Assembly: GCA_020341815.1 (NCBI GenBank)
Contig: CP070837.1
Coordinates: 692,211 to 756,210 of the forward strand
Source: Candidatus Omnitrophota bacterium
GTDB lineage: Bacteria; Omnitrophota; Gorgyraeia; JAFGHF01
Direction of reading: 5' to 3'
DNA length: 64,000 nucleotides
Notes under the pieces: generated by a model
Database searches by the model: none
Seen by the model: the letters and a program-made list of their open reading frames with translations, nothing else
Told to the model about the DNA's origin: nothing
In this document: positions 1 through 64,000 of the stretch, piece after piece
Numbering within the stretch: position 1 is the stretch's first letter
Layout: each line of letters opens with the position of its first letter
Program-made: the position numbers and the translations under genes

Positions 1-1048
1 TTTGCCAGTATAGCCACAGGCGTTACGATATTAAAATAAAAGGCTGTAATAGGCGCAAGGCCTATCCAGGCCGCTAAGGATGCGGATGCAACCCTAACAA
101 GATAAAAAAGACAACGATTGGATACGGGAAAAAGTCCTTCTATTTTGGGCGTAAAATAGACGATAGAAATCACGCTCAAAAATGAAAGCTGAAATCCCGC
201 TTCAAATAAATAATAGGGGCGCGCAATCAGAATAATCAGCGCCGAAAGCCCCAGGGAATTATATATCTCTATCTCTCTGTTTATCAAATAACCGAATAAG
301 ACGACGCTCGCCATAATGGTTGCCCTGACCACCGAAGGCCGCGCCCCGCTAAGTGAAGCATAAGCAATTAAAACAAGGATAGTAAGAATGAAAGTTAAGC
401 GGCGGCCCAGACGAAATAATTTGAACAGGGCAACTATAATAGAGGCGATCAAGGCTATATGTAAACCGCTGATAGCCAGGATATGAATTGTGCCGGTATG
501 GATGAATAAATCCTTGATATCTTCCGAAAGACTGCTGCGCTCACCTAAAAGAATAGCCGATAAGAGAGAAGCCTCTTTGGGTTCAAGATATTGATAAATA
601 ATCCCGCGCAGTTTTTCCTTGAGATTGAAAACATTCTTGACGAAGTCTCTTTGGGAAGATATCCGCCTAAGCGCGTCTTTTTCCTTTACCTTCAACAAGG
701 CAAAGATATCGTGGTTGGCTAAATATTCCCGATAGTTAAAGCCCCCGGGATTGCGCAGGCTTAAAGGGCGCAGCAGCGACCCCTCAAGAAAAAGCCTATC
801 CCCATATTCTATTTTTCGCTCTCCGTATAGAGTTACCTTGACTAATCCTTCTGTCTTCTGCCAGTTTTGCTTAACTCCTAACTCAGAGGCCCGCAGAATA
901 AAAGTCGTCTTTGGGGTGTGATAAAAGGTCTGAGTAACTTCAGGGGCTGAAGTCACCCTCCCCCGGATAGAGACTTTTTGCGGATTGTTAAAGGCAAAAT
1001 TACGGATATGGGAGGCAGGATATATCTGTGCGTTTTCCAGATGAAGCA
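1..1048 (-). CDS. ComEC/Rec2-family competence protein, N-terminal part (gene runs off the left edge)
   Basis: The reverse-strand translation starts MLHLENAQIYPASHIRNFAFNNPQKVS at the cat at 1046-1048. It continues into a DUF4131-like region and hydrophobic competence-domain helices (..LIAYASLSGARPSVVRATIMASVVLFGYL..). It is absent from the ORF track because there is no in-window stop. Confidence 0.55.
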
Positions 1049-1253
1049 TTCCGATGAAAAATATACAAGCGCTTAGGGAAAGTGAAAATAAAAGATTTTT
1101 CCTTAAATTAATCAGGGAAAAAGTTAGAAATAGAAGACAGATAACAAAAAGCAAAAATAAAGGGATATGGACGAACCTTCCGCTCCATATCCCCAAACAG
1201 AATAAAATGCAGATTACGCTTAAGGGATTATTTTTCAAAATACGAATATTTAA

Positions 1254-1835
1254 TTATAGGGCAATGATCTGCATTATGCCTCTTCTTACCATCATCACGG
1301 CTATCGAGGCTAAAAGCAAGGCGGCAACCTTCGACAATGCCCGGGAGCCGGATATCCCGATAATTTTTATTATAATATCCGAGGATAGAAAAATTATGGC
1401 GGCCAGAATTACATTGGCCATTACAGCGATTAAGGTCGGCATCGGGCCATATTCCTGCAGTATAATCAAAGAGGTTGTCAATACAGCAGGCCCCACAATC
1501 AAAGGTATGCCTAAGGGCACGCTGCCCAATTCATTGCTGGGAATACGGCGTTTTTTCACCGGGTTTACGATATCTATTATGGCGATACAAAAAAGCAGCA
1601 TTCCCCCGGCCACCATAAAATCGCCTATAGTAATATTAAGAAACCGAAAGATTGCCTTGCCCAGAAAAATAAAGCCTACGGCCAGGCAAACCGCCGTAAT
1701 AACGGACTGAATAATAACTTTGATTCTTTCTTTATTGTCGAGGCCTTCGGTAAGAGAAACAAAGATGGGTAATACTCCCACTGCATCCACAGCTACGAAT
1801 AAAGGAATAAAGGCTAAAAGAATATTTTTAAACAT
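1254..1835 (-). CDS. MarC-family (UPF0056) integral membrane protein
   Basis: A 193-aa polytopic membrane protein starting MFKNILLAFIPLFVAVDAVGVLPIFVSL, typical of MarC/UPF0056 proteins. Confidence 0.55.
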   Translation of the reverse strand: MFKNILLAFIPLFVAVDAVGVLPIFVSLTEGLDNKERIKVIIQSVITAVCLAVGFIFLGKAIFRFLNITIGDFMVAGGMLLFCIAIIDIVNPVKKRRIPSNELGSVPLGIPLIVGPAVLTTSLIILQEYGPMPTLIAVMANVILAAIIFLSSDIIIKIIGISGSRALSKVAALLLASIAVMMVRRGIMQIIAL

Positions 1836-2017
1836 TTCACCGCCCCCCTTTTTAATATCCCTGCTTTTTCCCTATTTTTTAGTGAACCTCTCTAAAAGCT
1901 CTTTTATCAGCCGCTCCTGCTCGGCTTTATCATTGGCCATTCTGCGGATTATCATTTTTTGGCGCCTGATGTATTTCCTGACGCCTCGAGGAAATCTTTT
2001 CTTCATTGTCGAGCTCT

Positions 2018-2383
2018 CTAAAACAAACTTATCCTGTTCTTTATCTGTTCAAACTTCTTCTGGCCGATGCCGTCAACACGCATCAGCTCTTCTTTATTCT
2101 CGAAGGGGCCGTGTCTCTGGCGGTAATCTGCTATTCTCCGGGCAAGCTTCTCACCTATTCCGGGAAGAGAGGTGAGCTCATTCGGTTTTAAGCTATTGAT
2201 ATTAACGGGCTCATCCTGCCTATCAACCTTATCCGCCAATTGAACGGAAGCTGCCTCATAAGGCTTAAAGTTAAGTTCCAGCTTTTGGCGGCTCTTTTTA
2301 TAGCCTGCAACACCCAGCCCGCTCATAAAGGAGAGGGTGAGAAATATCAGAATTATCTTTTCCTGTCTGGTCAAATCAAGCAT
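2018..2383 (-). CDS. comEA: ComEA-like competence protein with helix-hairpin-helix DNA-binding domain
   Basis: A single N-terminal TM segment, then LTSLPGIGEKLARRIADYR..RVDGIGQKKFEQI (tandem HhH motifs). It lies next to comEC. Confidence 0.7.
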   Translation of the reverse strand: MLDLTRQEKIILIFLTLSFMSGLGVAGYKKSRQKLELNFKPYEAASVQLADKVDRQDEPVNINSLKPNELTSLPGIGEKLARRIADYRQRHGPFENKEELMRVDGIGQKKFEQIKNRISLF

Positions 2384-3567
2384 TATTTAAGCACATACCT
2401 AATCCAGGCGCGCTCAAACTGGTCGAGGTCAGAATATTTATTGCTGTAGGTCAAGTTTAAGGCGCTCTCAAAAGGCTGGCCGGATATCAAAAGCTTGCAG
2501 AAATGGGAAAACTTCTCGCGCCCATGCTGGCTAATCAAAAACCCTACCACACTCTGCGCCTGAGCGTAATAAAGCTCCAAGGTCTTTTCCTTTCTTGGAT
2601 AACGTTTTAATTTTACTAATTCCTCGATGGGGATATGCTCTCCTTCCCCAATGCTGTCATGCAGCATGGCATCGGCATAACCGATATTTCCGCTTTCATA
2701 TATTGCCAGGCCCTCATTGAGCCATAAGGGGATATCCTCACCCCCGGCAAAATCATTGAAGATAAGATGCGTCAACTCATGAGGGAAGCCGACTGAAAGA
2801 TAAGCCGTAGATATGCCCCGCAGATATATTTCCTTTTCCCCTGTTTGAGGGACAAAACCGCCGGCGTGGTCAAACTTTTTTACGAATGTCTGTATATACT
2901 CCTGCCACTTTTCTTCATCGGGTATAATAAAGACCTCGCACTTATCCAGCCAATTTATTTCCTTTGCGTAACCTAAATCATAAGCAATCTTTTCGTAATA
3001 ATATTCGGCTTTAGCCCCTACTGCCTTGGCCTGGGCAATATCTTCGTAATAAATAATAAAGTGTTCGCTCTGGCGATTATACCAGTTACCCTTGGCTAAA
3101 AGGGCACGGGCAAGCTCCGTTCGCCCTTTGCGCCCCGGCTGAATAATCTCTCCCCGCTTTATCTTCCTCTTAAGAATATCCCTGATATATTCTTCTCTTT
3201 TCAGGCTATCTCGCTGGGCCTTAAGGACCCATTCGCCCTTATATTTTACCAGGCCTTTATTTATCTGCTCTGCCTCAAATATAGCCTTAGCGCGCCGGGC
3301 TCTTTCTCTTTCCTCCTTAAGCGCAAGCCATTCCTCTTTGAGGGCCCTGTTTCTTTTTTCATCCCATTTTTCCACATAGGCGATGTCGCTTTTGGCAAAG
3401 GTAACCCTGGCGCCGAGTGAGGCCTCCACTTCTAAAACCCTGTCCGTATCCCGAATAATAATGCCTTCCATGATACTGCCGTTATTAAAACAGATAATAT
3501 CCGCTCCGGTTTTATCCGTCCAAGATACTAATCCTAAGACTATTGCCAAAAATATAGCCTTTTTCAA
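2383..3567 (-). CDS. Secreted putative zinc metallopeptidase (HExxH, peptidase-MA-like)
   Basis: Signal peptide MKKAIFLAIVLGLVS. Motif HELTHLIFNDF...LNEGLAIYES is a HExxH plus downstream Glu (zincin-like). Confidence 0.4.
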   Translation of the reverse strand: MKKAIFLAIVLGLVSWTDKTGADIICFNNGSIMEGIIIRDTDRVLEVEASLGARVTFAKSDIAYVEKWDEKRNRALKEEWLALKEERERARRAKAIFEAEQINKGLVKYKGEWVLKAQRDSLKREEYIRDILKRKIKRGEIIQPGRKGRTELARALLAKGNWYNRQSEHFIIYYEDIAQAKAVGAKAEYYYEKIAYDLGYAKEINWLDKCEVFIIPDEEKWQEYIQTFVKKFDHAGGFVPQTGEKEIYLRGISTAYLSVGFPHELTHLIFNDFAGGEDIPLWLNEGLAIYESGNIGYADAMLHDSIGEGEHIPIEELVKLKRYPRKEKTLELYYAQAQSVVGFLISQHGREKFSHFCKLLISGQPFESALNLTYSNKYSDLDQFERAWIRYVLK

Positions 3568-3585
3568 TTCTTCCCCTTTTTGCCG

Positions 3586-6024
3586 TTACAACACTATACT
3601 AACCAGCTTTCTGGGTACAATCAAGAATTTTTTAACAGGCTTTTCTTTTATCCAGGTGGTTACTTTTTCATTATGCAAGACTTGTTCTTTCAAATCTTCT
3701 TCGGTTATGTCATAAGGCACAGTTATCTTAGCGCGCACCCTGCCGTTTATCTGCACCACAATCAAGACCTCTTCTGCCTGAATGGCCTCTTTATCGTAGC
3801 TGGGCCAGGGAAGCTCAAAGATGCTATTTTTCTTTCCCAAGAGCTGCCACATCTCTTCTGCCATATGCGGCACAAACGGAGAGAGCAAAATCACTGTCGC
3901 CTCAAGCGCCTCTTCCCTCGCAACCGCATCCACCCCTTCATCCTGGGCTTTATAAATTTCATTCACCAGCTCCATAATTGCGCTGATAGCAGTATTAAAA
4001 TGGAACTCCCGCTCGATATCCTCGGTTACTTTCTTAATGGTCAGGTGGGTCTTTCTTTTTAGCCAATCGTTTTTCTTGCCTTCTGCAACATTTGGCTGTT
4101 TTATCAGGCGCCACACCCTGTTAAGGAAGCGCCAGGCGCCCTCCACCCCCCTATCATTCCACTCGGCGTCTTTTTCCGGAGGGCCGATAAATAAGGTATA
4201 AAGCCTGACCGTATCGGCGCCGTATTTAGCAATAAGCTCATCGGGGCTGACCACGTTGCCTTTGGACTTGGACATCTTTGCCCCGGATTTTATTATCATG
4301 CCTTGAGTAAACAATCTCTTAAAGGGCTCATCGAAATCCACCAGGCCCAAATCATAAAAAACCTTGGTAATAAAGCGGGAATATAAAAGGTGCAGGATAG
4401 CGTGCTCCACTCCGCCGATATACTGGTCAACGGGCAGCCATTTATTGACAATCTCCCGTTCAAAAGGCCTGTTCTTATCCTTAGGGGAAAGATAGCGCAG
4501 ATAATACCAGCTGGAATCAACAAAGGTATCCATGGTGTCTGTCTCTCTGCGGGCCTTGGCCTTGCATTTAGGACAAGTCGTATTCACGAAAGCCCTGGCC
4601 TGTTTCAAAGGTGACTCTCCGTGCGGCCTGAATTCCACTTTTTCCGGAAGCAGAACCGGAAGGTCTTTCTCATTAACAGGGACTTGCCCGCAATGCTCGC
4701 AATAGATAATAGGAATAGGCGCCCCCCAGTATCTCTGACGGGAAATCAGCCAATCCCTCAGCCGATAGTGAACAGTCCTTTGGCCGATTTTTTTCTTTTC
4801 CATAAAATCGGCTATTTTTTCCATTGCCTGGCGGTTATCCAGGCCGTCAAACTGGGCGGAGTTTACCATTACCCCCTCATCCACATAGGCCCCGCGCATA
4901 GTCTGCGCATTCAAGGCCTCATTAGGATTATCTATGACTACCTCTATCGGCAAATTGTATTTTTTGGCAAATTCAAAGTCTCTTTGGTCATGTGCCGGAA
5001 CAGCCATCACCGCCCCCGTGCCGTATTCCATCAATACATAATTGGCAATCCAGAGAGGAATCTGGCGATTATTTACCGGATTAATTACATACCTGCCTGT
5101 AAAGATTCCTTCTTTTTCTATCTCTGCAGTAGCGCGGGATGCTATATTCTGCTTTCTCACCTTTTCGACAAATGCAAGAATATCGTCTCTATTCGGGGCG
5201 CCCTCTATTAATTTTTCGATATCGGGATGCTCGGCCGCCAGGACCATATAAGTTGCTCCGTATATAGTATCTACCCTGGTAGTAAAACAACTTAAAGCCT
5301 TATCTTCTCCTTCAAGCGGAAAATCTATCCTTACGCCTTCGCTTCTGCCGATCCAATTCTGCTGCATTGTCCTGACGCGCTGGGGCCACTCTTTCAATTT
5401 GGATAAATCATCCAAAAGCCGCTGGGCGTAAGCGGTAATCTTAAAGAACCATTGCTCCAGAACTTTTTCCGTGACTTGATTATCGCATCTCCAGCAGCGG
5501 CCTTCGATAACCTGCTCATTGGCCAGAATAGTCTGGCACGACGGACACCAGTTCACCGCCGCCTTTTTCTTATAGGCAAGGCCCTTTTCATAAAGTTTTA
5601 AGAATATCCACTGGGTCCATTTATAATAATCGGGTAGGCAGGAGGTAACTTCTCTCGACCAGTCATAGCCTGTGCCCCAGGCATCAAGCTGTTTTTTCAT
5701 TCGGGTGATATTTCTCAGGCTTGAGGTTTTGGGGTGGATACCGTCTTTTATTGCCGCATTCTCCGCCGGCAGACCAAAAGCATCCCAACCCATCGGCGTA
5801 AGAACGTTAAAGCCCCGCATCATCATAAAGCGCGCCACCACATCGCCAATGATATAATTGCGGCCATGACCCACGTGCAGGGCCGATGAGGGATAGGGAA
5901 ACATCATCAGGCAGTAATATTTAGTCTTGGGCGAGCGCGGGTCCATCTTAAACAAACCGATTTTACGCCAGAACTTCTGCCATTTAGGCTCGATCTTCTT
6001 GAATGGATAGGAATTTTCTGTCAT
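3586..6024 (-). CDS. leuS: Leucyl-tRNA synthetase
   Basis: 812 aa. It carries the HIGH-type motif HVGHGRNY, KMSKSKGN, and the editing-domain and C-terminal architecture of bacterial LeuS. Confidence 0.95.
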   Translation of the reverse strand: MTENSYPFKKIEPKWQKFWRKIGLFKMDPRSPKTKYYCLMMFPYPSSALHVGHGRNYIIGDVVARFMMMRGFNVLTPMGWDAFGLPAENAAIKDGIHPKTSSLRNITRMKKQLDAWGTGYDWSREVTSCLPDYYKWTQWIFLKLYEKGLAYKKKAAVNWCPSCQTILANEQVIEGRCWRCDNQVTEKVLEQWFFKITAYAQRLLDDLSKLKEWPQRVRTMQQNWIGRSEGVRIDFPLEGEDKALSCFTTRVDTIYGATYMVLAAEHPDIEKLIEGAPNRDDILAFVEKVRKQNIASRATAEIEKEGIFTGRYVINPVNNRQIPLWIANYVLMEYGTGAVMAVPAHDQRDFEFAKKYNLPIEVVIDNPNEALNAQTMRGAYVDEGVMVNSAQFDGLDNRQAMEKIADFMEKKKIGQRTVHYRLRDWLISRQRYWGAPIPIIYCEHCGQVPVNEKDLPVLLPEKVEFRPHGESPLKQARAFVNTTCPKCKAKARRETDTMDTFVDSSWYYLRYLSPKDKNRPFEREIVNKWLPVDQYIGGVEHAILHLLYSRFITKVFYDLGLVDFDEPFKRLFTQGMIIKSGAKMSKSKGNVVSPDELIAKYGADTVRLYTLFIGPPEKDAEWNDRGVEGAWRFLNRVWRLIKQPNVAEGKKNDWLKRKTHLTIKKVTEDIEREFHFNTAISAIMELVNEIYKAQDEGVDAVAREEALEATVILLSPFVPHMAEEMWQLLGKKNSIFELPWPSYDKEAIQAEEVLIVVQINGRVRAKITVPYDITEEDLKEQVLHNEKVTTWIKEKPVKKFLIVPRKLVSIVL

Positions 6025-6026
6025 AG

Positions 6027-6704
6027 TTACGGCTTTAATATCAAATTATTAAACTTTTCTACTTCTTTTATCTGATAGATTGGCCTCTTTTGCTTACTCA
6101 AAATCCGGCAATAACCTTTTTCATTATAAAGCCATCTATCCGAAGTTTTAGCCTTAAGGTCTATCAAATCAATCTTATAATCCCAGCCTGCGATTCGGTA
6201 TATTGTATGGATATGTTTATTTTCAAGTTTTTCTTTTTGTTCCCAAGCTAATGTAAATTGCTCAAGTTCGTCTGCCGATTTTAATATTTTTATTTCTTTA
6301 AAATTTTTATCAAGAATTTTAACTTTTGAAAGCCGAGTTCGTATCTTCTTTACATTTAAAGAATCTAAATCCAGGATAAAACTTCTTTCTTTTTCATCAT
6401 AAATAAGCAATTTCATGCCATATTTTTTAAGATTTGTAATCATTACCCATTGAATATCGTGTTCCATCAAGGGATTTATTATTATTTGATAGATTTTCTT
6501 CTTCCAGATAATTTCATTGCTTTTGATATTTCTTGCTTCGATATAGGCTTTCTGTAACAATTTCCCCATTTCATATACGGCTTTATATTCTATATCTCCA
6601 ACCCTTATTTTATCAGGGTATTCTATATGCATTCTTTTTGCAAAGAGCAAAGAAGGTAGTATTAATAGACATATTAAAAGAATATAAATTGTTTTTGATC
6701 TCAT
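6027..6704 (-). CDS. Hypothetical secreted protein, strongly AT-rich gene
   Basis: 225 aa with a signal peptide (MRSKTIYILLICLLILPSLLFA). No recognisable motif. Composition is visibly lower GC than leuS, which lies 3 nt downstream. Confidence 0.45.
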   Translation of the reverse strand: MRSKTIYILLICLLILPSLLFAKRMHIEYPDKIRVGDIEYKAVYEMGKLLQKAYIEARNIKSNEIIWKKKIYQIIINPLMEHDIQWVMITNLKKYGMKLLIYDEKERSFILDLDSLNVKKIRTRLSKVKILDKNFKEIKILKSADELEQFTLAWEQKEKLENKHIHTIYRIAGWDYKIDLIDLKAKTSDRWLYNEKGYCRILSKQKRPIYQIKEVEKFNNLILKP

Positions 6705-6787
6705 CTTATTATTTCTCCATTTTTTACATTATTTGCTCTATATTTGTCTAAATTATCACATTTTTGAAGACGTTACAAGAAAATAGT

Positions 6788-6816
6788 TTGACTTTCTCTA
6801 TCTAAGTAATTATACT
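6788..6816 (+). promoter_or_regulatory. Putative sigma70-like promoter for nfeD (TTGACT-17-TATACT)
   Basis: TTGACT at 6788-6793, a 17-nt spacer, then TATACT at 6811-6816. The ATG is only 10 nt downstream, so the transcript would be near-leaderless. Confidence 0.3.
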
Positions 6817-6825
6817 ACATATATC

Positions 6826-8142
6826 ATGAAAAAGAGAAAAATTGCCTTAATATTGGCCCTGGTCGTTTTATTTACAGCGGGGCTTTTATTGCCTAAAGGC
6901 TCTTCGCTGCCGCAAGATAAATCCTCTTTAGTATTGGTCGTGGATATCGATGATATGATTATCAATCCTGTGGCCTATGAGGTTATTAGTGAGGCTATCG
7001 ATGAGGCAGAAACAAAAAAAGCTCAATGCGTGGTTATCAGGATGGATACCCCCGGGGGACTCTTAGAAACCACGCACAAAATAGTCAAAGAGATAATGGG
7101 CTCTTCTGTTCCTGTAGCGGTCTATGTCTGGCCCCAGGGAGCAAGGGCGGCTTCTGCAGGAGTATTCATCACTTTAGCCAGCCATGTAGCGGCTATGGCT
7201 GAGTCTACGCATATCGGAGCGGCACACCCTGTAATAATGAATAAGTCCTGGGGTAATATAGATGAAGAGATGCGCCAGAAGGTGCTCAATGACTCCGTGG
7301 CCTGGATTGAATCCCTGGCCAAGGCCAGAGGCCGAAATGCCCTCTGGGCCAAGCAGGCCGTTACCGAAAGTGTCTCCATCACCGAGAAAGAGGCCTTAAG
7401 ATTAAGAGTAGCCGATATCGTAGCTAAAGACTTAGATGAACTATTAAATAAAATAGACGGGCGCACGGTTGAGACCCTCGGACAAAAAGTCACCTTGCAC
7501 ACTAAAGAGGCCCGGGTTGAATTTATCCCTATGAGCCTGCGGCAGAAGTTTCTGAATAACTTAATCAATCCCAATATCGCTTATATCCTGATGCTTCTGG
7601 GATTCTTCGGGCTTTTATATGAAATAACCCACCCCGGCTTTGGCTTCCCGGGGCTGGCGGGGATTATTTCGCTTCTTCTGGCCTTCTATGCATTTCAGGT
7701 CCTGCCTACAAACTACGCCGGGGTTGCCCTGGTAATCGTGGGAATAGCATTTTTCATTATCGAGGCCTTTACCCCTACATTCGGCGCCTTTACTTTGGCG
7801 GGAATCGTCTCTTTGGTCTTTGGCTCAACGATATTATTCAACCAGCCTTATGAGTTCCTGAAAGTATCATTAAAGCTGATTATCCCTGTGGCTGTTTCCT
7901 TAGGATTAATTTCTACATTTCTGATAACCCTGGTAATTAAGGCCCATAGACGAAAAATAACTATCGGACAGGAAGCGCTTATCGGCCAAAGAGCCACAGC
8001 CCAGACAAACATCTCGCCCAAGGGCAAGGTCTTTATCCACGGAGAAATCTGGGATGCCCAGAGCAGCGACAAAATCCTTAAAGGTCAAGAGGTAATTATT
8101 GAGAAGGTGGAAGGATTAAAATTAATAGTAAGGAAAGCTTAA
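6826..8142 (+). CDS. NfeD-family membrane-bound ClpP-class serine protease (long form)
   Basis: 438 aa. N-terminal ClpP-like domain (VVDIDDMIINPVAYEV..RMDTPGGLL..GARAASAGVFI), then TM helices and a C-terminal OB-fold region. It sits upstream of an SPFH protein. Confidence 0.8.
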   Translation: MKKRKIALILALVVLFTAGLLLPKGSSLPQDKSSLVLVVDIDDMIINPVAYEVISEAIDEAETKKAQCVVIRMDTPGGLLETTHKIVKEIMGSSVPVAVYVWPQGARAASAGVFITLASHVAAMAESTHIGAAHPVIMNKSWGNIDEEMRQKVLNDSVAWIESLAKARGRNALWAKQAVTESVSITEKEALRLRVADIVAKDLDELLNKIDGRTVETLGQKVTLHTKEARVEFIPMSLRQKFLNNLINPNIAYILMLLGFFGLLYEITHPGFGFPGLAGIISLLLAFYAFQVLPTNYAGVALVIVGIAFFIIEAFTPTFGAFTLAGIVSLVFGSTILFNQPYEFLKVSLKLIIPVAVSLGLISTFLITLVIKAHRRKITIGQEALIGQRATAQTNISPKGKVFIHGEIWDAQSSDKILKGQEVIIEKVEGLKLIVRKA

Positions 8143-8159
8143 CAAATTAAGATTGGGAG

Positions 8160-8909
8160 GTGTTTAATATGTGGAAGACTTTCGCTATTATTATTGTGCT
8201 CTGGCTGTTAAACTGCATCAAAATACTGCGGGAATATGAAAGAGCGGTAATCTTTCGCCTGGGACGCGTCCTGGCCCAGCCAAAAGGCCCGGGTGTCATC
8301 TTCGTATTCATCCCCTTTGACCGCTCAGAAAGAGTGAGCCTGCGCACCATTACCTTAGATGTGCCGCCTCAGGATATAATCACCAGAGATAACGTCTCGG
8401 TAAAGGTCAATGCCGTTGTATATTACCGGGTAATGGACCCCATCAAGGCAATTACCGAAATCGAAAACTATAATTTCGCTACCTCGCAAATATCCCAGAC
8501 AACCTTAAGAAGCGTGGTCGGCCAGGTGCCCCTTGATGATTTGCTCTCCAACAGGGAAAAAATAAACGCCTCTTTGCAGGAGATAATCGATAAGCAAACC
8601 GACCCCTGGGGTATCAAGGTCTCGGTGGTTGAGATAAAGCATGTGGACCTGCCCTCTGAGATGCAAAGGGCAATGGCCCGTCAGGCCGAGGCCGAAAGAG
8701 AACGCCGGGCCAAGATAATCAGCGCCGAAGGAGAATCCCAGGCAGCCCTGAAGCTGAAAGAGGCCGCCGAAACCATTGCCGAGCACCCCATGGCGCTTCA
8801 GATGAGATATCTGCAGACCTTAGCGGATATGTCTTCGGAACGCTCTTCTATCGTGGTACTTCCGCTTCCGCTTGAGTTCTTAAAGGCCCTCAGCGCCAAA
8901 AAAAGTTGA
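8160..8909 (+). CDS. SPFH/band-7 (stomatin-like) protein
   Basis: An N-terminal TM helix, then [16 protein letters not shown].. SPFH domain with a C-terminal coiled coil. This is the classic NfeD-stomatin operon partner. Confidence 0.8.
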
Positions 8910-8958
8910 GATATTGACAAATCAGGCCTTAGATGGTATAAGGGGTAAGTAAATTCGG

Positions 8959-9032
8959 GGGGCTGTGGTGAAGCGGGATCACATCACAATGGCATTGTGA
9001 TATCACGGGTTCGATTCCCGTCAGCTCCACCA
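8959..9032 (+). tRNA. tRNA-Ala (anticodon GGC)
   Basis: A 74-nt cloverleaf with acceptor GGGGCTG/CAGCTCC and the G3:U70 Ala identity pair. The anticodon loop is atGGCat, the T-loop is GGTTCGATTCC, and the encoded end is ACCA. Confidence 0.8.
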
Positions 9033-9090
9033 AAATTGTTCCACAATTTTGGTGAGATCTCGCCCGTCTCACCATTTAGAATTTCAAAGA

Positions 9091-9119
9091 GGTGGACGAG
9101 GCGGATCCACCATTTTTCT
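9091..9119 (+). terminator. Rho-independent terminator-like hairpin plus T-tract after tRNA-Ala
   Basis: ggtgga-cgaggcgga-tccacc followed by atttttct. It is the last of three consecutive hairpins downstream of the tRNA. Confidence 0.45.
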
Positions 9120-9132
9120 ACATAAGGTCTTT

Positions 9133-9369
9133 TCAGGAAGAAGAGAGAACCTCTTTTATCTCATCTACGGTAGGAATCCTGCCGGATAGTCTAACCTTGC
9201 CATCTATAATTACTGCCGGGGTAAACATTACTCCCTTCTCGGCAAACTCGGCTACATTTGTAAGCTTGGTAACTTCAGCATCAATTCCCAGCTCTTTTAT
9301 TGCCTCTTCTACGTTCTTCTCCGTTGCTTTGCATCTGGGGCACCCGGGACCCGCAATCTCAATTTTCAT
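9133..9369 (-). CDS. Small thioredoxin-fold redox-active disulfide protein (CPRC motif)
   Basis: 78 aa. It starts MKIEIAGPGCPRCK and has the ..AVIIDGKV..G thioredoxin-like fold. It is paired with a downstream permease. Confidence 0.65.
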   Translation of the reverse strand: MKIEIAGPGCPRCKATEKNVEEAIKELGIDAEVTKLTNVAEFAEKGVMFTPAVIIDGKVRLSGRIPTVDEIKEVLSSS

Positions 9370-9386
9370 CTTTACTCCCTTTCTGT

Positions 9387-10433
9387 TTAAAAAATATAAT
9401 TGCCGAAAAACCAGCCCACTGTACTTCCTAAGATAATTATCGTAACCACGTAACAGAGGGCCTTTTTAACCCCAAAGACACGGGCAATCGCCAGCCAATT
9501 GGGCAGGCTTATGCCCGGCCCTGTCAGAAGAAGAGCCAGAGACGGCCCCTTGCCCATGCCCAGCTTCATCAATGTATCCACAAAAGGCGCCTCGGTCATA
9601 GTGGCAAAATAGCTTATCGCCCCCAGCATTGTAGCCAGAAAGGAAGCCGAAAGGCTGTTACCTCCCAGCCACCTTCTTATCCAGTCCTCAGGCAGAATTT
9701 TACCAATGATGCCAACGATAAAAACGCCCAATAACAGCAAAGGAAAGATTATCCTGACAAACCAGAAGGTCTGCCTCATCCAGTCTTTTAGCTCTTGTTT
9801 TGACTTTACCTTCAGGGCATAGGCGAGCATAATCAACGTAGCCAGACCCCAGACAAAAACCTTATGCAAATAAGGGCCCTTCCTTATAACATAGTTCGGC
9901 AAAAGCAAGCTGGCCAGAATCAATAGAATAAGGATGATGTCTTTTGCGGCGATGATTTTTCCTCCTGCTGTCTCCTGATTCTCTTCAATCCGTTTTTGTT
10001 CGCTCCTGCGAAAGACAGTGCTCATTATTATCCCAACCACAAAGGCCATAAGCAAGGCCGAAATTATTCTTGCGGTGACCATGCCATAGCCCAAAATTGC
10101 CCCGGTATATAAAAGGGCCAGGATATTTGAGGCCGGGGCAACCCATAACAGGATAAAGGCAGGGCCGATGCCGCTTCCTCTATAATAGAGGCCACTGGCA
10201 ACGGGGATAACCGTGCAGGAGCAGGCAGCCAGAAAGAAGCTGCCCAGGGCGGCTAAGCTGAATGACTTTATCTTATTTGCCGTATAACCCAGATGCCTGA
10301 TTATGGCCTCTTTGGATATAAAAGACACCATTGCCCCGGCCAGGAGAAACGCCGGCACAAGGCACGTTACCACATGCTCTATGATGTATTCTTTTACCGA
10401 TAAAAAACCTGCAATAATCAGCTCTGTTATCAT
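9387..10433 (-). CDS. Predicted permease (DUF318-type) partner of the redox-active disulfide protein
   Basis: A polytopic membrane protein. The start is trimmed to MITELIIAGFL (cat at 10431-10433), because the longer ORF would overlap tRNA-Leu. Confidence 0.6.
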   Translation of the reverse strand: MITELIIAGFLSVKEYIIEHVVTCLVPAFLLAGAMVSFISKEAIIRHLGYTANKIKSFSLAALGSFFLAACSCTVIPVASGLYYRGSGIGPAFILLWVAPASNILALLYTGAILGYGMVTARIISALLMAFVVGIIMSTVFRRSEQKRIEENQETAGGKIIAAKDIILILLILASLLLPNYVIRKGPYLHKVFVWGLATLIMLAYALKVKSKQELKDWMRQTFWFVRIIFPLLLLGVFIVGIIGKILPEDWIRRWLGGNSLSASFLATMLGAISYFATMTEAPFVDTLMKLGMGKGPSLALLLTGPGISLPNWLAIARVFGVKKALCYVVTIIILGSTVGWFFGNYIF

Positions 10434-10445
10434 TTTATATTTTAC

Positions 10446-10534
10446 TGGTGCCGGAGGTGGGAGTCGAACCCACACGGGGTTTAAGCCCCACTGGATTTTG
10501 AGTCCAGCGCGTCTGCCAATTTCACCACTCCGGC
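10446..10534 (-). tRNA. tRNA-Leu (anticodon CAA)
   Basis: Reverse complement GCCGGAGTGGTGAAATTGGCAGACGCGCTGGACTCAAAATCCAGTGGGGCTTAAACCCCGTGTGGGTTCGACTCCCACCTCCGGCACCA. It has a long variable arm and the anticodon loop is ctCAAaa. Confidence 0.8.
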
Positions 10535-10675
10535 TTAATGAGCACTGAATTTACGAAACACAAGGTGTTTTGTAAATTCATCCTCTTTAGTTTTTCTTCT
10601 TTAGTTTGTGTAAATTAATCCCGATAGCAATGAGAAAATTTATTTATAAATTTTGAAATGTTTTGCTATCGGGAT
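10535..10675 (-). repeat. Copy A of a repeated intergenic module (12-bp-stem palindrome plus conserved AATGAGCACT box)
   Basis: Stem arms atcccgatagca (10618-10629) and tgctatcgggat (10664-10675) flank a conserved interior (agaaaattta..ataaatttt). The box aatgagcact (10537-10546) abuts the tRNA-Leu 5' end. Copy B is at 13586-13696. Confidence 0.5.
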
Positions 10676-10686
10676 AAACTCACAAC

Positions 10687-11661
10687 TTACGATTCCGTTT
10701 CTTTTTCTTCTTCGAACACGCCTATTTTTCGGAACTTTTTATATCTTTCTTCCAGGAGCTCCTCTTTTGACAGAGACAATAGCTGCTGTAAATATTTTTT
10801 AATCGCCGACTTGATATTCTTAGCACAACCCTCCGGGTCGCGATGCGCCCCGCCTAAAGGCTCTTTAATAACCTCCTCCACCACTCCCATCTTAAATAAA
10901 TCACGGGCCGTAAGCTTTAAGGCATCCGCAGCCTCGGGCGCGCGGGCCCTATCCCTCCAGAGAATAGCAGCGCAGCCTTCGGGAGAAATAACCGAATAAT
11001 AGGCATTTTCCAGTATACAAACCTTATCCCCTATGCCGATACCTAAGGCACCGCCGCTTCCTCCCTCACCGATAACAAAAGCGATTATCGGCACTGCAAT
11101 TGCCGTCATCTCTCTTAAGTTAAGGGCAATACTCTGCGCCTGTCCTCTTTCTTCAGCGCCTATACCGGGATAGGCCCCCGGGGTATCGATAAATATCACG
11201 ATAGGGATATTGAATTTTTCCGCCAGCTGCATCGCCTTCAGGGCCTTCCTGTATCCTTCAGGATGCGCGCATCCGAAATTGCGCAGCAAGTTTTCCTTGG
11301 TGTCTCTGCCCTTCTGATGCCCGATAACCACAACCTTCTGCCCGTTAAGTCTGGCCAGACCCGTAATCATCGCTTTATCATCGGCAAAAAGCCTGTCGCC
11401 GTGCAGCTCTATAAAATCTTTCATAATTAGATCTATATAATCTAATGTATAGGGCCTCTGGGGATGGCGGGCAATCTGCACCCTTTGCCAGGCAGTTAAA
11501 TTTTCGAAAATCTCGCGTTTTAACTTCTCCAGCCTTTGCGTCAGGTGCTTTATCTCCGAGGAAAGGTCTATCTTTTCGGTCTCGGTAAGACCTTTGAGCT
11601 CTTCGATCTTGCGCTCAAGTTCCAGGATGGGCTTCTCAAAATCCAATCCGCTTGCCTTCAA
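10687..11661 (-). CDS. accA: Acetyl-CoA carboxylase carboxyltransferase alpha subunit
   Basis: 324 aa. [23 protein letters not shown].., then the conserved ..[15 protein letters not shown].. carboxyltransferase core. Confidence 0.9.
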
Positions 11662-11673
11662 AGGAATTTCACC

Positions 11674-12633
11674 TCAATCTACAATAATTACTTCGGTTTC
11701 TCTGGGCAAAATAGTAAATAACTCTTCCACTTCGTTATTCAACATTCTAACACAGCCGTTGGTGACCTGGCTTCCTAAGTCCTCTTCGGTTGCGCCGCCG
11801 TGAATGCCGTATTCCGGCTCGGAAAGCCCCAGCCATCTTGTGCCCAGAATGTTTTCCGGGGTGTTCGGCGGAATTATCCCCTCCCCGTCTTTATACCAGG
11901 GCGGATTTTTTAATTTTTCTACAATTTTAAAAGCCCCTTCGGGGGTGCAATCATATTTTCCCGTAGCCACCGGATAAACTTTAAAGATTTCCTCATCCGC
12001 CTTCAAGGCAAGGGAACTCTGCGACTTATCGACGATTACGCTGTATTTAGCAGTGGAAACCTTCAGGCGCTTTCCCGGCCTGATCAGATGATTGTCTAAG
12101 CTATTGCTGCGCATAATCAAATCTACCGTCGTATTATATTTAGCGGCGATTTTGGCCAGGGTATCGCCCGGCTCCACTTTATAAAGGATATCTCTCTCTG
12201 TCACAATGGGAGAAAACAGGACTTTTATATTCAGCGTCCAGAGTTTATTTTCCACGTCGGAAATCTGTTCAAAACTGGGAAAATTGACAATAATCTCATT
12301 GTAAGCGGCTTTTGCCTCCTGCCAAAGACTTTCTCCTTCGTAAATCTCTGCCAATTTATACAAAGCCTCTGCGGCCTTGGGGCTGCGGGGAAACTTTTTC
12401 ACTAACTCCTGATAGAGCTTAACGGCCTTGGTTGTCTGGTTCTTGGACTGCCAGGACAAAGCAGTGCGATAAAGGGAATCGGCCTGGGGCACAGGCTGCT
12501 TGCTTCTTTTGCCCTTGCCGACCTGACCCACAATGCAAACTATTATCAAGCATCCTGTCAAACCAATTACTCCTGAGAATAATAATTTTTTATTCACCTT
12601 TACCTCCTTCTTTTTATATGAAGATAATTGCAA
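11674..12633 (-). CDS. L,D-transpeptidase (YkuD domain) with TPR and LysM regions
   Basis: Signal anchor, then a TPR-like region, LysM (YKVEPGDTLAKIAAKYNTTVDLI) and the catalytic motif GIHGG...SQVTNGCVRMLN. Confidence 0.7.
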   Translation of the reverse strand: MQLSSYKKKEVKVNKKLLFSGVIGLTGCLIIVCIVGQVGKGKRSKQPVPQADSLYRTALSWQSKNQTTKAVKLYQELVKKFPRSPKAAEALYKLAEIYEGESLWQEAKAAYNEIIVNFPSFEQISDVENKLWTLNIKVLFSPIVTERDILYKVEPGDTLAKIAAKYNTTVDLIMRSNSLDNHLIRPGKRLKVSTAKYSVIVDKSQSSLALKADEEIFKVYPVATGKYDCTPEGAFKIVEKLKNPPWYKDGEGIIPPNTPENILGTRWLGLSEPEYGIHGGATEEDLGSQVTNGCVRMLNNEVEELFTILPRETEVIIVD

Positions 12634-13060
12634 CCAAAATCCCGATTATGGCTCCGATAAAAACTTCAATAGGTGTATGCCCCAGAAACTCTCTAAGACT
12701 TTCCTCTTTCAATTTCTTCTTCCAATAGATATCATCTAAAATCATATTTAAAATTTCCGCCTGCTCCCCCACCGACCTTCTGAAGCCCTGGGCATCCATC
12801 ATAATTATCCAGGCAAAAACCAGAGTTACCGCAAAAACGGGAGACGTCACTCCGAATCTTAAGCCGATTGCGCCAGCCAAAGCCGAAACCGTTGCTGCGT
12901 GTGAGCTGGGCATCCCCCCTGTATCTACAAACCACCTGAAATTAAATCTTTTTTCGGTGATTACGCCTAAAAACACCTTGGCGCTCTGGGCAATGAACCA
13001 GGCCACCAATACGGTAACGAACACCTCATTTTGAAATACCTGTCTAAAGAAATTTATCAT
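12614..13060 (-). CDS. DUF212 / YuiD-like divergent PAP2 (acid phosphatase-related) membrane protein
   Basis: 148 aa. ..DTGGMPSSHAATVSALA.. motif within four TM helices. Confidence 0.55.
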   Translation of the reverse strand: MINFFRQVFQNEVFVTVLVAWFIAQSAKVFLGVITEKRFNFRWFVDTGGMPSSHAATVSALAGAIGLRFGVTSPVFAVTLVFAWIIMMDAQGFRRSVGEQAEILNMILDDIYWKKKLKEESLREFLGHTPIEVFIGAIIGILVAIIFI

Positions 13061-13072
13061 TTATGCTGTCTT

Positions 13073-13570
13073 TTATCGATCCTTATAGGAAAGTTTACCA
13101 ACGGGCTCAAGCTCTACTCTTATCCTTGGCTTAAAAGTCGAATGACTGTGCTTTACGAGATAACCCTTGTTTCCCTTTCGCAGGGCTAATTCATCTTCTG
13201 TGCGCAGCATTGCGACCTTTGCCGAACGCCTTTGCAGCTTTTCTCTTAATCTAACGGCCTTAATTGCCTTTTTTAACTCCTTCAGAGAGAGAAACTTCTC
13301 TTCAAGGATGCCCTTTTCCTTAATGAGCCCGGCAATTTTGGCCTGCAGTTGGTCTCTTTCTTCTTTGAGCGCCTGAAGCTGGCTTCTAAAGCCTGAATTG
13401 TCCTTTTCTAAAAAGGCAATGGTTGTATTTAATTTTTCTAACTTTGCGGATGTCTCTTCAAGTGTCTTGTCAAAATAGCGGCTCAATTTTTGATGCCGAT
13501 AATAAAAAGCAAAGCTTAAGGATAAACTCGCCAGGAGTACCGCTAAATAAAGCATGCGTAGTATCTTCAT
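13073..13570 (-). CDS. Hypothetical membrane-anchored coiled-coil protein
   Basis: 165 aa. N-terminal TM helix, heptad-rich middle and a basic C-terminus. A strong AGGAGG RBS lies upstream. Confidence 0.45.
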   Translation of the reverse strand: MKILRMLYLAVLLASLSLSFAFYYRHQKLSRYFDKTLEETSAKLEKLNTTIAFLEKDNSGFRSQLQALKEERDQLQAKIAGLIKEKGILEEKFLSLKELKKAIKAVRLREKLQRRSAKVAMLRTEDELALRKGNKGYLVKHSHSTFKPRIRVELEPVGKLSYKDR

Positions 13571-13585
13571 GCTTCACCTCCTTTA

Positions 13586-13696
13586 AATGAGCACTTAACT
13601 TATGCAACCAAAGGAAGCGTAAGTTAATGTGCGAATTTATCCCGATAGCTGCAAGAAAATTTAGAATAAATTTTCGTAGCGTTTTGCTATCGGGGT
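13586..13696 (-). repeat. Copy B of the repeated intergenic module (palindrome plus AATGAGCACT box)
   Basis: Stem arms atcccgatagc (13639-13649) and gctatcgggg (13686-13695) with the same interior consensus as copy A. The box aatgagcact (13586-13595) sits just upstream of the RBS of the 13570 gene. Confidence 0.5.
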
Positions 13697-13737
13697 GTTC
13701 TTTTATTATAATAGACAATTACTCAAAAGGCAAGGTG

Positions 13738-15126
13738 TTATTTTCCAATACAAAATTGAGAAAAGATACGCTCCAGGATATCCTCACAATGTATCTTGCC
13801 GATTATCTCGCCTAAAAACGATTGCGCCTCTTTTATGTAGAGAGCAATAATCTCTGCCCCCTGGCTCATCTTTATTGCTTTAACTGCCCGCCGCAGAGAA
13901 AGATGCGCCTTCTTTAAGGCCTGCCGATGCCTGATGTTGGTAACCAAAAGTTCATCTCCTGAGGGCGCCTCCCCCCGCCAGAGGTATGCGGCTATTTCTC
14001 TTTGTAAGTTCTTCAAGCCTCTGCCGCGAAGGGCGGAGACTTTTATAACCTTTCTGCCCCTTGAGACCCTGCTTAACTCATCCGCCTCTATCTTCTGAGG
14101 CAAATCCTGTTTATTCAAAACTACAAAAGCGCATCTTTCTGAAATATATCGAGATATCTTCAAGTCTTCGGCCTCCAGCTTACGGCTGGCATCTAAAACC
14201 AGAAGGATAAGGTCTGCCTCTTTTAACGCCTTTCGGCTCCTTTTTACCGCTTCTGTTTCCGCTAAATTGCTCCCCTCGACAATTCCTGCGGTATCGATTA
14301 GGCGCAAAGGAATACCGGAAATATCAACTGTCTCCTCAAGGACATCCCTCGTTGTTCCGGGCAGAGGAGTAACAATGGCCCTGTCCTTTTTTAAGAGGGC
14401 ATTCAAAAGGCTGGATTTGCCCACATTGGGCCTGCCGCAGATAACACAGCTTATCCCCTCACGCAAAATTGTCCCTCTATCTGCGCTATCCAGAAGTTCT
14501 TTTATCTGACAGGAGGCCTTTTTTGCTTTTTTCAATATTTTTTCTAAAGACTTAGGCTCTATATCCTGATCGGCGAAATCTATAGAGGCCTCAAGTTGTG
14601 TCGATATCTCAAGAAGGCTCCTGCGCAAGCTGCCTATTTTTCTGGAAAGCCTCCCTTCTAGCTGCCCTAAGGCGGCATTTAGCGCCTGGGGGGTTTGGGA
14701 ATTAATCACATCCAAAATTGCCTCAGCCTGAGTTAAATCAATGCGCCCGGCCAGATACGCACGTCTGGTAAACTCACCCCGCCCGCTCAAGCGCACACCC
14801 AAACTCAATACCAGTTCCAGTATTTTTCTTAAGACAACGATGCCGCTGTGGCAATTAATCTCTACGATATCCTCTTTGGTATATGTCCTGGGCGCGCGCA
14901 TAACATTGAGCAAAACCTCATCGATACGCTCTTTGCCATTTTTAATCCATCCGTAATAGAGCCTGTGCGTGGCCAGCTGCGAAGGACGCTTGCCGTTGGA
15001 GCCGATAAAAATCTTATCCGCTATTGAAACGGCTTTCTTGCCGCTTAGACGCACTATGCCAATTCCGCTTTTACCCAGCGGCGTAGATATTGCCGCTATG
15101 GTGTCATCTAGATATAACTTTTCCAT
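13738..15126 (-). CDS. mnmE: tRNA modification GTPase MnmE (TrmE)
   Basis: 462 aa. G-domain GRPNVGKSSLLNALL, DTAG, NKQD, and the C-terminal CIGK motif. Confidence 0.9.
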   Translation of the reverse strand: MEKLYLDDTIAAISTPLGKSGIGIVRLSGKKAVSIADKIFIGSNGKRPSQLATHRLYYGWIKNGKERIDEVLLNVMRAPRTYTKEDIVEINCHSGIVVLRKILELVLSLGVRLSGRGEFTRRAYLAGRIDLTQAEAILDVINSQTPQALNAALGQLEGRLSRKIGSLRRSLLEISTQLEASIDFADQDIEPKSLEKILKKAKKASCQIKELLDSADRGTILREGISCVICGRPNVGKSSLLNALLKKDRAIVTPLPGTTRDVLEETVDISGIPLRLIDTAGIVEGSNLAETEAVKRSRKALKEADLILLVLDASRKLEAEDLKISRYISERCAFVVLNKQDLPQKIEADELSRVSRGRKVIKVSALRGRGLKNLQREIAAYLWRGEAPSGDELLVTNIRHRQALKKAHLSLRRAVKAIKMSQGAEIIALYIKEAQSFLGEIIGKIHCEDILERIFSQFCIGK

Positions 15127-16433
15127 TGTCTTTCCTTCTCAAAAAGCTCCCCCAGTAAAAATAGCGAACCGCATACCAGTATTAAATCCTTCTCCCTTGT
15201 GTCCTCTCTGGCAATTTTGAGGGCCTGGATTGAATTTTCGCACAAAGTAACAGGTCTTTTTATCGGCATGAATGCCCTAGCTGCCTCGGGGTCCATAGCG
15301 CGGGGATTGGCAGCCTTAGTTAAAATTATCTTATTGGCTAAAGGCACAAGCTCTTTTAAAATTCCCCGCACATCCTTATCCTGACAAACCCCAAAAACTA
15401 AAATCAGATTGCGAAATCTAAAGGATTTAATCAGGGCCTCTTTCAAGGCAAAGGCAGATGCCTGATTATGCGCGCCATCAAAGACAACTGTGGGCTTACG
15501 GGAAACTATCTGCAGCCTCCCTGCCCAAGAGGCCTTTTTTAAGCCCCTGGCAATTGCCCCGTGAGAAATCTCAACATCGAAGTATGCTAAAGCTTCAATG
15601 CAGCCAATGGCAACAGCCGCATTGATAAGCTGATGCTCTCCCAAAAGTCTTATCTTTAATTCCGGATATTCACCAAATATCCCTTCAATATCAAAGGATT
15701 GCCCGTAAAGGCTTGAACGCTTTTCTTTAATCCGGATATCTTTGCCTACCTCAAACAATTTTGCCGCTTGAGCCTTCGCTCTTTTTCTAATAACCTCAAG
15801 CGCCTCTTTGCGCTGCGGCGCGCAAATTACAATCTGACTCTTTGTTTTGATAATCCCTGCTTTTTCTGCGGCTATCTCTCTCAATGTAGCGCCTAAGACA
15901 CGGGTGTGCTCATAACTAATGGGGGTTATAGCACAAACCAAAGAAGAGACTGTATTGGTCGCGTCCAATCTTCCCCCCAGACCGGTCTCCAGGACCGCAA
16001 AATCAACCTTGGCCTGCTTAAAATATAAAAAGGCGCAAGCGGTGAGAATCTCATAATAGCTAAGCCTGCCCAATTCTGTCTCTCTTAATTTTTCGGCATA
16101 AGGTTTTATCTTTTCTATCAACCTGGCGAAATCTTTTTTTGTAATTTTCTCCCCAATCCTGATTCTTTCCCGCACATCTATCAAATGCGGAGAAGTATAA
16201 AGCCCGACTTTAAATCCGGCCTCTCTTAAAATACTTGCTATAAAGGCGCAAGCAGAACCCTTCCCCTTTGTCCCGGCAATATGGATAGTCCGCAAAGAGC
16301 TTTGCGGATTGCCTAAAAGATGCAAGAACTCCTTCACTCTTCTTAATTTAAAAGAGGATTTATAAGGATAAGAATTGAGTCGCTCATAATTAATGAAGGA
16401 ATTAAGATAGGCTTGCGCCTTGAGGTAGGTCAT
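15108..16433 (-). CDS. folC: Folylpolyglutamate synthase / dihydrofolate synthase
   Basis: 441 aa. P-loop HIAGTKGKGSACAF..YTSPHL within a Mur-ligase fold. Confidence 0.85.
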   Translation of the reverse strand: MTYLKAQAYLNSFINYERLNSYPYKSSFKLRRVKEFLHLLGNPQSSLRTIHIAGTKGKGSACAFIASILREAGFKVGLYTSPHLIDVRERIRIGEKITKKDFARLIEKIKPYAEKLRETELGRLSYYEILTACAFLYFKQAKVDFAVLETGLGGRLDATNTVSSLVCAITPISYEHTRVLGATLREIAAEKAGIIKTKSQIVICAPQRKEALEVIRKRAKAQAAKLFEVGKDIRIKEKRSSLYGQSFDIEGIFGEYPELKIRLLGEHQLINAAVAIGCIEALAYFDVEISHGAIARGLKKASWAGRLQIVSRKPTVVFDGAHNQASAFALKEALIKSFRFRNLILVFGVCQDKDVRGILKELVPLANKIILTKAANPRAMDPEAARAFMPIKRPVTLCENSIQALKIAREDTREKDLILVCGSLFLLGELFEKERQWKSYI

Positions 16434-17625
16434 GTTTTATAAAATAATTCATCAGCTGCCAGCCCTGAGGGAAACTTAACTTGCTTTCGGCAGCTGCGGA
16501 TTCATTAAATTCACAAATCTTGTCCTTCGCTACTGCCTCACCGCATAAAGCAAAAAATATTGGTTCTGAGGTATGCGTTCTCATAGGAATGGGAGTATAA
16601 TGATCCGGTAGCACCATAATTCTAAAAGGCTCTTTATGCTCTTCAAAATGTTTTAATATTTGTCCCACTATCTGACTGTCAAACCTTTCGATCGCCGTTA
16701 TCTTGGCCCTTAAGTCCCCGTTATGACCAGCCTCGTCCGGCGCCTCCACATGAATAAAGATGAAATCTTTATTCTCCAGCGAATCTATTCCGTATTTTCC
16801 CTTGGCCAGATAATCGGTATCGTAATATCCGGTGGCGCCGGGCACATCAATAGGCTCAAGGCCGATTATCCTGCCTATACCTTTAATCAGGTCCACTGCC
16901 GAAATAACCGAACCGTTAACTCCGTATAATTTTTTAAACGGGGGCATAGCGGGGCGCCTCCCCTGTCCCCAAAGCCAGATTGAGTTAGCGGGATGCTCCT
17001 TCAGGTCAATGCGCACTTTATTTATCTCGTGTTCCTCCAGAAAGCCCTGCGCCCGCTGCATTAAATCAATCAAAAACTTGGCATTTCTTCCGCGGGGAAG
17101 GTTTCTGGATAAGCTTTGGCCGACGATATTGTGCGGAGGGACGCATTTAAGTTTTAATAAAGAAGGTTTTAAATCCTTTACAACCATTAAATGTCGATAG
17201 CTTACGCCCGGATAAAATCTTACTCCCACTTCTTCCAGATGCTTATCCAGGTCTTTAATTAAAATGTGCGCCTCTTTATTATTGATGTGGCCGCTGCTAT
17301 AGTCCAGCATCTTATCCTCCCCTGTAGTAACAAGATTGCAGCGAAAAGCCACCTCGTCTTTTGCCAGGTCTATCCCCATATTTGCTGCCTCTAACGGACC
17401 GCGCCCGGTATAGAATTTTGTCGGGTCATAACCTAATATAGAAAGATTGGCTACATCGCTGGCGGGAGCCATTCTTTCAGGGATTGTCTTTGCCCAGCCG
17501 ACCTGGCCATTGCGGGCAATATAATCCATATTCGGGGTTTTTGCCGCTTCCAGAGGGGTCTTACCCTGTAATTGCTCCAGAGGATAATCGGCCATCCCAT
17601 CGCCTACTAAAACTATATATTTCAT
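16402..17625 (-). CDS. Cofactor-independent phosphoglycerate mutase, archaeal-type (ApgM family); proposed non-canonical homoserine kinase in this context
   Basis: It starts MKYIVLVGDGMADYP..TPNMD.., characteristic of the ApgM/proposed-homoserine-kinase family. It lies immediately downstream of hom-thrC. The start is trimmed to MKYIV (cat at 17623-17625). Confidence 0.7.
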   Translation of the reverse strand: MKYIVLVGDGMADYPLEQLQGKTPLEAAKTPNMDYIARNGQVGWAKTIPERMAPASDVANLSILGYDPTKFYTGRGPLEAANMGIDLAKDEVAFRCNLVTTGEDKMLDYSSGHINNKEAHILIKDLDKHLEEVGVRFYPGVSYRHLMVVKDLKPSLLKLKCVPPHNIVGQSLSRNLPRGRNAKFLIDLMQRAQGFLEEHEINKVRIDLKEHPANSIWLWGQGRRPAMPPFKKLYGVNGSVISAVDLIKGIGRIIGLEPIDVPGATGYYDTDYLAKGKYGIDSLENKDFIFIHVEAPDEAGHNGDLRAKITAIERFDSQIVGQILKHFEEHKEPFRIMVLPDHYTPIPMRTHTSEPIFFALCGEAVAKDKICEFNESAAAESKLSFPQGWQLMNYFIKHDLPQGASLS

Positions 17626-17635
17626 AACAACCTCT

Positions 17636-18703
17636 CTAAAAGCCAATCTCTTTTACTATTCTTTTTAAATTGGCTGGTAAAACTTTAGGTTTCTCTATAA
17701 TCGCTATTGCCCGGTCGGGGTCTTTGAGGCCATGGCCGGTCAATATACAAACCACTCTTATTGTCTTTTGTTTTGTTTTTTTAAAGAACCCCTGTTTAGC
17801 CATTTTGAATAAGCCGGCAACAGAGGCCGCAGATGCCGGCTCCGCAAATATGCCCTCCTCTGCCGCTAAAAATTTATAAGCGGAAATAATTTCCTTATCC
17901 GTAACCATATCGATCAGGCCACCTGATTCATCGCGCGCGGCTTCTGCGCTCTTCCAGCTGGCGGGATTGCCGATTTTTATAGCCGTGGCTATTGTTTTGG
18001 GGTCTTTGATTATCTTTTTACGCACAATAGGCGCGGCCCCCTCGGCCTGAAACCCGCACATCTTAGGCAAGTTTTTAATCTTGCCTGCTTTTTTATATTC
18101 TTTATAGCCCTTCCAATAAGCGGTGATATTTCCGGCATTGCCCACGGGAATAAAATGATAATCGGGCGCCTCTTTCAGAACATCGCAGATTTCAAAGGCC
18201 CCTGTCTTCTGGCCTTCAATCCTGTAGGGATTTATTGAATTAACCAGGGTAATGGGATATTTTTCCGTAATCTGGCGCACCAAATTCAGGCACTCGTCGA
18301 AATTTCCTTTGATGGCGATGACTTTGGCTCCGTGAATTAAGGCCTGGGCCAATTTTCCCAGAGCAATGGCCCCTTCCGGGATAAGAACAACGCACTTCAT
18401 CCTGGCAGAGCTGGCATAGGCAGCAGCAGAAGCAGAGGTATTGCCTGTTGAAGCGCAAATTACTGCCCGGGCGCCCTCTTCTTTTGCCTTGGATACGGCC
18501 AGGGTCATGCCTCTATCTTTAAAAGAACCGGTAGGATTTAAGCCCTCATATTTAAGATAGACCTCTGCATTACTTCCCACATGCTCGCTTAATGACTTAG
18601 CCAAAAGAAGGGGAGTATCGGCTTCCTGTAAGGTAATTATCGGGGTATTTTTTGTAACAGGCAGGTAGCTTTTATATCTTTCGATTACACCCTGATAGCT
18701 CAT
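17636..18703 (-). CDS. thrC: Threonine synthase
   Basis: 355 aa. PLP-binding ..GSFKDRGM.. lysine motif and the PLP beta-family fold. Confidence 0.9.
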
Positions 18704-18705
18704 CT

Positions 18706-20001
18706 TTATAATGCTTCCACTCTCAATGCCACGGTTTTTCTTCTGATGCTTTCCAGACGGTCTATCTTGCGCAGAGCCAGGCGCAGAGAGCGCTCACTGG
18801 CTTCGTGGGTCATCATTACGATAGGGACAATCCTGGCCCATTTTCTTTCTTTCTGGGAGACGCTGGAAATACTAATTTTATGCTGTCCCAAAATCCCGGA
18901 AATCTTGGCCAGAACCCCAGGGCGGTCAATGGCCATAAAACGTATGTAATAGCGGGATGCGATTTCTTCAATCTTGCGAATGCGGCGGATATTAATCCTG
19001 TAAACCAATTGAGGTTTAGCCGAAGGCACCTCTTGCTTCAAGGCATAAGCTAAATCGGCGATATCGCCTATTACGGCGCTGGCGGTAGGGAATCTACCTG
19101 CCCCTTCACCATAGAAGACCTGTTCGCCGACCAAGTCTCCGCTTACATAAATGGCATTATAGATACCGTTGACTGAAGATAAAAGGTGTTCCCTGGGAAT
19201 TAAGGTCGGCTGAACCCTCAACTCCAATTCACCCGCCTCACATTTGGCGATAGCCAAAAGCTTAATTGTATATCCGGATTCCTGGGCATAACGAATATCA
19301 TTTAAAGAAACATCAGTAATGCCTTCTATATAGACTTTTTCCAGAGGCACCCATCGGCCGAATCCTAATGCTGCAAGGATTACCAGCTTGTGTGCAGAAT
19401 CTATTCCTTTGAGGTCTAAAGAGGGTCTTTTCTCCGCATAGCCCTTCTGATGAGCGACTTTTAGCGCCCGGCGAAAATCCCAATTCTCCTGAGCCATCTG
19501 CGATAGAATATAATTAGAGGTGCCGTTTACGATTCCGTATATCTTCTGCAGGCGATTGGAAATCAAGCTCTCGCGCAAGGACTTGATTATGGGAATGCCC
19601 CCGCCGACGCTTGCCTCAAAGTATACGCGCACATTATTCCTTCTGGCCTCCTCAAATATCTCTTCTGCGCATTCGGCTAAAAGCGCCTTGTTGGCGGTTA
19701 CCACATGTTTCTTATTCCTCAAAGCTTGAATAATAAACTCTTTGGCCGGATGTATCCCTCCAATCAATTCTACGACAATCTTTATCTGCGGGTCGTCTAA
19801 AATCTGCCTTATATCCCTGGTCAACAGAGAGGGATTTACCTGGACAATTCTCCTGCGCCGCAAATTGGTATCGCAAATCTTCTTCAGGTGGATTCTTATG
19901 CCTAATTTTTTCTTCAAAAGGTTGCCGCGGCTTTTCAAGACTTTCACTACACCGCTGCCAACGGTGCCGAAACCGACTAAGCCAATATCTATCCTCTGCA
20001 T
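18706..20001 (-). CDS. hom: Homoserine dehydrogenase with C-terminal ACT domain
   Basis: 431 aa. N-terminal Rossmann [12 protein letters not shown], the catalytic domain, and an ACT domain. Confidence 0.9.
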
Positions 20002-20011
20002 TTTTCTCCCT

Positions 20012-20389
20012 TTAGCCTTTTAGAAACAATTCCGTAAATCTTCGTAATTCCTTTTTTCGTTGGTCTCCAAGGTTGACAAATTCAATTCTAATGGCGTAAA
20101 TAATATTTTTCTTTATTTCTTCACAACCCACTATTCTGCCTTCGAGTTCAACAGAAACTCTTTCCGAAGGAAGTCGTAAGTTAATTTCTAAAATAGTGTT
20201 GAGGGGAAACAGGTCGCTTACGGTAAAGCGAATCCCTGTTTCGCTCAAATCCTTTGTGCGGGTTATATCTGCATGCGGTCTTAAGCCTACCCTAAGTCCT
20301 TTTGCCTCAGGCAGTTCTTTAATCCTGTATTGAACTATAACCTCTCTTCTTACTCTTGGCGCTGCCCTTTTGTCTTTTCGCTCTTCCAT
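20012..20389 (-). CDS. PilZ-domain protein (c-di-GMP binding)
   Basis: RxxxR...D.SETGIRF PilZ signature. The start is trimmed to MEERKDKR (cat at 20387-20389), because the longer ORF overlaps tRNA-Pro. Confidence 0.55.
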   Translation of the reverse strand: MEERKDKRAAPRVRREVIVQYRIKELPEAKGLRVGLRPHADITRTKDLSETGIRFTVSDLFPLNTILEINLRLPSERVSVELEGRIVGCEEIKKNIIYAIRIEFVNLGDQRKKELRRFTELFLKG

Positions 20390-20416
20390 AGTTAAGCCCA
20401 ATATATTGGCATAGGA

Positions 20417-20494
20417 TGGTCGGGACGGCCGGATTCGAACCGGCGACCCCTTGAACCCCATTCAAGTGCGCTAGCCAAACTGCGCCACGTCCCG
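20417..20494 (-). tRNA. tRNA-Pro (anticodon GGG)
   Basis: Reverse complement CGGGACGTGGCGCAGTTTGGCTAGCGCACTTGAATGGGGTTCAAGGGGTCGCCGGTTCGAATCCGGCCGTCCCGACCA. The anticodon loop is atGGGgt. Confidence 0.8.
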
Positions 20495-20596
20495 AACCAA
20501 AATACTTCAACGGTTAAGATTAGTAGCAAACTAATGCCATATGGCACGAGTTTTGCCAAAGTACAAAGCTTAGCAGTATTTTGGTTCGGGACACGT
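20487..20596. repeat. MITE-like 110-bp palindromic element, copy 1 (about 20-bp TIRs); left TIR overlaps the tRNA-Pro 5' end
   Basis: TIRs acgtcccgaaccaaaatact and agtattttggttcgggacacgt. The centre is the palindrome tgccatatggca. A near-identical copy in inverted orientation is at 24102-24211. Confidence 0.6.
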
Positions 20597-20601
20597 CCCC
20601 T

Positions 20602-20877
20602 TTAGAAACGCACCTTCCCAAAACACTCTAAATACTGCCTCAATCTACCGTTGAGATACTTCTTTCCTTTACCACTCTTTAAATACTGCTCTCTCGCAAT
20701 TGCATCTTTTTTCTCTATACAAGCCTCACAATATATCAACTCAAAGGGTATTCTATGCCTTGTGGAAGGTTCTTCACCGGCATTGTGTTCTTTGAGCCGA
20801 CGCTTTAAATCATCTGTAAAGCCGGTATATAACTTATCGTCTTTTTGGCTATGAAGGACATATACATAATAATACAT
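20602..20877 (-). CDS. Small GIY-YIG nuclease-superfamily protein (YhbQ/UPF0213-like)
   Basis: 91 aa. YVYVLHSQKDDKLYTGFTDDLKRRLKEHN is a GIY-YIG motif with a conserved Arg and Glu. The gene is AT-rich and its stop is 5 nt from the MITE-like element. Confidence 0.7.
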   Translation of the reverse strand: MYYYVYVLHSQKDDKLYTGFTDDLKRRLKEHNAGEEPSTRHRIPFELIYCEACIEKKDAIAREQYLKSGKGKKYLNGRLRQYLECFGKVRF

Positions 20878-20950
20878 AGTAACTCAATATATCCAATTAA
20901 CTTTTTATTATACCTGCTTTTGGGGGTGTTGTAAAGAGAGTTTCTTCCCT

Positions 20951-21181
20951 CTATCTTCTTTTGCCGCCGCCGCGCCTTGTGCCGCTACGGCCAGCAGGGC
21001 TCTTTTTGGTTTTACCTCTTTTTTCACCGGCTGTTATATCTCTGTTTTTCTTCTGATGAGAAGGCACCCAGCCCGTCTTGCGCAATGTGCCATAGATATA
21101 TTTTCTTGCCCTCTCTGAGGTAGTAGAGCCAAATTTCTTTTTGGCTTCCTTCTTTAGCTTTCTTTCCAGCTCTTCCGGCAT
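20951..21181 (-). CDS. Hypothetical small highly basic protein
   Basis: 76 aa, Lys/Arg-rich with a C-terminus of ..RRGGGKRR. No known motif recognised. Confidence 0.35.
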   Translation of the reverse strand: MPEELERKLKKEAKKKFGSTTSERARKYIYGTLRKTGWVPSHQKKNRDITAGEKRGKTKKSPAGRSGTRRGGGKRR

Positions 21182-21200
21182 TTTCCCCTCCGCCTCTTTA

Positions 21201-22205
21201 TTATTCTGCCTTTTTTTCTCTGAGCATTAATTCTTCAACGGCAAGCTTGGGGTCTTTGTCCTCGTACAACACCGCATAAACCTCGGAGGTAATAGGCATC
21301 TCTACATTATGCCTCTTGGCCAGAGCAAAGACAGATTGAGTGGTCCTCACCCCCTCGGCAACCATCTCCATTTTAGACAAAATCGCTTTCAGCTTTTTGC
21401 CCCTGCCGATCTGCTCGCCCACCCAGCGATTACGACCGTGAGAGCTGATACAGGTCGTCACTAAATCGCCCAAACCGCTCAAGCCGGAAAAGGTCTCCGG
21501 CCGCGCGCCTTGAGCCTGACCCAGGCGGGCTATTTCTACCAACCCCCGGGTAAGGATGGCCGCTTTGCTATTTGCGCCAAAGCCAAGGCCATCGGAGATG
21601 CCGCAGGCAATAGCAATCACATTCTTTGACGCGCCTCCCAGCTCTACACCTATTATATCGCCTGTTGTATAGACACGAAAGCGCTCGCTCATAAATACAT
21701 CCTGCACTTCTTCCGCAAGTGCAATATCCTCACTGGATACGACGCAGGTAGCAGGAATGCCTCTGGCTACTTCATAAGAGATAGTCGGCCCGGAAAGTAC
21801 CGCTATCCTGCGCTTACCCAAAACATCCTCGACTACTTCGGACATGCGCAAGAGGGTATCGTTTTCGATACCCTTGACTGCGCTCAAAATAATAGCGCCA
21901 GAGGCATTTTCTTCCTTTATCCGGGCGAGCACCCCCCTTAAAAAATGCGAGGGCACCGCCAGGACAATCAAAGCGGCCTCTTCGATAGTTAAACCGATAT
22001 CCGCAGAAAAAGAAATTTCTTTCGGTATCTTGATACCGGGGAGAAACTTGGAATTAATTCTCTTTTTTTCCAAATAACGGATGTAGTCGGCAAAAGGGCC
22101 CCAGACCTCGACCTTATAACCCTTATTATGGAGCATAATCGCCAGGGTCGTGCCCCATCCGCCATCGCCGATAACCGCAACTTTTGCGCCCTTTTTTATA
22201 GCCAT
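21201..22205 (-). CDS. gpsA: NAD(P)H-dependent glycerol-3-phosphate dehydrogenase
   Basis: AKVAVIGDGGWGTTLA Rossmann motif and the GpsA fold. The start is trimmed to MAIKKG (cat at 22203-22205). Confidence 0.9.
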   Translation of the reverse strand: MAIKKGAKVAVIGDGGWGTTLAIMLHNKGYKVEVWGPFADYIRYLEKKRINSKFLPGIKIPKEISFSADIGLTIEEAALIVLAVPSHFLRGVLARIKEENASGAIILSAVKGIENDTLLRMSEVVEDVLGKRRIAVLSGPTISYEVARGIPATCVVSSEDIALAEEVQDVFMSERFRVYTTGDIIGVELGGASKNVIAIACGISDGLGFGANSKAAILTRGLVEIARLGQAQGARPETFSGLSGLGDLVTTCISSHGRNRWVGEQIGRGKKLKAILSKMEMVAEGVRTTQSVFALAKRHNVEMPITSEVYAVLYEDKDPKLAVEELMLREKKAE

Positions 22206-22327
22206 AGTCAGTATGATACTATAATCGATATATGAAGTCAATCAAAAGCTTAAAGACGAAAAAATCTCTGGACGAACCGAAGTTTTTATGTATAATAGTG
22301 TAATAACCTCTTAAAAGGAAGGCGGTT

Positions 22328-23848
22328 ATGCGACAAAAAAGAGAGCTCTGGAAAACGCACTGGGGTATGATTTTTGCTATGATCGGCACCGAGGTGGGCT
22401 TAGGCAATATCTGGCGTTTTCCCTATCTTGTAGGCAAATACGGAGGAGGAGTTTTTCTCATTCCTTATATAGTACTCTTATTGGGCGCGGCCGTCTTTGC
22501 TATGATAGCCGAATGGGTCCTGGGGCGCCATACCCGCAGGGACCCTTTAGGGGCATTTGAGAAGATAAAGTTTCCTTTTGGCCGGGATATCGGCGCCTGG
22601 GGCATCATCGGTCCGTTTTTCCTCTATTCCTACTATATCGTTATTACCGGCTGGGTTATCTTTTTTATCGCCGCCTCCCTCGGCAGGCTCTATTTCGGCC
22701 AGGACAGCGAGCAATTCTTCCTTAACTTTCTGGCCAGCCCCTGGATATTCGCGGTGCACGCACTTGCCATTTTTATTACCAGCGGCATTTTGGCTTTAGG
22801 TGTGCAAAAAGGCATTGAGCGGGCCTGTAAATTTATGATTCCCACCCTTTTTATACTGCTGATAATTGTAGCTATCCGCTCAATCACCCTTCCCGGGGCC
22901 TCATCAGGAATTGAGTTTTATATGCGTCCCCGCTGGGAAGGTCTCTTAAACCCCCAGACCTGGATTGCCGCTTTAGGTCAGGTATTTTTCACTCTGAGTT
23001 TGGGCATGGGCGCCATGCTGATATATGGCTCCTATCTTCGCAATGAATGGGGAATCCCCGCCAATGCCCTGGCCTGCACATTAGGCAATACGGCATCTTC
23101 CATCCTGGCCGGATTTGCAATTTTCCCCGCTGCCTTTGCCCTGGGATTTGGCGCACTGGTCGGCGGCTCCGAAAGCATCGGCCTGACATTTTTTGTCTTG
23201 CCGCGCGTTTTCGAAAAGATGCCTGCGGGCTGGCTCTTCGGAGGCCTTTTCTTTATCCTGCTTAGCTTCGGGGCGCTTTCTTCGGCAATCAGTATACAGG
23301 AACCCAGCATTGCCTGGCTGAAAGAAGAGGTAGGCTGGCGCCGCAAAAAGAGCGCCTTGATTACAGGGATTATTTTATGGGCAATGGGCCTGCCGTTTCT
23401 GCTCAACGGCTTTCTGGTTGGCGGGCTGGGCAAAAAACTGGCCCTGTTGGGGAAAATGGATATAATTATCGGCCAGCTTGCACTTCCTTTATTTGGCCTG
23501 CTTTCTGTAATCGCTGTAGGGCATTTTATGCGCAAGGCCGGCTATCAGGAAATAAATAAAAATGCAAAACACAAAATCGGCACCTGGATCATGCCCTGGA
23601 TTAGATGGGTAGTGCCTATCTTTGTACTGCTTTTATTTTTCTTAAGCCTGATTAAAGTCCTGCAGGATTTGGGCAGAATCCCTCAGATTCTTCCCGTCGT
23701 AACTATGCCCGAGTTTCAACCCATAGGGATAACCCGCTCAACGATAGCGATGATAATAACAATCTGCACTATCATCTGGGGCGGTTTCGTTTTTATGACT
23801 TACAGGGTAATTACTACGGAAAAAGAAAAAGCAAGGAATAAAAAATAA
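22328..23848 (+). CDS. Sodium-dependent transporter, neurotransmitter:sodium symporter (SNF/NSS) family
   Basis: 506 aa. ..GLGNIWRFPYLVGKYGGG.. signature and 11-12 TM helices. Confidence 0.85.
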   Translation: MRQKRELWKTHWGMIFAMIGTEVGLGNIWRFPYLVGKYGGGVFLIPYIVLLLGAAVFAMIAEWVLGRHTRRDPLGAFEKIKFPFGRDIGAWGIIGPFFLYSYYIVITGWVIFFIAASLGRLYFGQDSEQFFLNFLASPWIFAVHALAIFITSGILALGVQKGIERACKFMIPTLFILLIIVAIRSITLPGASSGIEFYMRPRWEGLLNPQTWIAALGQVFFTLSLGMGAMLIYGSYLRNEWGIPANALACTLGNTASSILAGFAIFPAAFALGFGALVGGSESIGLTFFVLPRVFEKMPAGWLFGGLFFILLSFGALSSAISIQEPSIAWLKEEVGWRRKKSALITGIILWAMGLPFLLNGFLVGGLGKKLALLGKMDIIIGQLALPLFGLLSVIAVGHFMRKAGYQEINKNAKHKIGTWIMPWIRWVVPIFVLLLFFLSLIKVLQDLGRIPQILPVVTMPEFQPIGITRSTIAMIITICTIIWGGFVFMTYRVITTEKEKARNKK

Positions 23849-24101
23849 TGATCCCCGCCCTTCCAAAACATACGTTTGGTATAAGAGATATGGGTAAGGA
23901 TAATTCAACCAGATTAAAATATAGATTTAGACCTGACATTGCGAAGAAAGGAAGGGCGGGGTGAACCTCTCTGTTCTGGCTAATTCTAAATTCGGCTGGA
24001 TATTTATCTGGTCGGAAATTATCCTGGTATATCTGCTATTCCTCTGGTTTCACAGAATAGTGGAAAGAAAGCGCAGGTCTAAATAAGGCTTATTGTTTTC
24101 G

Positions 24102-24211
24102 ACGTGCCCCGAACCAAAATACTACTAAGTTTTGTATTTTGGCAAAACTCGTGCCATATGGCATTAGTTTGCTACTAATCTCAACTGTTGAAGTATTTTG
24201 GTTCGGGGCGT
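24102..24211. repeat. MITE-like 110-bp palindromic element, copy 2 (inverted relative to copy 1); overlaps the 3' end of queF
   Basis: TIRs acgtgccccgaaccaaaatact and agtattttggttcggggcgt. The interior is about 90% identical to the reverse complement of copy 1. Confidence 0.6.
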
Positions 24212-24585
24212 GGATACCTCGCCAGAACCTGAGTCTTTATCCCGCCACGGGGACTAAACTCGCCATGCACCTCAAGCCATTTTGGCCGGCAGGCGCCTGC
24301 TGCATCGTCTAAAATCCGATTTACCGCGTTTTCATAAAAGATGCCTAAATTCCTAAAGGCAAGTAAATAGAATTTCAAAGACTTAAGCTCCAGGCAAAGC
24401 TTATTGGGAACGTAGCGAATGGTAATCACGCCGAAATCGGGAAGCTGGGTCTTCGGGCAAATAGAGGTGAACTCAGGGACAGAAATGACAATCTCATAAT
24501 TTTTATATTGGCTGGGAAAACAATCGATGCGGGGAAGCTTGGCTTTTATGCCTGCTTGGGCGTGTTTTTTCGTATAACCTTTCAT
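24181..24585 (-). CDS. queF: NADPH-dependent 7-cyano-7-deazaguanine (preQ0) reductase, type I
   Basis: 134 aa. ..EFTSICPKTQLPDFG.. is the Cys/QueF motif of the T-fold. The last 9 codons are encoded inside the MITE-like element. Confidence 0.8.
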   Translation of the reverse strand: MKGYTKKHAQAGIKAKLPRIDCFPSQYKNYEIVISVPEFTSICPKTQLPDFGVITIRYVPNKLCLELKSLKFYLLAFRNLGIFYENAVNRILDDAAGACRPKWLEVHGEFSPRGGIKTQVLARYPRPEPKYFNS

Positions 24586-24590
24586 ATCTT

Positions 24591-25112
24591 TTACCTCAAA
24601 CTATAAATACATCCGCAGTAATGCTGGCGATAGATATTGTGCTCTTGAGCCAGCTCCTGCGTTCTTTTAAAGCCATCCTGTTTTTTAAAATCGCGCGCCA
24701 AAAAAAGATCTCCCCCCGCTTTCTGCCCTATTTCATTTATCACCTGACTATTTTTATGCGGGCTTATGGTGAGGGTGGTGGTAAAGACATCGAAAGCTTT
24801 TTCCTTGACCTTCTTTGCCGCCTCTTCCAGACGCAGAGCAAAACATCTTCTGCACCTTCTGCCGCCTTCAGGCTCCTCTTCCAGCCCCTTAATCCGCAGG
24901 CGCCACTTATCTATCTCATAATCGCCGATTATTAAAGGGAGCTTTTGGCGCTTAGCCAACTTTTCAGTCTCCTTGAGCCTCTTTAAATATTCCTGCTCAG
25001 GCTGGATATTGGGGTTGTAAAAATATCCGCTGAGGTCACAACCTTCCTGTCTCAATTTTTCTATAGAGAAAGAGGCGCAGACCGCACAACAAATATGCAA
25101 TAATACCTTCAT
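24591..25112 (-). CDS. queH: Epoxyqueuosine reductase QueH (DUF208)
   Basis: 173 aa. N-terminal HICCAVC and C-terminal QHYCGC motifs, diagnostic of DUF208/QueH. Confidence 0.7.
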   Translation of the reverse strand: MKVLLHICCAVCASFSIEKLRQEGCDLSGYFYNPNIQPEQEYLKRLKETEKLAKRQKLPLIIGDYEIDKWRLRIKGLEEEPEGGRRCRRCFALRLEEAAKKVKEKAFDVFTTTLTISPHKNSQVINEIGQKAGGDLFLARDFKKQDGFKRTQELAQEHNIYRQHYCGCIYSLR

Positions 25113-25127
25113 GGTAGGATTTTCTGC

Positions 25128-26774
25128 TTACTCTGCTGCCTTAATTATATTGCGATGAAGGCCGGGGAATTGGCGCAGATAATCGATGCGCTCCTGTTTA
25201 ATCTGTTTAACTAAAGAGGTGATTTTGCGGGGAGAATAGAACTTTTTCAAGTTAAAACGCGAGATATCCATTCCTTCTACATTCTTAGGAACTTCAAGCT
25301 TCCAATAACGGTCCTTTTTCCACTGAATAGTCCCCCGGGCAATCCCGCGAATAATTGCGGCCATCTCCATAATTTCCACGCGATCAACCTTGCGTTCGGT
25401 AATCCTGGTTCCATCGGGGGCAGTCTTTATAATCTCGCCCACGCCGCCTGTATTAAGCAGGAAACACCTGACCTTGTCTCCGTATTTCTGTATAAAATCA
25501 TAAAACATATTCCCTTCTTCTGCCTCGCTGCCCACAATAAAAGGATTGGTGCCTACTACGCGCACAGATTCACCGATTTTGCGCGGATCACCCGCAGAAG
25601 TCTCTATAGATTCACCCAGCATAAACGCTGCTGCTGCCTGAGCGGGGCTAAGCTTGGAGGCAATCGGCAGCACCGTATTGCGCCGGGTAATAAAGGCAAT
25701 AATCAGGCCGTCCAATTGACGCAGAGGCGGCAGGTTAACGGTCTTTGCGGCAAACTCGCCCAGGTGCTTCATCTGGATAATACCGCGGCCGTTTCCGGTT
25801 AAGGTATCGTCGTCAAAATAAAGCTTACCTGCCTTATCCATAGTTACATTCTCAAAAGTGGCCTCCGGCCTTATGGCTGCATTATAGAGGAGGCTTTGGG
25901 TCTTGGGGTCTAAGCCGTCGGTCTTGATGAAGAAACCCCTTTCCGTGCCCAGCGTAGAACCATCCCTGCGCCAGAAGATTACGTCATCCTGAACAATCTC
26001 TACGCCCTCACCCGGCTTTGTCAGACCGTGATTATGACAAGCATGAGTGGTCTTACCGGTAGCCGAAAGCCCAAAAAGAAACATCCCGTATTTCTTGAGA
26101 TTTCCCGATGCGTCAAGTGCCTTAAGCACCTTTGCCCCGGCATGTATCCCCAGCATTCCCTGCTTTTTGGCAAGCCACATCGCCATGCGCAGGAAGCCTT
26201 TCTTTACCTCGCCAAAGTAGTCAGTACCCAATACAAAGGTTACTCCCTCTTCGGGAAAGACCAAAATCTGGCGCTTTGTTTCCGGCCATTCGGGGACATA
26301 AACTATCCATAATTTCGGGCTGCGCAAACTGCTGCGATTGCCAGCTTGAGGCTTAAACATGGTGTTGGACCACATATAAGGAATGCGGATACAGTCTTTC
26401 CTCTGCACGGACAAATATAGCGTGCAATGCGGGCTGTAATAAGGATTGTCCCCCATGGCCTGCTCAACCTTAACCAGAGGCGCCTTCTTGAGGTAATCCT
26501 CGAGCTTCTTCAGGGTCTGGGGCAGGGATTTTAAGATTTCTCTTTGGCGGGGATTGACTTTCGAAAGCTGAACATCTTCAGAGCCAACATATACGGTTAA
26601 GCCTGCGCTTCTATTGCGTACATCGGTAATAAAGACATAATTTCCGTATTCGGTCTTATTGCCGTATTTCTCGGCCATGATTTTAAGGCCCGAATAATCC
26701 ATAGGCTCTATATTGGATTGCCCGCTTAGCTTTTTAACTATCTTCAGGGCTGTCCTGGGTTTATAGTTACGCAC
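25128..26774 (-). CDS. Phosphoenolpyruvate carboxykinase (ATP)-like protein
   Basis: 548 aa. Kinase-1a-like P-loop FLFGLSATGKTT followed by ..IVQDDVIFW.., resembling PckA (FFGLSGTGKTT...GDDEHGW). The N-terminal region is atypical. Confidence 0.45.
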   Translation of the reverse strand: MRNYKPRTALKIVKKLSGQSNIEPMDYSGLKIMAEKYGNKTEYGNYVFITDVRNRSAGLTVYVGSEDVQLSKVNPRQREILKSLPQTLKKLEDYLKKAPLVKVEQAMGDNPYYSPHCTLYLSVQRKDCIRIPYMWSNTMFKPQAGNRSSLRSPKLWIVYVPEWPETKRQILVFPEEGVTFVLGTDYFGEVKKGFLRMAMWLAKKQGMLGIHAGAKVLKALDASGNLKKYGMFLFGLSATGKTTHACHNHGLTKPGEGVEIVQDDVIFWRRDGSTLGTERGFFIKTDGLDPKTQSLLYNAAIRPEATFENVTMDKAGKLYFDDDTLTGNGRGIIQMKHLGEFAAKTVNLPPLRQLDGLIIAFITRRNTVLPIASKLSPAQAAAAFMLGESIETSAGDPRKIGESVRVVGTNPFIVGSEAEEGNMFYDFIQKYGDKVRCFLLNTGGVGEIIKTAPDGTRITERKVDRVEIMEMAAIIRGIARGTIQWKKDRYWKLEVPKNVEGMDISRFNLKKFYSPRKITSLVKQIKQERIDYLRQFPGLHRNIIKAAE

Positions 26775-26855
26775 ACCTGCCTCCTTGCTGTAGCTTTTTA
26801 TGATACCTCTTATCCCCCTTAGCTGTCAAACGTTTTCTGTCATTTTTTAGAATTT

Positions 26856-28565
26856 TCAAAAAGAATAGCCGGCACTTATTTTTATCAGTCTTCCGGCACC
26901 TTGTATATCCTGCATTTCCTGATAACTCCTGTCGAATATATTTATGCCTTCTAAGGCCAGGGTAAAGTTGGAAAGCTCCTTCTTCATTTTTAAATCAAAA
27001 GTAGTATACCTTTTCCTCTGGAGGGGTCGGGAAAAATTACCGATTACATTTGTAGAAATGCCTCCGAAATCAAGGCCCAAGATACTTACAAGCTTATGGC
27101 GATTATAATCAAAGACATATTTGGAAAAATTATAAGGGTTGTTTTTGTCCAAATCAAGATAAGTATATTCTAAAGAACATTTCTTTAGTATATTATCTTT
27201 GAAATTCAGCTGTGAATAAAAGTCCAGGCCATATACATCCAAATCCTCGACATTCATTGCCTCCCAGGCAAGTGCAGAGACATTTTTTACCCAGTCAATA
27301 GTATTTGACTGGTCTCTTAAGAAAAAACTAACGCTTGAAATAAAATTGTCGCCAGGTGCATAATCCAGGCCCCACTCAAAGTTATAAGACTTCTGAACAT
27401 CAAGATTAACGTTTCCTATATTAGAAGGGGAATTGTAATATAGTTCGGTGAAGGAAGGTGCTCTCCAGATACGGTCAAAGGAAAATCCTAATTTCAAATC
27501 ATCTTTCAAAAAATAATTTAAGCCTAAAGAGATATCTTCCAGATATTCCCATTCTTCATAATAATCGAATCCCCCGGAAAAATCGACAAGGAGCTTACCC
27601 AGCTCTTTATCCTTCAACCCCAGGCGTAATCCCTTTTTCATCCGGTAGTGCTTATTAAGATTAGTGCTGTCTATCGTCTCTCTGTCTATATTAAAGATAA
27701 GAGATAAATCGTTGTAAAAATCCAACTTACTTTTTAACCCATAGAGATAAGTGGTGTGATAATTGGTGTAAAAGGAGGGATCGTGGCGGTTTAATATGTA
27801 TTTATCGCCGTGCCTTCTTAAATAAAAGGTATTATTCAAATCAAACAACTCTTTATTTTTTAGCCCTGCGCGCAAGGAATAAAATCTCTGGGTGATGTGT
27901 TCCTCTTCATGCGGCCAGGCCGAGGCATAGAAACTATCCGCTCCGAAGTCCCTCTTTGTCGAGCCGAATAAAAACTCGATATCCTTATCTTTGAGCTCAT
28001 CTTCCCATAAAGAGTGAAAAGAAAAATTATAGATTTCAAAATCCGTATCCTGCCTGTCCCCCTTGCTTATCTTGTGCTCGCAGGATATCCTGTTTTTTGT
28101 TTCTTTTAAGGGAAAATTGAAAGACAGAAGCTGTCCCCAGAGGGCATGCTCGCCAAAAGAAGATTTTAAGAGAAAGCCTTCATCTTTGGGCTTCTTGGGA
28201 ATAAAGTTTATTTTCTGCGAGTTCTTAAAAATGTCTATTTCCTCAAGGTCTGCGCTGGTTAAGGGTATCTCCAGGTTAAAGTGGCCGGTCTGGGGGTCGT
28301 TAATTTTTATCCCCCCTAGCTCTATAGAGGTATCCTCAAAGATAGAACCTCGCAATGAAACATCCTGCTGCACGCCGGAAATAGAGCGCTTCCTTAAATC
28401 TATGCTTGAGGAATAATCAATCATCTCCTCTAAAGAGAAAGCGGGCAGGCCCTCTTCAGGCAAACCTTTCTTTATGGAGATTTTTCCCAGTTCCACCTCT
28501 TCGGCAAAACAAAAAGAAAAAGCACTAAGGAAAATCATGGATGCAAAAAGGAAGGTCTTCATCAA
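26856..28565 (-). CDS. Outer-membrane beta-barrel receptor, TonB-dependent-receptor-like
   Basis: Signal peptide, a plug-like segment (VSLRGS..ELGGIKINDPQTGHFNLEIP), many amphipathic beta strands, and a C-terminal ..AGYSF. Confidence 0.5.
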   Translation of the reverse strand: MMKTFLFASMIFLSAFSFCFAEEVELGKISIKKGLPEEGLPAFSLEEMIDYSSSIDLRKRSISGVQQDVSLRGSIFEDTSIELGGIKINDPQTGHFNLEIPLTSADLEEIDIFKNSQKINFIPKKPKDEGFLLKSSFGEHALWGQLLSFNFPLKETKNRISCEHKISKGDRQDTDFEIYNFSFHSLWEDELKDKDIEFLFGSTKRDFGADSFYASAWPHEEEHITQRFYSLRAGLKNKELFDLNNTFYLRRHGDKYILNRHDPSFYTNYHTTYLYGLKSKLDFYNDLSLIFNIDRETIDSTNLNKHYRMKKGLRLGLKDKELGKLLVDFSGGFDYYEEWEYLEDISLGLNYFLKDDLKLGFSFDRIWRAPSFTELYYNSPSNIGNVNLDVQKSYNFEWGLDYAPGDNFISSVSFFLRDQSNTIDWVKNVSALAWEAMNVEDLDVYGLDFYSQLNFKDNILKKCSLEYTYLDLDKNNPYNFSKYVFDYNRHKLVSILGLDFGGISTNVIGNFSRPLQRKRYTTFDLKMKKELSNFTLALEGINIFDRSYQEMQDIQGAGRLIKISAGYSF

Positions 28566-29134
28566 GGAAAATAGCGGGGAATTTTTTTACCCAGTTCAAA
28601 AGCTTTTTCCAGGCAATTCGGATGTTCCAACACACGCGCCTTCTTATCTACATTTGGACAGCAAAAGCTTTCTTTCAATTCTGCGCCCAAAACAGCAAAG
28701 AAATTCCTGACTATACTTTCTGCGTTTTTAAAAAAGCTGCCTCTTGAGCCTGCGCTGACTAAAATAAGGAATCCTTTTTTTAGAGGCGCAGGATTTTTTT
28801 TCTCCAAAACATATTTTGCCACCCAGATACATTGATAGCGGTCAATCATCGCCTTAACCTGCGCGGGAAGACTGCCGAAAAAAATAGGTGACGCCAAAAC
28901 TACTGCCTCGGCCTCATCCAATTTCTTATAAATCATCTGCATATCGTCATTAACAATGCATCTACCTGTTTTATCGCAGCCGCCGCATTCCTGACAGCCT
29001 GCAAACTTTAATTCATTCAGGACAATCTTCTCTGGCTCCAAGCCAAGAGATTTTACCCCTTCCAGAGCCTTATCCAGAAGTATCTCCGAATTGCCACCCC
29101 TGCGGGGTGAGCCTAAAATAGCTAATATCTTCAC
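28562..29134 (-). CDS. Iron-sulfur flavoprotein (Isf) / NADPH-dependent FMN reductase family
   Basis: 190 aa. Flavodoxin-like fold starting MKILAILGSPRRGGNSE, with the compact CX2CX2CX5C motif (CQECGGCDKTGRC). Confidence 0.65.
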   Translation of the reverse strand: MKILAILGSPRRGGNSEILLDKALEGVKSLGLEPEKIVLNELKFAGCQECGGCDKTGRCIVNDDMQMIYKKLDEAEAVVLASPIFFGSLPAQVKAMIDRYQCIWVAKYVLEKKNPAPLKKGFLILVSAGSRGSFFKNAESIVRNFFAVLGAELKESFCCPNVDKKARVLEHPNCLEKAFELGKKIPRYFP

Positions 29135-29266
29135 CCCGCTCTTCCTTTCATCGCTATGCCAGGGTTAGATTTTACTTTTGCTAAACTACAAACCATATAA
29201 TCAAACATCCTTGTCCTCGCTCTTGACTTATCAATGCGGGTATTAGGAAGAGCGGGGTTCATGGTT

Positions 29267-29295
29267 AAAATAATGCGGGACATATCCTGTCCCGC
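29267..29295 (-). terminator. Rho-independent terminator downstream of the 29337-30542 gene
   Basis: Minus-strand gcgggaca-ggata-tgtcccgc followed by attatttt. Confidence 0.45.
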
Positions 29296-29336
29296 TTAAG
29301 CTTAATGAACTTTCTTTGCCTTCCTATTTATCTTGA

Positions 29337-30542
29337 TTAGCTTAGCGGCCTTTCTTTTAAGGGCCGGAAGCGGTATCCCGATTCAGCCCCAGGCAAAGGA
29401 GCCACAGGCTCGGTTAAGAGAAATTTGCCATCCGCAATCCACTCCTTAAGAATGCCGGCAATCTCTCGAGCCTTGGAGTAGCTGGAGAGACTTCCGGTGG
29501 GAACCTCTTTATTCTGCACCGATATCTTTCCGCTTTTAAGCTGGGCATAATTGACTTCCCCTAAACTCCCCGTCTCTCTTTGAGGATAGGCCCGACCATA
29601 GTCAATTATCTGGGTATAGATTTCTTCATCGCGCACCGCAGTATATTTACATATCTCTTCATTAAGAATAGGGATAGGCACGCCAATGCCTACTGTCAGG
29701 GTAACGCCATACCCATACATCGTGGTTCCCACAAGCCACTTGGGGCTCATCTTCTTCAGGTCGCCGATGACCGCAAGAGTACCCGCTGCCTGAGAGGGCG
29801 TGCCGTTTTCATGGCGCTTAACCCCGGGGTTATGCTGGGTACCCTGCCAGGCTACAAAGCCAACCCCTCCCCCTAAGAATATCTTTGTGCCGATACCGAT
29901 AGTTTTATAATAGGGGTCGTTCATAAGCGGTGAAAGACACCCGGCACTACAATAATTGGCATTGCCCAGATGAGGCTTGAGCACTCCCATATAGGTATAG
30001 ATAATACGCTCACTCAGATTAACGGCTACGCTATAGTTCTGATAGCAATTGCGCAGATTAAAAAGCACGGCTTCGTTCAAATCCTTGATATTAATCAGGG
30101 TCTCCAGTTCCCTGCGGGGATAGCAATCCGTACCGTAAGCCGAGGCCTTCAGCACTATGTCTTTGCCCCCTACCAGCTCTTCGATTACATAGGCTCCCCC
30201 GTATTTGAAACTGCCGGGATAGACCTTGTTGCGCGGGTCTTCATCAGGCAAAGCAGCGGCCCCCAGATAAATATCTAAGGCTGCAAAACCGGTATAGACA
30301 GGCACATCGTTAAGATAGGCCCTGCCTCCTCCCAATTTTATTCTGGGCTTGGAGTGGCCGATATTCAAATATGCTCCCGAAGAACACATCGGCCCAAAGG
30401 TGCCGCAGGTGACCACATCCACTTCTTTGGCCGTCTCTCTCAGGCCCTTTTCATCTATGAGGTCCGTAATCTCCTCGGCAGTAACTACAACTGCCTTTCC
30501 CTTCTTTATCTTCTCGTTAATTTCTTGTATCGTCTTAGCCAT
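29337..30542 (-). CDS. Conserved protein, possibly DUF39/COG1900 (sulfur-incorporating homocysteine biosynthesis) family; function uncertain
   Basis: 401 aa, Gly-rich, with no classical motif recognised. The family assignment is from overall similarity as remembered, not verified. Confidence 0.35.
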   Translation of the reverse strand: MAKTIQEINEKIKKGKAVVVTAEEITDLIDEKGLRETAKEVDVVTCGTFGPMCSSGAYLNIGHSKPRIKLGGGRAYLNDVPVYTGFAALDIYLGAAALPDEDPRNKVYPGSFKYGGAYVIEELVGGKDIVLKASAYGTDCYPRRELETLINIKDLNEAVLFNLRNCYQNYSVAVNLSERIIYTYMGVLKPHLGNANYCSAGCLSPLMNDPYYKTIGIGTKIFLGGGVGFVAWQGTQHNPGVKRHENGTPSQAAGTLAVIGDLKKMSPKWLVGTTMYGYGVTLTVGIGVPIPILNEEICKYTAVRDEEIYTQIIDYGRAYPQRETGSLGEVNYAQLKSGKISVQNKEVPTGSLSSYSKAREIAGILKEWIADGKFLLTEPVAPLPGAESGYRFRPLKERPLS

Positions 30543-30587
30543 TTTTTATCTCTTTTTGCTCCCCTATTCTTCGCTTTCGAATTCTTT

Positions 30588-30884
30588 TTAATTAGGCAAA
30601 GGCCGTTTTAACATCTGTTCCAAGAGGGCGGGATTTTTCACTATAGTGAATAGCATTACACCGGCAATAATAGCATAAATTATACCAAGGACTATGCCGG
30701 CAGCAGCCAGCCCCTCTCCCCTGCAATTACTATCGGGCGCAGCAATCCTTTTAAGAGAAAGGATTCCGAAAACAACTGCTGCGATTGCCTTCTCAATCCC
30801 TGCCAGCTGAATAAAAGATATAATTCCAAAAACCAGGGCGGCTATCGCGAACTCATTCATGCGAGCTTTATTGATTTGCTGCAT
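30588..30884 (-). CDS. Small membrane protein (DUF4190-like)
   Basis: 98 aa with two hydrophobic helices of the GxxxG type. Confidence 0.4.
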   Translation of the reverse strand: MQQINKARMNEFAIAALVFGIISFIQLAGIEKAIAAVVFGILSLKRIAAPDSNCRGEGLAAAGIVLGIIYAIIAGVMLFTIVKNPALLEQMLKRPLPN

Positions 30885-31389
30885 CTTCTCCTCCGGATAA
30901 TTGTTCTTTTCTCCTCAACAGTTGCCGGGCATACCTGGAAGTAAGCCCTCCCATTTTTCCCCGGGCTTCCTCTATCTTTTTCTCAACTTCCTTAAGCGTC
31001 AGGCAATTAATCTTTTTCTTCTTTGGCGGCGCCTCTTGCTTGGGCTTAGCCGCTTCTTCCGCAACAGCTTTTTCCTCTGTTTTGGCTTCCTTGCCTTCGG
31101 GTGGCTTCTCCTCTTTTTTCTCTTCTTTTGCTTCTTTCTTGGCTTCGGCTTTCTCTTCCTTCTTTTCCTGGGGCTCTTTCTTGGCCTCGGCCTTTTCCTG
31201 GCTTTTCTCTTCTTTTTTCGGTTCCTTCTTTTCTTGGGGTTCCTTCTTGGCCTCGGCAGCGGGCTTCTGGTGATGAGTCTTCGGTTTTGCTTCCTCAGCG
31301 CTAGGTGCCTTCTTTTCTTTCTTCTCTTCGTGTTCTTTCTTATCGGGCTTCTGGTGCTTATCCTCTGCCTTTTTCTTCTCTTCAGCCAT
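30868..31389 (-). CDS. Lys/Glu-rich low-complexity protein with conserved C-terminal segment
   Basis: 173 aa. Repeated KKEPQEKKEEKAEAKKE units, then ..LTLKEVEKKIEEARGKMGGLTSRYARQLLRRKEQL. Confidence 0.45.
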   Translation of the reverse strand: MAEEKKKAEDKHQKPDKKEHEEKKEKKAPSAEEAKPKTHHQKPAAEAKKEPQEKKEPKKEEKSQEKAEAKKEPQEKKEEKAEAKKEAKEEKKEEKPPEGKEAKTEEKAVAEEAAKPKQEAPPKKKKINCLTLKEVEKKIEEARGKMGGLTSRYARQLLRRKEQLSGGEDAANQ

Positions 31390-31587
31390 CTAAATGTCTC
31401 CTCTTCCTAATTCATGAAGGTTTAGCTTTTTTCTGCAATTCGGGCAGATAAAAGTGTTACTTTCCGGTGCAAGCGAACCCTCCACTTCCTCAACGCTTAA
31501 GGTCTCACCGCAATATGGACATCGGCATAAACGAAGGGGTCGTGAAAAATCTAAGGGTTCCTCTTGATAATCCGGACTATCGGGCAT
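31390..31587 (-). CDS. Small zinc-ribbon protein
   Basis: 65 aa. CRCPYCGE ... CPNCRKK is a pair of CxxC motifs. Confidence 0.4.
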   Translation of the reverse strand: MPDSPDYQEEPLDFSRPLRLCRCPYCGETLSVEEVEGSLAPESNTFICPNCRKKLNLHELGRGDI

Positions 31588-32218
31588 GTTTATTTATTAT
31601 TTTCAAAGCCTGCTCTGGAGTCTCTACTACATTAAATATATCTAAATCTCTTGGGCTAATCATCTTTTCCCTAAGCACCTTGCCTTTGAACCAATGCAAA
31701 AGATCCTGCCAATATTCCCTGTTAAACAGGATTACCGGACGCGCCTCCATTCGGCTGGTCTGAATAAGGGTAATGGCCTCAAAAAACTCATCCATCGTTC
31801 CGTAGCCACCGGGAAAGATAAGATAGGCCTGGCTGTATTTAGCAAACATTACGCGGCGGCAGAAGAAATACCTGAACTCCAAAAGACGAGTGAGATATTC
31901 ATTGGGCTTTTGCTGGATGGGCGTAAGAATATTCAAGCCCACCGATTCGGCCCCGGCTTCCTTGGCGCCTTTATTTGCCGCTTCCATTATCCCCGGGCCG
32001 GCTCCGGTTATAATTGCAAAACCTGCCTTAGCGAAGACTTTGGCTGATTTCTGCGCCAATTTATAGTAGGTGCTGCCGGGCTTAACGCGGGAGGAACCAA
32101 AAACGGAAACTGCTTTGCGAATATCGGAGAGTTCCTCAAAGCCTTCCACAAACTCACTCATAATCCTGAAGATGCGCCAGGGGTCCTCTTTGACAAAATT
32201 ATGCTTTAGCTTGGACAT
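31577..32218 (-). CDS. LOG-family protein (cytokinin riboside 5'-monophosphate phosphoribohydrolase-like, YvdD/TIGR00730)
   Basis: ..VFGSSR.. and GAGPGIMEAANKGA.. motifs within a Rossmann fold. Confidence 0.8.
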   Translation of the reverse strand: MSKLKHNFVKEDPWRIFRIMSEFVEGFEELSDIRKAVSVFGSSRVKPGSTYYKLAQKSAKVFAKAGFAIITGAGPGIMEAANKGAKEAGAESVGLNILTPIQQKPNEYLTRLLEFRYFFCRRVMFAKYSQAYLIFPGGYGTMDEFFEAITLIQTSRMEARPVILFNREYWQDLLHWFKGKVLREKMISPRDLDIFNVVETPEQALKIINKHAR

Positions 32219-33509
32219 GCCTTTTCTCCTTCAAAAAATTATCTCTTACCCATTTCTTGGCTTGAGCCTTACTTTTAAGCTTTCCCTCCAGCTGCATATC
32301 TATCATTTCTCTATGGATTTTACCAAAAATCGGGCCAGGAGTAAAGCCTATTTTTATTAATTCGTAACCGCTCAAAAGCGGCCTGGGGATTGCCGGCTCT
32401 TTTTTGACTTCTTTGTATTTGCTTCTTAAGAAGCGCCATATTGTCAAATCTTTGTGGCTGGCAATACAATCAATGCGGTGAAGTGCAAGCTCCTCCTCAA
32501 AAGTAGGCCGGGCAAAAAGCCTTTTGAGGGTGGCTTCACGCATCTTTGGCGCCTCCATTATACGCATATGGTTTTCCACGCAGGCGACAATATCTTCCCT
32601 GTCTCTATTGGAAAACCTTAGTCTCTTCAGTATCCTATCCGACATCTCCGCACCCAGCTTATCATGCCCGCTAAATCTGATGCGTTCGGCCACCTCAAAA
32701 GTCGCAGGCTTTCCGATATCATGCAGAAGGCAGGCAAAGACCAACACCAAAGAGGGGCTCTTTAGCTTTTTCAGCATCAATAAGGTATGGGCAAATACAT
32801 CTCCTTCGGGATGAAAGGCGCGGGGCTGCTCCACCCCTTTGAGCTTATCTACTTCAGGCAGGATATATCTTAAAAGCCCGGTCTCATCAAGCAGTTTTAA
32901 TCCTAAAGAAGGCCTCTTGCCTGTAAATATCAGAACCAATTCATCGCGAATTCGCTCAAGGCTTGCCTTCTTTATTTCCGCGGCCATTTTCCCGATAGCC
33001 TGCAAGGTTTTATCTTCAATGCTAAAGCCAAGGGTAACGGCAAATCTGACTGCCCGAACAAGCCTTAAAGGGTCCTCTTTAAATCTCGAAGAGGCCTCAC
33101 CTATACAACGGATTTTCTTCCTGCGGATATCACTTCTGCCCCCCACCAAATCAATAATCTTCTTAGCAATAGGCTCATAAGCTAAGCCATTGATAGTAAA
33201 ATCTCTCATTTTTACATCTTCGCTGATGCTTAAGAGGGCTTTTCTTCTCTTGCTTCTAAAAGTGGAAACCTGAAAAGGCATATCATTCCTTATAACTAAT
33301 AATGTGCCAAACTGCGCACCCACGCTATGGGTCTGGCCGGGGAAAATCTTTCTTATCTGGGAAACCTTGGCGCTGGTGGCAATATCAAAGTCCTTGGGCG
33401 CCTTGCGCATTACCATATCCCTTACGCAGCCGCCCACAAAGTAGGCAGAAAAACCCTTACTGCGCAATTTTCTGACAATCCCGGAAGCTAATTGCCTCTT
33501 TTTTACCAT
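32199..33509 (-). CDS. cca: CCA-adding tRNA nucleotidyltransferase with HD domain
   Basis: 436 aa. Pol-beta NTase head FVGGCVRDMVM..DFDIAT, and an HD domain LLHDIGKP. Confidence 0.8.
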   Translation of the reverse strand: MVKKRQLASGIVRKLRSKGFSAYFVGGCVRDMVMRKAPKDFDIATSAKVSQIRKIFPGQTHSVGAQFGTLLVIRNDMPFQVSTFRSKRRKALLSISEDVKMRDFTINGLAYEPIAKKIIDLVGGRSDIRRKKIRCIGEASSRFKEDPLRLVRAVRFAVTLGFSIEDKTLQAIGKMAAEIKKASLERIRDELVLIFTGKRPSLGLKLLDETGLLRYILPEVDKLKGVEQPRAFHPEGDVFAHTLLMLKKLKSPSLVLVFACLLHDIGKPATFEVAERIRFSGHDKLGAEMSDRILKRLRFSNRDREDIVACVENHMRIMEAPKMREATLKRLFARPTFEEELALHRIDCIASHKDLTIWRFLRSKYKEVKKEPAIPRPLLSGYELIKIGFTPGPIFGKIHREMIDMQLEGKLKSKAQAKKWVRDNFLKEKRHVQAKA

Positions 33510-33518
33510 ATCCTAATC

Positions 33519-35363
33519 CTATACCTGAAAGCTTACTCTGACCAGTCCCCTGACGGAGTTGCTTAAATAAATCTCATCGGCATCTATGAGGTCTTTTTCG
33601 AAAAGGATTTTTTCTTCAACCGCCGGCTTATCCTTGCAAAGATATCTTCTATATACCCCATCCAGAAGTCCGCAGGCCACAGGAGGCGTATAAAACCTGC
33701 CCCTTTTTTTGACAAAAATATTGGAGATAGCTCCTTCGGTAATCTCATTCCTCTCGTTACTAAAGATGACATCGTAGAAGCCTCTATCCTTAGCTCTTTT
33801 ATATTCCTGCTCATATATTTTGCGGTTAGTGGTCTTATGATATAAAAAAGGATTATCCGAACAAATCATTTTTCCGCAAAGGAAAATCTTTGCATCTTCT
33901 TTAGCAGCCGATTTCAATAAAGAGCTTTCCAGTTCGATTTTTGCGTCTTTATGCAACAGGAGGCGCGCTTTATACTTATTGCGCCCAAACCTATTTTGCA
34001 GTTTCCCCAATGCTTTCAATACATCATCTTTTCTGTAAAGAAAATTAAAATATTTCGCTGATTTTTCCAGCCTCTTTAGATGCTCATTCAAGAGGAAATA
34101 TCCCTTATCCGGCTGCCAGAGCATAGTTTCAATCAATTGAAACTCTTTTTGCCTCTTAACCAAAAAATCCGCCTTCAGGCGGCATTCGGCGTATTCGCCT
34201 CTTGGGTCGGAGTCATAGACAATGCCGCCTCCTACGCCCAGCTCTCCGGTCTTTCTGCGGCTATCTATCAAAAGAGTGCGGATGGCCACATTAAACGCCC
34301 CGCACTTATCGGGCGAGAAAAAACCGATGCTTCCGGTATATATATTGCGCGGCTCTTTCTCTAATTTTCCGATTAGCTCCATAGTTTTTATCTTAGGCGC
34401 CCCTGTTACCGAACCGGAAGGAAAAATATGCCTGAATATATCAAAGGCCGATTTCTCCTTCAAGCGACCTTCCACAGTTGAGGTCATCTGAAAAAGCGTC
34501 TGGTACTTTTCTATATTAAACAGACGCGGAACTCTTACGCTGCCGACTTTTGAGATTCTGCCTAAATCATTGCGCAGTAAATCCACAATCATTAAATTTT
34601 CGCTTCTGTTTTTAGGGCAATTCTTGAGAGTTACGGCAATTCCGGCGTCTTCTTCCGGGGTCTTGCCTCTTTGGGCCGTGCCTTTCATCGGCCGGGTATA
34701 GATTCTATTTCCCTTTTTTCTGAAAAATAATTCCGGCGAAAAGGAAAGGATATGGAAAGCATCCCCTCCTTTTTTATAAGGGACATTAGCCTTAATAAGA
34801 GCCGAATAGGGGACACTCTGGTTATCTCTCAAATTAAAATATAGACCTAAAGGTGAACCGGAGAAAGAAAACTTAAGCTTAAAGGTATAATTTACCTGAT
34901 AGGTGAGTCCCTGGGCGATTAAATCTTTTATCTTTGTTATTGCCTTAAGGTAAGACTTTTCAGAGATATTTGGGGCAATTTCTTTAATCTGAGCGGGCGA
35001 CTTCCAGGAACCTCTGGCAATATCCTTTTTTCGATGATTGTAAATCAACGGTCGCTTATAGAGGCCGAACCACAAAAGCGGAAAATTAAAACTTTCTTTA
35101 ATTTTTAGCTTCTCTTCAAAGGCACCTTGCGCCTCATAAGAAAGAAAGCCCGCAACGTAATAACCGTCCTTCAGGGCTTTATCCAGCTGGGCGAGTGAGG
35201 CCTCTACCTCATTTATTTTAAAAGCGGAAATTATCCTCTTAGGCCGCAAAAATAGATAGCTTAAATAATTCTGTGCATCGGGCCTGGCAGTCTCCAGAAA
35301 AACAAAGTTCTCTTCGTGTTCTAAGCGCTTTAAAATAGCGGCAATAGTAGGATTTTTTTTCAT
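33519..35363 (-). CDS. pabBC: Bifunctional aminodeoxychorismate synthase component I / aminodeoxychorismate lyase (PabB-PabC fusion)
   Basis: 614 aa. Chorismate-binding domain (..PSGSVTGAPK..) fused to a class-IV aminotransferase-fold C-terminus (..EITEGAISNIF..). Confidence 0.75.
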   Translation of the reverse strand: MKKNPTIAAILKRLEHEENFVFLETARPDAQNYLSYLFLRPKRIISAFKINEVEASLAQLDKALKDGYYVAGFLSYEAQGAFEEKLKIKESFNFPLLWFGLYKRPLIYNHRKKDIARGSWKSPAQIKEIAPNISEKSYLKAITKIKDLIAQGLTYQVNYTFKLKFSFSGSPLGLYFNLRDNQSVPYSALIKANVPYKKGGDAFHILSFSPELFFRKKGNRIYTRPMKGTAQRGKTPEEDAGIAVTLKNCPKNRSENLMIVDLLRNDLGRISKVGSVRVPRLFNIEKYQTLFQMTSTVEGRLKEKSAFDIFRHIFPSGSVTGAPKIKTMELIGKLEKEPRNIYTGSIGFFSPDKCGAFNVAIRTLLIDSRRKTGELGVGGGIVYDSDPRGEYAECRLKADFLVKRQKEFQLIETMLWQPDKGYFLLNEHLKRLEKSAKYFNFLYRKDDVLKALGKLQNRFGRNKYKARLLLHKDAKIELESSLLKSAAKEDAKIFLCGKMICSDNPFLYHKTTNRKIYEQEYKRAKDRGFYDVIFSNERNEITEGAISNIFVKKRGRFYTPPVACGLLDGVYRRYLCKDKPAVEEKILFEKDLIDADEIYLSNSVRGLVRVSFQV

Positions 35364-35368
35364 CTTGA

Positions 35369-36427
35369 TTAGCCGCTATCGGCCACAAATTTAAGCAGGG
35401 ACTTCATTAAATCGAAGCCCTTTTCATAGCCGGGAAAGGCATTTCCCTCCAAAACATAGGCAGTTTTTAAACCTTCGGAAAATATAATATCTATGCCGGC
35501 GAAATCTAATCCGAGTGCGCGGGCGGTCTTTTTTGCTAATTTTTTCAATTGCGCTTTTTTCCCTTTAGCCAGACCTCTTAAAATTATCCCTTTCTTATCG
35601 ATCCTGCCGCCTTGCGACCAGTTTGTAACCCAGACATCGGCCGGAGAAGACTTGGCATACATATAGACCACCCTGCCGAACATAACATATACCCTGAAGT
35701 CAAACCTTCTCGCCTCGAAAGTAGCCGGCGTTATTGCCTCCTCGCAGAGAAAGCCCCTTTTAAGAAGTTCATGGATAAATCTGCGCTTATCCTTAACCCT
35801 GCCAAATCGCCAATCGCAATCATAGGGTCTGCTGAGGATTTTTCCTCTGCGAAATGCGAAATTGGAGATTACGCCTTCTTTATCTATATAAGTGATGCCT
35901 TTTCCTAAGGCCCCAAATCTGGGTTTGATATACAGGCCCATACCTTTATTCAGCATTCTCTGAATATCGATAAACGAAAAAACCTTAAATGTCCGGGGTG
36001 AAAGAATTGCGTTTTTCTCTAATAAAGCTTTACTTGCCTTTTTGTCTCTATCCAGGCAGATTGCTCCTGGCGAATTTAAATATTCTATCTGCCTGCCTTT
36101 GTAGTATTTGGCTATTGTTTTCTCTATCTTTCTGAAAAAACTCTTGAATTCCCGGCCAAATTTTTTATCGCCGTAGATTCTTTCATCGGGATAAATTTCG
36201 ATATTGCGATTCCAGTATTTATAGGGGAAGAAAAAGACGACTAATATTCTGGGGCTCTTTATCGGGGGAATCTTTTTCGAAAGAAGCTGGGAGTAGTTTA
36301 TTACGGCGAGCTCAAGCTTTTTTTCGCCTTTTAATTTCCGGGCGTATCTTACAAACTTTGCAAAAGAGCGCTCAGGTCTCTTTCCCTTTATATATTTATC
36401 GCCGATAACAAGTAAGGCCTTTTTCAT
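35369..36427 (-). CDS. ATP-grasp fold protein (RimK/YheC-YheD-like ligase)
   Basis: 352 aa. ..KPRFGALGKGI.., ..FDFRVYV.., ..NWSQGG.., ..GIDII..EGNAFPG are ATP-grasp motifs. Confidence 0.6.
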   Translation of the reverse strand: MKKALLVIGDKYIKGKRPERSFAKFVRYARKLKGEKKLELAVINYSQLLSKKIPPIKSPRILVVFFFPYKYWNRNIEIYPDERIYGDKKFGREFKSFFRKIEKTIAKYYKGRQIEYLNSPGAICLDRDKKASKALLEKNAILSPRTFKVFSFIDIQRMLNKGMGLYIKPRFGALGKGITYIDKEGVISNFAFRRGKILSRPYDCDWRFGRVKDKRRFIHELLKRGFLCEEAITPATFEARRFDFRVYVMFGRVVYMYAKSSPADVWVTNWSQGGRIDKKGIILRGLAKGKKAQLKKLAKKTARALGLDFAGIDIIFSEGLKTAYVLEGNAFPGYEKGFDLMKSLLKFVADSG

Positions 36428-37362
36428 CGGGGGCTAATTAGCGCTTTGTTTAAATAAGGAGGCAGCCTATCCAAAGAGGCCGAGGCCAGCTTCAAAAGAA
36501 TAGGCAAAACCTGACGGCTGTATCGCGCAGCACTGGATATAGGCGCCAGTCCCGGATAGCCGAATATGCTGATATGGGTAATGCCGTCAACCTCATAAGT
36601 AGGCTTATCTATTAAAGTAGGATGGCAGCTCTCTATGGGGCTGGGATAATCCACGGAAAGGTCAAGAATTATCGCTCCCTTATTCAATAAACAAAGCATA
36701 TCCCTGGTAATCAGGTATTCTTTATTTTCCCGTTTTGCCTGCGGCCAGCAAATAGCGTTTACCACTATATCCTTCCTTCTTAAAAAATGCCTGATGTACC
36801 TGTATTCGGACTTGCGCAGGATCTTAAGCCTGGCCCCCAGATTAAAAGCTACTTTTAAGCTGCCGGTGGCCACCGAACCATATCCCAACATCAAAACACT
36901 GCAGTCAACGGGACTCCTTTTGGCCAGATTGAAAGCCATAAGCATTCCCTGCTCTCCGGCTATGTCGCAACAGCTGATTAAGCGTTCCCCGGCCCTGTTT
37001 CTAATCAGCTCCATGGCCACGGCCTTGGCACCCGCCTTCTTTAACAGCCGCACATATTGAGGGTATTGCTCGGCATGCAGCATACAAAACAAAAGATTAT
37101 TACGCAGAAGCTTAAACTCCTCCGGCAGCGGAGGTTTCAATTTTACCACAATGGCTTTTCTAAACAATTCTTTCCTGCTGGCAATAAGCTTCGCCCCGCA
37201 GCTTTTATATTCGCTATCGGGAATATATATTCTTGCCCCCAGGCCTTTTTCCACAAAGACATCATGCCCCTGTTCAATCAGTCTTTTTACCTCACGCGGT
37301 AAAAGTATGGCTCTTGTCTCCCTGCCCCGGGCAGCAATCTCTTTAACTATCGCTATTTCCAT
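36424..37362 (-). CDS. AlaDH/PNT-family NAD(P)-dependent dehydrogenase (alanine dehydrogenase / carboxyethyl-ornithine synthase-like)
   Basis: It starts MEIAIVKEIAARGRETRAILLP..GHDVFVEKGLG, the AlaDH/PNT N-domain, with Rossmann LGYGSVATGS. The start is trimmed to MEIAI (cat at 37360-37362), which has a strong AGGAGG RBS. Confidence 0.6.
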   Translation of the reverse strand: MEIAIVKEIAARGRETRAILLPREVKRLIEQGHDVFVEKGLGARIYIPDSEYKSCGAKLIASRKELFRKAIVVKLKPPLPEEFKLLRNNLLFCMLHAEQYPQYVRLLKKAGAKAVAMELIRNRAGERLISCCDIAGEQGMLMAFNLAKRSPVDCSVLMLGYGSVATGSLKVAFNLGARLKILRKSEYRYIRHFLRRKDIVVNAICWPQAKRENKEYLITRDMLCLLNKGAIILDLSVDYPSPIESCHPTLIDKPTYEVDGITHISIFGYPGLAPISSAARYSRQVLPILLKLASASLDRLPPYLNKALISPR

Positions 37363-37471
37363 AGAAAATCCTCCTTGTCTTACTATTATATACATAATTG
37401 GCGAAAATCCAAGCAAAAACTTAAAAACTAATGGGGTTTACATTTTAATCAAACTGGCTTATAATAACGCT

Positions 37472-39403
37472 ATGGAATATGACCGTTTTCAAAAAGAAGC
37501 AATTGATTACATTAACCGCGGGCATTCCGTAATTGTCTCCGCCCCTACAGGCAGCGGTAAGACCGTTATCGCCGAACACGTTATTACCGAATGTCTCAAA
37601 AAGGCACAAGGCGTAATCTATACCGCACCCATCAAGGCCCTTTCCAACCAAAAATTCCGCGATTTTCAGGGCCAATACGGGGATAAAATCGGAATCCTCA
37701 CCGGGGACGTCTCCATAAATCCCGAAGCGCCTGTTTTGATTATGACCACAGAAATCTTTCGCAACAAGGCCCTGGAGGACCCCCGCAACCTAAAAAGATA
37801 CGCCTGGATAATCTTCGATGAGGTCCATTATATTGATAATGAGGAACGCGGCACTATCTGGGAAGAGTCGATAATGTTTCTGCCTGCGCACATGAAGATG
37901 CTCTGCCTCTCCGCCACAGTGCCTAATATCGATGAGCTCTCCCGCTGGATCGAATCGGTGCATAAGATGCCGCTTAAGCAGGTAATCGAGAAGCAGCGCC
38001 CGGTGCCTCTGCATTTTTTCTTTCAATGTCAAAACGAAATTCTGGACAGGCTTAAAAAACTGCAGCAAAAAGGATATAAAAAAAGAATAGCTCACAGTTA
38101 TCGGGGCAGACAAAGATTTACTCATGCCTTCTTCAAGCCAAACCGCCTCTCTTCGCTCCTGCACCATCTCCAGGAAAACGACGCCCTGCCCTCTATCTAC
38201 TTTGCCTTTGGCCGCCGTCGCTGCGAGACCCTGGCCCAGGAACTATTTTCCTTTAACTTCCTGACTAAGGACGAAGAAGTCCAGATTAGCTCGCTTTACG
38301 ATTCGCTTTGCGAACGCTTCGACTTAAAGCAGGAAAAAAGTGCGGCCTTACTCACCCCTTTGATTAAGCGCGGCATAGCCTACCATCATGCGGGAATGCT
38401 GCCTACATTAAAAGAGGTAATCGAGCGCCTTTTTACCTCCCGGCTGCTTAAAGTCATCTTTACCACGGAGACCTTTGCCCTGGGGATCAATATGCCCGCG
38501 CGCACCGTGGCCTTTGACGGGATGCGTAAATTCTACGGCCGCTATCACCGCAATCTAACGACGCGCGATTTCTATCAGATGGCCGGGCGCGCCGGAAGGC
38601 GGGGTATGGACAGGGAAGGTTTTGTCTATTGCCGCATCAACCCCAACAGGATTCAGCTGGATGAGGTAAGACGTATCCTCTACGGAAAACCGGAAAGGAT
38701 AACCAGTAAGTTCAATTCCTCTTACGCCACACTCTTACATCTCTACGAAAAACATCAGGAAAAGCTCTATCGGCTTTATCCTCTTTCCCTGCACTATTTT
38801 CAGGAAAAGCCGCGCAGGAGAAAAGGGGCCGAGGCCCAACTCCATGCCAAGGTAAATCTACTCAAAAAATTAGGCCATATCCGGGATAATGCACTGACCC
38901 ATAAAGGCAGATTTGCCGCCTCGCTTTACGGCTATGAACTGCCCTTAGCGGAAATCTATGAAGAAAATGTACTGGAAGAGCTTTCGCCCGTAGAGCTGGG
39001 CATCTTAGCCTGCGCTTTAGTTTATGAGCCGCGCAAAAAAGACCGTCCCCCAAAAATTACCCGTAACGTGCGCGCCTTGAAAGAGGCAACCGAGGAAATT
39101 ACAAAAAATATTCATCGCCTCGAGAAGAACTTCGGTATCTGGCCTAAATCCAAAGAATGCTTCTGGCATCTGGCGCAAGTCACCGAGGCCTGGCTGAGGG
39201 GTACAGACTTTTCCAAGCTGGGGCAATATTCGGATGTGGATGAAGGAGAGCTGATACGTTACTTCCGCATGGGACTGCAGATCTTGCGTGAAATTCGGCA
39301 GGCGCCTGTATCTTCGGATATGCTTAAAGAAAAAATCAATGGGCTTGCGGCTGTCTTTAACCGCGATATTGTCGACGCTGAGAAACAGCTAAGGCTTGAA
39401 TAA
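37472..39403 (+). CDS. Ski2-like DEVH-box superfamily-2 RNA helicase (HelY-like)
   Basis: 644 aa. Motif I APTGSGKT, motif II FDEVHYI, and motif VI QMAGRAGRRG. The start is trimmed to MEYDRFQKEAI (atg at 37472). Confidence 0.8.
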   Translation: MEYDRFQKEAIDYINRGHSVIVSAPTGSGKTVIAEHVITECLKKAQGVIYTAPIKALSNQKFRDFQGQYGDKIGILTGDVSINPEAPVLIMTTEIFRNKALEDPRNLKRYAWIIFDEVHYIDNEERGTIWEESIMFLPAHMKMLCLSATVPNIDELSRWIESVHKMPLKQVIEKQRPVPLHFFFQCQNEILDRLKKLQQKGYKKRIAHSYRGRQRFTHAFFKPNRLSSLLHHLQENDALPSIYFAFGRRRCETLAQELFSFNFLTKDEEVQISSLYDSLCERFDLKQEKSAALLTPLIKRGIAYHHAGMLPTLKEVIERLFTSRLLKVIFTTETFALGINMPARTVAFDGMRKFYGRYHRNLTTRDFYQMAGRAGRRGMDREGFVYCRINPNRIQLDEVRRILYGKPERITSKFNSSYATLLHLYEKHQEKLYRLYPLSLHYFQEKPRRRKGAEAQLHAKVNLLKKLGHIRDNALTHKGRFAASLYGYELPLAEIYEENVLEELSPVELGILACALVYEPRKKDRPPKITRNVRALKEATEEITKNIHRLEKNFGIWPKSKECFWHLAQVTEAWLRGTDFSKLGQYSDVDEGELIRYFRMGLQILREIRQAPVSSDMLKEKINGLAAVFNRDIVDAEKQLRLE

Positions 39404-41729
39404 ACTTTTCCACATATAAAGGCTTAAATTGCTTTCCTGAGCCCTTTCTTAATTCGGCAATAGCCTCTTTTGTAGTCTTGGGTATTGTGTAAGTGCGGCC
39501 CGTGGTCATAGCATCAAAGGCATCGGCAATAGAGATTATAGCGGCTCCCGCAGGAATAAGGTCCTGACCGATGCCATGAGGATAACCCGTCCCATCGTAT
39601 CTTTCATGGTGATGAAGGATTAAGGGAATATACTTCCGGAAAAACTCGATAGGCTCTAAAATCCTCACCCCCGCCTCCGAATGCTGCTTGACAATGGCAT
39701 ATTCTTCGTTTGATAATTTATCTGTTTTGCGCAGGATACTCTCGGGCATTCCTATTTTTCCAATATCGTGTAACAATGCGGCCTGCGAAATAAGCTTACG
39801 CTCTTCCTCCGGCATTCCTAAGGCTTCCGCCAGCATCAAGGCATATTTGCGCACTCTGTCGGAATGGCCTGCGGTATATGTATCCTTGGCCTCCAAGGCC
39901 TTGACCAGTGAACGGATAAACTCAAAAAAGGCCGTCTCCATATCTTTATGCGCCTGGCGCAACTCTTTCAAAGTGGTATTTAAGTCCCTGTACATATCTT
40001 CCAGGTAATCTGAAGCTATATAGCCGACTTCTGCGCCCGGCTTCTTCTCCTGCGCCCCCAGATGGACCTTATCCAGCTTTGAGTCAAATACACAAACCTC
40101 ATTTCGCTTATACCCCCTCTTTAAGGCGGCTTCGGCGCATCTAATCAGGTCGCGGGAGGAGTTTATCGCTACGTGCGGATAAGAAGCCACTCCTATGGAA
40201 AAAATTAATTTTAAGTCTTTGGCCGCTCCGCTAACTTCGAGTTCTTCAATTTCCTCTCTTAATTTTTCTCCCAGCTTAAGTACCTCATCATACTTGAGCT
40301 TAAGCAAAAGAGAGAATTTATTCTCTCCATACCTGGCCAATAAAGCGCCCCGGGGAGAGTTTTCTTTCAACATCTGGGCAATAGCCCGCAAGATGAGGTT
40401 TGCCTGTTCAATTCCATAGTCATCGCTTATCTTGCGGAAATTATCGATACTGAAAATTGCCAGGGATATATTGGACTTGGACCTTATGGCCTCAATTACT
40501 TCCGCCTGCAACCTGAACCTGAAATAACGATATATAAATAGACCCGTAGAGATATCGGTAACGACCAATTTCCTTAATTGTGCGCTGGTTAAGGAAAGCC
40601 TGAAATATTTAAAAATTCCGGCGAAGATAAATATAGATATCCCCACAAAGACTACGGCGAAATAATCCATAGTGTAATTCTTCAGGGACAGGCCAAAATA
40701 TAAAAGCAGGAAACCGGCTGTAAAAGCAACGGAAAAGAGCGCGCTTCTAAAAAAGGCAAGGTTATAACTAAAGAAGGCCAGCAATAAAGCAAAAATAAGC
40801 AAGATTATAAAAGAAACCGCAGCAGGCAGCTCTCTTAAAGAAGTGCCGTTAATTAACATCAGGATATTATTGGCGCATATGCCTACCCCGGGCATCGGAC
40901 CAAAGGGAGTCAGGTAAATATCATGGATAGCCTCGGCCTCTGCCCCCACCAGTACTATCTTATTGCGCAGATTATCAAAAGGAACCTCTTCCTGCATCAC
41001 CTTCCAGAAAGGCACCACCGTAAAATCATCAAAATCTGCCCGGTAGTTAATACTCATCGTGCCGTCTCTGCGCGCGGGAATCCTAACGTCTTCAAAAGTT
41101 ATATTTCGTCCATCGAAAGTAATCTTATCCGCAGGCGCGCCCGCATATCGGGCAGCGACTTTTATCTCAAAGGAATAATCCTTTACTTCGTATTGTGGAG
41201 AAAAAAGAATACCCCAGGTATTACGCACTCTGAAGTCGTCATCCTGGGGCTTATTGATAAAAGCTGTCTCTGCGCCCGATTGCAGAAACGGTTCATATGG
41301 CAGGACATGCTCTCCCTTTTCATCGAAAAAAGAGGCCATAAACACATTGCGAGATTTTTTAATTGCCTGGGCCAAAAGTTTATCGTCTTCGGCGCTGCTT
41401 ACACCAGTAAAAACTAAATCGAAAGATATAAGCTCCGGTTGATAACTATTTAGCTTCTCAAGCAGCTCGGCAAAGGTCCTGCGCGGCCAGGGCCATTTCT
41501 TGCCCATTTTCTTTAAGGAGATATCGTCTATGCTTATAATTATTATGTTTTCGATATTTTTCGGCTGAGGCAGGAGGGCATGCCTAAGGACAGTGGCAAT
41601 ATCCCGGGATTTCCATCTGGGAAGATTAAGAACCTCCAGAGGCACTAAGATAAATGAGTATATTATTAATATCAAGATACCTATTAACAACATCCTCAAA
41701 GTATTTTGGTCACGCCATAATTTAATCAT
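39357..41729 (-). CDS. CHASE2 sensor - degenerate GGDEF - HD-GYP c-di-GMP phosphodiesterase
   Basis: 790 aa. TM/CHASE2 N-terminal half, a degenerate GGDEF (RYGENKF), and an HD-GYP domain (HDIGK ... HHERYDGTGYP). Confidence 0.7.
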   Translation of the reverse strand: MIKLWRDQNTLRMLLIGILILIIYSFILVPLEVLNLPRWKSRDIATVLRHALLPQPKNIENIIIISIDDISLKKMGKKWPWPRRTFAELLEKLNSYQPELISFDLVFTGVSSAEDDKLLAQAIKKSRNVFMASFFDEKGEHVLPYEPFLQSGAETAFINKPQDDDFRVRNTWGILFSPQYEVKDYSFEIKVAARYAGAPADKITFDGRNITFEDVRIPARRDGTMSINYRADFDDFTVVPFWKVMQEEVPFDNLRNKIVLVGAEAEAIHDIYLTPFGPMPGVGICANNILMLINGTSLRELPAAVSFIILLIFALLLAFFSYNLAFFRSALFSVAFTAGFLLLYFGLSLKNYTMDYFAVVFVGISIFIFAGIFKYFRLSLTSAQLRKLVVTDISTGLFIYRYFRFRLQAEVIEAIRSKSNISLAIFSIDNFRKISDDYGIEQANLILRAIAQMLKENSPRGALLARYGENKFSLLLKLKYDEVLKLGEKLREEIEELEVSGAAKDLKLIFSIGVASYPHVAINSSRDLIRCAEAALKRGYKRNEVCVFDSKLDKVHLGAQEKKPGAEVGYIASDYLEDMYRDLNTTLKELRQAHKDMETAFFEFIRSLVKALEAKDTYTAGHSDRVRKYALMLAEALGMPEEERKLISQAALLHDIGKIGMPESILRKTDKLSNEEYAIVKQHSEAGVRILEPIEFFRKYIPLILHHHERYDGTGYPHGIGQDLIPAGAAIISIADAFDAMTTGRTYTIPKTTKEAIAELRKGSGKQFKPLYVEKFIQALAVSQRRQYRG

Positions 41730-41847
41730 AGATTAAAGTTTAACATACAACCTGAGACTTGTCAAAAAGAACTTGACTTATTTTTATGGATGTGATAAGA
41801 ATATTTAATAGGTATAAATATTAAAATAAAGAAAGGAGGAAGCAGAT

Positions 41848-42429
41848 ATGAAGAGAAAAAGCGCTTTTGTATTGACGGAGATAATAATAGCCTGCGTTAT
41901 TATTGCTATTATAGCCTCTATAGCCCTTGCCACCTACCAGAAAGCCAGAGAAAGGACCGATCAACTCCTTTGCGAAACCAGGGAAAAACTGATTTATACA
42001 GCCGTTAAGATGTCCATTTATGATACGGGTGTTGTCCCGGCTTCTCTCACCAAGGTCTGGGACGAGTACAAGAATAAGGCCGTAGCTCAACTAAGAGAGG
42101 AGAATAACAACTCCCGCTTTCCTTTTGTGAAGAATTGGGCCTTGGTTAAAGTGGCCGAGGCCAGCTTCGGCGACTATTACGGAAATGATCCTGCAGTTAT
42201 TACCTGTCCGCGCGATAAGACTCCTCCGCCAGGAGGCGTCTCCTATAGCATACACTCCGCCGCAAAAGGAAAAACCCGGGGCTGGATGAAGGCCAATCCA
42301 AATGCCACCTTACTCTATGAAACTGACAGTATAGGCGGAGGAGAGGTCTATCGTCATAGAGAAGGCAGAAGAAAGGTTTCTAATTATATTACCGCCGGGG
42401 GGAAGCATAGGAAAAAACATAAAGATTGA
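41848..42429 (+). CDS. Type IV pilin-like / pseudopilin protein
   Basis: The N-terminus KRKSAFVLTEIIIACVIIAIIASIALATYQ matches the prepilin cleavage/methylation helix (GFTLIE..AIP.YQ) with Ser-Ala at the cleavage site. A strong RBS precedes it. Confidence 0.45.
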   Translation: MKRKSAFVLTEIIIACVIIAIIASIALATYQKARERTDQLLCETREKLIYTAVKMSIYDTGVVPASLTKVWDEYKNKAVAQLREENNNSRFPFVKNWALVKVAEASFGDYYGNDPAVITCPRDKTPPPGGVSYSIHSAAKGKTRGWMKANPNATLLYETDSIGGGEVYRHREGRRKVSNYITAGGKHRKKHKD

Positions 42430-42818
42430 ATAAGTTGGCTATAATTGCTCTTATCATAGGCTATATAACAATAGCCTTCAGTTTAACAGTATTGATTGCG
42501 CCGAAATTTTTACGTAAGGTTGTTGATTTATTTTCTATAGGCAGTCGGATTTACGCGGTGGGACTATTACGTTTGATTTTAGGCGTGTTATTTTTGATGT
42601 TAGCGACACAGGCAAGATTCTGGGGTTATATAATAGCCCTGGGTCTTGCCTGTAGTGCTTCCGGATTGTTTATTTTCTTTATTCCCCTCAGACGAACGAA
42701 AAAGTTTCTTCAACGTCTAGAAAACCTATCGAACTCTACCCTGCGCATTTTAGCAGCTATTGGTTTTGCTATCTGGGGCCTTCTGATTTATTCTATCCTT
42801 CCGGCGATTCCTCATTAA
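42426..42818 (+). CDS. Hypothetical 4-TM membrane protein
   Basis: 130 aa, hydrophobic, with no known motif. Confidence 0.4.
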   Translation: MNKLAIIALIIGYITIAFSLTVLIAPKFLRKVVDLFSIGSRIYAVGLLRLILGVLFLMLATQARFWGYIIALGLACSASGLFIFFIPLRRTKKFLQRLENLSNSTLRILAAIGFAIWGLLIYSILPAIPH

Positions 42819-44244
42819 GCTTCGGTCTTAAAAATCGCTCAAAAGGCGACTCTTCCTTCTTGGGCTTCTCTTCCGCCTTTGGTTTTTCAGGGCCCGGCTC
42901 CTCTTGCGATGCTTCAGGTTCCCGCTTTTCCTCCGGCTCTTTTTGCTTTGGTTCTTCAGAGGCCGCTTCTACCTGCGTCTCTTCCTGCGGCGCTTCGGGT
43001 TTCTGTTCTTCTTGTTGCAACTCCTGAGGTTCTTCTTCAGGAACTTCTTCGGGCTTTTGTTCTTCCGAAGACTCCTCGACAGAACTTAAGCCTTCCTGTA
43101 TTTCTTCTTGCGATGCCTCAGGCCTTTGCTCTTCTTCCGGTTTTTCCTCCGGCTCTTCAGGCGTCTGTTCTTGTTGTGGTTCTTCAGCGGGAGACTCTGC
43201 CTGTGCTTCCTCCTGTATTACTTCAGGCTCTTCAGGCACCTGTTCCTCTTGAGGTGCCTCAGGCTGCTCTTCGGCTTTCGGTCCTTCTTCGGGCTTTTCT
43301 TCTTCCTTCGGCTCTTCAGCCTGCGCTTCTTCTTGTTGTGGCGTCTCGGGCTCATCAGGCGCCTGTTGCTCCTGGGGTTCGACTTTGGGCTCTTCCTTTA
43401 CTTCCTCGGGCTCCTGTTCTGCTTGAGGCTCCTGGGGCTTTTCCCCTTTAATTTCTTCGGCTTTAGGCCCTTCTTCGGGCTTTTCTTCTTCCTTTGGTTC
43501 TTCAGGTTTCTGCTCCTCCCGGGCCTGCTCAGGAATTGATTCTGCCTTTGCTTCCTTTTCTTTTAGCCTGGCCTCTTTTTCCTGCTCGAGCTCTTTTTTA
43601 GCTCCCTCGAGTTCTCCTTTGGCGCTTTCAAGCTCTCCTTTAGTGCCTTCAAATTCTTTTTTAGCTCCCTCAAGCTCTCCCTTGGCGTCTTCAAGCTCTT
43701 TTTTAGCTCCCTCGAGTTCTCCTTTGGCGCTTTCAAGCTTTTCTTTAAGCTGATTAAGCTCTTTCTCCAAAGCCTCTTTACCTTCTTTAAGTGTCTGGCT
43801 CTCCTGGGAAACCTTGCTTAACTCATCCTCTTTGCCCTGCAGGTCTTTCTCTAACTTCTTACACTTAATCAGCTGCTCATTAGCCTGTTTTTTCTGCTGT
43901 TCCAACTGAATGGGCAAGTCTTTCTTGGCAATAAGCTCTTTTTGCATCTGCTCGGACTTGGTCTTAAGTTCCTGATGAACTCTATCCTTCTCCTGAAGCT
44001 CTTTCTTTAAATTATCCATCTCTTCCTTCAGGCTAGCCGCTTCTGCCTGAAGTTTCTCATCCGTAACAGTAACCTGCCTAAGCTCCCCTTCCTTCTGCCG
44101 AACCTCGTCTTTCAGGCTATCTACCTGCGCCGTATATTTACCAAAGTCTTTTTTCTGCTGTCCCAGCTGCTGAAAAAGAAATAAGATAATTATTACAACC
44201 AAGCTCGCCATCAGTATTGCCAATATTAAAGGTAAAGGCAGCAT
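42793..44244 (-). CDS. Membrane-anchored coiled-coil protein with tandem heptad repeats and acidic Glu/Pro/Gln-rich C-terminal region
   Basis: 483 aa. TM helix, coiled coil, repeated GELEGAKKELEDAK units, and duplicated EEPKEEEKPEEGPKAEE blocks. Confidence 0.5.
   Translation of the reverse strand: MLPLPLILAILMASLVVIIILFLFQQLGQQKKDFGKYTAQVDSLKDEVRQKEGELRQVTVTDEKLQAEAASLKEEMDNLKKELQEKDRVHQELKTKSEQMQKELIAKKDLPIQLEQQKKQANEQLIKCKKLEKDLQGKEDELSKVSQESQTLKEGKEALEKELNQLKEKLESAKGELEGAKKELEDAKGELEGAKKEFEGTKGELESAKGELEGAKKELEQEKEARLKEKEAKAESIPEQAREEQKPEEPKEEEKPEEGPKAEEIKGEKPQEPQAEQEPEEVKEEPKVEPQEQQAPDEPETPQQEEAQAEEPKEEEKPEEGPKAEEQPEAPQEEQVPEEPEVIQEEAQAESPAEEPQQEQTPEEPEEKPEEEQRPEASQEEIQEGLSSVEESSEEQKPEEVPEEEPQELQQEEQKPEAPQEETQVEAASEEPKQKEPEEKREPEASQEEPGPEKPKAEEKPKKEESPFERFLRPKLNEESPEG
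43590..43745 (-). repeat. In-frame tandem DNA repeats (21/42-nt units, 105-nt higher-order period) within the coiled-coil gene
   Basis: gctccctcgagttctcctttggcgctttcaagct recurs at 43601 and 43706, with variants between. Confidence 0.5.
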
Positions 44245-44257
44245 AAGCCCTCCTGTC

Positions 44258-45046
44258 TTATTTTTTCAAACTATTGAACAATTCTTCTGCCTGGCTAACA
44301 GAAGCATTTTTATGAACAATTTGGCGAATGGCTTGAATCATTGCAACTGAATTATCCGACTGCCAGATATTCCTTCCCATATCTACCCCTGCAGCGCCTT
44401 GGCCTACAGCGTCACTGGCAAGCTGCAAGGCATCCAGCTCCGTCCTTAATTTAGGGCCTCCGGCAATAACTAAAGGAACGGGGGAAGCTTCCACTACCTT
44501 GTGGAAATCATCGCAATAGTATGTCTTGATTATCTGCGCGCCCAACTCTGCGGCAATGCGGCAGGCCAGAGAAAGATAACGGGCATCGCGCTTAGCCAGT
44601 TCTTTGCCCACGGCAGTAACCGCCAATACCGGTATTCCGTATTCCTGGGCTTCATTAATGAGGTTGGCTAAACCCAGTAAAGTCTGGTGCTCATACTTTG
44701 CCCCTACATAGATAGAAAAAGCACAGGCCGATACATTAAGGCGAACGGCCTCTTTTATTGAAGTAGTAATTGCCTCTTTAGAAAGGTCCTCTCCCACAAT
44801 GCTGTTGCCTCCGGAAACCCTTAAGATTACCGGTGGAGAAGTCTTGGCATCTATGCAATTGCGCAAGACGCCTCTGGTAAGCATCAGGGCATCGGCAAAG
44901 CCAAGAAGGGGCCTAACCGTCTCCTGGGGCTTTTCCAATTTGCTCACCGCTCCTAAGAAATAACCGTGGTCTATGGCCAGCCATACTGCCCGGCCTGTCT
45001 CCGGTTTTATCAATTTACTTATGCGATTTTGCATTCCCCAATCCAT
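44258..45046 (-). CDS. Class I aldolase of the DhnA/FbaB family (COG1830; fructose-bisphosphate aldolase / ADH-synthase-like)
   Basis: 262 aa. ..WLAIDHG.. and the Schiff-base lysine context ..IIKTYY... Confidence 0.6.
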   Translation of the reverse strand: MDWGMQNRISKLIKPETGRAVWLAIDHGYFLGAVSKLEKPQETVRPLLGFADALMLTRGVLRNCIDAKTSPPVILRVSGGNSIVGEDLSKEAITTSIKEAVRLNVSACAFSIYVGAKYEHQTLLGLANLINEAQEYGIPVLAVTAVGKELAKRDARYLSLACRIAAELGAQIIKTYYCDDFHKVVEASPVPLVIAGGPKLRTELDALQLASDAVGQGAAGVDMGRNIWQSDNSVAMIQAIRQIVHKNASVSQAEELFNSLKK

Positions 45047-45061
45047 ATTTTTTCTCCTTTT

Positions 45062-46999
45062 TTAAAGAATAAACAGAAGTATCGCCAAACTAAAGAAAAG
45101 AACAACAGTTGCTATCTTTATACCATCTAAATGCCTATTTGTAAATAGGGCAAATTTTTCCGAAGCAAATCCTTTATCGGCCAGAAGAAATACAGCCACC
45201 AAAGGCAGAGTAAAAACCAGATTATATAATATAAGATATAAAAAGGCCGAAGCGCGAAGATGCGGTACCTTTAATACAAAGGCAATAGTAGGAAAGTACA
45301 CCTGCCCCGTGCAGGGAAATTCAAAAAGGGCCACAATGCAGCCGGTTACAAATGTCGCAGCAATAAGAGCGGCTAAAGGTCTTCGACTATCGGCTATATC
45401 TCTTAAACGATCGTGCAGTTTAAGACCGCAACCTTTCATCTGGCCTGTCTTTTTATATCTTATGTAGTCACAAAGGTTATAAACACCCAAACCCAACACC
45501 AATAAAGCAATGGCATAATAAATCAGGCGGGACAGACGAGAAAAGACCTCTAATCTTTGCAGTCCCTGAAAAATGCCTAAGCCAATGGCAAGATAGGTTA
45601 AAAAGACACTGATAATAAAAGTAGCCCCCACGCAGGCAATCTGGCGGCGCCCGTAACTATTTAAAGCCAGCAAAGAGACAAAAAAAATCAAGGTGGCAAA
45701 GGCGCAAGGGTTGATACCGTCAATTAATCCGGCGGTAATTACCAGGGCCGGACTGAAAGTGGAAAAATTATCAATTATGGCATTATCTCCTCCTGCCTCT
45801 ATTCTTTCCGCAGCTACTGCTTCCTGTTCCGATAAAGCTTTAATAGCTCCTTTAAGCTCTTTCTTTATTTGTTCCTTTCCCCTTAAGGCTATATTGGGCA
45901 AAAACACCTCGGGGATAGGACCTTTAGATAGCCCGTATTCCTTCTCCATCTTCAATTTGAGCGCAAGCGCATCGCTATCCGATATATTATGGTAATTTAT
46001 TTCGATCTTATCTTTATATTCTGACTCTATCTCCGACAAAAGCCTATTCTTTATTTCCCGGCAGCTTGAACAGGCATTGGAATAGAAGAAGTCTATTGCG
46101 ATAACTCCGGATGCAACTTTTCTTGCAGCAGAAGCCAATGCCTTTCTCTTAAAAGGCTCATATTGTTTAAGCCCTTCTAAATTAGGGATAAGATAGACAT
46201 TTTCCCATAAAAAGGTGGGTGAGCGCTTTATCTGTAAACTTTCCGCCTCTTTAGAGTCATCCTTAAGTATCTCTAAGGCCCATTCTTTTTTGGATTCTAT
46301 AATATCCGCAGAGATTCCTAATTCCTTAAGCGCCTCTTCTCTATTTTTATCCTGGATGAGCAAAAGATAATCCCGGAATTTATCGGGATAGTGTTTCTGA
46401 ATAATAATCTGGGCTATGTCTTCCTTTGTCTCGCTAGGCCCATAAAAAGAGGATATGCCAAACTCATGAACCTTAACCAGGTATCTTAAATTAAGGTCTA
46501 TATCTATATCTCTCTGCCTGATAAAATCGATTAGCTCTGCCTGAGTAGTCTTTGAGTAAGGACAAAATGCCCCCACAAACATATCCAGCCTGTTGGGTTT
46601 TCTTTTTCTGTCCAAAAGCATAACAGTGCCCAGCTTCAACTGCTCATCGGGAATCACATAATAGTCTTTAACCTTAACCACCATCTTGTGACGGACCATA
46701 TGAAAGAACGCGTCACGATTGGCAATAGATTTATCGTAAATAACGAAAGGGACAAACTTGATATCCAGCTCCTTTATGTATTTACGCGCCTGGGTGGAAT
46801 TATATTCGAGATAGGTCTCGCGAGAATCGGGAAAGAGTGTTTTTATGCTTTGCCTTAACGTGGAATTGACGCCTGCGAGGTCTCTTGAGGAAATAAGGGT
46901 ATAATTAAGCTGCTCTTCGGACTTACCGAAAGCTAAAGCTGAATATAAAAATGCGCTCAAAATAATCGCAATAGAAAGTATGGATAATATTTTTTTCAT
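45062..46999 (-). CDS. DsbD/CcdA-type transmembrane disulfide-transfer domain fused to a large N-terminal periplasmic thioredoxin-like region
   Basis: 645 aa. Signal peptide, a CxxC (NACSSCREI) periplasmic region, and a C-terminal CcdA-like TM core (..ITAGLIDGINPCAFATL..). Confidence 0.55.
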   Translation of the reverse strand: MKKILSILSIAIILSAFLYSALAFGKSEEQLNYTLISSRDLAGVNSTLRQSIKTLFPDSRETYLEYNSTQARKYIKELDIKFVPFVIYDKSIANRDAFFHMVRHKMVVKVKDYYVIPDEQLKLGTVMLLDRKRKPNRLDMFVGAFCPYSKTTQAELIDFIRQRDIDIDLNLRYLVKVHEFGISSFYGPSETKEDIAQIIIQKHYPDKFRDYLLLIQDKNREEALKELGISADIIESKKEWALEILKDDSKEAESLQIKRSPTFLWENVYLIPNLEGLKQYEPFKRKALASAARKVASGVIAIDFFYSNACSSCREIKNRLLSEIESEYKDKIEINYHNISDSDALALKLKMEKEYGLSKGPIPEVFLPNIALRGKEQIKKELKGAIKALSEQEAVAAERIEAGGDNAIIDNFSTFSPALVITAGLIDGINPCAFATLIFFVSLLALNSYGRRQIACVGATFIISVFLTYLAIGLGIFQGLQRLEVFSRLSRLIYYAIALLVLGLGVYNLCDYIRYKKTGQMKGCGLKLHDRLRDIADSRRPLAALIAATFVTGCIVALFEFPCTGQVYFPTIAFVLKVPHLRASAFLYLILYNLVFTLPLVAVFLLADKGFASEKFALFTNRHLDGIKIATVVLFFSLAILLFIL

Positions 47000-47003
47000 C
47001 TTT

Positions 47004-47088
47004 TTATTACTGAAATCACTGAAACTATTACACTGAAATCACTGAGATCTTATTCAGTGCTTTCAGTAATAATTCAGTGCTCTCAGTG
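47004..47088. promoter_or_regulatory. Intergenic palindrome with an array of CACTGA/TCAGTG hexamers (candidate operator/promoter region upstream of the 45062-46999 gene)
   Basis: ttattactgaaatcactgaaa (47004-47024) pairs with ttcagtgctttcagtaataa (47053-47072). There are at least 6 copies of CACTGA or its complement in 85 nt. Confidence 0.35.
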
Positions 47089-47123
47089 TTTACAGTTTAA
47101 CATACATCTTCTCTTACTGCTAT

Positions 47124-48158
47124 TTATTTTTGCGGCTGAATAATCACTTTTAGCGAATCAGCCGCCTCCGCAACAAGACGAAAACCTTCTTTAATTTTAT
47201 CCAGGTCGAATCTATGGGTAATCAAATCTTTAACATTTATCTTGCCCTGACTTAAGAGCTCAAGCGCCTCTAAATGCTGCGCGGGCGTTGCCGCATAGGA
47301 AGAGGTAAGCGTTATTTCGTTGCGCCAGAAGACATCGTTTATGGAAAGAGGGATGGAAACACCTTCAGCTGTAGCCGCAAAGAAAAGCACGCAACCGCCC
47401 CTCTGGACTAATTGCAGGGCCTGAATATGGGCAGACTTTGCGCCGGTGGCTACAATCACCAAATCTGCTCCTTTACCTTGGGTTAACTGGCGGAATCGCT
47501 CTACCACATCCTCTGCTTGCGGATTTATTACTTCATCCGCGCCGAACTTTCGGGCCAGGTTCAGGCGATAATCTACTATATCGCAGGCAGCGATAAAAGA
47601 GGCGCCCTTAAGACGGGCCAGTTGAATATGTAACATCCCGGATATACCGCAGCCCATCACCAAGACGCTGCTTCCTTTTGCCATACCCGCTAATTTTTGC
47701 CCGCGCAAGACACAGGCCAAGGGTTCGGTAAAGGTGGCCTCATCGTACGAGAGGTTATCCGGCAGAGGATAAACTCCGCCTAATTCTACATTTATTGCCG
47801 GAAGGCGCAGATATTCCACAAACCCGCCGGGGTCAAAATGGGTCTTGCGCAAGGTCTCGCACGTAGTCTCATGGCCTTTTAGGCAGTAACTACACCTGCC
47901 GCAGGGCACATGATGAGAAGCCGAAACCCTCTGACCTTTTTTATATTGCCTCAGGCCTTCACCAAGCTCTACTATCTCACCGGCGATTTCATGGCCTAAA
48001 ACCAAAGGCGTCTTATCACGCCTGTACCATTCAATGACATCTGTGCCGCAGACGCCTGCGGCCTCTACACGCACTAAAAGCTCGCCCGGGCCGATTTCCG
48101 GCCGGGGCACCTCTTTTATACGGATATCTTTATTATTATAATAGACGGCAACGCGCAT
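47124..48158 (-). CDS. Zinc-dependent alcohol dehydrogenase (MDR family; threonine/sorbitol dehydrogenase-like)
   Basis: 344 aa. GVCGTDV, GHE, structural-zinc Cys cluster CGRCSYC, and Rossmann GCGISG. Confidence 0.8.
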   Translation of the reverse strand: MRVAVYYNNKDIRIKEVPRPEIGPGELLVRVEAAGVCGTDVIEWYRRDKTPLVLGHEIAGEIVELGEGLRQYKKGQRVSASHHVPCGRCSYCLKGHETTCETLRKTHFDPGGFVEYLRLPAINVELGGVYPLPDNLSYDEATFTEPLACVLRGQKLAGMAKGSSVLVMGCGISGMLHIQLARLKGASFIAACDIVDYRLNLARKFGADEVINPQAEDVVERFRQLTQGKGADLVIVATGAKSAHIQALQLVQRGGCVLFFAATAEGVSIPLSINDVFWRNEITLTSSYAATPAQHLEALELLSQGKINVKDLITHRFDLDKIKEGFRLVAEAADSLKVIIQPQK

Positions 48159-48172
48159 AAAAAGTATCTGTT

Positions 48173-49297
48173 TTAAGGTGTTAAAAGAAGCTCTTCGATG
48201 AGAGACTCCAGGGTTTCCTTGGAGACGTAACCAACGAATTTCTTTACTATTTTCATTTCTCTATCGATAATAAAAGTAACGGGGATGTGATAAATTCCGC
48301 CGTATTTTTCAGTCAAGGCATAATCGCCTTTTACTACAGGATAATTTATGTCTAACTCTTCAGAAACGCTCTTTATCTTGCCGATATCGCCTCTATCTAA
48401 ATTTATACCGATTATTACCAGGCCTTCATCTTTATATTCATCATAAAGTTTAATGAAGTCGGCTATTGCCCTGCGGCAGGCCGGACATGAGCCTGTCCAG
48501 AAATTAAGGATAACTACTTTTCCTTTATAATCGTAAAGCTGCAGCTGGCTTCCCTCGATAGTAGAAAGGACAAAGTCGGGGGCGGTCTTTCTTGAAGGCG
48601 CCTCGTTTGCCCAGACTGCGGGAATTAAAATTGTTATCCCAACGATAATAAGCAATATCCCGCTGATAACCGAAACAAGCTTAAGATGTCTTCTTATTTT
48701 CGTAAACAAATTGAGCACCCATTTTATTCCGATACTCACCATTAAAAACGGCAAGGCCAGCCCTAAAGAATAAAAACATAAAAGTATTATTCCTTGCGCC
48801 ACGGTATCAGCTGTTGCTGCAAGCATAAGAATCCCTCCCAGAATCGGCCCCACGCAGGGCGTCCAGCCAAAGCCAAAGGCCATACCCACAAGCACCGAGC
48901 CCAGCCAACTCACCGGCCTTTGTTTAAGATGAAATCTTTTCTCCCGATTCAGGAATTTTATCTTAAGCAAACCGCTGAGGTGCAATCCGAAAAGGATAAT
49001 GGCCCCTGCTCCGATTATCCTGATTAGTTTCTGATGGCTAACGAAATATGAACCTAAAAATGTGGCCGAGGCCCCTAAACCCACAAAAACTAAAGAAAAC
49101 CCCAGAATAAAAAGAAGCGCCTCAGTCAAAATCAATCTTTTTTTTGTAGAAATTTCAGCCGAAGGACCCGTTAAATCCTGGGCTGATAAGCCCGTGATAA
49201 AACAGATATAGGCGGGAATAAGGGGAAGCACGCACGGTGAGAAAAATGATAAAAGGCCCGCCCCGAAAGAAATAAAAATCTGTAAAATATTGGTCAT
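48173..49297 (-). CDS. CcdA-type transmembrane domain fused to C-terminal TlpA/ResA-like thioredoxin
   Basis: 374 aa. N-terminal CcdA TM core (..FFSPCVLPLIPAY..) and a C-terminal thioredoxin (WTGSCPACRR). Confidence 0.65.
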   Translation of the reverse strand: MTNILQIFISFGAGLLSFFSPCVLPLIPAYICFITGLSAQDLTGPSAEISTKKRLILTEALLFILGFSLVFVGLGASATFLGSYFVSHQKLIRIIGAGAIILFGLHLSGLLKIKFLNREKRFHLKQRPVSWLGSVLVGMAFGFGWTPCVGPILGGILMLAATADTVAQGIILLCFYSLGLALPFLMVSIGIKWVLNLFTKIRRHLKLVSVISGILLIIVGITILIPAVWANEAPSRKTAPDFVLSTIEGSQLQLYDYKGKVVILNFWTGSCPACRRAIADFIKLYDEYKDEGLVIIGINLDRGDIGKIKSVSEELDINYPVVKGDYALTEKYGGIYHIPVTFIIDREMKIVKKFVGYVSKETLESLIEELLLTP

Positions 49298-49300
49298 TTT

Positions 49301-50404
49301 TTACAACTGCCTTAATAAGGTCTTAATATCTACATATTTCTCAATCAAATCCCTGATTATTTTCATCTTGCCTGCATCTTCAGCTCTTATTTTCACCGTC
49401 AAATCATGAACCTTGGAAGCAACGCTGTAAGTATCTCCTTTCGCCAATAGCAATGGGATTTTTGCCTTCTTCACTAAATCTACAACACTCTTATGCGGTT
49501 TAATCCCTCCGGTCAAGACAATGCCGGCTATTCGAACGCCGTCATTTTGTTTATCTGCCTGAAAGCCGGTAACGGCCAAAATCATATCTTCCCTGTCGCC
49601 GGGAGTGATAATCAGGCTTCTGTCCGAAAAATACTTTAAGGCGTCATGCGGAGCCATTGCCCCTACCAAAATCTTATCCACGCTTGTTTCCAGAGACCCT
49701 CCAGAAACTATAAGCTCAAAGTTCAATTCCTCCAAGACCTGCCTGATGGTTGGTTCAGACAATAGCTCTCTGTAAGGGATTACACCCAATGTTTTTAAGC
49801 CTTTTCTTTTTAACCCCGCGCGTACTATTCTGTTAATCTGATTGTACTTTTCCGGTTTGACTTTATTAATTATTACCCCGGCTATTTGAACGCCCTCCTT
49901 GTCAAACAGGGCCTTATTCAGCATTATCTCGTCAATTGGTCTGCCGATACCGCCTGAGGAAACTATTATTACCTTTGACGAAAGCATCTTAGCTACGGTG
50001 GCGTTGGAGAGGTCAAACACAGAGCCGACTCCGGCGTGCCCCGTGCCCTCAATTATCACTAAGTCCTTATCTTTGGCCACGGCCTTAAACGAGCTCTTAA
50101 TCCGCCTGACCAAGCCCTTGCTTTGGCCCGTTAAGATATAATTTCTGGTAAAGCCCTTTTCAATAGCCACCGGGCTCATGTCCTTAATGGGGCATTTAAT
50201 CCCGCAGGCCTTCTCTATCAATACGGAGTCCTCGTCTACCTTCTCATTTTTCTCAATAAGATACCTCTGGCCTACCGGCTTTATAAAGCCTATTCTCTTA
50301 AATCTTTCCTGCAAGGCATAGATTAACCCCAGGCTGACCACAGTCTTTCCGTCATTCTGGCCCGTTGCCGAGATAAAGATTCTTCGCGTCTTACTCTTAG
50401 GCAT
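49301..50404 (-). CDS. P-loop (CobQ/MinD-like AAA) plus DRTGG domain protein, resembling the N-terminal region of phosphotransacetylase
   Basis: 367 aa. ..IFISATGQNDGKT.. P-loop, and a DRTGG domain (..ITPGDREDMILAVTG..IVLTGGIKP..). Confidence 0.6.
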   Translation of the reverse strand: MPKSKTRRIFISATGQNDGKTVVSLGLIYALQERFKRIGFIKPVGQRYLIEKNEKVDEDSVLIEKACGIKCPIKDMSPVAIEKGFTRNYILTGQSKGLVRRIKSSFKAVAKDKDLVIIEGTGHAGVGSVFDLSNATVAKMLSSKVIIVSSGGIGRPIDEIMLNKALFDKEGVQIAGVIINKVKPEKYNQINRIVRAGLKRKGLKTLGVIPYRELLSEPTIRQVLEELNFELIVSGGSLETSVDKILVGAMAPHDALKYFSDRSLIITPGDREDMILAVTGFQADKQNDGVRIAGIVLTGGIKPHKSVVDLVKKAKIPLLLAKGDTYSVASKVHDLTVKIRAEDAGKMKIIRDLIEKYVDIKTLLRQL

Positions 50405-51697
50405 CTATTTTTTCTCCCACCTGAGCAATTCTATCACCTTGGCCAGGGTTGAGCCCCTGTCGATTTCCTCTCTCAATCTATTTTCCTGCTCCAGGACACC
50501 CATTGCCCGGTTGGTAACTTCGACTACTTTCCCTGCAGGGATACAAACCACCCCGTCATCATCGCCGACTATCCAGTCGCCGCCAGAAACTCTCACGCCA
50601 TTAATTACAATGGGTGAGCCTATCTCGCCAAAACCCTTAGGCTCTCCCGCAGAAGGCATAATAAGTGTGGAAAATGCCGGAAATTTCAATTTACGTATTT
50701 CCGATGAGTCGCGCAGAGCGCCATTTATCACTACCCCGGCAATCTTTTTCTGGATGGCCCCGTGTGTAGCTAATTCTCCCCATACCGCCGGGCCTACACC
50801 TGCGGCATCTATCACAATCACGTCTCCACAAGAGGCCTGATCAACCGCCTCCACGCTCTTTGCCCAGTCGCCGGGATAGGTGCGCACGGTCAAGGCCGGA
50901 CCCGCCATCTTCACCGCCTGCCAAACAGGACGAATACCTTTTAAATCTCCTGCGCGATGCATGGCATCGGAAAGATTAGCGGTAGAGACCTCTTTCAATA
51001 TCTTATATACCTCGTCCAGAGAAACCCTTTTGAAATATTCGCTCTTTACGGCTTTGCCTGTGGCAAGCGTCTTTTTTATCCGCCTTGCCGCCTCCAGAGG
51101 ATCCCTGGCCTTGGTTATGGCGCCACCCACAATCACGATGTTTGCGCCTGTTTTTACTGCCTGGGGTGCGGTCTCGGAGTTTATCCCTCCGGCCACAGCA
51201 ACAGGCACTCCTACTGCGCCTCTTACCCTGGCCAATTTAGCGAAAGGTTCTTTACCCTGCATCTGCTCATCGATAGCGCAGTGCACGCCGATATAATCGA
51301 CACCGAGCTTCTCTATTTCTTTTGCCCGTCTTTCCAAATCCCCATCTTTAATCTCTATCAAATCGGCCTCTATCCTGGCGCCGTAATTCTTTCCTGCCTC
51401 TACGCATTCGCGGATAGCGCTATCTGAAGCCGCTGCCAACACACAGACAATATCCGCTCCTGCCTTGGCCGCTGCCTCGGTCTCTATTCTTCCGGCGTCC
51501 ATTATCTTCATATCCGCTACGATAGTGGCCCTGGGAAACTTCCTGCGCAGCTGCCTGAGGGCGTCTAGGCCTTCGCTTTTTATCAAAGGGGTTCCGGCCT
51601 CAAGCCAATCCACGCCGCCTGCCACTGCTTCCTCAGCGACTTTCAGCGCCCTGTTCAAGTTTAAGAAATCCAACGCTACCTGTAATACCGGTTTCAT
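50405..51697 (-). CDS. Fusion of 3-hexulose-6-phosphate synthase (HPS/KGPDC family) with an RraA-like domain
   Basis: 430 aa. N-terminus starts MKPVLQVALDFLNLNRALKVAEE..VDWLEAGTPLI (HPS TIM barrel). The C-terminus matches RraA (..ANLSDAMHRAG..GDVIVIDAAG..GELATHGAIQKKIAGVVINGALRD..). Confidence 0.65.
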   Translation of the reverse strand: MKPVLQVALDFLNLNRALKVAEEAVAGGVDWLEAGTPLIKSEGLDALRQLRRKFPRATIVADMKIMDAGRIETEAAAKAGADIVCVLAAASDSAIRECVEAGKNYGARIEADLIEIKDGDLERRAKEIEKLGVDYIGVHCAIDEQMQGKEPFAKLARVRGAVGVPVAVAGGINSETAPQAVKTGANIVIVGGAITKARDPLEAARRIKKTLATGKAVKSEYFKRVSLDEVYKILKEVSTANLSDAMHRAGDLKGIRPVWQAVKMAGPALTVRTYPGDWAKSVEAVDQASCGDVIVIDAAGVGPAVWGELATHGAIQKKIAGVVINGALRDSSEIRKLKFPAFSTLIMPSAGEPKGFGEIGSPIVINGVRVSGGDWIVGDDDGVVCIPAGKVVEVTNRAMGVLEQENRLREEIDRGSTLAKVIELLRWEKK

Positions 51698-52114
51698 CTA
51701 TTCTCCTATAATCTGCACGACTATCTCGCGGGAACGGGCCCGGTTGTCAAAATCTATAAACACAATCTGCTGCCAGGTGCCCAGAAGCAGTCTCCTATTA
51801 GAAAAGGGAACGCTTAAGGAGGGTCCCAACATTGCCGCACGCACATGCGAGAAGCCATTACCGTCATGCCACCTTAAATTGTGGTGATACTCTCCCTGCC
51901 GGGGAGCAATTACTTCAAAGGCCCGGGGTATATCTTTAAGCAGTCCCGGCTCATATTCAATAGTGGTCAGGCCTGCCGTTGAGCCGGAGACAAAGACAGT
52001 TATAACGCCGTCTTTAAGCTTGGCTTCTTCAAGAGAAGCACTTACCTTATCGGTAATATCGATTATATCCGTTTCGCCTCTTGATTTTAATCTTATAGAT
52101 TTGGTTATAACCAT
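51698..52114 (-). CDS. YjbQ-family (UPF0047) protein
   Basis: 138 aa. ..ITDKV..GVITVFV.HTTA-like core and ..HVRAAMLG.. typical of YjbQ. Confidence 0.7.
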   Translation of the reverse strand: MVITKSIRLKSRGETDIIDITDKVSASLEEAKLKDGVITVFVSGSTAGLTTIEYEPGLLKDIPRAFEVIAPRQGEYHHNLRWHDGNGFSHVRAAMLGPSLSVPFSNRRLLLGTWQQIVFIDFDNRARSREIVVQIIGE

Positions 52115-52129
52115 TTTATTCCTTTTTAT

Positions 52130-52918
52130 TTATTTTTTCCTATACGCATCGAGGAACGATGCGCAGTAAATATGCTTATTTAAAATAAGCTCGGCGCAAA
52201 TCGCCGCATCCATCAATTCTTTATCCAGGGGGTCCATAATTGCCCCTTTTAACCCTAAGGCCAAAGCCATCACTAAAAAGGTCCGGTTAATCAGGCTTCT
52301 GTTTTCTGTGCCCTGGGAAACATTGCTTAAGCCCACCACCGTCTTTGGCGGCGGGTCGGATAAAAGACTGAACTCTCTTATTGCCTCCAGCACCTCTAAG
52401 CTTTGAGGCTGGGCAACATTGACCGGCAGGATTATCGGGTCAAGATAGATATCCTCATGCCCCAAGCCCGCTTCCATAGACGCAGAAATTATCACCGCGG
52501 CAAACTCGCTCCTCTGATGCCTGTCGCGGGGAATACCTTTTTTATCCATAGTCAAGCCAATCAAGCCGGCCCCATATTGCTTGGCCATAGGCAGCAAAAC
52601 ATCCAGTTTTTCCTTATCGGCGGTGGTTGAGTTTATCATGGCCTTATTTTTTATTAGCTTCAGGCCTTCTTCAATTACATTAGGCTTTGTGCTATCCAGG
52701 CACAAAGGCGTATCGGTCACTTCCTGAATGGTCTCAACCAACCACTTCATTGCCCCGACCGCATCGGCTGCCGCCGGACCTACATTTACATCCAGCATCC
52801 CCGCGCCCGCTTCCGCCTGCTCTTTGGCCAACTTCTGAATAACAGACTTATCCTTATTGGCTATTGCCTTTCCTACATTCTTAAACATCCCGTTGATTAA
52901 TTCGCCTATTACCAGCAT
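52130..52918 (-). CDS. acsE: Methyltetrahydrofolate:corrinoid iron-sulfur protein methyltransferase (pterin-binding DHPS-like barrel)
   Basis: 262 aa, the same length as Moorella MeTr. It starts MLVIGELINGMFK with pterin-binding barrel motifs, inside an acs cluster. Confidence 0.8.
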   Translation of the reverse strand: MLVIGELINGMFKNVGKAIANKDKSVIQKLAKEQAEAGAGMLDVNVGPAAADAVGAMKWLVETIQEVTDTPLCLDSTKPNVIEEGLKLIKNKAMINSTTADKEKLDVLLPMAKQYGAGLIGLTMDKKGIPRDRHQRSEFAAVIISASMEAGLGHEDIYLDPIILPVNVAQPQSLEVLEAIREFSLLSDPPPKTVVGLSNVSQGTENRSLINRTFLVMALALGLKGAIMDPLDKELMDAAICAELILNKHIYCASFLDAYRKK

Positions 52919-52922
52919 CCTT

Positions 52923-53879
52923 TTACCCTTTCTTCATCAATCTTTCGATGGTTCCTCTGACGATTTCTATTGCTTTGGGGTGTCTCATCACTAAGATACC
53001 TGCTCCGGCCAGCAATACCGAAACCGCCGTGGTTGCCTCCCATACCGGGCCGCGCTCCTTTTCCGTGCCCCACTCAGGGTGTTCTGCCTGAGGACCCTTG
53101 GCTTCTTTTGCCCGCCAGGCCTCATTCCCCACAAAGCAGATAAAAGGCATGGATAACATCTTATCTCCCATAAGAGCCGCCAGGCGCGCCCGCTCCATTA
53201 TTGAATAGGCATATTCCATGCCATAGCCAAGAGCGCCGATAGTAGGGTTCATTGCTATTTTATTTATATCAAAACCCATATCCGAAATCAGGATATTCAC
53301 CTGCTTGGCAATATTGATATCGATAGGGGATTCACCGATTATATTGTGCCCGTCGGCAAGACAGGCAGCGGTAAGGGTCTTGTAATTTTTTTCAGTAGCA
53401 TCGCCAAATAAACAATTTTCACCCTTGGCCGCCTCACAGCATTTAGGCAAAACCTCGTTGTCTTTATCATCATTGCCGCAACCCAAAACAATCAAAGGCA
53501 CGCCTACCGCCTCAAGAACCGATTTTACAACTTCTGCGGCCTTATCGGTTGATGCATTACCGAAATCGGGATGGGTACCTTGAAGCTTCAGGCAAAGTAA
53601 TTCGGCCTTATATTCGTTAACACATTTTTTTGCCCATTCGGCGGAATTTTTAAAGACATCCTTAAACGGCTCTTTCAAAACTTCAGGCCAGTCAACGGGC
53701 TCGGCATCAAATATCTCCATGGCTATCACCGGCTTATTGGGGATATCTCCTTCATTGAATAAATACGGTAAAGTGGATTCACCCCCCACAGTAACCTTGG
53801 AAGTGCGCGTCCCGGTTCCGCCGATAGTTAAGGTATTAATTGTATTGGACCACTTTTCCTTTAATAACTCCACACTCAT
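52923..53879 (-). CDS. acsD: Corrinoid iron-sulfur protein small subunit (CFeSP delta, AcsD/CdhD)
   Basis: 318 aa. TIM-barrel corrinoid protein (..LIVLGCGNDDKD..). Size and position match AcsD. Confidence 0.8.
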   Translation of the reverse strand: MSVELLKEKWSNTINTLTIGGTGTRTSKVTVGGESTLPYLFNEGDIPNKPVIAMEIFDAEPVDWPEVLKEPFKDVFKNSAEWAKKCVNEYKAELLCLKLQGTHPDFGNASTDKAAEVVKSVLEAVGVPLIVLGCGNDDKDNEVLPKCCEAAKGENCLFGDATEKNYKTLTAACLADGHNIIGESPIDINIAKQVNILISDMGFDINKIAMNPTIGALGYGMEYAYSIMERARLAALMGDKMLSMPFICFVGNEAWRAKEAKGPQAEHPEWGTEKERGPVWEATTAVSVLLAGAGILVMRHPKAIEIVRGTIERLMKKG

Positions 53880-53882
53880 CGA

Positions 53883-54641
53883 TTACCTCCTAAAAAGACC
53901 TTCGCATATTTTATTTACTGCTTCCTGTGCCTTTGAAGTTTCATCAAGCTTTCTTACATTGCCTCCGGCTAAGGCTAATTCGGATATCTCTTCATCTTCG
54001 GGTATTACGCCAGTAAGGGAAATCCCCGTGCGCCCAATCTCCTCTTTAAGTTTATTCGTCTCTCCTTGAGCCCTGTTCACTATCAGTTTTGTGTCTTTGA
54101 CGCTGATTTCTAATTCCCGGGCCAAATCCAGAATCCTTTTCGCCGAACGCAGGCCCACAACGGTATAGTCGCTGACAATGAATAAAAGGTCTATCTTCCT
54201 GGTGGTGCGCCGGGAAAGATGCTCCATTCCCGCCTCATTATCGATTACTATATAAGCATAACTTTTAGTTAATCTTTCAATCAGCGTTCGCAATAAATTA
54301 TTCACAAAGCAATAACACCCCGCACCCTCCGGACGGCCCATTACCAAAAGGTCGAATCCATCGGCCTCGCTAAGGGCATCCTGAATCTGATATTCCAGGT
54401 ATCTGTCGCGGGTCATGCCTTGTGGAATCTGCGAAGGGTTTTTGGCTATATCATCGGCAATGGCAACAATGCTCTTTTCCGACTTAACGCCTAAGGCCTC
54501 ATCCAAATTGGCATTGGGGTCGGCGTCCACAGCTAAAATAGAAGCGCCCTTATGCCTGTTCATAAGCCAGCGGATAACTAACGCTGCCAAGGTAGTTTTT
54601 CCGGTGCCGCCTTTTCCGCAAATTGCTATCGTATAGCTCAT
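53883..54641 (-). CDS. cooC: CO dehydrogenase/ACS nickel-insertion accessory ATPase (CooC/AcsF, MinD/ParA family)
   Basis: 252 aa. Deviant Walker A ICGKGGTGKTT and ..AVDADPNANL... Confidence 0.85.
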   Translation of the reverse strand: MSYTIAICGKGGTGKTTLAALVIRWLMNRHKGASILAVDADPNANLDEALGVKSEKSIVAIADDIAKNPSQIPQGMTRDRYLEYQIQDALSEADGFDLLVMGRPEGAGCYCFVNNLLRTLIERLTKSYAYIVIDNEAGMEHLSRRTTRKIDLLFIVSDYTVVGLRSAKRILDLARELEISVKDTKLIVNRAQGETNKLKEEIGRTGISLTGVIPEDEEISELALAGGNVRKLDETSKAQEAVNKICEGLFRR

Positions 54642-56554
54642 CTTGTCTTCGTCTGTAAGGTAGGAAAACGACTCAGGTCCGTATGAGGGAAAAACAAGGC
54701 TGAGACATATTCATCCATGTAACTGGGCTCTACACTCAATTCAATATAGGTCATCTTCTTGGCTATTTCCTCTGCCTCGGTCTTGGCCTCATAGGAAAGC
54801 AGGATTTCCCGGGCCCCCACCAGGGAACTGTTGCCGATAAAAGTAAACCTCTCCCGCTGCAAATCGGGAAGCAGGCCTATTGTAATTGCCTTATCAATAT
54901 CCAGATAGGTGCCGAATCCTCCGGCTATATAAAACTGCTCGATATCCTTAAAATCCAATTTTAATTTTTTCAATAAAACCGCACAGGCCGCATAGATTGC
55001 CCCTTTTGAGCGTTTGAGATTATCGATATCGGCCTCGGTAATCACGATATTGCGCGTAACGGCGGCGTCTTTTTTAGGCACCAGCACAAACTCTTTGCCT
55101 TTGGCAAACTTTCCGTTGCGGTCAATAATCCCCCGGCGGAATAATTCGGCCAGACAATCGATATATCCGGAGCCGCATATCCCTCGCGGCTTGGCATTGC
55201 CTATTGTGCTAACCTTGACTTTATTGCTTTTGTCTATTTCGACCCTCTGGATTGCACCATTTGTTGCGCGCATGCCGCATTTTACGCCACTGCCCTCAAA
55301 GGCCGGTCCGGCAGAGGCCGCGCAGGAGACCATCCATTCGCGATTACCCAAGACTATCTCTCCGTTTGTGCCCACATCAATGAGCATAGTTAACTTATCC
55401 GCCCGCTCAAGGCCGCAGGCCAAGACTCCGGCAGTAATATCTCCGCCCACATATGTGCTTACCCCGGGCACGCAGGCCAATAAGCCCCGCGGATTCACCT
55501 TTATTCCGGTCTCCGCAGCCCTGATTACCGGAACGAAATTGGCTGTGGATACATAGGGCTCTCTGCGGATAAACTTAGGGTCCACCCGCAATAAAAGATG
55601 CAGCATGGTGGTGTTTCCGGCGCACATTATCCCGTTAATATCGTTTAAATTAATCTTCTCTTCTTTAACCAGCTCCTCGATTATGGCATTAACATTATCG
55701 ATAACGGCGTGATGCAGCTTCTCCAGCCCATCGCGCTCTGAGGCATAGACAATCCGCGTAATCACATCACTGCCAAAGCTTGCCTGTTTATTATGCGTAG
55801 CCTTGGTGCCTAAAATTTCCTTTGTGTTAAGGTTTACCAGTTGCCCTGAGACAGTAGTGGTGCCGATATCTAAGGCAATACCAAAGTTTTTCTCGGAGGT
55901 ATCACCCGGTTCAACGGCAACAATCTCCACAGTGCCGTTTCGCTTGCCTAAGAGCACCGTTACCTTCCATTCGCTTTCTCTAAATAACCTTCCCAGGCGC
56001 TTAATATTGGTCAGACCCGTCTGAAGTATGGGGATGTTACTTGTCTTTCTGACGCCCCGATATAATCTTTCCAGGTCGCTTGTTGTGTCACCTAAGTCAG
56101 GAGGAGGAAGCTCAAGATAAAGCTTGGTAGCCAGGGGGCTGTGCTTAAATAAGTCCTCCTCGATTATCCTTTTGCCTTTTTCTACGTCTACCGCCTGGCT
56201 ATACATCCCTTTAAGGCGCAGGAGCTTGGCGTCCTGCTCGGAAATCTTATCCAAATCCAGCCTTGATTCCGGCGGGACCTTTACCTCTACGTCACTATGC
56301 ACCGTGGTCTGACAGGCAAGGACATAGCCTTTTCGTCTTTCCTTAAGAGAGATTCTTCCCGAGGGCTCGGTCTTTACCTGGCCCTTTTTAATAATTACCT
56401 TACACCTTCCGCAGACTCCGTCTCCGCCGCAGCTGGAATTGATATGCACCCCGGCCTCAACCGCGCAAGACAAAAGGTCCCTGCCCTTATGCGCCTCTAT
56501 CCTGGTGGCCTGAGGATGAAAAAATGTGACTTTATAGGTATCTTTGTCTTTCAT
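54638..56554 (-). CDS. Reductive activator of corrinoid iron-sulfur protein (RACo; 2Fe-2S ferredoxin + ASKHA ATPase)
   Basis: 638 aa. N-terminal plant-type 2Fe-2S (CGGDGVCGRCKV), then a large ASKHA/DUF4445 ATPase domain. It lies between acsC and cooC. Confidence 0.7.
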   Translation of the reverse strand: MKDKDTYKVTFFHPQATRIEAHKGRDLLSCAVEAGVHINSSCGGDGVCGRCKVIIKKGQVKTEPSGRISLKERRKGYVLACQTTVHSDVEVKVPPESRLDLDKISEQDAKLLRLKGMYSQAVDVEKGKRIIEEDLFKHSPLATKLYLELPPPDLGDTTSDLERLYRGVRKTSNIPILQTGLTNIKRLGRLFRESEWKVTVLLGKRNGTVEIVAVEPGDTSEKNFGIALDIGTTTVSGQLVNLNTKEILGTKATHNKQASFGSDVITRIVYASERDGLEKLHHAVIDNVNAIIEELVKEEKINLNDINGIMCAGNTTMLHLLLRVDPKFIRREPYVSTANFVPVIRAAETGIKVNPRGLLACVPGVSTYVGGDITAGVLACGLERADKLTMLIDVGTNGEIVLGNREWMVSCAASAGPAFEGSGVKCGMRATNGAIQRVEIDKSNKVKVSTIGNAKPRGICGSGYIDCLAELFRRGIIDRNGKFAKGKEFVLVPKKDAAVTRNIVITEADIDNLKRSKGAIYAACAVLLKKLKLDFKDIEQFYIAGGFGTYLDIDKAITIGLLPDLQRERFTFIGNSSLVGAREILLSYEAKTEAEEIAKKMTYIELSVEPSYMDEYVSALFFPHTDLSRFPTLQTKTR

Positions 56555-57897
56555 TTGTTTAAGGATTTAAGGAAACTGGGAAGGCCGGAGGCCTCTTTGG
56601 GGCCAACACGCACCTTCCACCCCGACTCTTCTTCCAGTTTTCCGCTTAACACCGCTACATAACCGGGGATAATTATCTCTTTATGCGAAACCTTATCTTT
56701 TATTCCGCATTCATTCAAACTTTTGGTGATGGTCTCGGCGGTAAACTTCTCCGCCGCCCAGGCAGTCAAAACGCTTAATCCTTCAGCATAAGATGAAATT
56801 ATATAACAAGGAACGCGGCTTCCCTCAACCTCTGCCTCTACGGTATAATAGGTCAAAGAAAAATTAGTGGTAACCAATACCGGGGACTTATCTGTGACCT
56901 GGCCGATTTCATAAATCTTGGGCTCAACCTGAAGCGGCTTCTGCGGGTCGGTATAGATATTCTGGCGCAGGGTAAGCAAAGGCAAGACCTCCCAGGGCTC
57001 TACTCCTTTTATAACTACAATCCCCGCATACTTGGCGATATAAGAGGCGGCCTCTGTTATCTCCTGATAAGTCTCACCCGCTGAACTCAGGGCGATTGTG
57101 GGATAACCAAAGGGCCGATAAGTCTTCTTTAAGGCCAGGCGCCTGATTTGCGTTAAGTCACTTATCTTACCTGAGATATCCTTATTGCCCGAATCAAGAA
57201 TCAAATCTTCTACTCCTGCAGAGACCGCCTTCTGCGCCAATTCAGAAAGCTCATCCAGACTCTCTGCCTTGATTGCCAAAGGAAGAGAGTTTTCCTTGGC
57301 AATGGCAACCATAGCATCAAGGTTATCTTTAGTGGCAGCATAGAGTAAAGGCTTTCTATCTTTACAAAGAGAGGCTGCGGCCTTAATTATCTCTGCGTCT
57401 TCGCTCATTAGAATTAAATTTAGCGACTCGGTTACAGAGCGTAGTCTAATTTTTTTTACCAGCTCTGTAAAAGTCTCTTTTTTTCCACTGCTACATCTCA
57501 GCGCAATTAAATTTACGCCGATTTGCTGTCCCACGCGCTCAAAATGCAGCTTATTTATCTTATTAATCCTTTCATCGATTCTGGAAGCATCCTCTGTATC
57601 TTCAACAAGAACCGCTATACCCGCAGGGTGATAAAAGGTCTGTTCATGGCGAAACATTACGGTTTCGTTTCCTATCTCAAGCTTTGCCTCACCCGTTCCG
57701 ATAGTCACCAGTTTTATCGGCGGACGTGAGGCGCTTTCCAGGGCCTGCTTTGCCTCCTCGCTAACATAAGGGCATTTGCTTAACTCCACTTTTTTCGCCG
57801 CAATCTGCATAGCAAAGGCAAGACACGTGGGAAAACCGCATTCCTTACAATTAGTTTTAGGTAAAAGTTTATAAATATCAAGTCCCGATAACGCCAT
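56551..57897 (-). CDS. acsC: Corrinoid iron-sulfur protein large subunit (CFeSP gamma, AcsC/CdhE)
   Basis: 448 aa. N-terminal 4Fe-4S motif CKECGFPTCLAFAMQ, then a TIM barrel and a B12-binding domain. Confidence 0.85.
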   Translation of the reverse strand: MALSGLDIYKLLPKTNCKECGFPTCLAFAMQIAAKKVELSKCPYVSEEAKQALESASRPPIKLVTIGTGEAKLEIGNETVMFRHEQTFYHPAGIAVLVEDTEDASRIDERINKINKLHFERVGQQIGVNLIALRCSSGKKETFTELVKKIRLRSVTESLNLILMSEDAEIIKAAASLCKDRKPLLYAATKDNLDAMVAIAKENSLPLAIKAESLDELSELAQKAVSAGVEDLILDSGNKDISGKISDLTQIRRLALKKTYRPFGYPTIALSSAGETYQEITEAASYIAKYAGIVVIKGVEPWEVLPLLTLRQNIYTDPQKPLQVEPKIYEIGQVTDKSPVLVTTNFSLTYYTVEAEVEGSRVPCYIISSYAEGLSVLTAWAAEKFTAETITKSLNECGIKDKVSHKEIIIPGYVAVLSGKLEEESGWKVRVGPKEASGLPSFLKSLNK

Positions 57898-57906
57898 TTC
57901 TCCTCC

Positions 57907-60900
57907 TTACATAAGCGGTGGCATCTTAAGCGCCGGATGTCCTGTTTTCTCCAGGTGCTTCAATAAATCTTCGGAAGTTGTGGCCACAGTCTCATCGCCA
58001 ATCTTATCAAGTAAATCGGGCGCGCCTTCTTCCTCGCATCTTTTCTTTAACTTATCTGCCAGGGCCTCTTTCAGTTCCTTGGGCATCCAGACTATTCTTT
58101 TTAAGCCTCCATCGGCAGAGATGAACTTTTTGCTCACCAAATACAATCTTCCCACACCCATAAAGCCCGGGGTCTGCGCCCCTCCGCCTACCGAACCGGC
58201 CAGCGTAGAGAAAGTCATCCCGCAGGGCGTCATCCCGCTATACTCGCGGTTGACTACCATAAATCCGTTGGCCTCGGGTAAAATTGCGATAATACACTCG
58301 AAACACCCACAATTTTTAATTAAGAGGCCGTTGGCGAAATAGCAATGTTCATCTGAAGTAGTCAGGTTATAAACATATTTAAATTGATTTTTGTTCTGAA
58401 TCTTTTCAACCTTAGTTACTATATCTAAAAAATAATCGGTCTCCAGTAAGGATTGAAGAAAATCTCTCTTTTGCTGCGGAAGCACCTCTAATACCTTCTC
58501 TACATTTGCCGCTACAGGTCTTGACCGTGCTGTCTTGTAATAAAAGCATGTTGTGGGGCTTAAAACTTTAGAGCTTTCGGGAATCGAACTCAATATTCTT
58601 CCAACAGATAAAGGCAAAACCTGCTCTTGACTTTTATTAAGCCTGTTTTCGGCTGAGAGCTTTTTGATATCGCATAAGACCTTTTTCTTCTCTGGATGCC
58701 TAACTGGAACTTTTTCTGCAAATCTACTTAAACTAATTCCGTGCAAAACGACTTTGTAAATTGAACCTGCTTTATGTATATTAGCAGTAATTCCCAATCT
58801 TTTTAATAGTAATTGCAAATGGAATACAGCTGTCTTATCTTCAATACAAAGATAGGCCTCGCCTGTATCCCACTTATCTGCATATTTCCTTAATCTTACA
58901 CTACCATCTCCATCAAAAACCCCGGCTAAGTAAGCAGAAATAAAGTTTTGAGGAAGATTGATTAATTTAGATAGGTTCCATTTACCCTTAGCGCCAACTT
59001 TAATTCCATAGTAACTCAGCAAAGTTCCAAATAACGGATTGTTGATATAGCATTGATAACACTGCTTAACAGAATTGATTAGTCTTCCTCTTATCTTTCC
59101 CTTGCCCTTTGCTCTAACTCTAACACCTATGGCATGGCCAGGGAAAATATTTTTATAAGTGTCTTTATATGCGGAAATCAACTCTTCATTGGTGTTAATA
59201 AAATCTATCTTATATTGGTATTTTCCCACTTGACAAATAGACCCGTCAGATGTAATAAGTCCTGCTAAGTAAAAGAATTCCGGACTTAGAGCTTTAGGAA
59301 TATTGATTACGGATGCAGCTCGGCCGACTTTTTTAATGGACCTTTTTATCTCTTGCCAATCTAAATTTAAATCTTGAACTATAAGTTTCAACGCTTTTAA
59401 AGTAAAGTTAATTAAGTTTGGATTATATTGGCCCCATCCTAAATTTTTCCAAGCCGCAGAAAATGAACCATATTTTGCCTTCAACTTATCTTTCATTAAT
59501 TTGTTCAAACCCTCATCTCTGACACTAAAGTCGTCTGGAACAAGATCAATTATATCAGGAACCGCACTAGATAATTCCAACTTACTAAATGAAAAAGCTC
59601 TGTCGCCTGCTTTAATTTTGCCGGCTTCAATCCAACTTAGCCCTTCGGGCTTATCTATAGCGATTTTGTGATCCTCGGTCAAAATAATCTCTGCGCCTGA
59701 TTTGGTGGTCACTTTTACTAAATCTTTTGGGGCCGGAAACTTCTGCATCGCCACTATTTTCTCTGGAATAGTCTTGCCGTTCTTCAAAGTTAAAACCGAA
59801 GACTTGGCATATTCCTCTCCCCCCTGATGTCTATTTATAAACTCTCCCATTCTGGTTATTTTCCCATCAATAATAACTTCTGTTTCTGCTGTGCAACAGC
59901 TTGTCTCCGGAAAAGTCATTATAGAGTATCCGTGGAAGCGCTCCAGAGTTTTATTGGACTTTTGATAGATAAACTCATTTACGCCTTTCCATTCCCCTCT
60001 GGCCGCATCAAGGCACTCCCCCTTTTTCACCGGCTGATTAGGGCCGGTGGGATTTAATTCGTAAGAGGCCTTGGCATCCAGATAGCTGTATGCCCCGCAC
60101 AATCCTAATCTTTCCGGCTTGACCATACATAAGTGATTGGGCGCAAAGCTCTGACACAATGTGCAACTATAAAATGTATCCACGCTCTCATCGGTCATTC
60201 CGGCTGTGCGGGCATCGCGGGCCTCATAGGCCTTTTGAGCCTCACCGATGTGTTTTTCCACGTCTTCCTGTTTGGTATAAATCGTTATCTGGGCCTTATC
60301 TACGATAGCGCCAAAGGTATCGTGCAGGCGGGCATGCAGGATTGTTCCGAAATGTTTAATTTTAAAGCCTTTGTTCTTGGCGTCCTTGGAAATCCTCATC
60401 CAGCACATATCGCGCTGGCCCATATGAAAGACACCCATTGCCTCATTTAAGAATGAATGAATCTGCCGCTCTAAAATAGGTTCGAAGTCTTTCTGCATCT
60501 TGCGTCCGGCAACCTCAACCAAAATCCCCAAAGGAAGCGCTTCACCTTCTTTAACATCATCTATCTCCGGGCCGACCATTTCAATCTTTCCGTCCTGCAC
60601 TTCATCTAACTTTTTCATCCGCACATATTCAAAGGCGGTTGTGTATTTCCCGCCGAACTGCACATACATCTGCTCTTTTCTTACCCGCTCACCTTCAAAG
60701 GCCGCAGAATACGAAACGGGAATGGGGATCTCGGAAATCTTTACCTTCACCCCGCGCACCTCGATACAAACCGGAACTATCTTTTTATAATCGCGCTCTT
60801 TGACTAAATGCTCATAGGTGCAAATGCCCGAGGGCCTGATTTCGGGAATATCCGTATCGGCAATCACCGGAAAGCCCATATTGATAGCCCCGGCACCGGT

Positions 60901-61671
60901 AGCGTATTTCACATCGTCAAGTTCACCTAAGGCCAGGCCAAAAGCAAATACCCTCTCCTTGCAATACTGCAGGCATTTGGCGGCCTCGCCCTTTTTGTGT
61001 CCGCCGAAGGTAAGCGCCCCGCGAATTGCCCAGTGCAAAGGATAAATTGCGCTGATAGTATCTCTTCCGTAAGGCACGATATAGGTATCCCAGCCCATCT
61101 CAACCTTTTCTTCCTTTAGCTGATCGATAATACTCTTTCCATTACTTGATGAACCAACAAAGGTCAGGATATTGCGCTTTTGAAACTCCCTGACAATATC
61201 AACAGCGGTCTTGTTATCCGGGGCTGCCCCTAAAATTGCCGCAAACCCGGGCATCCTTCCGTCAACCAGTTGAATGCCCAAACTCCTTAAAATAGTATCC
61301 GAGAAAAATCCGTTACAATCGGCCTGGGGCTCCTGTCCATAGAGATAGCGAAGCGCCACGATTATTTCTTCGGCAAGCAAGGTAGCCATTCCTGAATCCA
61401 GGGCATCCCCTAAATAAGGAAGCCACAGCTCTTCACTCGGCTCTTCATGCAATAGCGACTTTATATGCTCAAGGACAGGCGCTATATCGGCTAAGGTCTT
61501 TACTTCCGCTCCTAATAAAGCATAAGCCATTGGAAGATAAAAAGCAGTTTCGGGGAAAGCAACCTTAGCGTCTTTTCCTTTTTCACTAATTGCCTTGTTC
61601 AAAAAGTCTTCTGCTTCCTTGGCAACCTTTTTTGCTCCGCGTATTGCGCTTGCTGCAACTATTTTAGACAT
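57907..61671 (-). CDS. acsB: Acetyl-CoA synthase (CODH/ACS beta subunit, AcsB) interrupted in-frame by a 529-aa intein
   Basis: 1254-aa ORF. The N-terminus MSKIVAASAIRGAKKVAKEAEDFL..FPETAFYLPMAYALLG is typical AcsB. 4Fe-4S cysteines C503/C506/C515/C525 have Moorella spacing. Removing residues 592-1120 rejoins ..FPETS to CGCFEC.. and gives a 725-aa AcsB. Confidence 0.9.
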   Translation of the reverse strand: MSKIVAASAIRGAKKVAKEAEDFLNKAISEKGKDAKVAFPETAFYLPMAYALLGAEVKTLADIAPVLEHIKSLLHEEPSEELWLPYLGDALDSGMATLLAEEIIVALRYLYGQEPQADCNGFFSDTILRSLGIQLVDGRMPGFAAILGAAPDNKTAVDIVREFQKRNILTFVGSSSNGKSIIDQLKEEKVEMGWDTYIVPYGRDTISAIYPLHWAIRGALTFGGHKKGEAAKCLQYCKERVFAFGLALGELDDVKYATGAGAINMGFPVIADTDIPEIRPSGICTYEHLVKERDYKKIVPVCIEVRGVKVKISEIPIPVSYSAAFEGERVRKEQMYVQFGGKYTTAFEYVRMKKLDEVQDGKIEMVGPEIDDVKEGEALPLGILVEVAGRKMQKDFEPILERQIHSFLNEAMGVFHMGQRDMCWMRISKDAKNKGFKIKHFGTILHARLHDTFGAIVDKAQITIYTKQEDVEKHIGEAQKAYEARDARTAGMTDESVDTFYSCTLCQSFAPNHLCMVKPERLGLCGAYSYLDAKASYELNPTGPNQPVKKGECLDAARGEWKGVNEFIYQKSNKTLERFHGYSIMTFPETSCCTAETEVIIDGKITRMGEFINRHQGGEEYAKSSVLTLKNGKTIPEKIVAMQKFPAPKDLVKVTTKSGAEIILTEDHKIAIDKPEGLSWIEAGKIKAGDRAFSFSKLELSSAVPDIIDLVPDDFSVRDEGLNKLMKDKLKAKYGSFSAAWKNLGWGQYNPNLINFTLKALKLIVQDLNLDWQEIKRSIKKVGRAASVINIPKALSPEFFYLAGLITSDGSICQVGKYQYKIDFINTNEELISAYKDTYKNIFPGHAIGVRVRAKGKGKIRGRLINSVKQCYQCYINNPLFGTLLSYYGIKVGAKGKWNLSKLINLPQNFISAYLAGVFDGDGSVRLRKYADKWDTGEAYLCIEDKTAVFHLQLLLKRLGITANIHKAGSIYKVVLHGISLSRFAEKVPVRHPEKKKVLCDIKKLSAENRLNKSQEQVLPLSVGRILSSIPESSKVLSPTTCFYYKTARSRPVAANVEKVLEVLPQQKRDFLQSLLETDYFLDIVTKVEKIQNKNQFKYVYNLTTSDEHCYFANGLLIKNCGCFECIIAILPEANGFMVVNREYSGMTPCGMTFSTLAGSVGGGAQTPGFMGVGRLYLVSKKFISADGGLKRIVWMPKELKEALADKLKKRCEEEGAPDLLDKIGDETVATTSEDLLKHLEKTGHPALKMPPLM
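58312..59898 (-). mobile_element. Intein with LAGLIDADG homing-endonuclease domain inserted at the A-cluster Cys-Gly-Cys motif of AcsB
   Basis: Block A CCTAETEVIIDG starts at C592. Two LAGLIDADG motifs are present (FYLAGLITSDGSI, AYLAGVFDGDGSV). Block F/G is KYVYNLTTSDEHCYFANGLLIKN, followed by the +1 Cys of CGCFEC. Intein DNA is visibly more AT-rich than the flanking acsB exteins. Confidence 0.8.
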
Positions 61672-61737
61672 TTGATACTCCTCGTTTAATATTCACCTTG
61701 AGTGCTTACGAATTTCGAATTTCCCATATCTTGCTTT

Positions 61738-62148
61738 CTAATTTAATCTTTTACCATAAATAAGGGCTATAAGCACGCCGCCCACAGGCGTAGCGATTAT
61801 CCCTGAAATAAGACAAGGAAGAGGAAATGGGCCAGCGCTCATAGTATGCTGAAAAAATAATCCTACTAACTGAGGTAAAAACAGAAGAACTCCAAAAATA
61901 AATCCCTTTTTTGCAGGAGTGTTTCCGGGGATGCCTCTATGGATTACAAGATAAAGAAAAGAAAGAACCAATCCCATAACTATGCTTAAAAGGATTAGCT
62001 TAGTCATCATTGTAGAATCAAATGATCTATAGAGATGCTCATAACCCACATACCAATCTTTGAATATTCCTCCGTTTACTATCCCGTGAATTACATTAGA
62101 AAAAATCCCCCATATTAACCCCGCAATAAGCCATCTTAATGCTTTCAT
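61738..62148 (-). CDS. Hypothetical 4-TM membrane protein
   Basis: 136 aa, hydrophobic. It sits between acsB and the oxidoreductase. Confidence 0.4.
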   Translation of the reverse strand: MKALRWLIAGLIWGIFSNVIHGIVNGGIFKDWYVGYEHLYRSFDSTMMTKLILLSIVMGLVLSFLYLVIHRGIPGNTPAKKGFIFGVLLFLPQLVGLFFQHTMSAGPFPLPCLISGIIATPVGGVLIALIYGKRLN

Positions 62149-62167
62149 CTTTTTTACCTCCTCTTAT

Positions 62168-63454
62168 CTAATAAGTTATTATTGTATCTTTACACTCTTC
62201 CAGTTTAAACTTATCTTTATATTTTGCAACTAACGGCATTATTTTGGCATAGTCAAAATTATCATCCAAAAGCAGATGCTTTATAGAGGAAACATCAATT
62301 CTATTTTTGATTAATATGCTTATTATTCCCGCCGGTTTTATATCGCCGACTAAGACCATGCCCACAATCACATTTTCCTTAAGCACAAACTTCTTATATA
62401 TATTATTTTTGACCTGTGAGATTATCTCATAATCTTTTTCCTCTTTGGGCTTGGTAACGCCCATTGAGATAGAGGCCAGGCCAAAAAAATCCACTGAGTT
62501 CATCGATAAGGAGCCGTCATATTTTATCTTTTTATCCAGCATATTTAAGGCGGCACGCTCCCCCTGCTCAACCGCACACGGCCAGAGGGCATTAATTCTT
62601 CTTTCTCCCCGGGCAATATCATAAGTCTGGGCGCAATCTCCGGCAGCAAAGATATTTTCATCAGACGTCTTTAAAAACTCATCAACCACGATTCCCTCTT
62701 CTACTTTTAATCCGCATGACGCAGCCAGTTCTGTATTGGCCTTTACGCCTTTACCGATAATAATCATCTGACATTTAATCTTTTCACCATTATCTAACAG
62801 AACCTCTTCCACGAACTCTTTGCCGATAATCTCCTTGGCGGCCAGGCCCGTCATAATCTTTATCCCGTTTTTCTCCAAGCGTGCTGCAATAAGGCTTGCG
62901 GCTTGCTTATCCACCATTTGTGATAAAACCTGCGGGCTTTTTACGATAACTGCCACCTCTTTTCCTCTTTGCCTTAAGGCATAGGCATCGCGCAGGCCTA
63001 TCAGCCCACCCCCTAATACAGCAATTCGTTCCACTTTATTCAGCATCTTCATTATCGAGCGGGCATCGTCTATCTTTCTTACGGTAAAGACGCCTTTTTT
63101 ATCAATCCCGGGCACATCAACCAGCTTGGGTGAAGCCCCGGTAGCCAGCAAAAGCTTATCGTAGGAAATCTTTGTCCTGTCTTTTAAGGTAATTGACTTT
63201 TCCTTCCTGTCTATGGAAACAGCTTTTTTGCACAGATAAAACTTTATATTATTGTCTTCGTAAAATGTCTTATCTTTAAAATAAAGCTTACTCTCATCGA
63301 TAGAGCCGGCCAAAAGATAAGTTAAGAGACAGCGCGAATACAGAGGGAATACCTCATCTGAGATTACCGCTATCTCTGAACTTTTATCGTGTTTTCTTAA
63401 GGTTTCCGCGCAAGCCACCCCGGCCGCACTTCCGCCTATAATTAGATATTTCAT
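62168..63454 (-). CDS. FAD-dependent pyridine nucleotide-disulfide-family oxidoreductase (NAD(P)H-linked), CODH-associated
   Basis: 428 aa. N-terminal FAD Rossmann LIIGGSAAGVACA and a second NAD Rossmann (VLGGGLIG). Confidence 0.7.
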   Translation of the reverse strand: MKYLIIGGSAAGVACAETLRKHDKSSEIAVISDEVFPLYSRCLLTYLLAGSIDESKLYFKDKTFYEDNNIKFYLCKKAVSIDRKEKSITLKDRTKISYDKLLLATGASPKLVDVPGIDKKGVFTVRKIDDARSIMKMLNKVERIAVLGGGLIGLRDAYALRQRGKEVAVIVKSPQVLSQMVDKQAASLIAARLEKNGIKIMTGLAAKEIIGKEFVEEVLLDNGEKIKCQMIIIGKGVKANTELAASCGLKVEEGIVVDEFLKTSDENIFAAGDCAQTYDIARGERRINALWPCAVEQGERAALNMLDKKIKYDGSLSMNSVDFFGLASISMGVTKPKEEKDYEIISQVKNNIYKKFVLKENVIVGMVLVGDIKPAGIISILIKNRIDVSSIKHLLLDDNFDYAKIMPLVAKYKDKFKLEECKDTIITY

Positions 63455-63951
63455 TTCTTTTTTACCTTTTTCTCAAACTCCTCTTTTGTGCCTACGAAAA
63501 GCGCGCCCGTGGGACAGGCCGCCACGCAGGCAAAGTCTTCCCTGTCCGGACAGAGGTCGCATTTGACCGCGATATGATTTTCCACATCTTGCACAATAGC
63601 GCCGAAGGGACAGCTCATTACACACATCCAGCATCCCACACACTTATCTTTATCCTGCAGGGTTGCCCCTGTCTTTTCATCCTTGGAGAGCGCCCCGCTC
63701 ATGCACGCCTTTATGCAGGGGGCGTCCTCGCAGTGCTGGCAATGCAGGGAAATAATCTTATTGTTGATATTTTCCGCTTTTACCCTTTTCTTGGGTAGAG
63801 CTTTTTCTTTGATTGCGCTAAAGATATCTTTTGACTTAGAATGTTCTACTGCGCAGGCAATCTCACAGGAGCGGCAGCCTACGCATTTGGTAATATCGCA
63901 ATATATCTTGATATCTTTTGTCTTTTTCTTCTTTAGCAGGTCTTTAGTCAT
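63451..63951 (-). CDS. cooF: CooF-like 4Fe-4S cluster ferredoxin (CO dehydrogenase electron-transfer subunit)
   Basis: 166 aa with four Cys-cluster motifs (CVGCRSCEIAC, CQHCEDAPCIKAC, CVGCWMCVMSCP, CDLCPD..CVAACP). Confidence 0.75.
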   Translation of the reverse strand: MTKDLLKKKKTKDIKIYCDITKCVGCRSCEIACAVEHSKSKDIFSAIKEKALPKKRVKAENINNKIISLHCQHCEDAPCIKACMSGALSKDEKTGATLQDKDKCVGCWMCVMSCPFGAIVQDVENHIAVKCDLCPDREDFACVAACPTGALFVGTKEEFEKKVKKK

Positions 63952-64000
63952 TATTTGTCATTCTCACCGGCTCTCGCTCATACATAAGAGGAGGAAGCTT

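Follow-up and report, generated by a model that had tools for sequence, protein, structure and literature searches.

Two intergenic sites, one between accA and a tRNA-Leu gene and the other between mnmE and a gene for a 165-aa coiled-coil protein, are probably partial copies of a modular family of palindromic intergenic repeats, which propagates in Omnitrophota and is co-transcribed with its neighbors. Both sites lie in a 64-kb stretch of Omnitrophota DNA, which was analyzed as a whole and is called here the window. The hairpins of this family keep their pairing through many compensatory changes, and relatives differ at orthologous intergenic sites through gain, loss and exchange of the modules. 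The exact placement of the elements and the orientation of their class I and class II hairpins exceed what a neutral selfish repeat would show and favor a host function, because a stop codon lies inside one foot, an ATG lies 0–18 nt past the other foot, and the orientation is locked to transcription.

RESULTS

Two abutting hairpins at both sites

An earlier note on this DNA had described an inverted repeat with a conserved interior and a nested palindrome at both loci, in each case between the end of one gene and the start of the next, and this description was borne out, as was the identity of all four neighboring genes (Table 1). The inverted repeat TCCCGATAGC-N-GCTATCGGG was found in the window only at 10619–10673 and 13640–13694, and none of 100 shuffles contained a match. 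At both loci it forms a 58-nt two-tier hairpin, HP1, which directly abuts a second hairpin, hp2. The outer stem of HP1 in copy A consists of 13 perfect base pairs (10618–10630 with 10663–10675, ATCCCGATAGCAA/TTGCTATCGGGAT), above which there are an AAC bulge, a 2-bp middle stem AU/AU and an inner stem, while the outer stem in copy B contains nine Watson–Crick pairs, one T·G and one A–T pair. The interior is conserved in both copies, with the nested palindrome AAAATTTA/TAAATTTT inside it. Folding in silico, which the earlier note had proposed, showed that the minus strand is far more stable than its shuffles (copy A, z = −7.5; copy B, z = −5.0).

TABLE 1. Coordinates of the hairpins, their parts and the adjoining features at the two sites
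Feature	Positions	Strand	Basis or remark
tRNA-Leu(caa), unit downstream of copy A	10446–10534	−	2 nt from box
Copy A hp2, class I hairpin	10535–10617	−	fold, alignment, covariance model (15.5 bits over full model span)
Copy A box AGTGCTCATT, 3′ foot of hp2	10537–10546	−	exact match, alignment
Copy A hp2 inner hairpin, GAATTTAC-AAAACAC-CTT-GTGTTTC-GTAAATTC	10547–10579	−	fold; arms are the TTTACA/TAAATT hexamers
Copy A optional purine-rich insert, AAACTAAAGAAGAAAAACTAAAGAGGAT	10581–10608	−	sequence comparison
Copy A HP1, type 1 central palindrome	10618–10675	−	pattern search, fold, alignment
accA	10687–11661	−	stop codon 11 nt ahead of copy A HP1
Native SD AAAGGAGG and ATG (13570–13568) of 165-aa coiled-coil gene	13568–13584	−	directly after copy B box
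Copy B hp2, class I hairpin, AUAAAUUC-GCAC-A-UUAACUUACGC..GCAUAAGUUAA-GUGC-UCAUUUA	13584–13640	−	fold, alignment, covariance model
Copy B box AGTGCTCATT, 3′ foot of hp2	13586–13595	−	exact match
Copy B HP1, type 1	13639–13696	−	pattern search, fold, alignment
σ70-type promoter TTGCCT-N17-TATAAT (10/12)	13705–13733	−	right after mnmE stop, 10 nt upstream of copy B HP1
mnmE, gene upstream of copy B	13738–15126	−	ORF confirmed

The outer pairs of hp2 are GCAC/GTGC followed by UAAAU/AUUUA, and its helix runs from the last base of HP1 to a conserved box, which had been reported before at both loci and was found there exactly as AATGAGCACT. This box, GTGCTCATT, is the 3′ foot of hp2, and it abuts the tRNA in copy A, where the end of hp2 is 0–2 nt from tRNA-Leu, or the SD and ATG in copy B. 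A third exact box on the minus strand, at 10017–10026, lies within an ArsP permease ORF and is probably a chance occurrence. In copy A, hp2 has ATTAATTT-ACAC as its 5′ foot and AGTGC-TCATTAA as its 3′ foot, with a purine-rich insert of 28 nt and the inner hairpin between them; the loci L125, L129, L140, L150, L152 and L156 also carry this insert. A covariance model of hp2 detected only two sites in the window, which were copy B (65.4 bits, E 1e-17) and copy A (15.5 bits, E 0.16), and the low score of the latter is explained by its insert.

The alignment of hp2 showed that 95.6% of cells were paired, with changes on both sides in 14 of 19 pairs and 103 compensatory cells, while none of 500 shuffles matched the observed covariation values. 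The pairs comprised 520 Watson–Crick versus 4 G·U and 6 A·C, and this excess of Watson–Crick pairs with almost no G·U or A·C is a DNA-like signature. The hp2 feet read WAATTC/TCATT, an internal TC/TC loop was kept in 24 of 29 hairpins, and the loop sequences were conserved relative to the symmetry of the element and not relative to the transcript. An assignment of a putative RNA to one strand failed, as the G·U and A·C counts were equal and tiny and the stems had no strand bias. The antisense fold was the more stable one in 27 of 33 cases, which we explain by the UC/UC loop turning into a tandem GA loop.

Most HP1 loci were fetched with a pattern that demanded exact arms and are a biased sample, but covariation was also seen at pairs free of this pattern, where the pair 18–48 was GC in 14 cases and AU in 11. 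The pairs 31–36 (AU in 20, GC in 6) and 3–59 (UA in 19, CG in 4) covaried as well. HP1 of copy B differed at 1 of 54 positions from HP1 of L121, L135, L136, L138 and others, and this type 1 HP1 is near-invariant although the MnmE proteins of the lineages are only 65%–94% identical. HP1 starts with (A)TCCCG, and GTAG was found only inside some HP1 variants, without conservation. Over the metagenome loci HP1 occurred in either orientation (∼21 versus ∼9).

Distribution in Omnitrophota and in phage contigs

Further copies, for which the earlier note had suggested a search, were found in MAG and metagenome contigs, so that a local duplication fails to explain the similarity of the two sites. The architecture of HP1 followed by hp2 was present in 4 MAG contigs among the matches listed and in 30 metagenome contigs, and the same HP1 interior and flanks were present in these 30 contigs and in 4 GTDB genomes among the matches listed, 2 of which are labeled Omnitrophota. 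The covariance model of hp2 gave 72 matches in 300 kb of element loci versus 0 in 738 kb of control DNA. Related forms of the element were seen in syntenic Omnitrophota loci and in two viral contigs. The syntenic loci picked without reference to the element, which are an unbiased but small sample of 8 distinct loci, contained 0 to 5 elements each. The density is ∼2 per 64 kb in the window and 0–5 per 10–20 kb in relatives.

The bare 9+9 arm matches in genome contigs were mostly REP-like repeats of the Pseudomonas fluorescens group, with 4 true elements among at least 120 loci; these repeats share CCCGATAGC by coincidence, and their interiors are unrelated. The HP1 type 1 pattern was absent from IMG/VR, while a looser hp2 pattern found 79 loci there, 2 of which passed the covariance model at E ≤ 0.001. 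The two viral contigs carry an HP1-like hairpin and a class I hairpin flush with an ATG, and one of them has a lambda-like head module. This presence in phage late operons suggests either a route of spread or the use of a host RNA-processing activity. In the literature on Omnitrophota/Omnitrophica promoters, repeats, and palindromic or REP/RAYT elements, no description of the element was found.

Mosaic architecture and placement relative to genes

In the direction of transcription a complete element consists of a class II hairpin, a central palindrome and a class I hairpin, after which the SD and ATG of the downstream gene follow. The ends of complete elements are inverted, related hp2 units, and the elements in the window are partial, with HP1 and the class I hairpin, the latter being their one such end. 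The central palindrome has at least four types; type 1 is the CCCGATAGC hairpin of the window, one of the other types carries outward promoters, and HP1 hairpins other than type 1 have entirely different arms with the same hairpin architecture and the same neighbors. To the class II (inverted), central and class I units the 28-nt insert can be added, and tandem modules also occur.

The foot of the class II hairpin holds the stop codon of the upstream gene, as seen in 10 cases with ORFs of 150–364 aa, while the class I 3′ foot, GYGCTCATT, ends 0–18 nt ahead of the SD/ATG or the tRNA, with an ORF start following it in 21 of 22 cases. Which type of closing stem is present correlates with the side of the element (Fisher p = 4e-5). 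An ordinary SD is retained in most class I copies, and in 7 of ∼23 cases the ATG is located 2–4 nt past the class I hairpin without an SD; the proteins in such cases have genuine-looking N-termini (ilvB, L29, mtnA, nusB, argB and gspE-like). Divergent promoters, with a box on both sides of HP1, were considered and rejected, as the second box was in all cases turned toward the 3′ end of a gene read in the same direction; a class I hairpin on both sides of HP1 was not seen among the loci compared.

Promoters, terminators and known RNA families

The earlier note had interpreted the hexamers TTACAA..TAAATT and TTACGC..TAAGTT as a promoter, but they proved to be the arms of the covarying hp2, and the spacing of these arms varies from 14 to >40 nt across copies. 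In some copies (L126, L128 and L139) the hexamers are missing from hp2 altogether. The spacing of 16–18 nt and the fixed distance from the start that mark σ70 promoters were not found inside the element, where the spacing in copy B is 14 nt. The hexamers TTTACA-N17-TAAATT of copy A score 9/12, and a spacing of 17–18 nt is kept only in the subtype with the purine-rich insert (copy A, L129, L140, L150 and L156), for which an outward promoter is conceivable.

A separate σ70-type promoter precedes copy B, and it is conserved in the element-free ortholog L151, where the stretch with the SD and ATG is also identical. Since L151 keeps the same promoter and SD/ATG without the element, the copy B element, which is located between the −10 hexamer and the SD, is not the promoter; judged by this arrangement, it is very probably transcribed as a 5′ leader. 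Similar σ70-like promoters were seen upstream of the second element of L156 and of the element that precedes tRNA-Pro in L152. A promoter just upstream of HP1 was not enriched in general, as 5 of 31 copies scored at least 8/12 versus a background of 8%.

On the coding strand no U-tract followed HP1 or hp2, and a scan with the terminator consensus made no call there. The sequence after HP1 is AUUAAUUC or AAAUUCGC, and hp2 is followed by AAAGGAGG or the tRNA, while canonical terminators with a hairpin and a T-run are present after tRNA-Leu in relatives. In the Rfam search only tRNAs passed the gathering threshold and no family matched the element; the best match below the threshold was AbsR25 (37.9 bits versus a gathering score of 47), which was seen in copy A and was absent from copy B. 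Hence, of the terminator/promoter cassette or small RNA that the earlier note had suggested, the repeated structured module stands, the promoter reading is not supported, the terminator reading is weak as there is no U-tract, and the small structured RNA found no backing either in Rfam at threshold or in stems that have no strand asymmetry.

Gain, loss and exchange at orthologous sites

The presence of the element varies among close relatives, some of which have copies while others do not. Both copies are absent from L151, in which MnmE is 94% identical and the promoter and SD/ATG are kept, and L152 is empty at both orthologous sites, while in L156 this promoter is flanked by two complete elements. 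Depending on the lineage, the spacer from accA to tRNA-Leu contains nothing, unrelated hairpins, class II with a type 2 HP1, or type 1 HP1 with class I. When the two window sites were compared with L151, the element replaced the L151 sequence and was not a simple interruption, and no target-site duplication was visible. The terminal TAA or TTAA was rejected as such a duplication; the trinucleotide pairs and covaries with an internal partner, and it belongs to the foot of the hairpin for this reason. Searches with tblastn found no Y1/RayT gene in the window or the element loci, except for a pseudogene in L159, which is RayT-like, frameshifted and has no elements beside it. Two further Y1_Tnp loci, L161 and L162, had no such hairpins, and no link to RAYT was found in the window, the element loci and these two loci.

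DISCUSSION

Like REP/BIME/REPIN or MITE elements, the family probably spreads at the DNA level, by a putative mobilizing enzyme that may recognize hairpins. Once transcribed, hairpins that follow each other with 0-nt spacing would act as structural caps. For the downstream RNA, HP1 with the class I hairpin would shield the 5′ end or determine where it lies; for the upstream RNA, the class II hairpin with HP1 would shield the 3′ end. The junctions between the hairpins are possible sites of endonuclease processing. The elements appear to supply no promoter and probably no canonical terminator either. The points counted against a propagating repeat are the lack of a target-site duplication at the two window sites, where the element replaces sequence, the lack of a linked transposase in the window and the element loci, the exact placement with its locked orientation, and the near-invariance of type 1 HP1.

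It is rather unlikely that the element is instead a dedicated host RNA signal for processing or translation, which is conserved to mark cistron boundaries. Polycistronic RNA would then be cut by an endonuclease into hairpin-capped mRNAs, leaderless or with short leaders, and tRNA precursors; RNase III, for example, could act on the UC/UC or GA/GA internal loops or on the zero-linker junctions. Alternatively, folding of the array would place the stop codon close to the following start codon and so allow re-initiation. The locked orientation of classes I and II, the stop codons inside the class II foot, the ATG codons without an SD 2–4 nt past the hairpin, the box that stops 2 nt short of mature tRNA-Leu, the same element flush with an ATG in a phage late operon and the conserved TC/TC loop are all consistent with this explanation. 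It is opposed by the high turnover at orthologous sites and the empty sites in close relatives, because of which no single gene depends on the element, by the near absence of G·U pairs and the mismatches without strand bias, which are unlike those of RNA-selected helices, by loops conserved according to the symmetry of the element and not the transcript, and by the ordinary SD in most class I copies. A combination of the two explanations is still less probable: the orientation-locked chain of hairpins could be a general cistron-boundary signal in Omnitrophota and phages that is itself mobile. In that case an endonuclease would cut the array into hairpin-capped, sometimes leaderless mRNAs and tRNA precursors, or the array would bridge the stop and the start physically for re-initiation, and the signal would be copied around the genome as a mobile module.

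A cassette in which HP1 ends the upstream unit and the hp2 hexamers start the next one at the AGTGCTCATT box is improbable, even though its position between a stop codon and the next unit, the hexamers of copy A with the 17–18-nt spacing kept in L129, L140, L150 and L156, and the short leaders downstream of the box would suit it. The hexamers are arms of a covarying hairpin with variable spacing and are absent from some copies, the promoter upstream of copy B is kept without the element in L151, σ70-like promoters show no general enrichment beside HP1, and there is no U-tract after either hairpin, while canonical terminators exist elsewhere in relatives. Moreover, covariation is seen in the base helix of hp2, which starts from the last base of HP1; were this pairing under selection in the RNA, transcription would have to begin no later than HP1. 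An operator, with the arms ATCCCGATAGC/GCTATCGGGAT and the AT-rich core bound as double-stranded DNA by a global regulator or a nucleoid protein, would account for the very strong conservation of type 1 HP1 in sequence and not in structure alone, for the A/T tracts in its core and for the location of copy B HP1 just downstream of the −10 hexamer. We consider it very improbable, since other HP1 types have entirely different arms with the same architecture and neighbors, the arms are 34 bp apart, the pairs of the middle and inner stems covary, and the element is also found behind stop codons and within operons, away from any promoter. There is hardly any likelihood of an independent small RNA gene on either strand, to which the very stable folds on both strands and the sub-threshold AbsR25 match could point: this match is missing from copy B, no Rfam family reaches the threshold, and the element lacks its own promoter and terminator, is always fused to adjoining coding or tRNA sequence and varies between close relatives.

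For the uncultured phylum Omnitrophota, hardly anything has been learned about gene-expression signals or mobile DNA. With its covariance model, the family allows transcript boundaries and leaders to be marked by sequence and structure in Omnitrophota MAGs. A dispersed palindromic repeat with codon-level placement and fixed polarity also bears on the question of whether REP-like sequences are selfish, domesticated or both. Annotators should be aware that promoters and short ORFs are imitated by hexamers and ATGs within the hairpins, where gene callers place gene starts, as in L154 at 9580.

As defined in PMC2817692, PMC3116915, PMC3733652 and bioRxiv 10.64898/2026.03.23.713779, REPs are short palindromic extragenic units and a REPIN consists of two inverted REPs around a spacer; one end of the REP palindrome is marked by a conserved tetranucleotide, GTAG or CGTC (PMC3733652). 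The Omnitrophota element is likewise a mosaic of palindromic extragenic units that alternate in orientation, are joined by linker motifs and vary between related genomes. It differs from REP/BIME in that it has no GTAG/CGTC tag and no cognate RAYT found in the window or the element loci, that its unit types differ by side and follow the direction of transcription strictly, that it spans from the stop codon to the SD/ATG and so includes the 5′ side of genes, that its central palindrome can carry promoters, and that the family is kept across deep Omnitrophota lineages and also occurs in phage contigs. REP units are 20–40 bp long and present in high copy number in extragenic DNA, with a single-copy RAYT (Y1_Tnp) gene flanked by REPs, while the Omnitrophota units are 55–60-nt hairpins with internal loops. 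REP/BIME sequences are co-transcribed, and effects on mRNA decay, on termination and, near a stop codon, on translation of the upstream gene have been proposed.

Integron attC sites have R″/L″..L′/R′ boxes (RYYYAAC..GTTRRRY) and form promoterless cassette arrays beside an integrase; this identity was rejected for the element, which has no such core and is flanked by syntenic housekeeping genes (accA, mnmE and tRNAs). Correia (NEMIS) elements of Neisseria and MITEs of the ERIC/YPAL type are 100–200-nt palindromic intergenic repeats near or overlapping gene ends, which are co-transcribed as long hairpins and are substrates of RNase III or RNase E. Some of their copies add promoters, as one central type of the Omnitrophota element does, and presence/absence polymorphism is common to both. 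Those repeats end in defined inverted repeats, duplicate a TA target and insert in either orientation, while the Omnitrophota element is a chain of three hairpins and not one foldback, has no target duplication and is fixed in orientation relative to genes. When RNase III cleaves the intercistronic hairpins of phage T7, the upstream RNA keeps a hairpin at its 3′ end and the downstream RNA a short leader, and a stem–loop of the ompA-leader type within a few nucleotides of the 5′ end protects the mRNA. The Omnitrophota hairpins, with their internal loops, are placed exactly between cistrons in a similar way, their cleavage being putative, but the T7 and ompA hairpins are single-copy and locus-specific, while the Omnitrophota element belongs to a dispersed family of exchangeable repeats.

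Results

In the window the arms TCCCGATAGC...GCTATCGGG were found only in two minus-strand spacers, between accA and tRNA-Leu (copy A) and between mnmE and a coiled-coil gene (copy B), with no match in 100 shuffles, and the 10-mer box AATGAGCACT was matched exactly at both, which bears out the repeated inverted-repeat module and shared box of the earlier note. The alignment of the two copies extends over ~150 nt and is interrupted by 26-28 nt inserted in copy A, where the optional purine-rich insert is present. Both consist only of HP1, a 58-nt two-tier hairpin that forms the central palindrome (type 1), and a class I form of a second hairpin, hp2, which spans from the first base after HP1 to the box, with closing pairs GCAC/GTGC and the foot UAAAU/AUUUA. 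The in silico folding proposed earlier showed that both copies were far more stable than shuffles on both strands (z -5 to -7.5). A third exact box copy (AGTGCTCATT on the plus strand), within an ArsP-type permease ORF, has no hairpins around it and is probably due to chance.

Coordinates of the repeat copies and neighboring genes; L-numbers are compared loci or contigs from other genomes, metagenomes and viruses
Feature	Position	Strand	Basis or remark
Third box copy	window 10017-10026	minus	exact match
tRNA-Leu(caa)	window 10446-10534	minus	ARAGORN and Rfam
Box, copy A	window 10537-10546	minus	exact match
HP1 arms, copy A	window 10619-10673	minus	pattern search
accA	window 10687-11661	minus	Pfam
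LysM/YkuD protein gene		minus	Pfam
DUF212 protein gene		minus	Pfam
165-aa coiled-coil ORF	window 13073-13570	minus	Pfam-confirmed
Box, copy B	window 13586-13595	minus	exact match
HP1 arms, copy B	window 13640-13694	minus	pattern search
mnmE	window 13738-15126	minus	Pfam
~100-nt palindrome, copy 1	window 20491-20590		alone, outside HP1/hp2 element
~100-nt palindrome, copy 2	window 24107-24208		alone, outside HP1/hp2 element
~100-nt palindrome homologue	L154 9430-9539		between class II and class I
Viral class I and HP1-like hairpins	L226 4918-4974, 6763-6820		IMG/VR
Viral class I and HP1-like hairpin	L179 3322-3378		IMG/VR

The scan of GTDB genomes with bare arms was flooded by unrelated Pseudomonas REP-like repeats. 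These Pseudomonas fluorescens-group REP/REPIN-like repeats (L001-L120, e.g., L010 4978-5031) have the 9-bp arms CCCGATAGC/GCTATCGGG in common with HP1 and an unrelated interior (..GGTGGGTCAGTCA..TGACTGACACACC..), and this match is a search-pattern artefact. Among the matches listed, four were true homologues with the same interior, labeled Candidatus Omnitrophota (two), Planctomycetia (one) and "uncultured bacterium" (one). A more specific pattern led to 30 metagenome contigs, all of which contain HP1, directly followed by WAATTC, a hairpin, TCATT, and then SD-ATG, ATG or nothing. The search for further copies suggested in the earlier note thus succeeded, and the local duplication that it had considered does not account for the similarity. 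MnmE homologues assign the window to Omnitrophota. A covariance model of hp2 matched 72 times across 300 kb of Omnitrophota-type loci and never across 738 kb of control DNA; within the window it recovered the two known sites and no others. Additionally, an HP1-like hairpin is present in two IMG/VR contigs, together with a class I hairpin that directly abuts an ATG lacking an SD; in the lambda-like head module of L226 (terminase, gpW-like protein, portal, S49 protease) the element lies directly upstream of the gpW-like gene, whose ATG adjoins the TCATT box.

In the alignment of 29 hp2 hairpins 95.6% of cells were paired, with both-side changes at 14 of 19 pairs and 103 compensatory cells; no shuffles reached these values, and slid controls gave 27-41% pairing. 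The foot helix also covaries (UUAAU/AUUAA, UAAAU/AUUUA, UCAAU/AUUGA, UAAGU/ACUUA), and therefore the sequence directly after HP1 belongs to hp2. HP1 showed covariation also at pairs left free by the search pattern. No Rfam family matched the element.

The hp2 hairpins sort into two classes. Class I has GCAC, GCGC or GCAG closing stems and the foot AAUUC...UCAUU, and for 21 of the 22 cases a real ORF start lies 2-18 nt past it, belonging to varied genes (ilvB, ilvC, S2, S9, L29, L31, ribH, nusB, argB, mtnA, secreted proteins). Class II, with GGCC, GGAC, AGCC or AGAC closing stems and often the foot AAGUUC...UCACUU, faces the 3′ end of a gene that reads towards it, and in 10 cases the foot includes the stop codon (TAA or TGA) of this gene. 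Closing-stem type was associated with the side of the element (p = 4e-5), and no element had class I on both sides; hence the unit is co-directional, in the order stop codon, class II, central palindrome, class I, SD/ATG. The central module varies: it can be the type 1 CCCGATAGC hairpin in either orientation, type 2 with the core ..AAAATT-CTCTTCGAY-AATTTT.., a CCTTGACATTTT.. hairpin, simple GC hairpins, or a ~100-nt palindrome. Many class I hairpins (L140, L150, L156, L129) have in the 5′ arm an ATG (A/CTTATG) in frame with the TAA/TGA of the box; the resulting mini-ORFs of 12-15 codons, ending ..HKSSAH*, are probably a by-product of conserved arms. Copy A (10535-10580) has ACA at this position.

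The ~100-nt palindrome represents a second repeat family, with 16-20-bp terminal arms CCCGAACCAAAATACT / AGTATTTTGGTTCGGG, the center GTGCCATATGGCAC and a pair of sigma70-like promoters directed outward (TTGCYA-N18-TATTTT). In the window the first 4 nt of tRNA-Pro lie within an arm of copy 1, and copy 2 has its interior in the opposite orientation to that of copy 1. The homologue in L154 occupies the central (HP1) position.

The synteny hom, thrC, pgm, mur ligase, mnmE, coiled-coil gene, DUF212, YkuD, accA, tRNA-Leu is preserved in L151-L160, and the elements turn over at these orthologous sites. L151, with MnmE 94% identical, is without both window copies; between mnmE and the coiled-coil gene it keeps the identical TTGCCT-N17-TATAAT and aaaggaggtgaagcATG with a leader of 32 nt, compared with the ~125-nt element in the window. 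Hence copy B lies downstream of a conserved promoter, between its -10 hexamer and the SD. The same site is empty in L152 and has two complete elements in L156, one on each side of the same promoter. The accA to tRNA-Leu spacer contains nothing in L152, unrelated hairpins in L151 and L156, class II and type 2 HP1 in L154 and L146, and type 1 HP1 and class I in the window. At other junctions elements are present in one lineage only. No target duplication was visible at the compared orthologous sites. In L152 (3885-4075) an HP1-variant and class I module precedes the real tRNA-Pro at 4058; immediately upstream of this module is a partial, 15-nt copy of the tRNA-Pro 5′ end (CGGAGCGTGGCGCAG), which may be a trace of module insertion or copying. 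In L146 a GC-rich, structured-looking stretch after the accA-associated module (60-330, minus strand) had no Rfam match at the gathering threshold.

Discussion

These data describe a modular family of hairpin-forming elements that is dispersed, occupies the interval from stop codon to SD/ATG, and has a polarity coupled to the direction of transcription. The earlier note had proposed a terminator/promoter cassette. The promoter reading is not supported, with the possible exception of the insert-bearing subtype. The hexamers taken there for -35 and -10 are the two arms of hp2, and no general enrichment of sigma70-like promoters was found upstream of HP1. A similar module in the tRNA-Pro leader of L152 lies downstream of TTACAA-N16-TATAAT. 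The terminator reading is weak, as neither HP1 nor hp2 is followed by a U-tract, and ordinary hairpin and T-run terminators follow tRNA-Leu in relatives. Near copy B, a TATAAT at 13705-13712 lies within the palindrome ATTATAAT (region 13684-13733) and, being palindromic, also scores as a plus-strand promoter; this candidate, TTGCTA-N17-TATAAT with its -35 hexamer in the HP1 arm, would direct antisense transcripts into mnmE, if used at all.

The pairs are 520 Watson-Crick versus 4 G.U and 6 A.C, which indicates no strand bias, and loop conservation follows the element's own symmetry. Such a pattern is more in keeping with DNA-level palindromes or young copies than with RNA-selected helices. The element probably spreads as DNA in a REP/BIME/REPIN- or MITE-like manner, by a putative enzyme, and is probably transcribed, in which case its hairpins would cap or define the ends of flanking RNAs. 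In a stronger reading, it may be a genuine RNA signal for punctuation or processing; in favor of this are its precise position, the SD-less start codons directly adjoining the hairpin, and the copies in phages.

In an Omnitrophota relative (L159 15528-15889, minus strand), a RayT-like Y1 transposase gene with a frameshift (named REP element-mobilizing transposase RayT by JGI) is located downstream of accA and tRNA-Leu; no HP1/hp2 hairpins adjoin it. No description of the Omnitrophota element was found in the literature. It has no REP tag, the search of the window and the element loci turned up no RAYT other than this frameshifted gene, and the target duplication that defines MITEs was not seen at the compared sites. 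For these reasons, we file it under mosaic palindromic repeats, as a variant of this kind standing outside any named family.

Follow-up and report, generated by a model that had tools for sequence, protein, structure and literature searches.

The 64-kb window, by which we mean the whole stretch of DNA that was analysed, comes from an Omnitrophota MAG and carries two inverted copies of a novel MITE-like element of low copy number, which has landed in unusual places: one copy lies in a tRNA-Pro(GGG) gene and the other at the end of queF. A third copy serves as a helix of RNase P RNA in a MAG of the Planctomycetia. We regard it as probable that these are copies of a rare, horizontally spread, non-autonomous element, 102 bp long and bounded by perfect terminal inverted repeats (TIRs) of 17 bp, that folds into a rod-like hairpin and for which no host function need be assumed. 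Documented by empty sites, the case is one of a small palindrome that is tolerated in three kinds of gene that are essential or conserved (tRNA, ribozyme, and enzyme) while taking over functional positions in them. The original prediction had already called the pair MITE-like, a description that fits what was found (short length, no coding capacity, TIRs, a 4-bp target duplication, and presence/absence polymorphism); it had missed the exact boundaries, the duplication, the differing insertion times, and the copy in RNase P RNA.

The inverted pair is real, and its arms (20485-20597 and 24101-24213, 113 nt each) are 94% complementary by alignment, where about 90% identity had been claimed. Within the 102-nt core, whose boundaries were set by the empty site of copy 2 together with the copy in the RNase P RNA gene (rnpB), the two window copies differ at seven positions (93% identity). 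The TIRs, 17 bp or 17-18 bp long, are perfect in all three copies, the two in the window and the one in rnpB. Each window copy has the central palindrome TGCCATATGGCA, and approximately 35 of 51 positions per core are palindromic, the whole unit being an imperfect palindrome. As had been proposed, each window copy can fold as one long hairpin (-46 to -53 kcal/mol, with z-scores of -7 to -9 vs shuffles). Over all hairpin folds computed, z-scores ranged from -7 to -11, and among the three copies pairing is most nearly perfect in that of rnpB. The terminal pair co-varies (T-A vs C-G) and is the sole compensatory pair among the three sequences. In the 64-kb window the 16-nt TIR occurs four times, compared with 0.55 occurrences expected by chance, only within copies 1 and 2, and no further TIR was found in the window beyond the two copies. 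Open frames across the 102-bp core show no conservation as proteins, and a database of 5.8 billion proteins contained no match to spurious ORFs that the element might yield. Comparison with known RNA families returned only generic long-hairpin matches far under threshold, and the T-run signature of a terminator is absent at the element. A sigma-54-like motif lies inside each window copy and points into the block between them, with no other matches in the window; its significance is uncertain, and it is degenerate in the rnpB copy.

Table 1. Positions of the element copies, their flanks, and neighbouring genes in the 64-kb window.
Feature	Position	Strand	Remark
tRNA-Pro(GGG), intact	20417..20494	-	ARAGORN; Rfam tRNA model, 60.7 bits
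Right-hand CGTG, copy 1	20486..20489	-	Equals tRNA-Pro nt 6-9; repeats 20592-20595
Copy 1, 102-bp core	20490..20591	-	Tract read on the tRNA strand: TCCCGAACCAAAATACT...AGTATTTTGGTTCGGGA
Sigma-54-like motif	20542..20556	+	TGGCACGAGTTTTGC, inside copy 1
Left-hand CGTG (20592-20595) and displaced original tRNA-Pro 5' end	20592..20600	-	Reads GGGGACGTG
Block between the copies	20602..23848	.	Four genes, bystanders, in ancestral orientation relative to queF
GIY-YIG	20602..20877	-	
Basic protein	20951..21181	-	76 aa
gpsA	21201..22241	-	
SNF transporter	22328..23848	+	
Stranded original queF 3' end	24090..24106	-	CACGTCGAAAACAATAA (Arg-Arg-Lys-Gln-stop); old stop TAA 24090-24092
Left CGTG, copy 2	24103..24106	+	
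Copy 2, 102-bp core	24107..24208	+	CCCCGAACC...GGTTCGGGG
Sigma-54-like motif	24142..24156	-	Same motif, inside copy 2
queF	24181..24585	-	134 aa; Pfam QueF match; last 8 codons and stop from element
Right CGTG, copy 2	24209..24212	+	Within conserved QueF codons Pro-Arg

Judged by its sequence, copy 1 is an insertion inside the tRNA-Pro gene, between nt 5 and 10. Nucleotides 1-5 of the tRNA are the last five of the copy 1 core (20494-20490), and the old 5' end of the tRNA lies displaced 106 nt upstream, directly upstream of the element, where it agrees with tRNA nt 1-9 (CGGGACGTG) at 8 of 9 nt. The tRNA gene survived the insertion because the terminal CGGGA of the element and the duplicated CGTG recreate nt 1-9, and the case thereby shows how tRNA genes can outlast such an event. 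The same gene occurs without the element in L011, a more distant relative, where it starts CGGGACGTGGCGCAG and scores 59.4 bits with the Rfam tRNA model, while the close relative L042 (SRR24270831) has an identical copy 1 at the same site, with one unitig running through it. In the predicted fold of the precursor, the displaced remnant can pair with the 3' acceptor strand of the tRNA. By inference, tRNA-Pro would now be transcribed behind the GIY-YIG gene, through a very stable hairpin, and this hairpin would either compete with the acceptor stem or be contained in it. An overlap of the element with the first 7 nt of the tRNA had been noted; the overlap stands, and its extent does not, as the region of similarity covers tRNA nt 1-10.

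On sequence grounds, copy 2 is likewise an insertion, one that exchanged the QueF tail RKQ-stop (RKR-stop in the relative) for PEPKYFNS-stop. Read on the minus strand, copy 2 encodes this tail together with the stop codon at 24181-24183; the proposal that queF ends inside the element was thus correct, and so was the proposal that the native C-terminus had been replaced. QueF orthologs are 127-131 aa long and end in ARYPR(P/R)xx, the relative's protein ends in YPRRKR-stop or YPRRKL-stop, and removal in silico of the core and one CGTG yields a QueF of 129 aa ending in YPRRKQ-stop. In the close relative (93-97% DNA identity), the orthologous queF site is present without copy 2, and the excised window aligns with its reconstructed site without gaps at 175 of 187 positions (78/80 upstream of the junction and 97/107 downstream). 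The element lies antisense to queF, and with it a strong hairpin would separate the queF and SNF genes, which converge.

A CGTG direct repeat of 4 bp stands on either side of both window cores, as the check for a target-site duplication confirmed, and excision in silico restores the ancestral sequence. The target common to both copies comprises 7 nt (GA-CGTG-G), with GACGTG (6 nt) and CGTGG (5 nt) as common flanks, and only two unoccupied GACGTGG sites are left in the 64 kb. The target of the window insertions is therefore GACGTGG and not a tRNA as such. The earlier idea of a tRNA-end-derived or tRNA-targeting element holds insofar as copy 1 lies inside a tRNA gene and fails insofar as an independent resemblance to the tRNA 5' end was supposed; in copy 2, the resemblance of CGGGGCGTGG comes from the end of the element together with the CGTG target that copy 1 also used, which by chance overlaps conserved QueF codons. 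The CGTG flanks could alternatively come from microhomology-mediated copying. Because copy 1 occurs in identical form in the close relative and copy 2 is missing there, the window insertions differ in age, that of copy 1 being the older and that of copy 2 the younger. Copy 2 has four variant positions in common with the Planctomycetia copy, compared with two for copy 1; copy 2 did not descend from copy 1, and its existence implies a further master copy outside those sampled.

In the Planctomycetia MAG, the element constitutes the whole P3 helix of RNase P RNA, from the first to the last base pair. The rnpB gene matches RF00010 (RNaseP_bact_a, class A) with 204 bits over model positions 1-367 and has an 82-nt excess in P3, which reads CCCCGAACC..[82 nt]..GGUUCGGGG, with G as J2/3 and P4 directly after. 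Since four relatives of this MAG (L013, L015, L016, and L041) have a short P3 of 22 nt, the long form is derived and was acquired by that lineage. The copy replaces P3 exactly and without a scar, the CGTG duplication is absent at this site, and the native short P3 (CAGCCCCGAAGGTTCGGGGTTG) has CCCCGAA and GGTTCGGGG (7 + 9 nt) in common with the element ends. The Planctomycetia copy is 84-86% identical to the window copies although the hosts belong to different phyla, which argues for transfer and not inheritance; in the window itself, Rfam detected no RNase P RNA. Selfish hairpins can evidently remodel RNA genes, the P3 of RNase P having been lengthened about five-fold.

Copy number appears to be low, with two copies in the 64-kb window and one in the assembly graph of the close relative (a single unitig passing through it). 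A public search by exact pattern covered 241 million metagenome records and the genomes of 185,579 species, and matched one other organism; in the genomes, two TIRs separated by 53-83 nt were required, and in the metagenomes, the query was a 20-mer extending past the TIR into the element interior. Viral contigs gave chance-level matches only, and nothing matched among plasmids and phages. No autonomous IS or transposase with these TIRs emerged from the genome, metagenome, and viral scans, the patterns of the first two being such as would not reliably detect a full-length IS.

With this, a probable course of events can be outlined. An enzyme acting in trans would presumably recognise the inverted ends, and insertion at GA-CGTG-G would leave CGTG on each side. 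The older event placed a copy in tRNA-Pro(GGG), the younger carried a copy from a different master into the last queF codons, and in a third event a copy replaced the 22-nt P3 hairpin of the Planctomycetia MAG, the ends of the native hairpin being identical to those of the element. Simple transposition would not give the exact P3 replacement without CGTG duplication that is seen in rnpB, and a plain MITE model leaves unexplained why 7 + 9 nt at the element ends are identical to native P3. The extreme rarity, the low copy number, and the failure of the exact-pattern scans to find a partner transposase also count against it.

By an alternative that is unlikely in our estimation, the hairpin has no dedicated transposase and spreads by illegitimate recombination or by template switching at microhomologies, processes typical of palindromes at replication forks. 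A nascent strand jumping to the donor at GACGTG and returning at CGTGG would mimic the 4-bp duplication, and the P3 replacement would be the same process acting through the 7- and 9-nt homology with native P3. The flanks common to the window copies, the scar-free replacement in rnpB bounded by sequence common to native P3, and the very low copy number without a partner IS in the scans agree with this, and the T-A vs C-G co-variation of the terminal pair is as expected from quasi-palindrome correction. However, two independent events at an identical 7-nt site and 17-bp ends perfectly conserved across two phyla fit enzyme recognition better, and the first donor would still require CGTG flanks. 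Moreover, copy 2 does not derive from the nearby copy 1, which excludes a simple local fork switch and calls for a distant or foreign donor.

We think it quite unlikely that the hairpin mimics the stems of essential structured RNAs, either because it was born as an expanded P3 and then became mobile, or because its CCCCG...CGGGG ends evolved to replace or rebuild RNA helices (P3 and the 5' acceptor strand of tRNA-Pro) without killing the host. If true, this would define mobile DNA of a class in which the element ends also serve as functional nucleotides of ribozymes and tRNAs, and would point to a new survival strategy; with evolved ends, the element would rely on RNA genes as safe havens for its spread across phyla. 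A related and rather doubtful reading holds that the hairpin arose as an expanded P3 and was then copied, or that it is kept near RNA genes for an RNA function (a processing or RNase III site, or a platform for an RNase P-associated protein). The exact coincidence of element and P3 in the Planctomycetia MAG, the ends in common with native short P3, and the superior pairing of the rnpB copy are consistent with this, as are the one compensatory terminal pair and the observation that two of the three copies lie in RNA genes with the same strand reading as sense. Against it, the long P3 is derived and short in four relatives, the identity of 84-86% between phyla argues for transfer, the target duplications in the window are typical of DNA insertion, copy 2 lies antisense to queF, and covariation is limited to one pair in three sequences.

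It is very improbable that the inverted copies drive a DNA switch, flipping the 3.5-kb block between them, as had been suggested. Inverted repeats of 113 bp with 94% identity at a distance of 3.5 kb are a possible substrate for homologous recombination. However, both copies keep their original flanks contiguous, with the tRNA remnant at copy 1 and the old queF tail at copy 2 on the expected sides, and synteny shows queF, SNF, and gpsA in the same orientation as in the element-free relative L008. The close relative carries one copy only, the copies were inserted at different times, none of the block genes (GIY-YIG, the 76-aa basic protein, GpsA, and the SNF transporter) is a recombinase, and only the parental orientation was seen, with no inverted isomer. 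Physically, the block could still invert. We give practically no credence to an ancient structure native to these loci, such as a terminator or leader hairpin. Hairpins are common in positions like these, upstream of a tRNA or where two genes converge, but empty sites in relatives at all three loci refute this reading, and the T-run terminator signature is lacking.

As a MITE-like element, the hairpin invites comparison with Correia/NEMIS in Neisseria, ERIC/IRU in enterobacteria, and RUP in Streptococcus pneumoniae, bacterial MITE families about 100-150 bp in length, each folding as a single hairpin, that duplicate TA and reach tens to hundreds of copies. It is like them in size class, long TIRs, whole-element hairpin, lack of an ORF, short target duplication, insertion in or near genes, co-transcription with neighbours, and polymorphic presence between strains. 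Compared with their descriptions, it differs in its CGTG target within GACGTGG and its one or two copies per genome seen, and exact-pattern scans found no partner transposase for it. Rickettsia palindromic elements (RPE) are palindromic repeats inserted in-frame in protein-coding genes and abundant within one genus; here too a selfish palindrome is tolerated in functional genes because their function is kept on insertion (an in-frame QueF tail, a rebuilt tRNA 5' end, and an RNase P helix), but it is sporadic over two phyla and itself supplies functional tRNA nucleotides. Variable-helix repeats comprise short tandem repeats in P12 of cyanobacterial RNase P RNA and intervening sequences in 23S rRNA helices. 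As in these, extra hairpin DNA is tolerated at a peripheral helix tip of an essential RNA, and rnpB retains a full class A score, but the whole P3 was replaced, by a sequence also found as a discrete insertion with duplicated target in another phylum. Similarly to tRNA-targeting integrative elements, the incoming DNA restores a tRNA end and the displaced remnant forms a direct repeat; contrarily, only five element nucleotides and a 4-bp duplication do so, at the 5' and not the usual 3' end, and the element has no integrase, measures 102 bp, and has a second site that is not a tRNA.

REP/RAYT repeats are imperfect palindromes of 20-40 nt with a conserved GTAG-type head, usually clustered and without target duplication, and identity with such REPtrons is ruled out by the 102-nt length, long TIRs, duplication, and isolated copies. 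Palindromes derived from IS200/IS605 lack TIRs, have subterminal hairpins, and insert 3' of a fixed tetra- or pentanucleotide without duplication, whereas here the TIRs are long and perfect and separate subterminal hairpins are lacking; the CGTG flanks of the element could be read in IS200/IS605 style as a target plus an element-borne cleavage site. Unless the element is recognised, the QueF tail, the tRNA 5' end, and the rnpB helix will be misread in annotation. The repeat also breaks short-read assemblies; independent Logan contigs (SRR14739666) show two of the four element-flank junctions.

The two copies of the element form an inverted repeat pair, as had been predicted, with arms of 113 nt that are 94% complementary and a spacer of 3503 nt according to a repeat search of the window. 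When aligned, copies 1 and 2 differ at 7 positions, and in both of them perfect 17–18-bp terminal inverted repeats (TIRs) flank the palindrome TGCCATATGGCA, in agreement with the original prediction. On both strands, each copy is predicted to form one extended hairpin with a free energy between -46 and -53 kcal/mol, and none of 200 shuffles was as stable. The 16-nt TIR occurs in the 64-kb window only in the four arms of these copies (0.55 expected). An Rfam search with the element returned no family, only sub-threshold generic hairpin (miRNA precursor) matches, and no T-run terminator was found downstream of copy 1 or copy 2. A separate isolated hairpin at 47004–47072 (20-nt arms, 95% complementarity, 29-nt spacer) is unrelated to the element in sequence.

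Coordinates of the element copies and associated features (window positions)
Feature	Position	Strand	Remark
tRNA-Pro(GGG)	20417–20494	minus	tRNA search and Rfam
Inverted arm, copy 1	20485–20597		
Copy 1, 102-bp core	20490–20591		tRNA-Pro side; limits set by the boundaries of copy 2
CGTG flanks of copy 1	20486–20489, 20592–20595		CACG on the plus strand
Promoter ahead of GIY-YIG	20935–20907		TTTACA-17-TATAAT
Original queF tail and stop codon	24090–24106		stranded
Inverted arm, copy 2	24101–24213		
Copy 2, 102-bp core	24107–24208		queF side
queF	24181–24585	minus	3' end inside copy 2

Copy 2 is a precise insertion. Proteins identical to the QueF and homoserine dehydrogenase (Hom) of the window are recorded for a 'Candidatus Omnitrophota bacterium' MAG. 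We compared the window with a close Omnitrophota relative (SRR24270831; 93%–97% DNA identity) and a more distant one (ERZ25073496; QueF 81% and Hom 83% identity). The queF gene of the close relative encodes 129 aa ending in YPRRKL*, and its queF site lacks the element and carries a different insertion of its own, bordered by a 17-nt direct repeat, AGGTATCCCCGTCGCAA, consisting of queF-end sequence; removal of that insertion recovers a native QueF tail, YPRRKR*. When the copy 2 core and one CGTG were excised in silico from the window, the resulting site gave a gap-free alignment with this reconstructed site in which 175/187 positions agree (78/80 ahead of the junction, 97/107 beyond it), and the queF reading frame became 129 aa ending in YPRRKQ*. 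What was inserted at queF is therefore exactly the 102-nt core, CCCCGAACC...GGTTCGGGG, together with a 4-bp target duplication, CGTG. The predictions that queF ends inside copy 2 and that its native C-terminus was replaced are thus both borne out: the element encodes PEPKYFNS and the stop codon, and orthologs finish with ARYPR(P/R)xx at 127–131 aa, unlike the element-encoded tail. A likeness of the tail to Bacillus QueF had been considered as a sign that it is native, and is ruled out by the close orthologs and the empty site. The sequence CCACGCCCC, described earlier as part of the repeat, is partly the end of the element and partly native QueF Pro-Arg coding sequence, since orthologs share the ARYPR(P/R)xx ending.

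The close relative's own insertion (10367–10453 in its locus L007 and 1–81 in its locus L042, at the queF 3' end) lies at almost the same spot as copy 2. It spans at least ~110 nt and contains a GTGACAC-containing palindrome (ATGGTGACACATAC...GTATGTGTCACCAT) and GTGTCACCATTATTT repeats; the 14-nt arm of this palindrome was not found in the window. Insertions thus seem to favour the region between the convergent queF and SNF genes, which has the look of a hot spot.

Copy 1 sits inside the tRNA-Pro gene, where the layout on the tRNA strand reads ...TAA AG GGGGA-CGTG-(TCCCGAACC...GGTTCGGGA)-CGTG-GCGCAG..., with the element in parentheses. The final five bases of the element serve as tRNA-Pro nt 1–5 (CGGGA), and nt 6–9 are the duplicated target. 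An element-free tRNA-Pro ortholog in the more distant relative (locus L011) begins CGGGACGTGGCGCAG, which identifies GGGGACGTG, the 9 nt that precede the element in the window, as the displaced original tRNA 5' end with one substitution. The Rfam tRNA score is 60.7 bits with the element as compared with 59.4 bits for the element-free ortholog. It is the likeness of the element end to tRNA-Pro nt 1–5 that makes the insertion viable. This resemblance had been noted before; it is most simply explained by survivorship and not by the tRNA targeting proposed along with it. The sole good promoter upstream of tRNA-Pro precedes GIY-YIG, so the tRNA is probably co-transcribed with GIY-YIG through the element hairpin. 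In the predicted fold of a 192-nt precursor, tRNA nt 1–6 stay paired in the hairpin and the 3' acceptor strand is instead paired with the displaced remnant, which would give two competing acceptor stems.

Several features of the surroundings deserve mention. Only 2 nt separate the stop codon of the GIY-YIG gene (91 aa) from the displaced tRNA-Pro 5' end that follows it (20596–20606). The window tRNA-Pro lacks a promoter module present in relatives, and the GIY-YIG/basic-protein pair therefore appears to have been placed directly ahead of the tRNA. In the more distant relative (L008 and L011), separate contigs carry gpsA and tRNA-Pro, each next to other genes, indicating a synteny break on the tRNA 5' side. 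At 9128–9145 of L011 there is a partial likeness of the tRNA-Pro 5' end (CGGAGCGTGGCGCAGT, 14/16); ~165 nt separate it from the intact tRNA-Pro downstream (9295–9369), with the tRNA-Pro promoter region in between, and it may be a remnant left by a further insertion or duplication at this tRNA 5' end. Positions 20250–21500 of the window (tRNA-Pro, element, GIY-YIG, 76-aa gene, and gpsA 3' end) are 98%–100% identical in DNA to L042, against ~92%–97% elsewhere, and may constitute a recent recombination tract. Upstream of tRNA-Leu(CAA) (10446–10534, minus strand), the window (10536–10684) is ~85 nt longer than the close relative (L010, 9698–9752), and the extra stretch contains a hairpin with 22-nt arms at 10609–10630 and 10663–10684. 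The regions upstream of tRNA-Leu in the window and tRNA-Pro in L011 have CTAAAGAAG repeats in common, as well as a promoter-like module, TTTAC(A/G)-N16-17-TAAATT, ending in GCTCATTAA.

Before insertion, the two targets had the sequence GA|CGTG|G, namely GGGGACGTGGCGC for the tRNA and TTCGACGTGGATA for queF; the same 7-mer at two independent sites is unlikely by chance (about 4^-7), and two unoccupied GACGTGG sites are left in the window. In the close relative (L042), a sequence-identical copy 1 occupies the corresponding position, and a single unitig runs from GIY-YIG through the element to the tRNA. As this relative possesses copy 1 and not copy 2, copy 1 is the older and copy 2 the younger insertion. 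Small size, TIRs, duplication of the target, absence of coding capacity, and presence/absence polymorphism of its insertions make the element MITE-like. A protein database queried with an alignment of peptides translated from it, to reveal further copies as spurious ORFs, gave no match. No partner transposase was found among the genomes, metagenomes, and viral contigs scanned with exact patterns. Copying through microhomology is a live alternative, to which we give a low probability.

A third copy, the only other one that these scans of public data turned up, was identified outside the phylum. A gapped TIR pattern matched one contig (L002) among 185,579 species genomes, from an 'uncultured Planctomycetia bacterium' MAG, and when 241 million metagenome records were scanned with a 20-mer, this organism came up again (L004), along with a single chance match. 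The L002 element is 84%–86% identical to the window copies and lies inside a full-length class A RNase P RNA (Rfam RF00010, 204 bits), where it makes up the whole of helix P3: the G of J2/3 is followed by CCCCGAACC..(82 nt)..GGUUCGGGG and then by P4, AGGAAAGUCC. It is the best paired of the three copies (predicted -54.7 kcal/mol, z = -11). A consensus fold over all three has 37 predicted pairs with a compensatory change at one, the terminal pair (C-G in two copies, U-A in copy 1), and three sequences are too few for claiming structural selection; the U-A change of copy 1 also supplies A5 of tRNA-Pro. Four relatives of the MAG have rnpB at the same place, adjoining an RNase HI gene whose products form one 90% cluster with that of L002 (at least 90% identity), and in all four P3 has an ordinary length of 22 nt, CAG(T/C)CCCGAAGGTTCGGGGTTG. 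Therefore, the long P3 is derived, and it is a scar-free replacement with no CGTG duplication at rnpB. The native short P3 and the element ends have CCCCGAA and GGTTCGGGG in common, which is more than chance would give and leaves either capture at rnpB via end homology or descent of the element from such a P3. An origin of the element in the P3 helix is likewise a live alternative, with a probability slightly below that of copying through microhomology. Rfam found no rnpB in the window or in the retrieved stretches of its Omnitrophota relatives, and no genes common to the Planctomycetia MAG loci and the window were found. The L002 rnpB (7060–7449) also lacks ~50 nt present in its relatives in the specificity-domain region (columns ~239–288 of the alignment, with L013 at 2152–2502), and has an extra ~21-nt hairpin before the 3' P1 strand that is common to L015 and absent from L013 and L016, all three being loci of short-P3 relatives.

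At the positions where copies 1 and 2 differ, copy 2 has the Planctomycetia state at 4 of 7 (core positions 1, 76, 80, and 102) and copy 1 at two (18 and 24). This pattern contradicts a local inverted duplication of copy 1; the variants exclude that copy 2 was recently copied from copy 1, and there must be, or have been, another master copy. The unbroken unitig in the relative and the Logan contig breaks in the source sample agree with a very low copy number per genome. These breaks fall about k-1 nt beyond the last difference between copies 1 and 2 (checked exactly in contig L001) or inside the tRNA; they were rejected as proof of many copies, because they need no further ones. In viral contigs, 24 isolated 16-mer matches were all at chance level by nhmmer, the element pattern was not found in plasmids and phages, and an nhmmer profile revealed no diverged copies in the window and the retrieved loci. 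Literature searches gave nothing relevant on MITEs in rnpB, helix expansion in planctomycete RNase P RNA, or Omnitrophota repeats.

Correia, ERIC, and RUP are bacterial hairpin MITEs of roughly 100–150 bp. These are closest to the element in form, and the Rickettsia palindromic elements are closest in their tolerance inside genes. The element differs from all of these in three respects: it duplicates CGTG inside a GACGTGG target; it occurs in very few copies and is patchily distributed across phyla; and its ends act as functional nucleotides of a tRNA and RNase P RNA. It is a well-resolved and somewhat unusual example and not a new mechanism.

The suggestion that the pair mediates inversion of the ~3.5-kb block was not upheld. 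Both copies retain the original target halves on both sides, the order and orientation (queF -> <- SNF, gpsA ->) are those of the element-free relative L008, the window is in the parental orientation, no isomer was seen, and no recombinase was found in the block (GIY-YIG, 76-aa basic protein, GpsA, and SNF transporter). Recombination between the 113-bp inverted repeats is possible; it neither created nor defines the feature. The sigma-54 promoter core is TGGCACG-N4-TTGC. The element contains a match to it, TGGCACGAGTTTTGC, at 20542–20556 (plus strand) and 24142–24156 (minus strand), unique to these places in the window; both matches point into the block, antisense to the adjacent genes, and the rnpB copy retains just GG-N10-GC of this motif.

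Follow-up and report, generated by a model that had tools for sequence, protein, structure and literature searches.

A conserved dehydrogenase–ligase gene pair in Omnitrophota, with a PabB-PabC fusion as its operon neighbour

Three consecutive minus-strand genes of a Candidatus Omnitrophota bacterium encode an AlaDH/PNT-family dehydrogenase, an ATP-grasp ligase and a PabB-PabC fusion, raising the question of whether the three enzymes act together on a modified pABA or pterin side chain, as the original prediction held, or whether only some of them belong together. We addressed this question in a window of 64,000 nucleotides, the whole stretch of DNA analysed, and in related loci. Within the window, gene 1 (the dehydrogenase, 312 aa; 36424..37362; ORF list, Pfam and NCBIfam), gene 2 (the ligase, 352 aa; 35369..36427; ORF list and Pfam) and gene 3 (the fusion, 614 aa; 33519..35363; ORF list, Pfam and NCBIfam) all lie on the minus strand and are what they had been taken for. 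The open reading frame of gene 1 spans 36424..37416 and its true start is the ATG at 37362, giving a protein that begins MEIAIVKE, with the ribosome-binding site AAGGAGG (37376-37370, minus strand, found by eye) 7 nt upstream. A TATAAT at 37390-37385 on the same strand, also picked out by eye, is a putative -10 hexamer of the presumed promoter, and the 106-nt intergenic region upstream of gene 1 is common to a divergent Ski2-like helicase gene. Genes 1 and 2 overlap by 4 nt (36424-36427) and appear translationally coupled, and 5 nt (35364-35368) separate gene 2 from gene 3.

The downstream genes had likewise been called correctly, as Pfam and NCBIfam searches indicate. On the minus strand, cca (32199-33509) and a gene for a LOG/TIGR00730 protein (31577-32218) are followed by genes for a 65-aa zinc-ribbon protein, a 173-aa K/E-rich protein, a DUF4190 protein and HcyBio, all tightly packed within 29337..33509 according to the ORF list, and the order from cca to HcyBio is kept in three other loci (L006, L009 and L010). 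The best terminator-like hairpin in a consensus scan (8 pairs, 6 of them G-C) lies 3' of HcyBio at 29295-29275 on the minus strand, and between 37362 and 29337 the scan of that strand returned no terminator of comparable strength. The genes from cca to HcyBio are probably the remainder of the operon; they are housekeeping genes, functionally unrelated.

Comparison with related loci allowed us to see which of these neighbours stay together. In the window, and likewise in 24 of the 25 related loci that were gathered first, the ligase gene directly adjoins the dehydrogenase gene in the same orientation, with a median gap of 2 nt (at most 35 nt in 23/25), and the loci that carry the pair cover at least six neighbourhood types. 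The same pair was seen again in L034, L037-L041 and L058. It is a conserved two-gene module across Omnitrophota and at least one Auribacterota locus. In the Omnitrophota neighbourhoods, transporters (CitMHS, Na_H_Exchanger) are the sole consistent partners of the pair, and a search of PADLOC models of known anti-phage defence systems at E <=0.01 returned no family for either protein.

The third gene behaves differently. Its identification as a fused aminodeoxychorismate synthase/lyase is confirmed by the pabB model TIGR00553 (351.9 bits, cut-off 328.4) and by Pfam matches to Chorismate_bind (278 bits) and Aminotran_4 (141 bits, residues 409-611). Loci with a PabB-PabC gene close to the pair were confined to the window's own clade (L004-L010, dehydrogenases at least 75% identical), where it abuts the ligase gene in three of eight loci, the window counted, and in the other five lies 971-2081 nt off, behind unrelated genes that include PIMT and an opposite-strand K/E-rich gene. 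In 16 further Omnitrophota and Auribacterota loci, representing at least five other neighbourhood types, none was found closer than 10 kb to the pair. Joint conservation of the three genes, on which the original prediction had let its reading depend, thus ends with the window's clade, and the proposal of a joint pABA or pterin side-chain pathway finds no support. The PabB-PabC gene is an operon neighbour outside the conserved module and, like cca, LOG and the remaining genes, is probably just co-transcribed with the pair, in a compact genome (1.55-Mb contig).

What the pair does depends in the first place on the dehydrogenase. Its membership of the AlaDH/PNT superfamily is clear, since both Pfam domains score above gathering (AlaDh_PNT_N, PF05222, 97.1 bits, gathering 30.4; AlaDh_PNT_C, PF01262, 67.2 bits, gathering 23) and its AF2 model (pLDDT 89) superimposes on the alanine dehydrogenase 1pjb with a TM of 0.85. 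Among solved structures, alanine dehydrogenases come nearest in sequence (E 1e-40; saccharopine dehydrogenase, SDH, reaches 1e-5). The equivalog model nevertheless speaks against a true alanine dehydrogenase, since the protein reaches 128 bits, in two separate stretches, where TIGR00518 has a cut-off of 391.85. The enzyme forms a short clade of its own, 100-144 bits from canonical AlaDH and 100-136 bits from three proteins that carry the name N5-(carboxyethyl)ornithine synthase (CEOS) in NCBI or JGI annotation (P0419, P0354 and P0293) and match one another at 231-279 bits. By sequence, it belongs to an uncharacterised short subfamily.

The comparison with L-alanine dehydrogenase (TIGR00518), the best match in both sequence and fold, shows what is kept and what is replaced. 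R17, K76, H96 and D238 are invariant in 24/24 family members and correspond to R15, K75, H96 and D270 of the M. tuberculosis enzyme; E118 is conserved as well, so that the AlaDH set R15, K75, H96, E118 and D270 is complete. However, the protein is about 55 aa shorter, and after beta-2 it has R-K where AlaDH has the NAD-ribose Asp. The methyl-group pocket of AlaDH, which we take to be small, hydrophobic and formed by Leu129/Leu130, Met133 and Asn300-Met301, is not preserved: an invariant Arg stands in the place of Leu129, a Cys in that of Met133 and Gly-Tyr in that of Asn300-Met301. The NAD domain lacks two segments of AlaDH, and the same two are missing from SDH and the CEOS-named proteins.

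The Arg at the Leu129 position, R127, is found in all 24 Omnitrophota sequences and in 6/6 distant members of the clade; its counterpart in the alignment with yeast SDH is R131, which lies at the same distance from the AG motif. With R17, K76 and H96 it matches the SDH arginines (yeast R18 and R131) and the K77/H96 pair, although MAFFT sets the His column two residues off, which we read as a local misalignment. In the human homologue, Arg39 and Arg146 hold the carboxylates of saccharopine (PMC13174811), and the alignment makes R127 a candidate second carboxylate-binding Arg. SDH (yeast Lys1, or the lysine-oxoglutarate reductase domain of human AASS) thus shares with the dehydrogenase the superfamily, the short NAD domain, the first Arg, the Lys, the Glu and the second Arg, but its Lys99 and Gln101 are not kept, the Omnitrophota pair has no accompanying lysine-pathway genes, and the match is weak and limited to the N-domain (E 2e-5 with a single sequence, 8e-9 with a profile; 44-47 bits in BLASTP), falling short of full-length similarity.

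The dehydrogenase was also compared with CEOS (EC 1.5.1.24, Lactococcus lactis type). Both are AlaDH/PNT enzymes of about 313 aa with a short NAD domain from which the two segments specific to AlaDH are missing, both have a Gln at the third position past the catalytic His (H-x-x-Q), and JGI has given the CEOS name to some members of the dehydrogenase's clade. Nevertheless, P0419 and P0354 form a separate clade that is about 27% identical to the dehydrogenase and no nearer to it than canonical AlaDH is; around the conserved Glu they read W-E and not M-E, the R127 column has no Arg in them, and an NCBIfam profile search of the dehydrogenase matched no CEOS model. The expectation of a CEOS- or opine-like enzyme distinct from bona fide AlaDH gains support from the TIGR00518 score (128 bits against 392) and the SDH-like second Arg; the enzyme falls outside the CEOS-named clade.

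The partner gene was rightly described as a RimK/YheCD-like ATP-grasp ligase. It passes the gathering threshold of ATPgrasp_YheCD (PF14398; 59.5 bits over residues 144-333, gathering 26.8), a family for which we know of no established biochemical function, and matches RimK in Pfam with 27 bits. Foldseek searches with its AF2 model (pLDDT 88.5) retrieved ArgX/LysX, RimK and PsnB at E 1e-14 to 1e-12, and the modelled fold is RimK/LysX-like. The nucleotide and Mg motifs of the RimK/LysX/ArgX/MptN/CofF group are kept (K168, D243/R245, N269/Q272/G273/G274 and E327-x-N329 in window numbering); in most of the family, H or Q takes the place of N329. However, identity to this group is 13-17%, and every NCBIfam equivalog or subfamily cut-off is missed widely: MptN, the best match, gives 78.1 bits against 350, CofF 22.3 against 300 and the RimK family TIGR00768 61.7 against 143.4. 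Because the MptN score is close to the generic RimK-family level (62 bits), it provides no evidence for a pterin link. Further differences are the N-terminal 120 residues, whose family-specific invariant motifs FFPY.YWN..IE.Y and RIYGD..FG have no match elsewhere, and the lack of a LysW-like carrier gene or an S6 gene nearby.

Distant relatives of the dehydrogenase occur in contexts that are unlike one another. One overlaps murE by 4 nt (L029; 459 bits, cut-off 373), one is partnered with the lysine 2,3-aminomutase AblA (L031; 741 bits, cut-off 525), and another lies with three ATPgrasp_ST genes within a surface-polysaccharide cluster; the L028 cluster carries PGA_cap together with ATP-grasps annotated as alpha-L-glutamate ligase-like. 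Promethearchaeota-type loci hold a KamA-family radical SAM enzyme, which scores equally as glutamate or lysine 2,3-aminomutase, together with a Ddl-like ATP-grasp and an AlaDH-like paralogue; the H-x-E-Q motif, present in the Omnitrophota group, is missing from the members that occur with KamA, which may therefore act on other substrates. Across the distant loci, the dehydrogenase repeatedly pairs with non-homologous amide ligases or amino-acid enzymes. In L025, an aspartate 4-decarboxylase and an Asp:Ala antiporter lie alongside; this context fits a plain alanine dehydrogenase and, with AlaDH providing the closest solved structures, counts against an opine-type reading.

Overall, we tentatively favour, as the best explanation, a two-gene module of an opine-type or dicarboxylic dehydrogenase and a RimK/LysX-like amide ligase, with PabB-PabC as a bystander. 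The proposal that the dehydrogenase is an opine-type or dicarboxylic amino-acid enzyme coupled to an amide ligase is held with low-to-moderate confidence. In an NAD(P)H-dependent reaction, the dehydrogenase would couple pyruvate or 2-oxoglutarate, as the 2-oxo acid, with ammonia or, more probably, with the amine of an amino acid, for instance lysine or ornithine. The product, an 'opine-type' N-(carboxyalkyl) or a dicarboxylic amino acid, would resemble those of saccharopine dehydrogenase and carboxyethyl-ornithine synthase. Next, the ligase would turn a carboxylate into an acyl phosphate and build an amide bond in which this amino acid takes part.

An alternative that we regard as unlikely is that the dehydrogenase, though divergent, is an ordinary L-alanine dehydrogenase supplying L-alanine and that the ligase adds alanine to a dipeptide, the cell wall or a surface polymer. 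The top sequence and fold matches, the retained catalytic residues, the alanine-making decarboxylase and antiporter of L025, and the MurE and FemAB contexts, which point to the cell envelope, are all consistent with it. The score far under the alaDH cut-off, the invariant Arg at a hydrophobic position and the absence of the two AlaDH-specific segments argue against it, and a housekeeping AlaDH would have no need of strict coupling to a ligase (24/25 loci).

Decidedly unlikely, in our view, is an ammonia-dependent enzyme that turns a dicarboxylic 2-oxo acid into glutamate or aspartate, which the RimK-like ligase would attach to a protein or metabolite, perhaps in the form of alpha-glutamyl tails. 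A second Arg could bind the distal carboxylate, the nearest families of the ligase are the alpha-L-glutamate ligases RimK, MptN and CofF, and the L028 cluster, the glutamate-like score of the KamA-family partner and the aspartate used by the L025 decarboxylase point the same way. Yet we know of no glutamate or aspartate dehydrogenase in the AlaDH/PNT superfamily, in L031 the partner scores over its cut-off as lysine 2,3-aminomutase and in L029 it is MurE, and no evident gene for a carrier or target protein lies beside the pair.

It is very improbable that the order is PylC/PylD-like, with the ligase acting first, to link an amine and a diamino acid, and the dehydrogenase second, to oxidise the free omega-amino group, leading to ring closure. 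The Promethearchaeota-type set, in which the KamA-family enzyme and the Ddl-like ATP-grasp occur with two AlaDH-like paralogues, follows the logic of PylB, PylC and PylD, but neither protein matched a PylC or PylD family in NCBIfam at E <=0.01, family profiles retrieved none among PDB sequences at E <=1, the radical SAM partner is absent from the Omnitrophota loci, and the ligase there is RimK-like rather than Ddl-like.

Finally, joint synthesis of a pABA-derived or pterin side chain (e.g. a pABA-amino acid conjugate) by the dehydrogenase, the ligase and PabB-PabC is hardly credible: the three genes are contiguous and probably co-transcribed in the window, their order recurs in L004 and L010, MptN is the top NCBIfam match (a tetrahydromethanopterin:alpha-L-glutamate ligase) and the window holds a folC-like gene (15108-16433), but the MptN score is similar to the generic RimK one, PabB-PabC is missing within 10 kb in the 16 loci beyond the clade and separated in 5/8 within it, the helicase, cca and LOG genes equal it in synteny, and distant relatives of the dehydrogenase stand beside lysine, aspartate and cell-envelope enzymes, never folate genes.

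The pair thus looks like an uncharacterised two-enzyme module and not like a folate or pterin side-chain pathway. For the favoured reading, an opine-type or dicarboxylic dehydrogenase acting with an amide ligase, a chemical parallel is offered by bacterial surface glycans, in which N-epsilon-(1-carboxyethyl)-lysine and alanopine are amide-linked, as with N-epsilon-(1-carboxyethyl)-L-lysine in Providencia rustigianii O14 and alanopine in P. alcalifaciens O35 (PMC10609480). Such amidation calls for an opine-forming dehydrogenase and an ATP-dependent amide ligase, a likeness at the level of chemistry. A 47%-identical relative of the dehydrogenase has three sugar-transfer-associated ATP-grasp genes as neighbours within a polysaccharide cluster, whereas the Omnitrophota loci lie outside such clusters. 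In these bacteria, the pair might serve in the decoration of surface glycans or the cell wall, or in making an osmolyte or a polycarboxylate metabolite.

The conserved unit at this locus is the gene pair of dehydrogenase and ligase. In the window, the AlaDH/PNT-like gene (36424-37362, minus strand) begins at an ATG at 37362, with AAGGAGG 7 nt upstream and TATAAT further ahead (37390-37385), and overlaps by 4 nt the ATP-grasp gene (35369-36427, minus strand), whose product matches NCBI 'hypothetical protein JSV30_03900', encoded on a 1.55-Mb contig, at 100% identity; the DNA is from a Candidatus Omnitrophota MAG. After a 5-nt gap comes a PabB-PabC fusion gene (PabBC; 33519-35363, minus strand), followed on the same strand by cca, LOG-family, zinc-ribbon, K/E-rich, DUF4190 and HcyBio genes. 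The last of these (29337-30542; 500 bits) encodes a methanogen-type homocysteine-biosynthesis protein and precedes the only strong minus-strand terminator-like hairpin (29295-29275). The genome is tightly packed, and the stretch from dehydrogenase to HcyBio looks like a single operon of nine genes with mixed housekeeping functions. The ORF list, Pfam and NCBIfam bear out the gene calls and layout of the original prediction. The K/E-rich gene (30868-31389, minus strand) encodes a 173-aa repeat protein without family match, of which only ~40-75 residues match in relatives (loci L006, L009 and L010), and FMN reductase and TonB-dependent receptor genes lie close by, beyond HcyBio and the hairpin.

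In 25 related loci, of which 22 came from one-genome-per-species contigs and 3 from exact protein look-up, we located homologues of each operon gene and then clustered all ORFs. Like the window, 24 of the 25 loci have the dehydrogenase and ATP-grasp genes as same-strand neighbours, with a median intergenic gap of 2 nt (no more than 35 nt in 23 of 25), and the pair appears translationally coupled. Across the Omnitrophota loci sampled, identity was 61-82% for the dehydrogenase and 40-68% for the ligase, and the Omnitrophota-type pair was seen again in L034, L037-L041 and L058. PabBC had been predicted to form a three-gene pABA/pterin unit with the pair, but among the 25 loci only those of the window's clade (L004-L010) have it nearby. 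It is immediately 3' of the ligase gene in three cases (the window, L004 and L010) and 971-2081 nt from the pair in five loci, where a gene for protein-isoaspartate methyltransferase or a K/E-rich gene on the opposite strand intervenes. Within the clade, the upstream helicase and downstream cca and LOG genes showed synteny equal to that of PabBC. In at least five other neighbourhood types, outside the clade, there was no PabBC within 10 kb; there the pair lies between two Band_7 genes and 4HBT and CNNM genes, between DinB and genes for a CitMHS transporter, Na_H_Exchanger and Fe-ADH, between SBF and a methyltransferase gene, or in one of several unique arrangements. PabBC is thus not co-conserved with the pair, an outcome named beforehand as refuting the three-gene unit. 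The folC gene invoked in its support is present (folC-like, 441 aa, Mur_ligase_M and Mur_ligase_C domains; 15108-16433, minus strand, between mnmE and phosphoglycerate mutase genes), though 19 kb from pabBC.

Elsewhere in the window, a Ski2-like DSHCT helicase gene (37469-39403) is convergent with the gene for a CHASE2-GGDEF-HD-GYP (HD_5) signalling protein (39357-41729, minus strand), their 3' ends overlapping by ~47 nt. A 430-aa protein (50405-51697, minus strand) fuses OMP-decarboxylase/HUMPS (hexulose-phosphate-synthase-like) and RraA-like aldolase domains, and two minus-strand ORFs (42793-44244, 483 aa; 45062-46999, 645 aa) had no Pfam match at E <=1e-6.

The window dehydrogenase has both AlaDH/PNT Pfam domains, and among solved structures alanine dehydrogenases (AlaDH) are nearest to it in sequence and predicted fold (E 1e-40; TM 0.85 to 1pjb), but its score on the alanine dehydrogenase equivalog is only 128 bits, against a cut-off of 392. 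An exhaustive HMMER search returned only 27 cluster representatives at E < 1e-30, a 'short' group of ~310-320 aa and 30-50% identity, past which the matches were ordinary 370-aa alanine dehydrogenases. Proteins named N5-(carboxyethyl)ornithine synthase (CEOS) by NCBI/JGI are likewise short, yet form a separate clade and are no closer to the window protein (100-136 bits) than canonical AlaDH (100-144 bits). The short clade is a new subfamily of the AlaDH/PNT superfamily. The 120 organism-named homologues of dehydrogenase and ligase listed were all from Omnitrophota or Aureabacteria, except for one dehydrogenase match, among the matches listed, labelled just 'bacterium'.

Alignment to yeast saccharopine dehydrogenase (SDH) and M. 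tuberculosis AlaDH sequences, each 100% identical to PDB chains, indicates that R17, K76, H96, E118 and D238 are kept in the family and correspond to AlaDH R15, K75, H96, E118 and D270. R127, invariant in 24/24 Omnitrophota sequences and 6/6 distant clade members, aligns with R131 of yeast SDH, with the same spacing to a downstream A-G motif, whereas AlaDH has Leu129 at this position. In the human homologue, Arg39 and Arg146 bind the saccharopine carboxylates beside the catalytic Lys93 and His111 (PMC13174811), and the conserved His-to-Arg spacing suggests that Arg146 corresponds to yeast R131. Two segments missing from the NAD domain of SDH and of the CEOS-named proteins are missing from the window dehydrogenase as well, and after beta-strand 2 the window protein has R-K in place of the ribose-binding Asp of AlaDH. 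Since Ser-Arg at this position accounts for NADPH use by the human enzyme (PMC9490328), NADP(H) use is plausible here too. Together, R127, the conserved catalytic residues and the NAD-domain features point to an active site predicted to be made for a two-carboxylate substrate or product. Simple alanine formation agrees less well with such a site than does opine-type chemistry or the use of a dicarboxylic 2-oxo acid.

An alanine- or aspartate-related substrate is favoured by just one locus: at L025:1230-5450 a relative with 52% identity is directly followed by genes for an aspartate 4-decarboxylase (768 bits) and an Asp:Ala antiporter (592 bits), both above the NCBIfam cut-off, with no ATP-grasp gene. 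A plain alanine dehydrogenase working with an alanine ligase is a less likely alternative to the opine-type reading, and a dehydrogenase forming glutamate or aspartate with a glutamate ligase is somewhat less likely still.

The window ligase belongs to the YheC/D-like ATP-grasp family in Pfam (59.5 bits), and every NCBIfam model was far under its cut-off (MptN 78/350, RimK family 62/143, STM4014 58/175). Its AF2 model (pLDDT 88.5) is most like ArgX/LysX, RimK and PsnB, then Ddl and ITPK1, and its profile matched RimK among PDB sequences at 4e-7. Conserved, largely intact nucleotide and Mg motifs are present, and residues 1-120 carry invariant motifs specific to the family. We found no defence-system signal for the pair.

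More distant relatives of the dehydrogenase occupy varied contexts. In L028/L036 (47% identity) the gene is part of a surface-polysaccharide cluster (CapK-like, GT, PGA_cap, FemAB and Wzy genes), where it comes after three ATPgrasp_ST genes. In L029/L030 (36%) it overlaps by 4 nt a bona fide murE (459 bits, cut-off 373; L029:1333-3797), which suggests a link to the position-3 diamino acid of peptidoglycan in that lineage. In L031/L032 (36%) it lies 3' of a lysine 2,3-aminomutase gene (741 bits, cut-off 525), with a GNAT gene on the opposite strand. At ~10 loci (35-40%; L026:4390-8659, L043-L050, L054, L056, L057), some or all of which are from Promethearchaeota, it is 3' of a gene for a KamA-family radical SAM protein; several of these loci also have a Ddl-like ATP-grasp gene as well as a second AlaDH-like paralogue. 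Next to the AlaDH-like gene, transporter genes turn up repeatedly, in three arrangements (Na_H_Exchanger with PTS_EIIA_2; CitMHS, a di-/tricarboxylate-type transporter that adjoins it in one locus group) at L003, L013, L016, L017, L020-L023, L040, L043 and L049. A ~270-aa protein without Pfam or NCBIfam match (L025:421-1233; L043, L056, L057) also recurs in unrelated lineages just upstream of the AlaDH-like gene or its radical SAM partner. As the partner ligases are not mutually homologous, these contexts indicate that the clade has recurrently teamed with ATP-dependent amide ligases or with enzymes making or using lysine, aspartate or alanine.

The enzyme logic of the KamA-type loci matches PylB, PylC and PylD, but no Pyl model matched there, and the H-x-E-Q motif that marks the Omnitrophota group is missing from their dehydrogenases, so that transfer of substrate to the window protein is uncertain. 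With no PylC/PylD signal for the pair itself, either in NCBIfam or in profile searches of PDB sequences, a PylCD-like reaction order is very unlikely. The pABA/pterin model, with PabBC near the pair only in the window clade, is the least supported of all.

We tentatively favour a two-step reading of the pair. The dehydrogenase would reductively join a 2-oxo acid to an amine (or ammonia) to give an N-carboxyalkyl or dicarboxylic amino acid; the ligase would then form an amide bond with it via an acyl phosphate. Candidate products would include an envelope decoration, an osmolyte or another polycarboxylate. A further, less certain possibility is that the pair defines an unrecognised pathway, perhaps widespread in Omnitrophota, in which the new AlaDH/PNT subfamily would build an opine-type N-(carboxyalkyl) amino acid on lysine, ornithine or a related amine, and a dedicated ligase would attach it to a cell-envelope component or turn it into a small polycarboxylate, for example an osmolyte or a metallophore. 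On this view the Promethearchaeota modules with their KamA-type aminomutase and the murE-overlap bacterial modules would be variations on the same chemistry. Surface glycans of Providencia carry N-epsilon-(1-carboxyethyl)-lysine and alanopine in amide linkage (PMC10609480), which shows that bacteria do combine opine formation and amide ligation.

What is left standing is a dehydrogenase-ligase module, as yet uncharacterised, that is conserved in the sampled Omnitrophota loci. We found no publication on the pair in the literature searched, and the public annotations encountered for both proteins were mostly 'hypothetical protein' or generic names. The negative pABA result is useful in halting the spread of an unsupported 'modified folate or pterin pathway' annotation. 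The dehydrogenase clade bridges the gap among alanine dehydrogenase, carboxyethyl-ornithine synthase and saccharopine dehydrogenase, and could be a source of new amine-forming biocatalysts. Omnitrophota are a widespread phylum without cultured members, and the high dehydrogenase identity together with the tight pairing suggests that the function of this pair matters to them.
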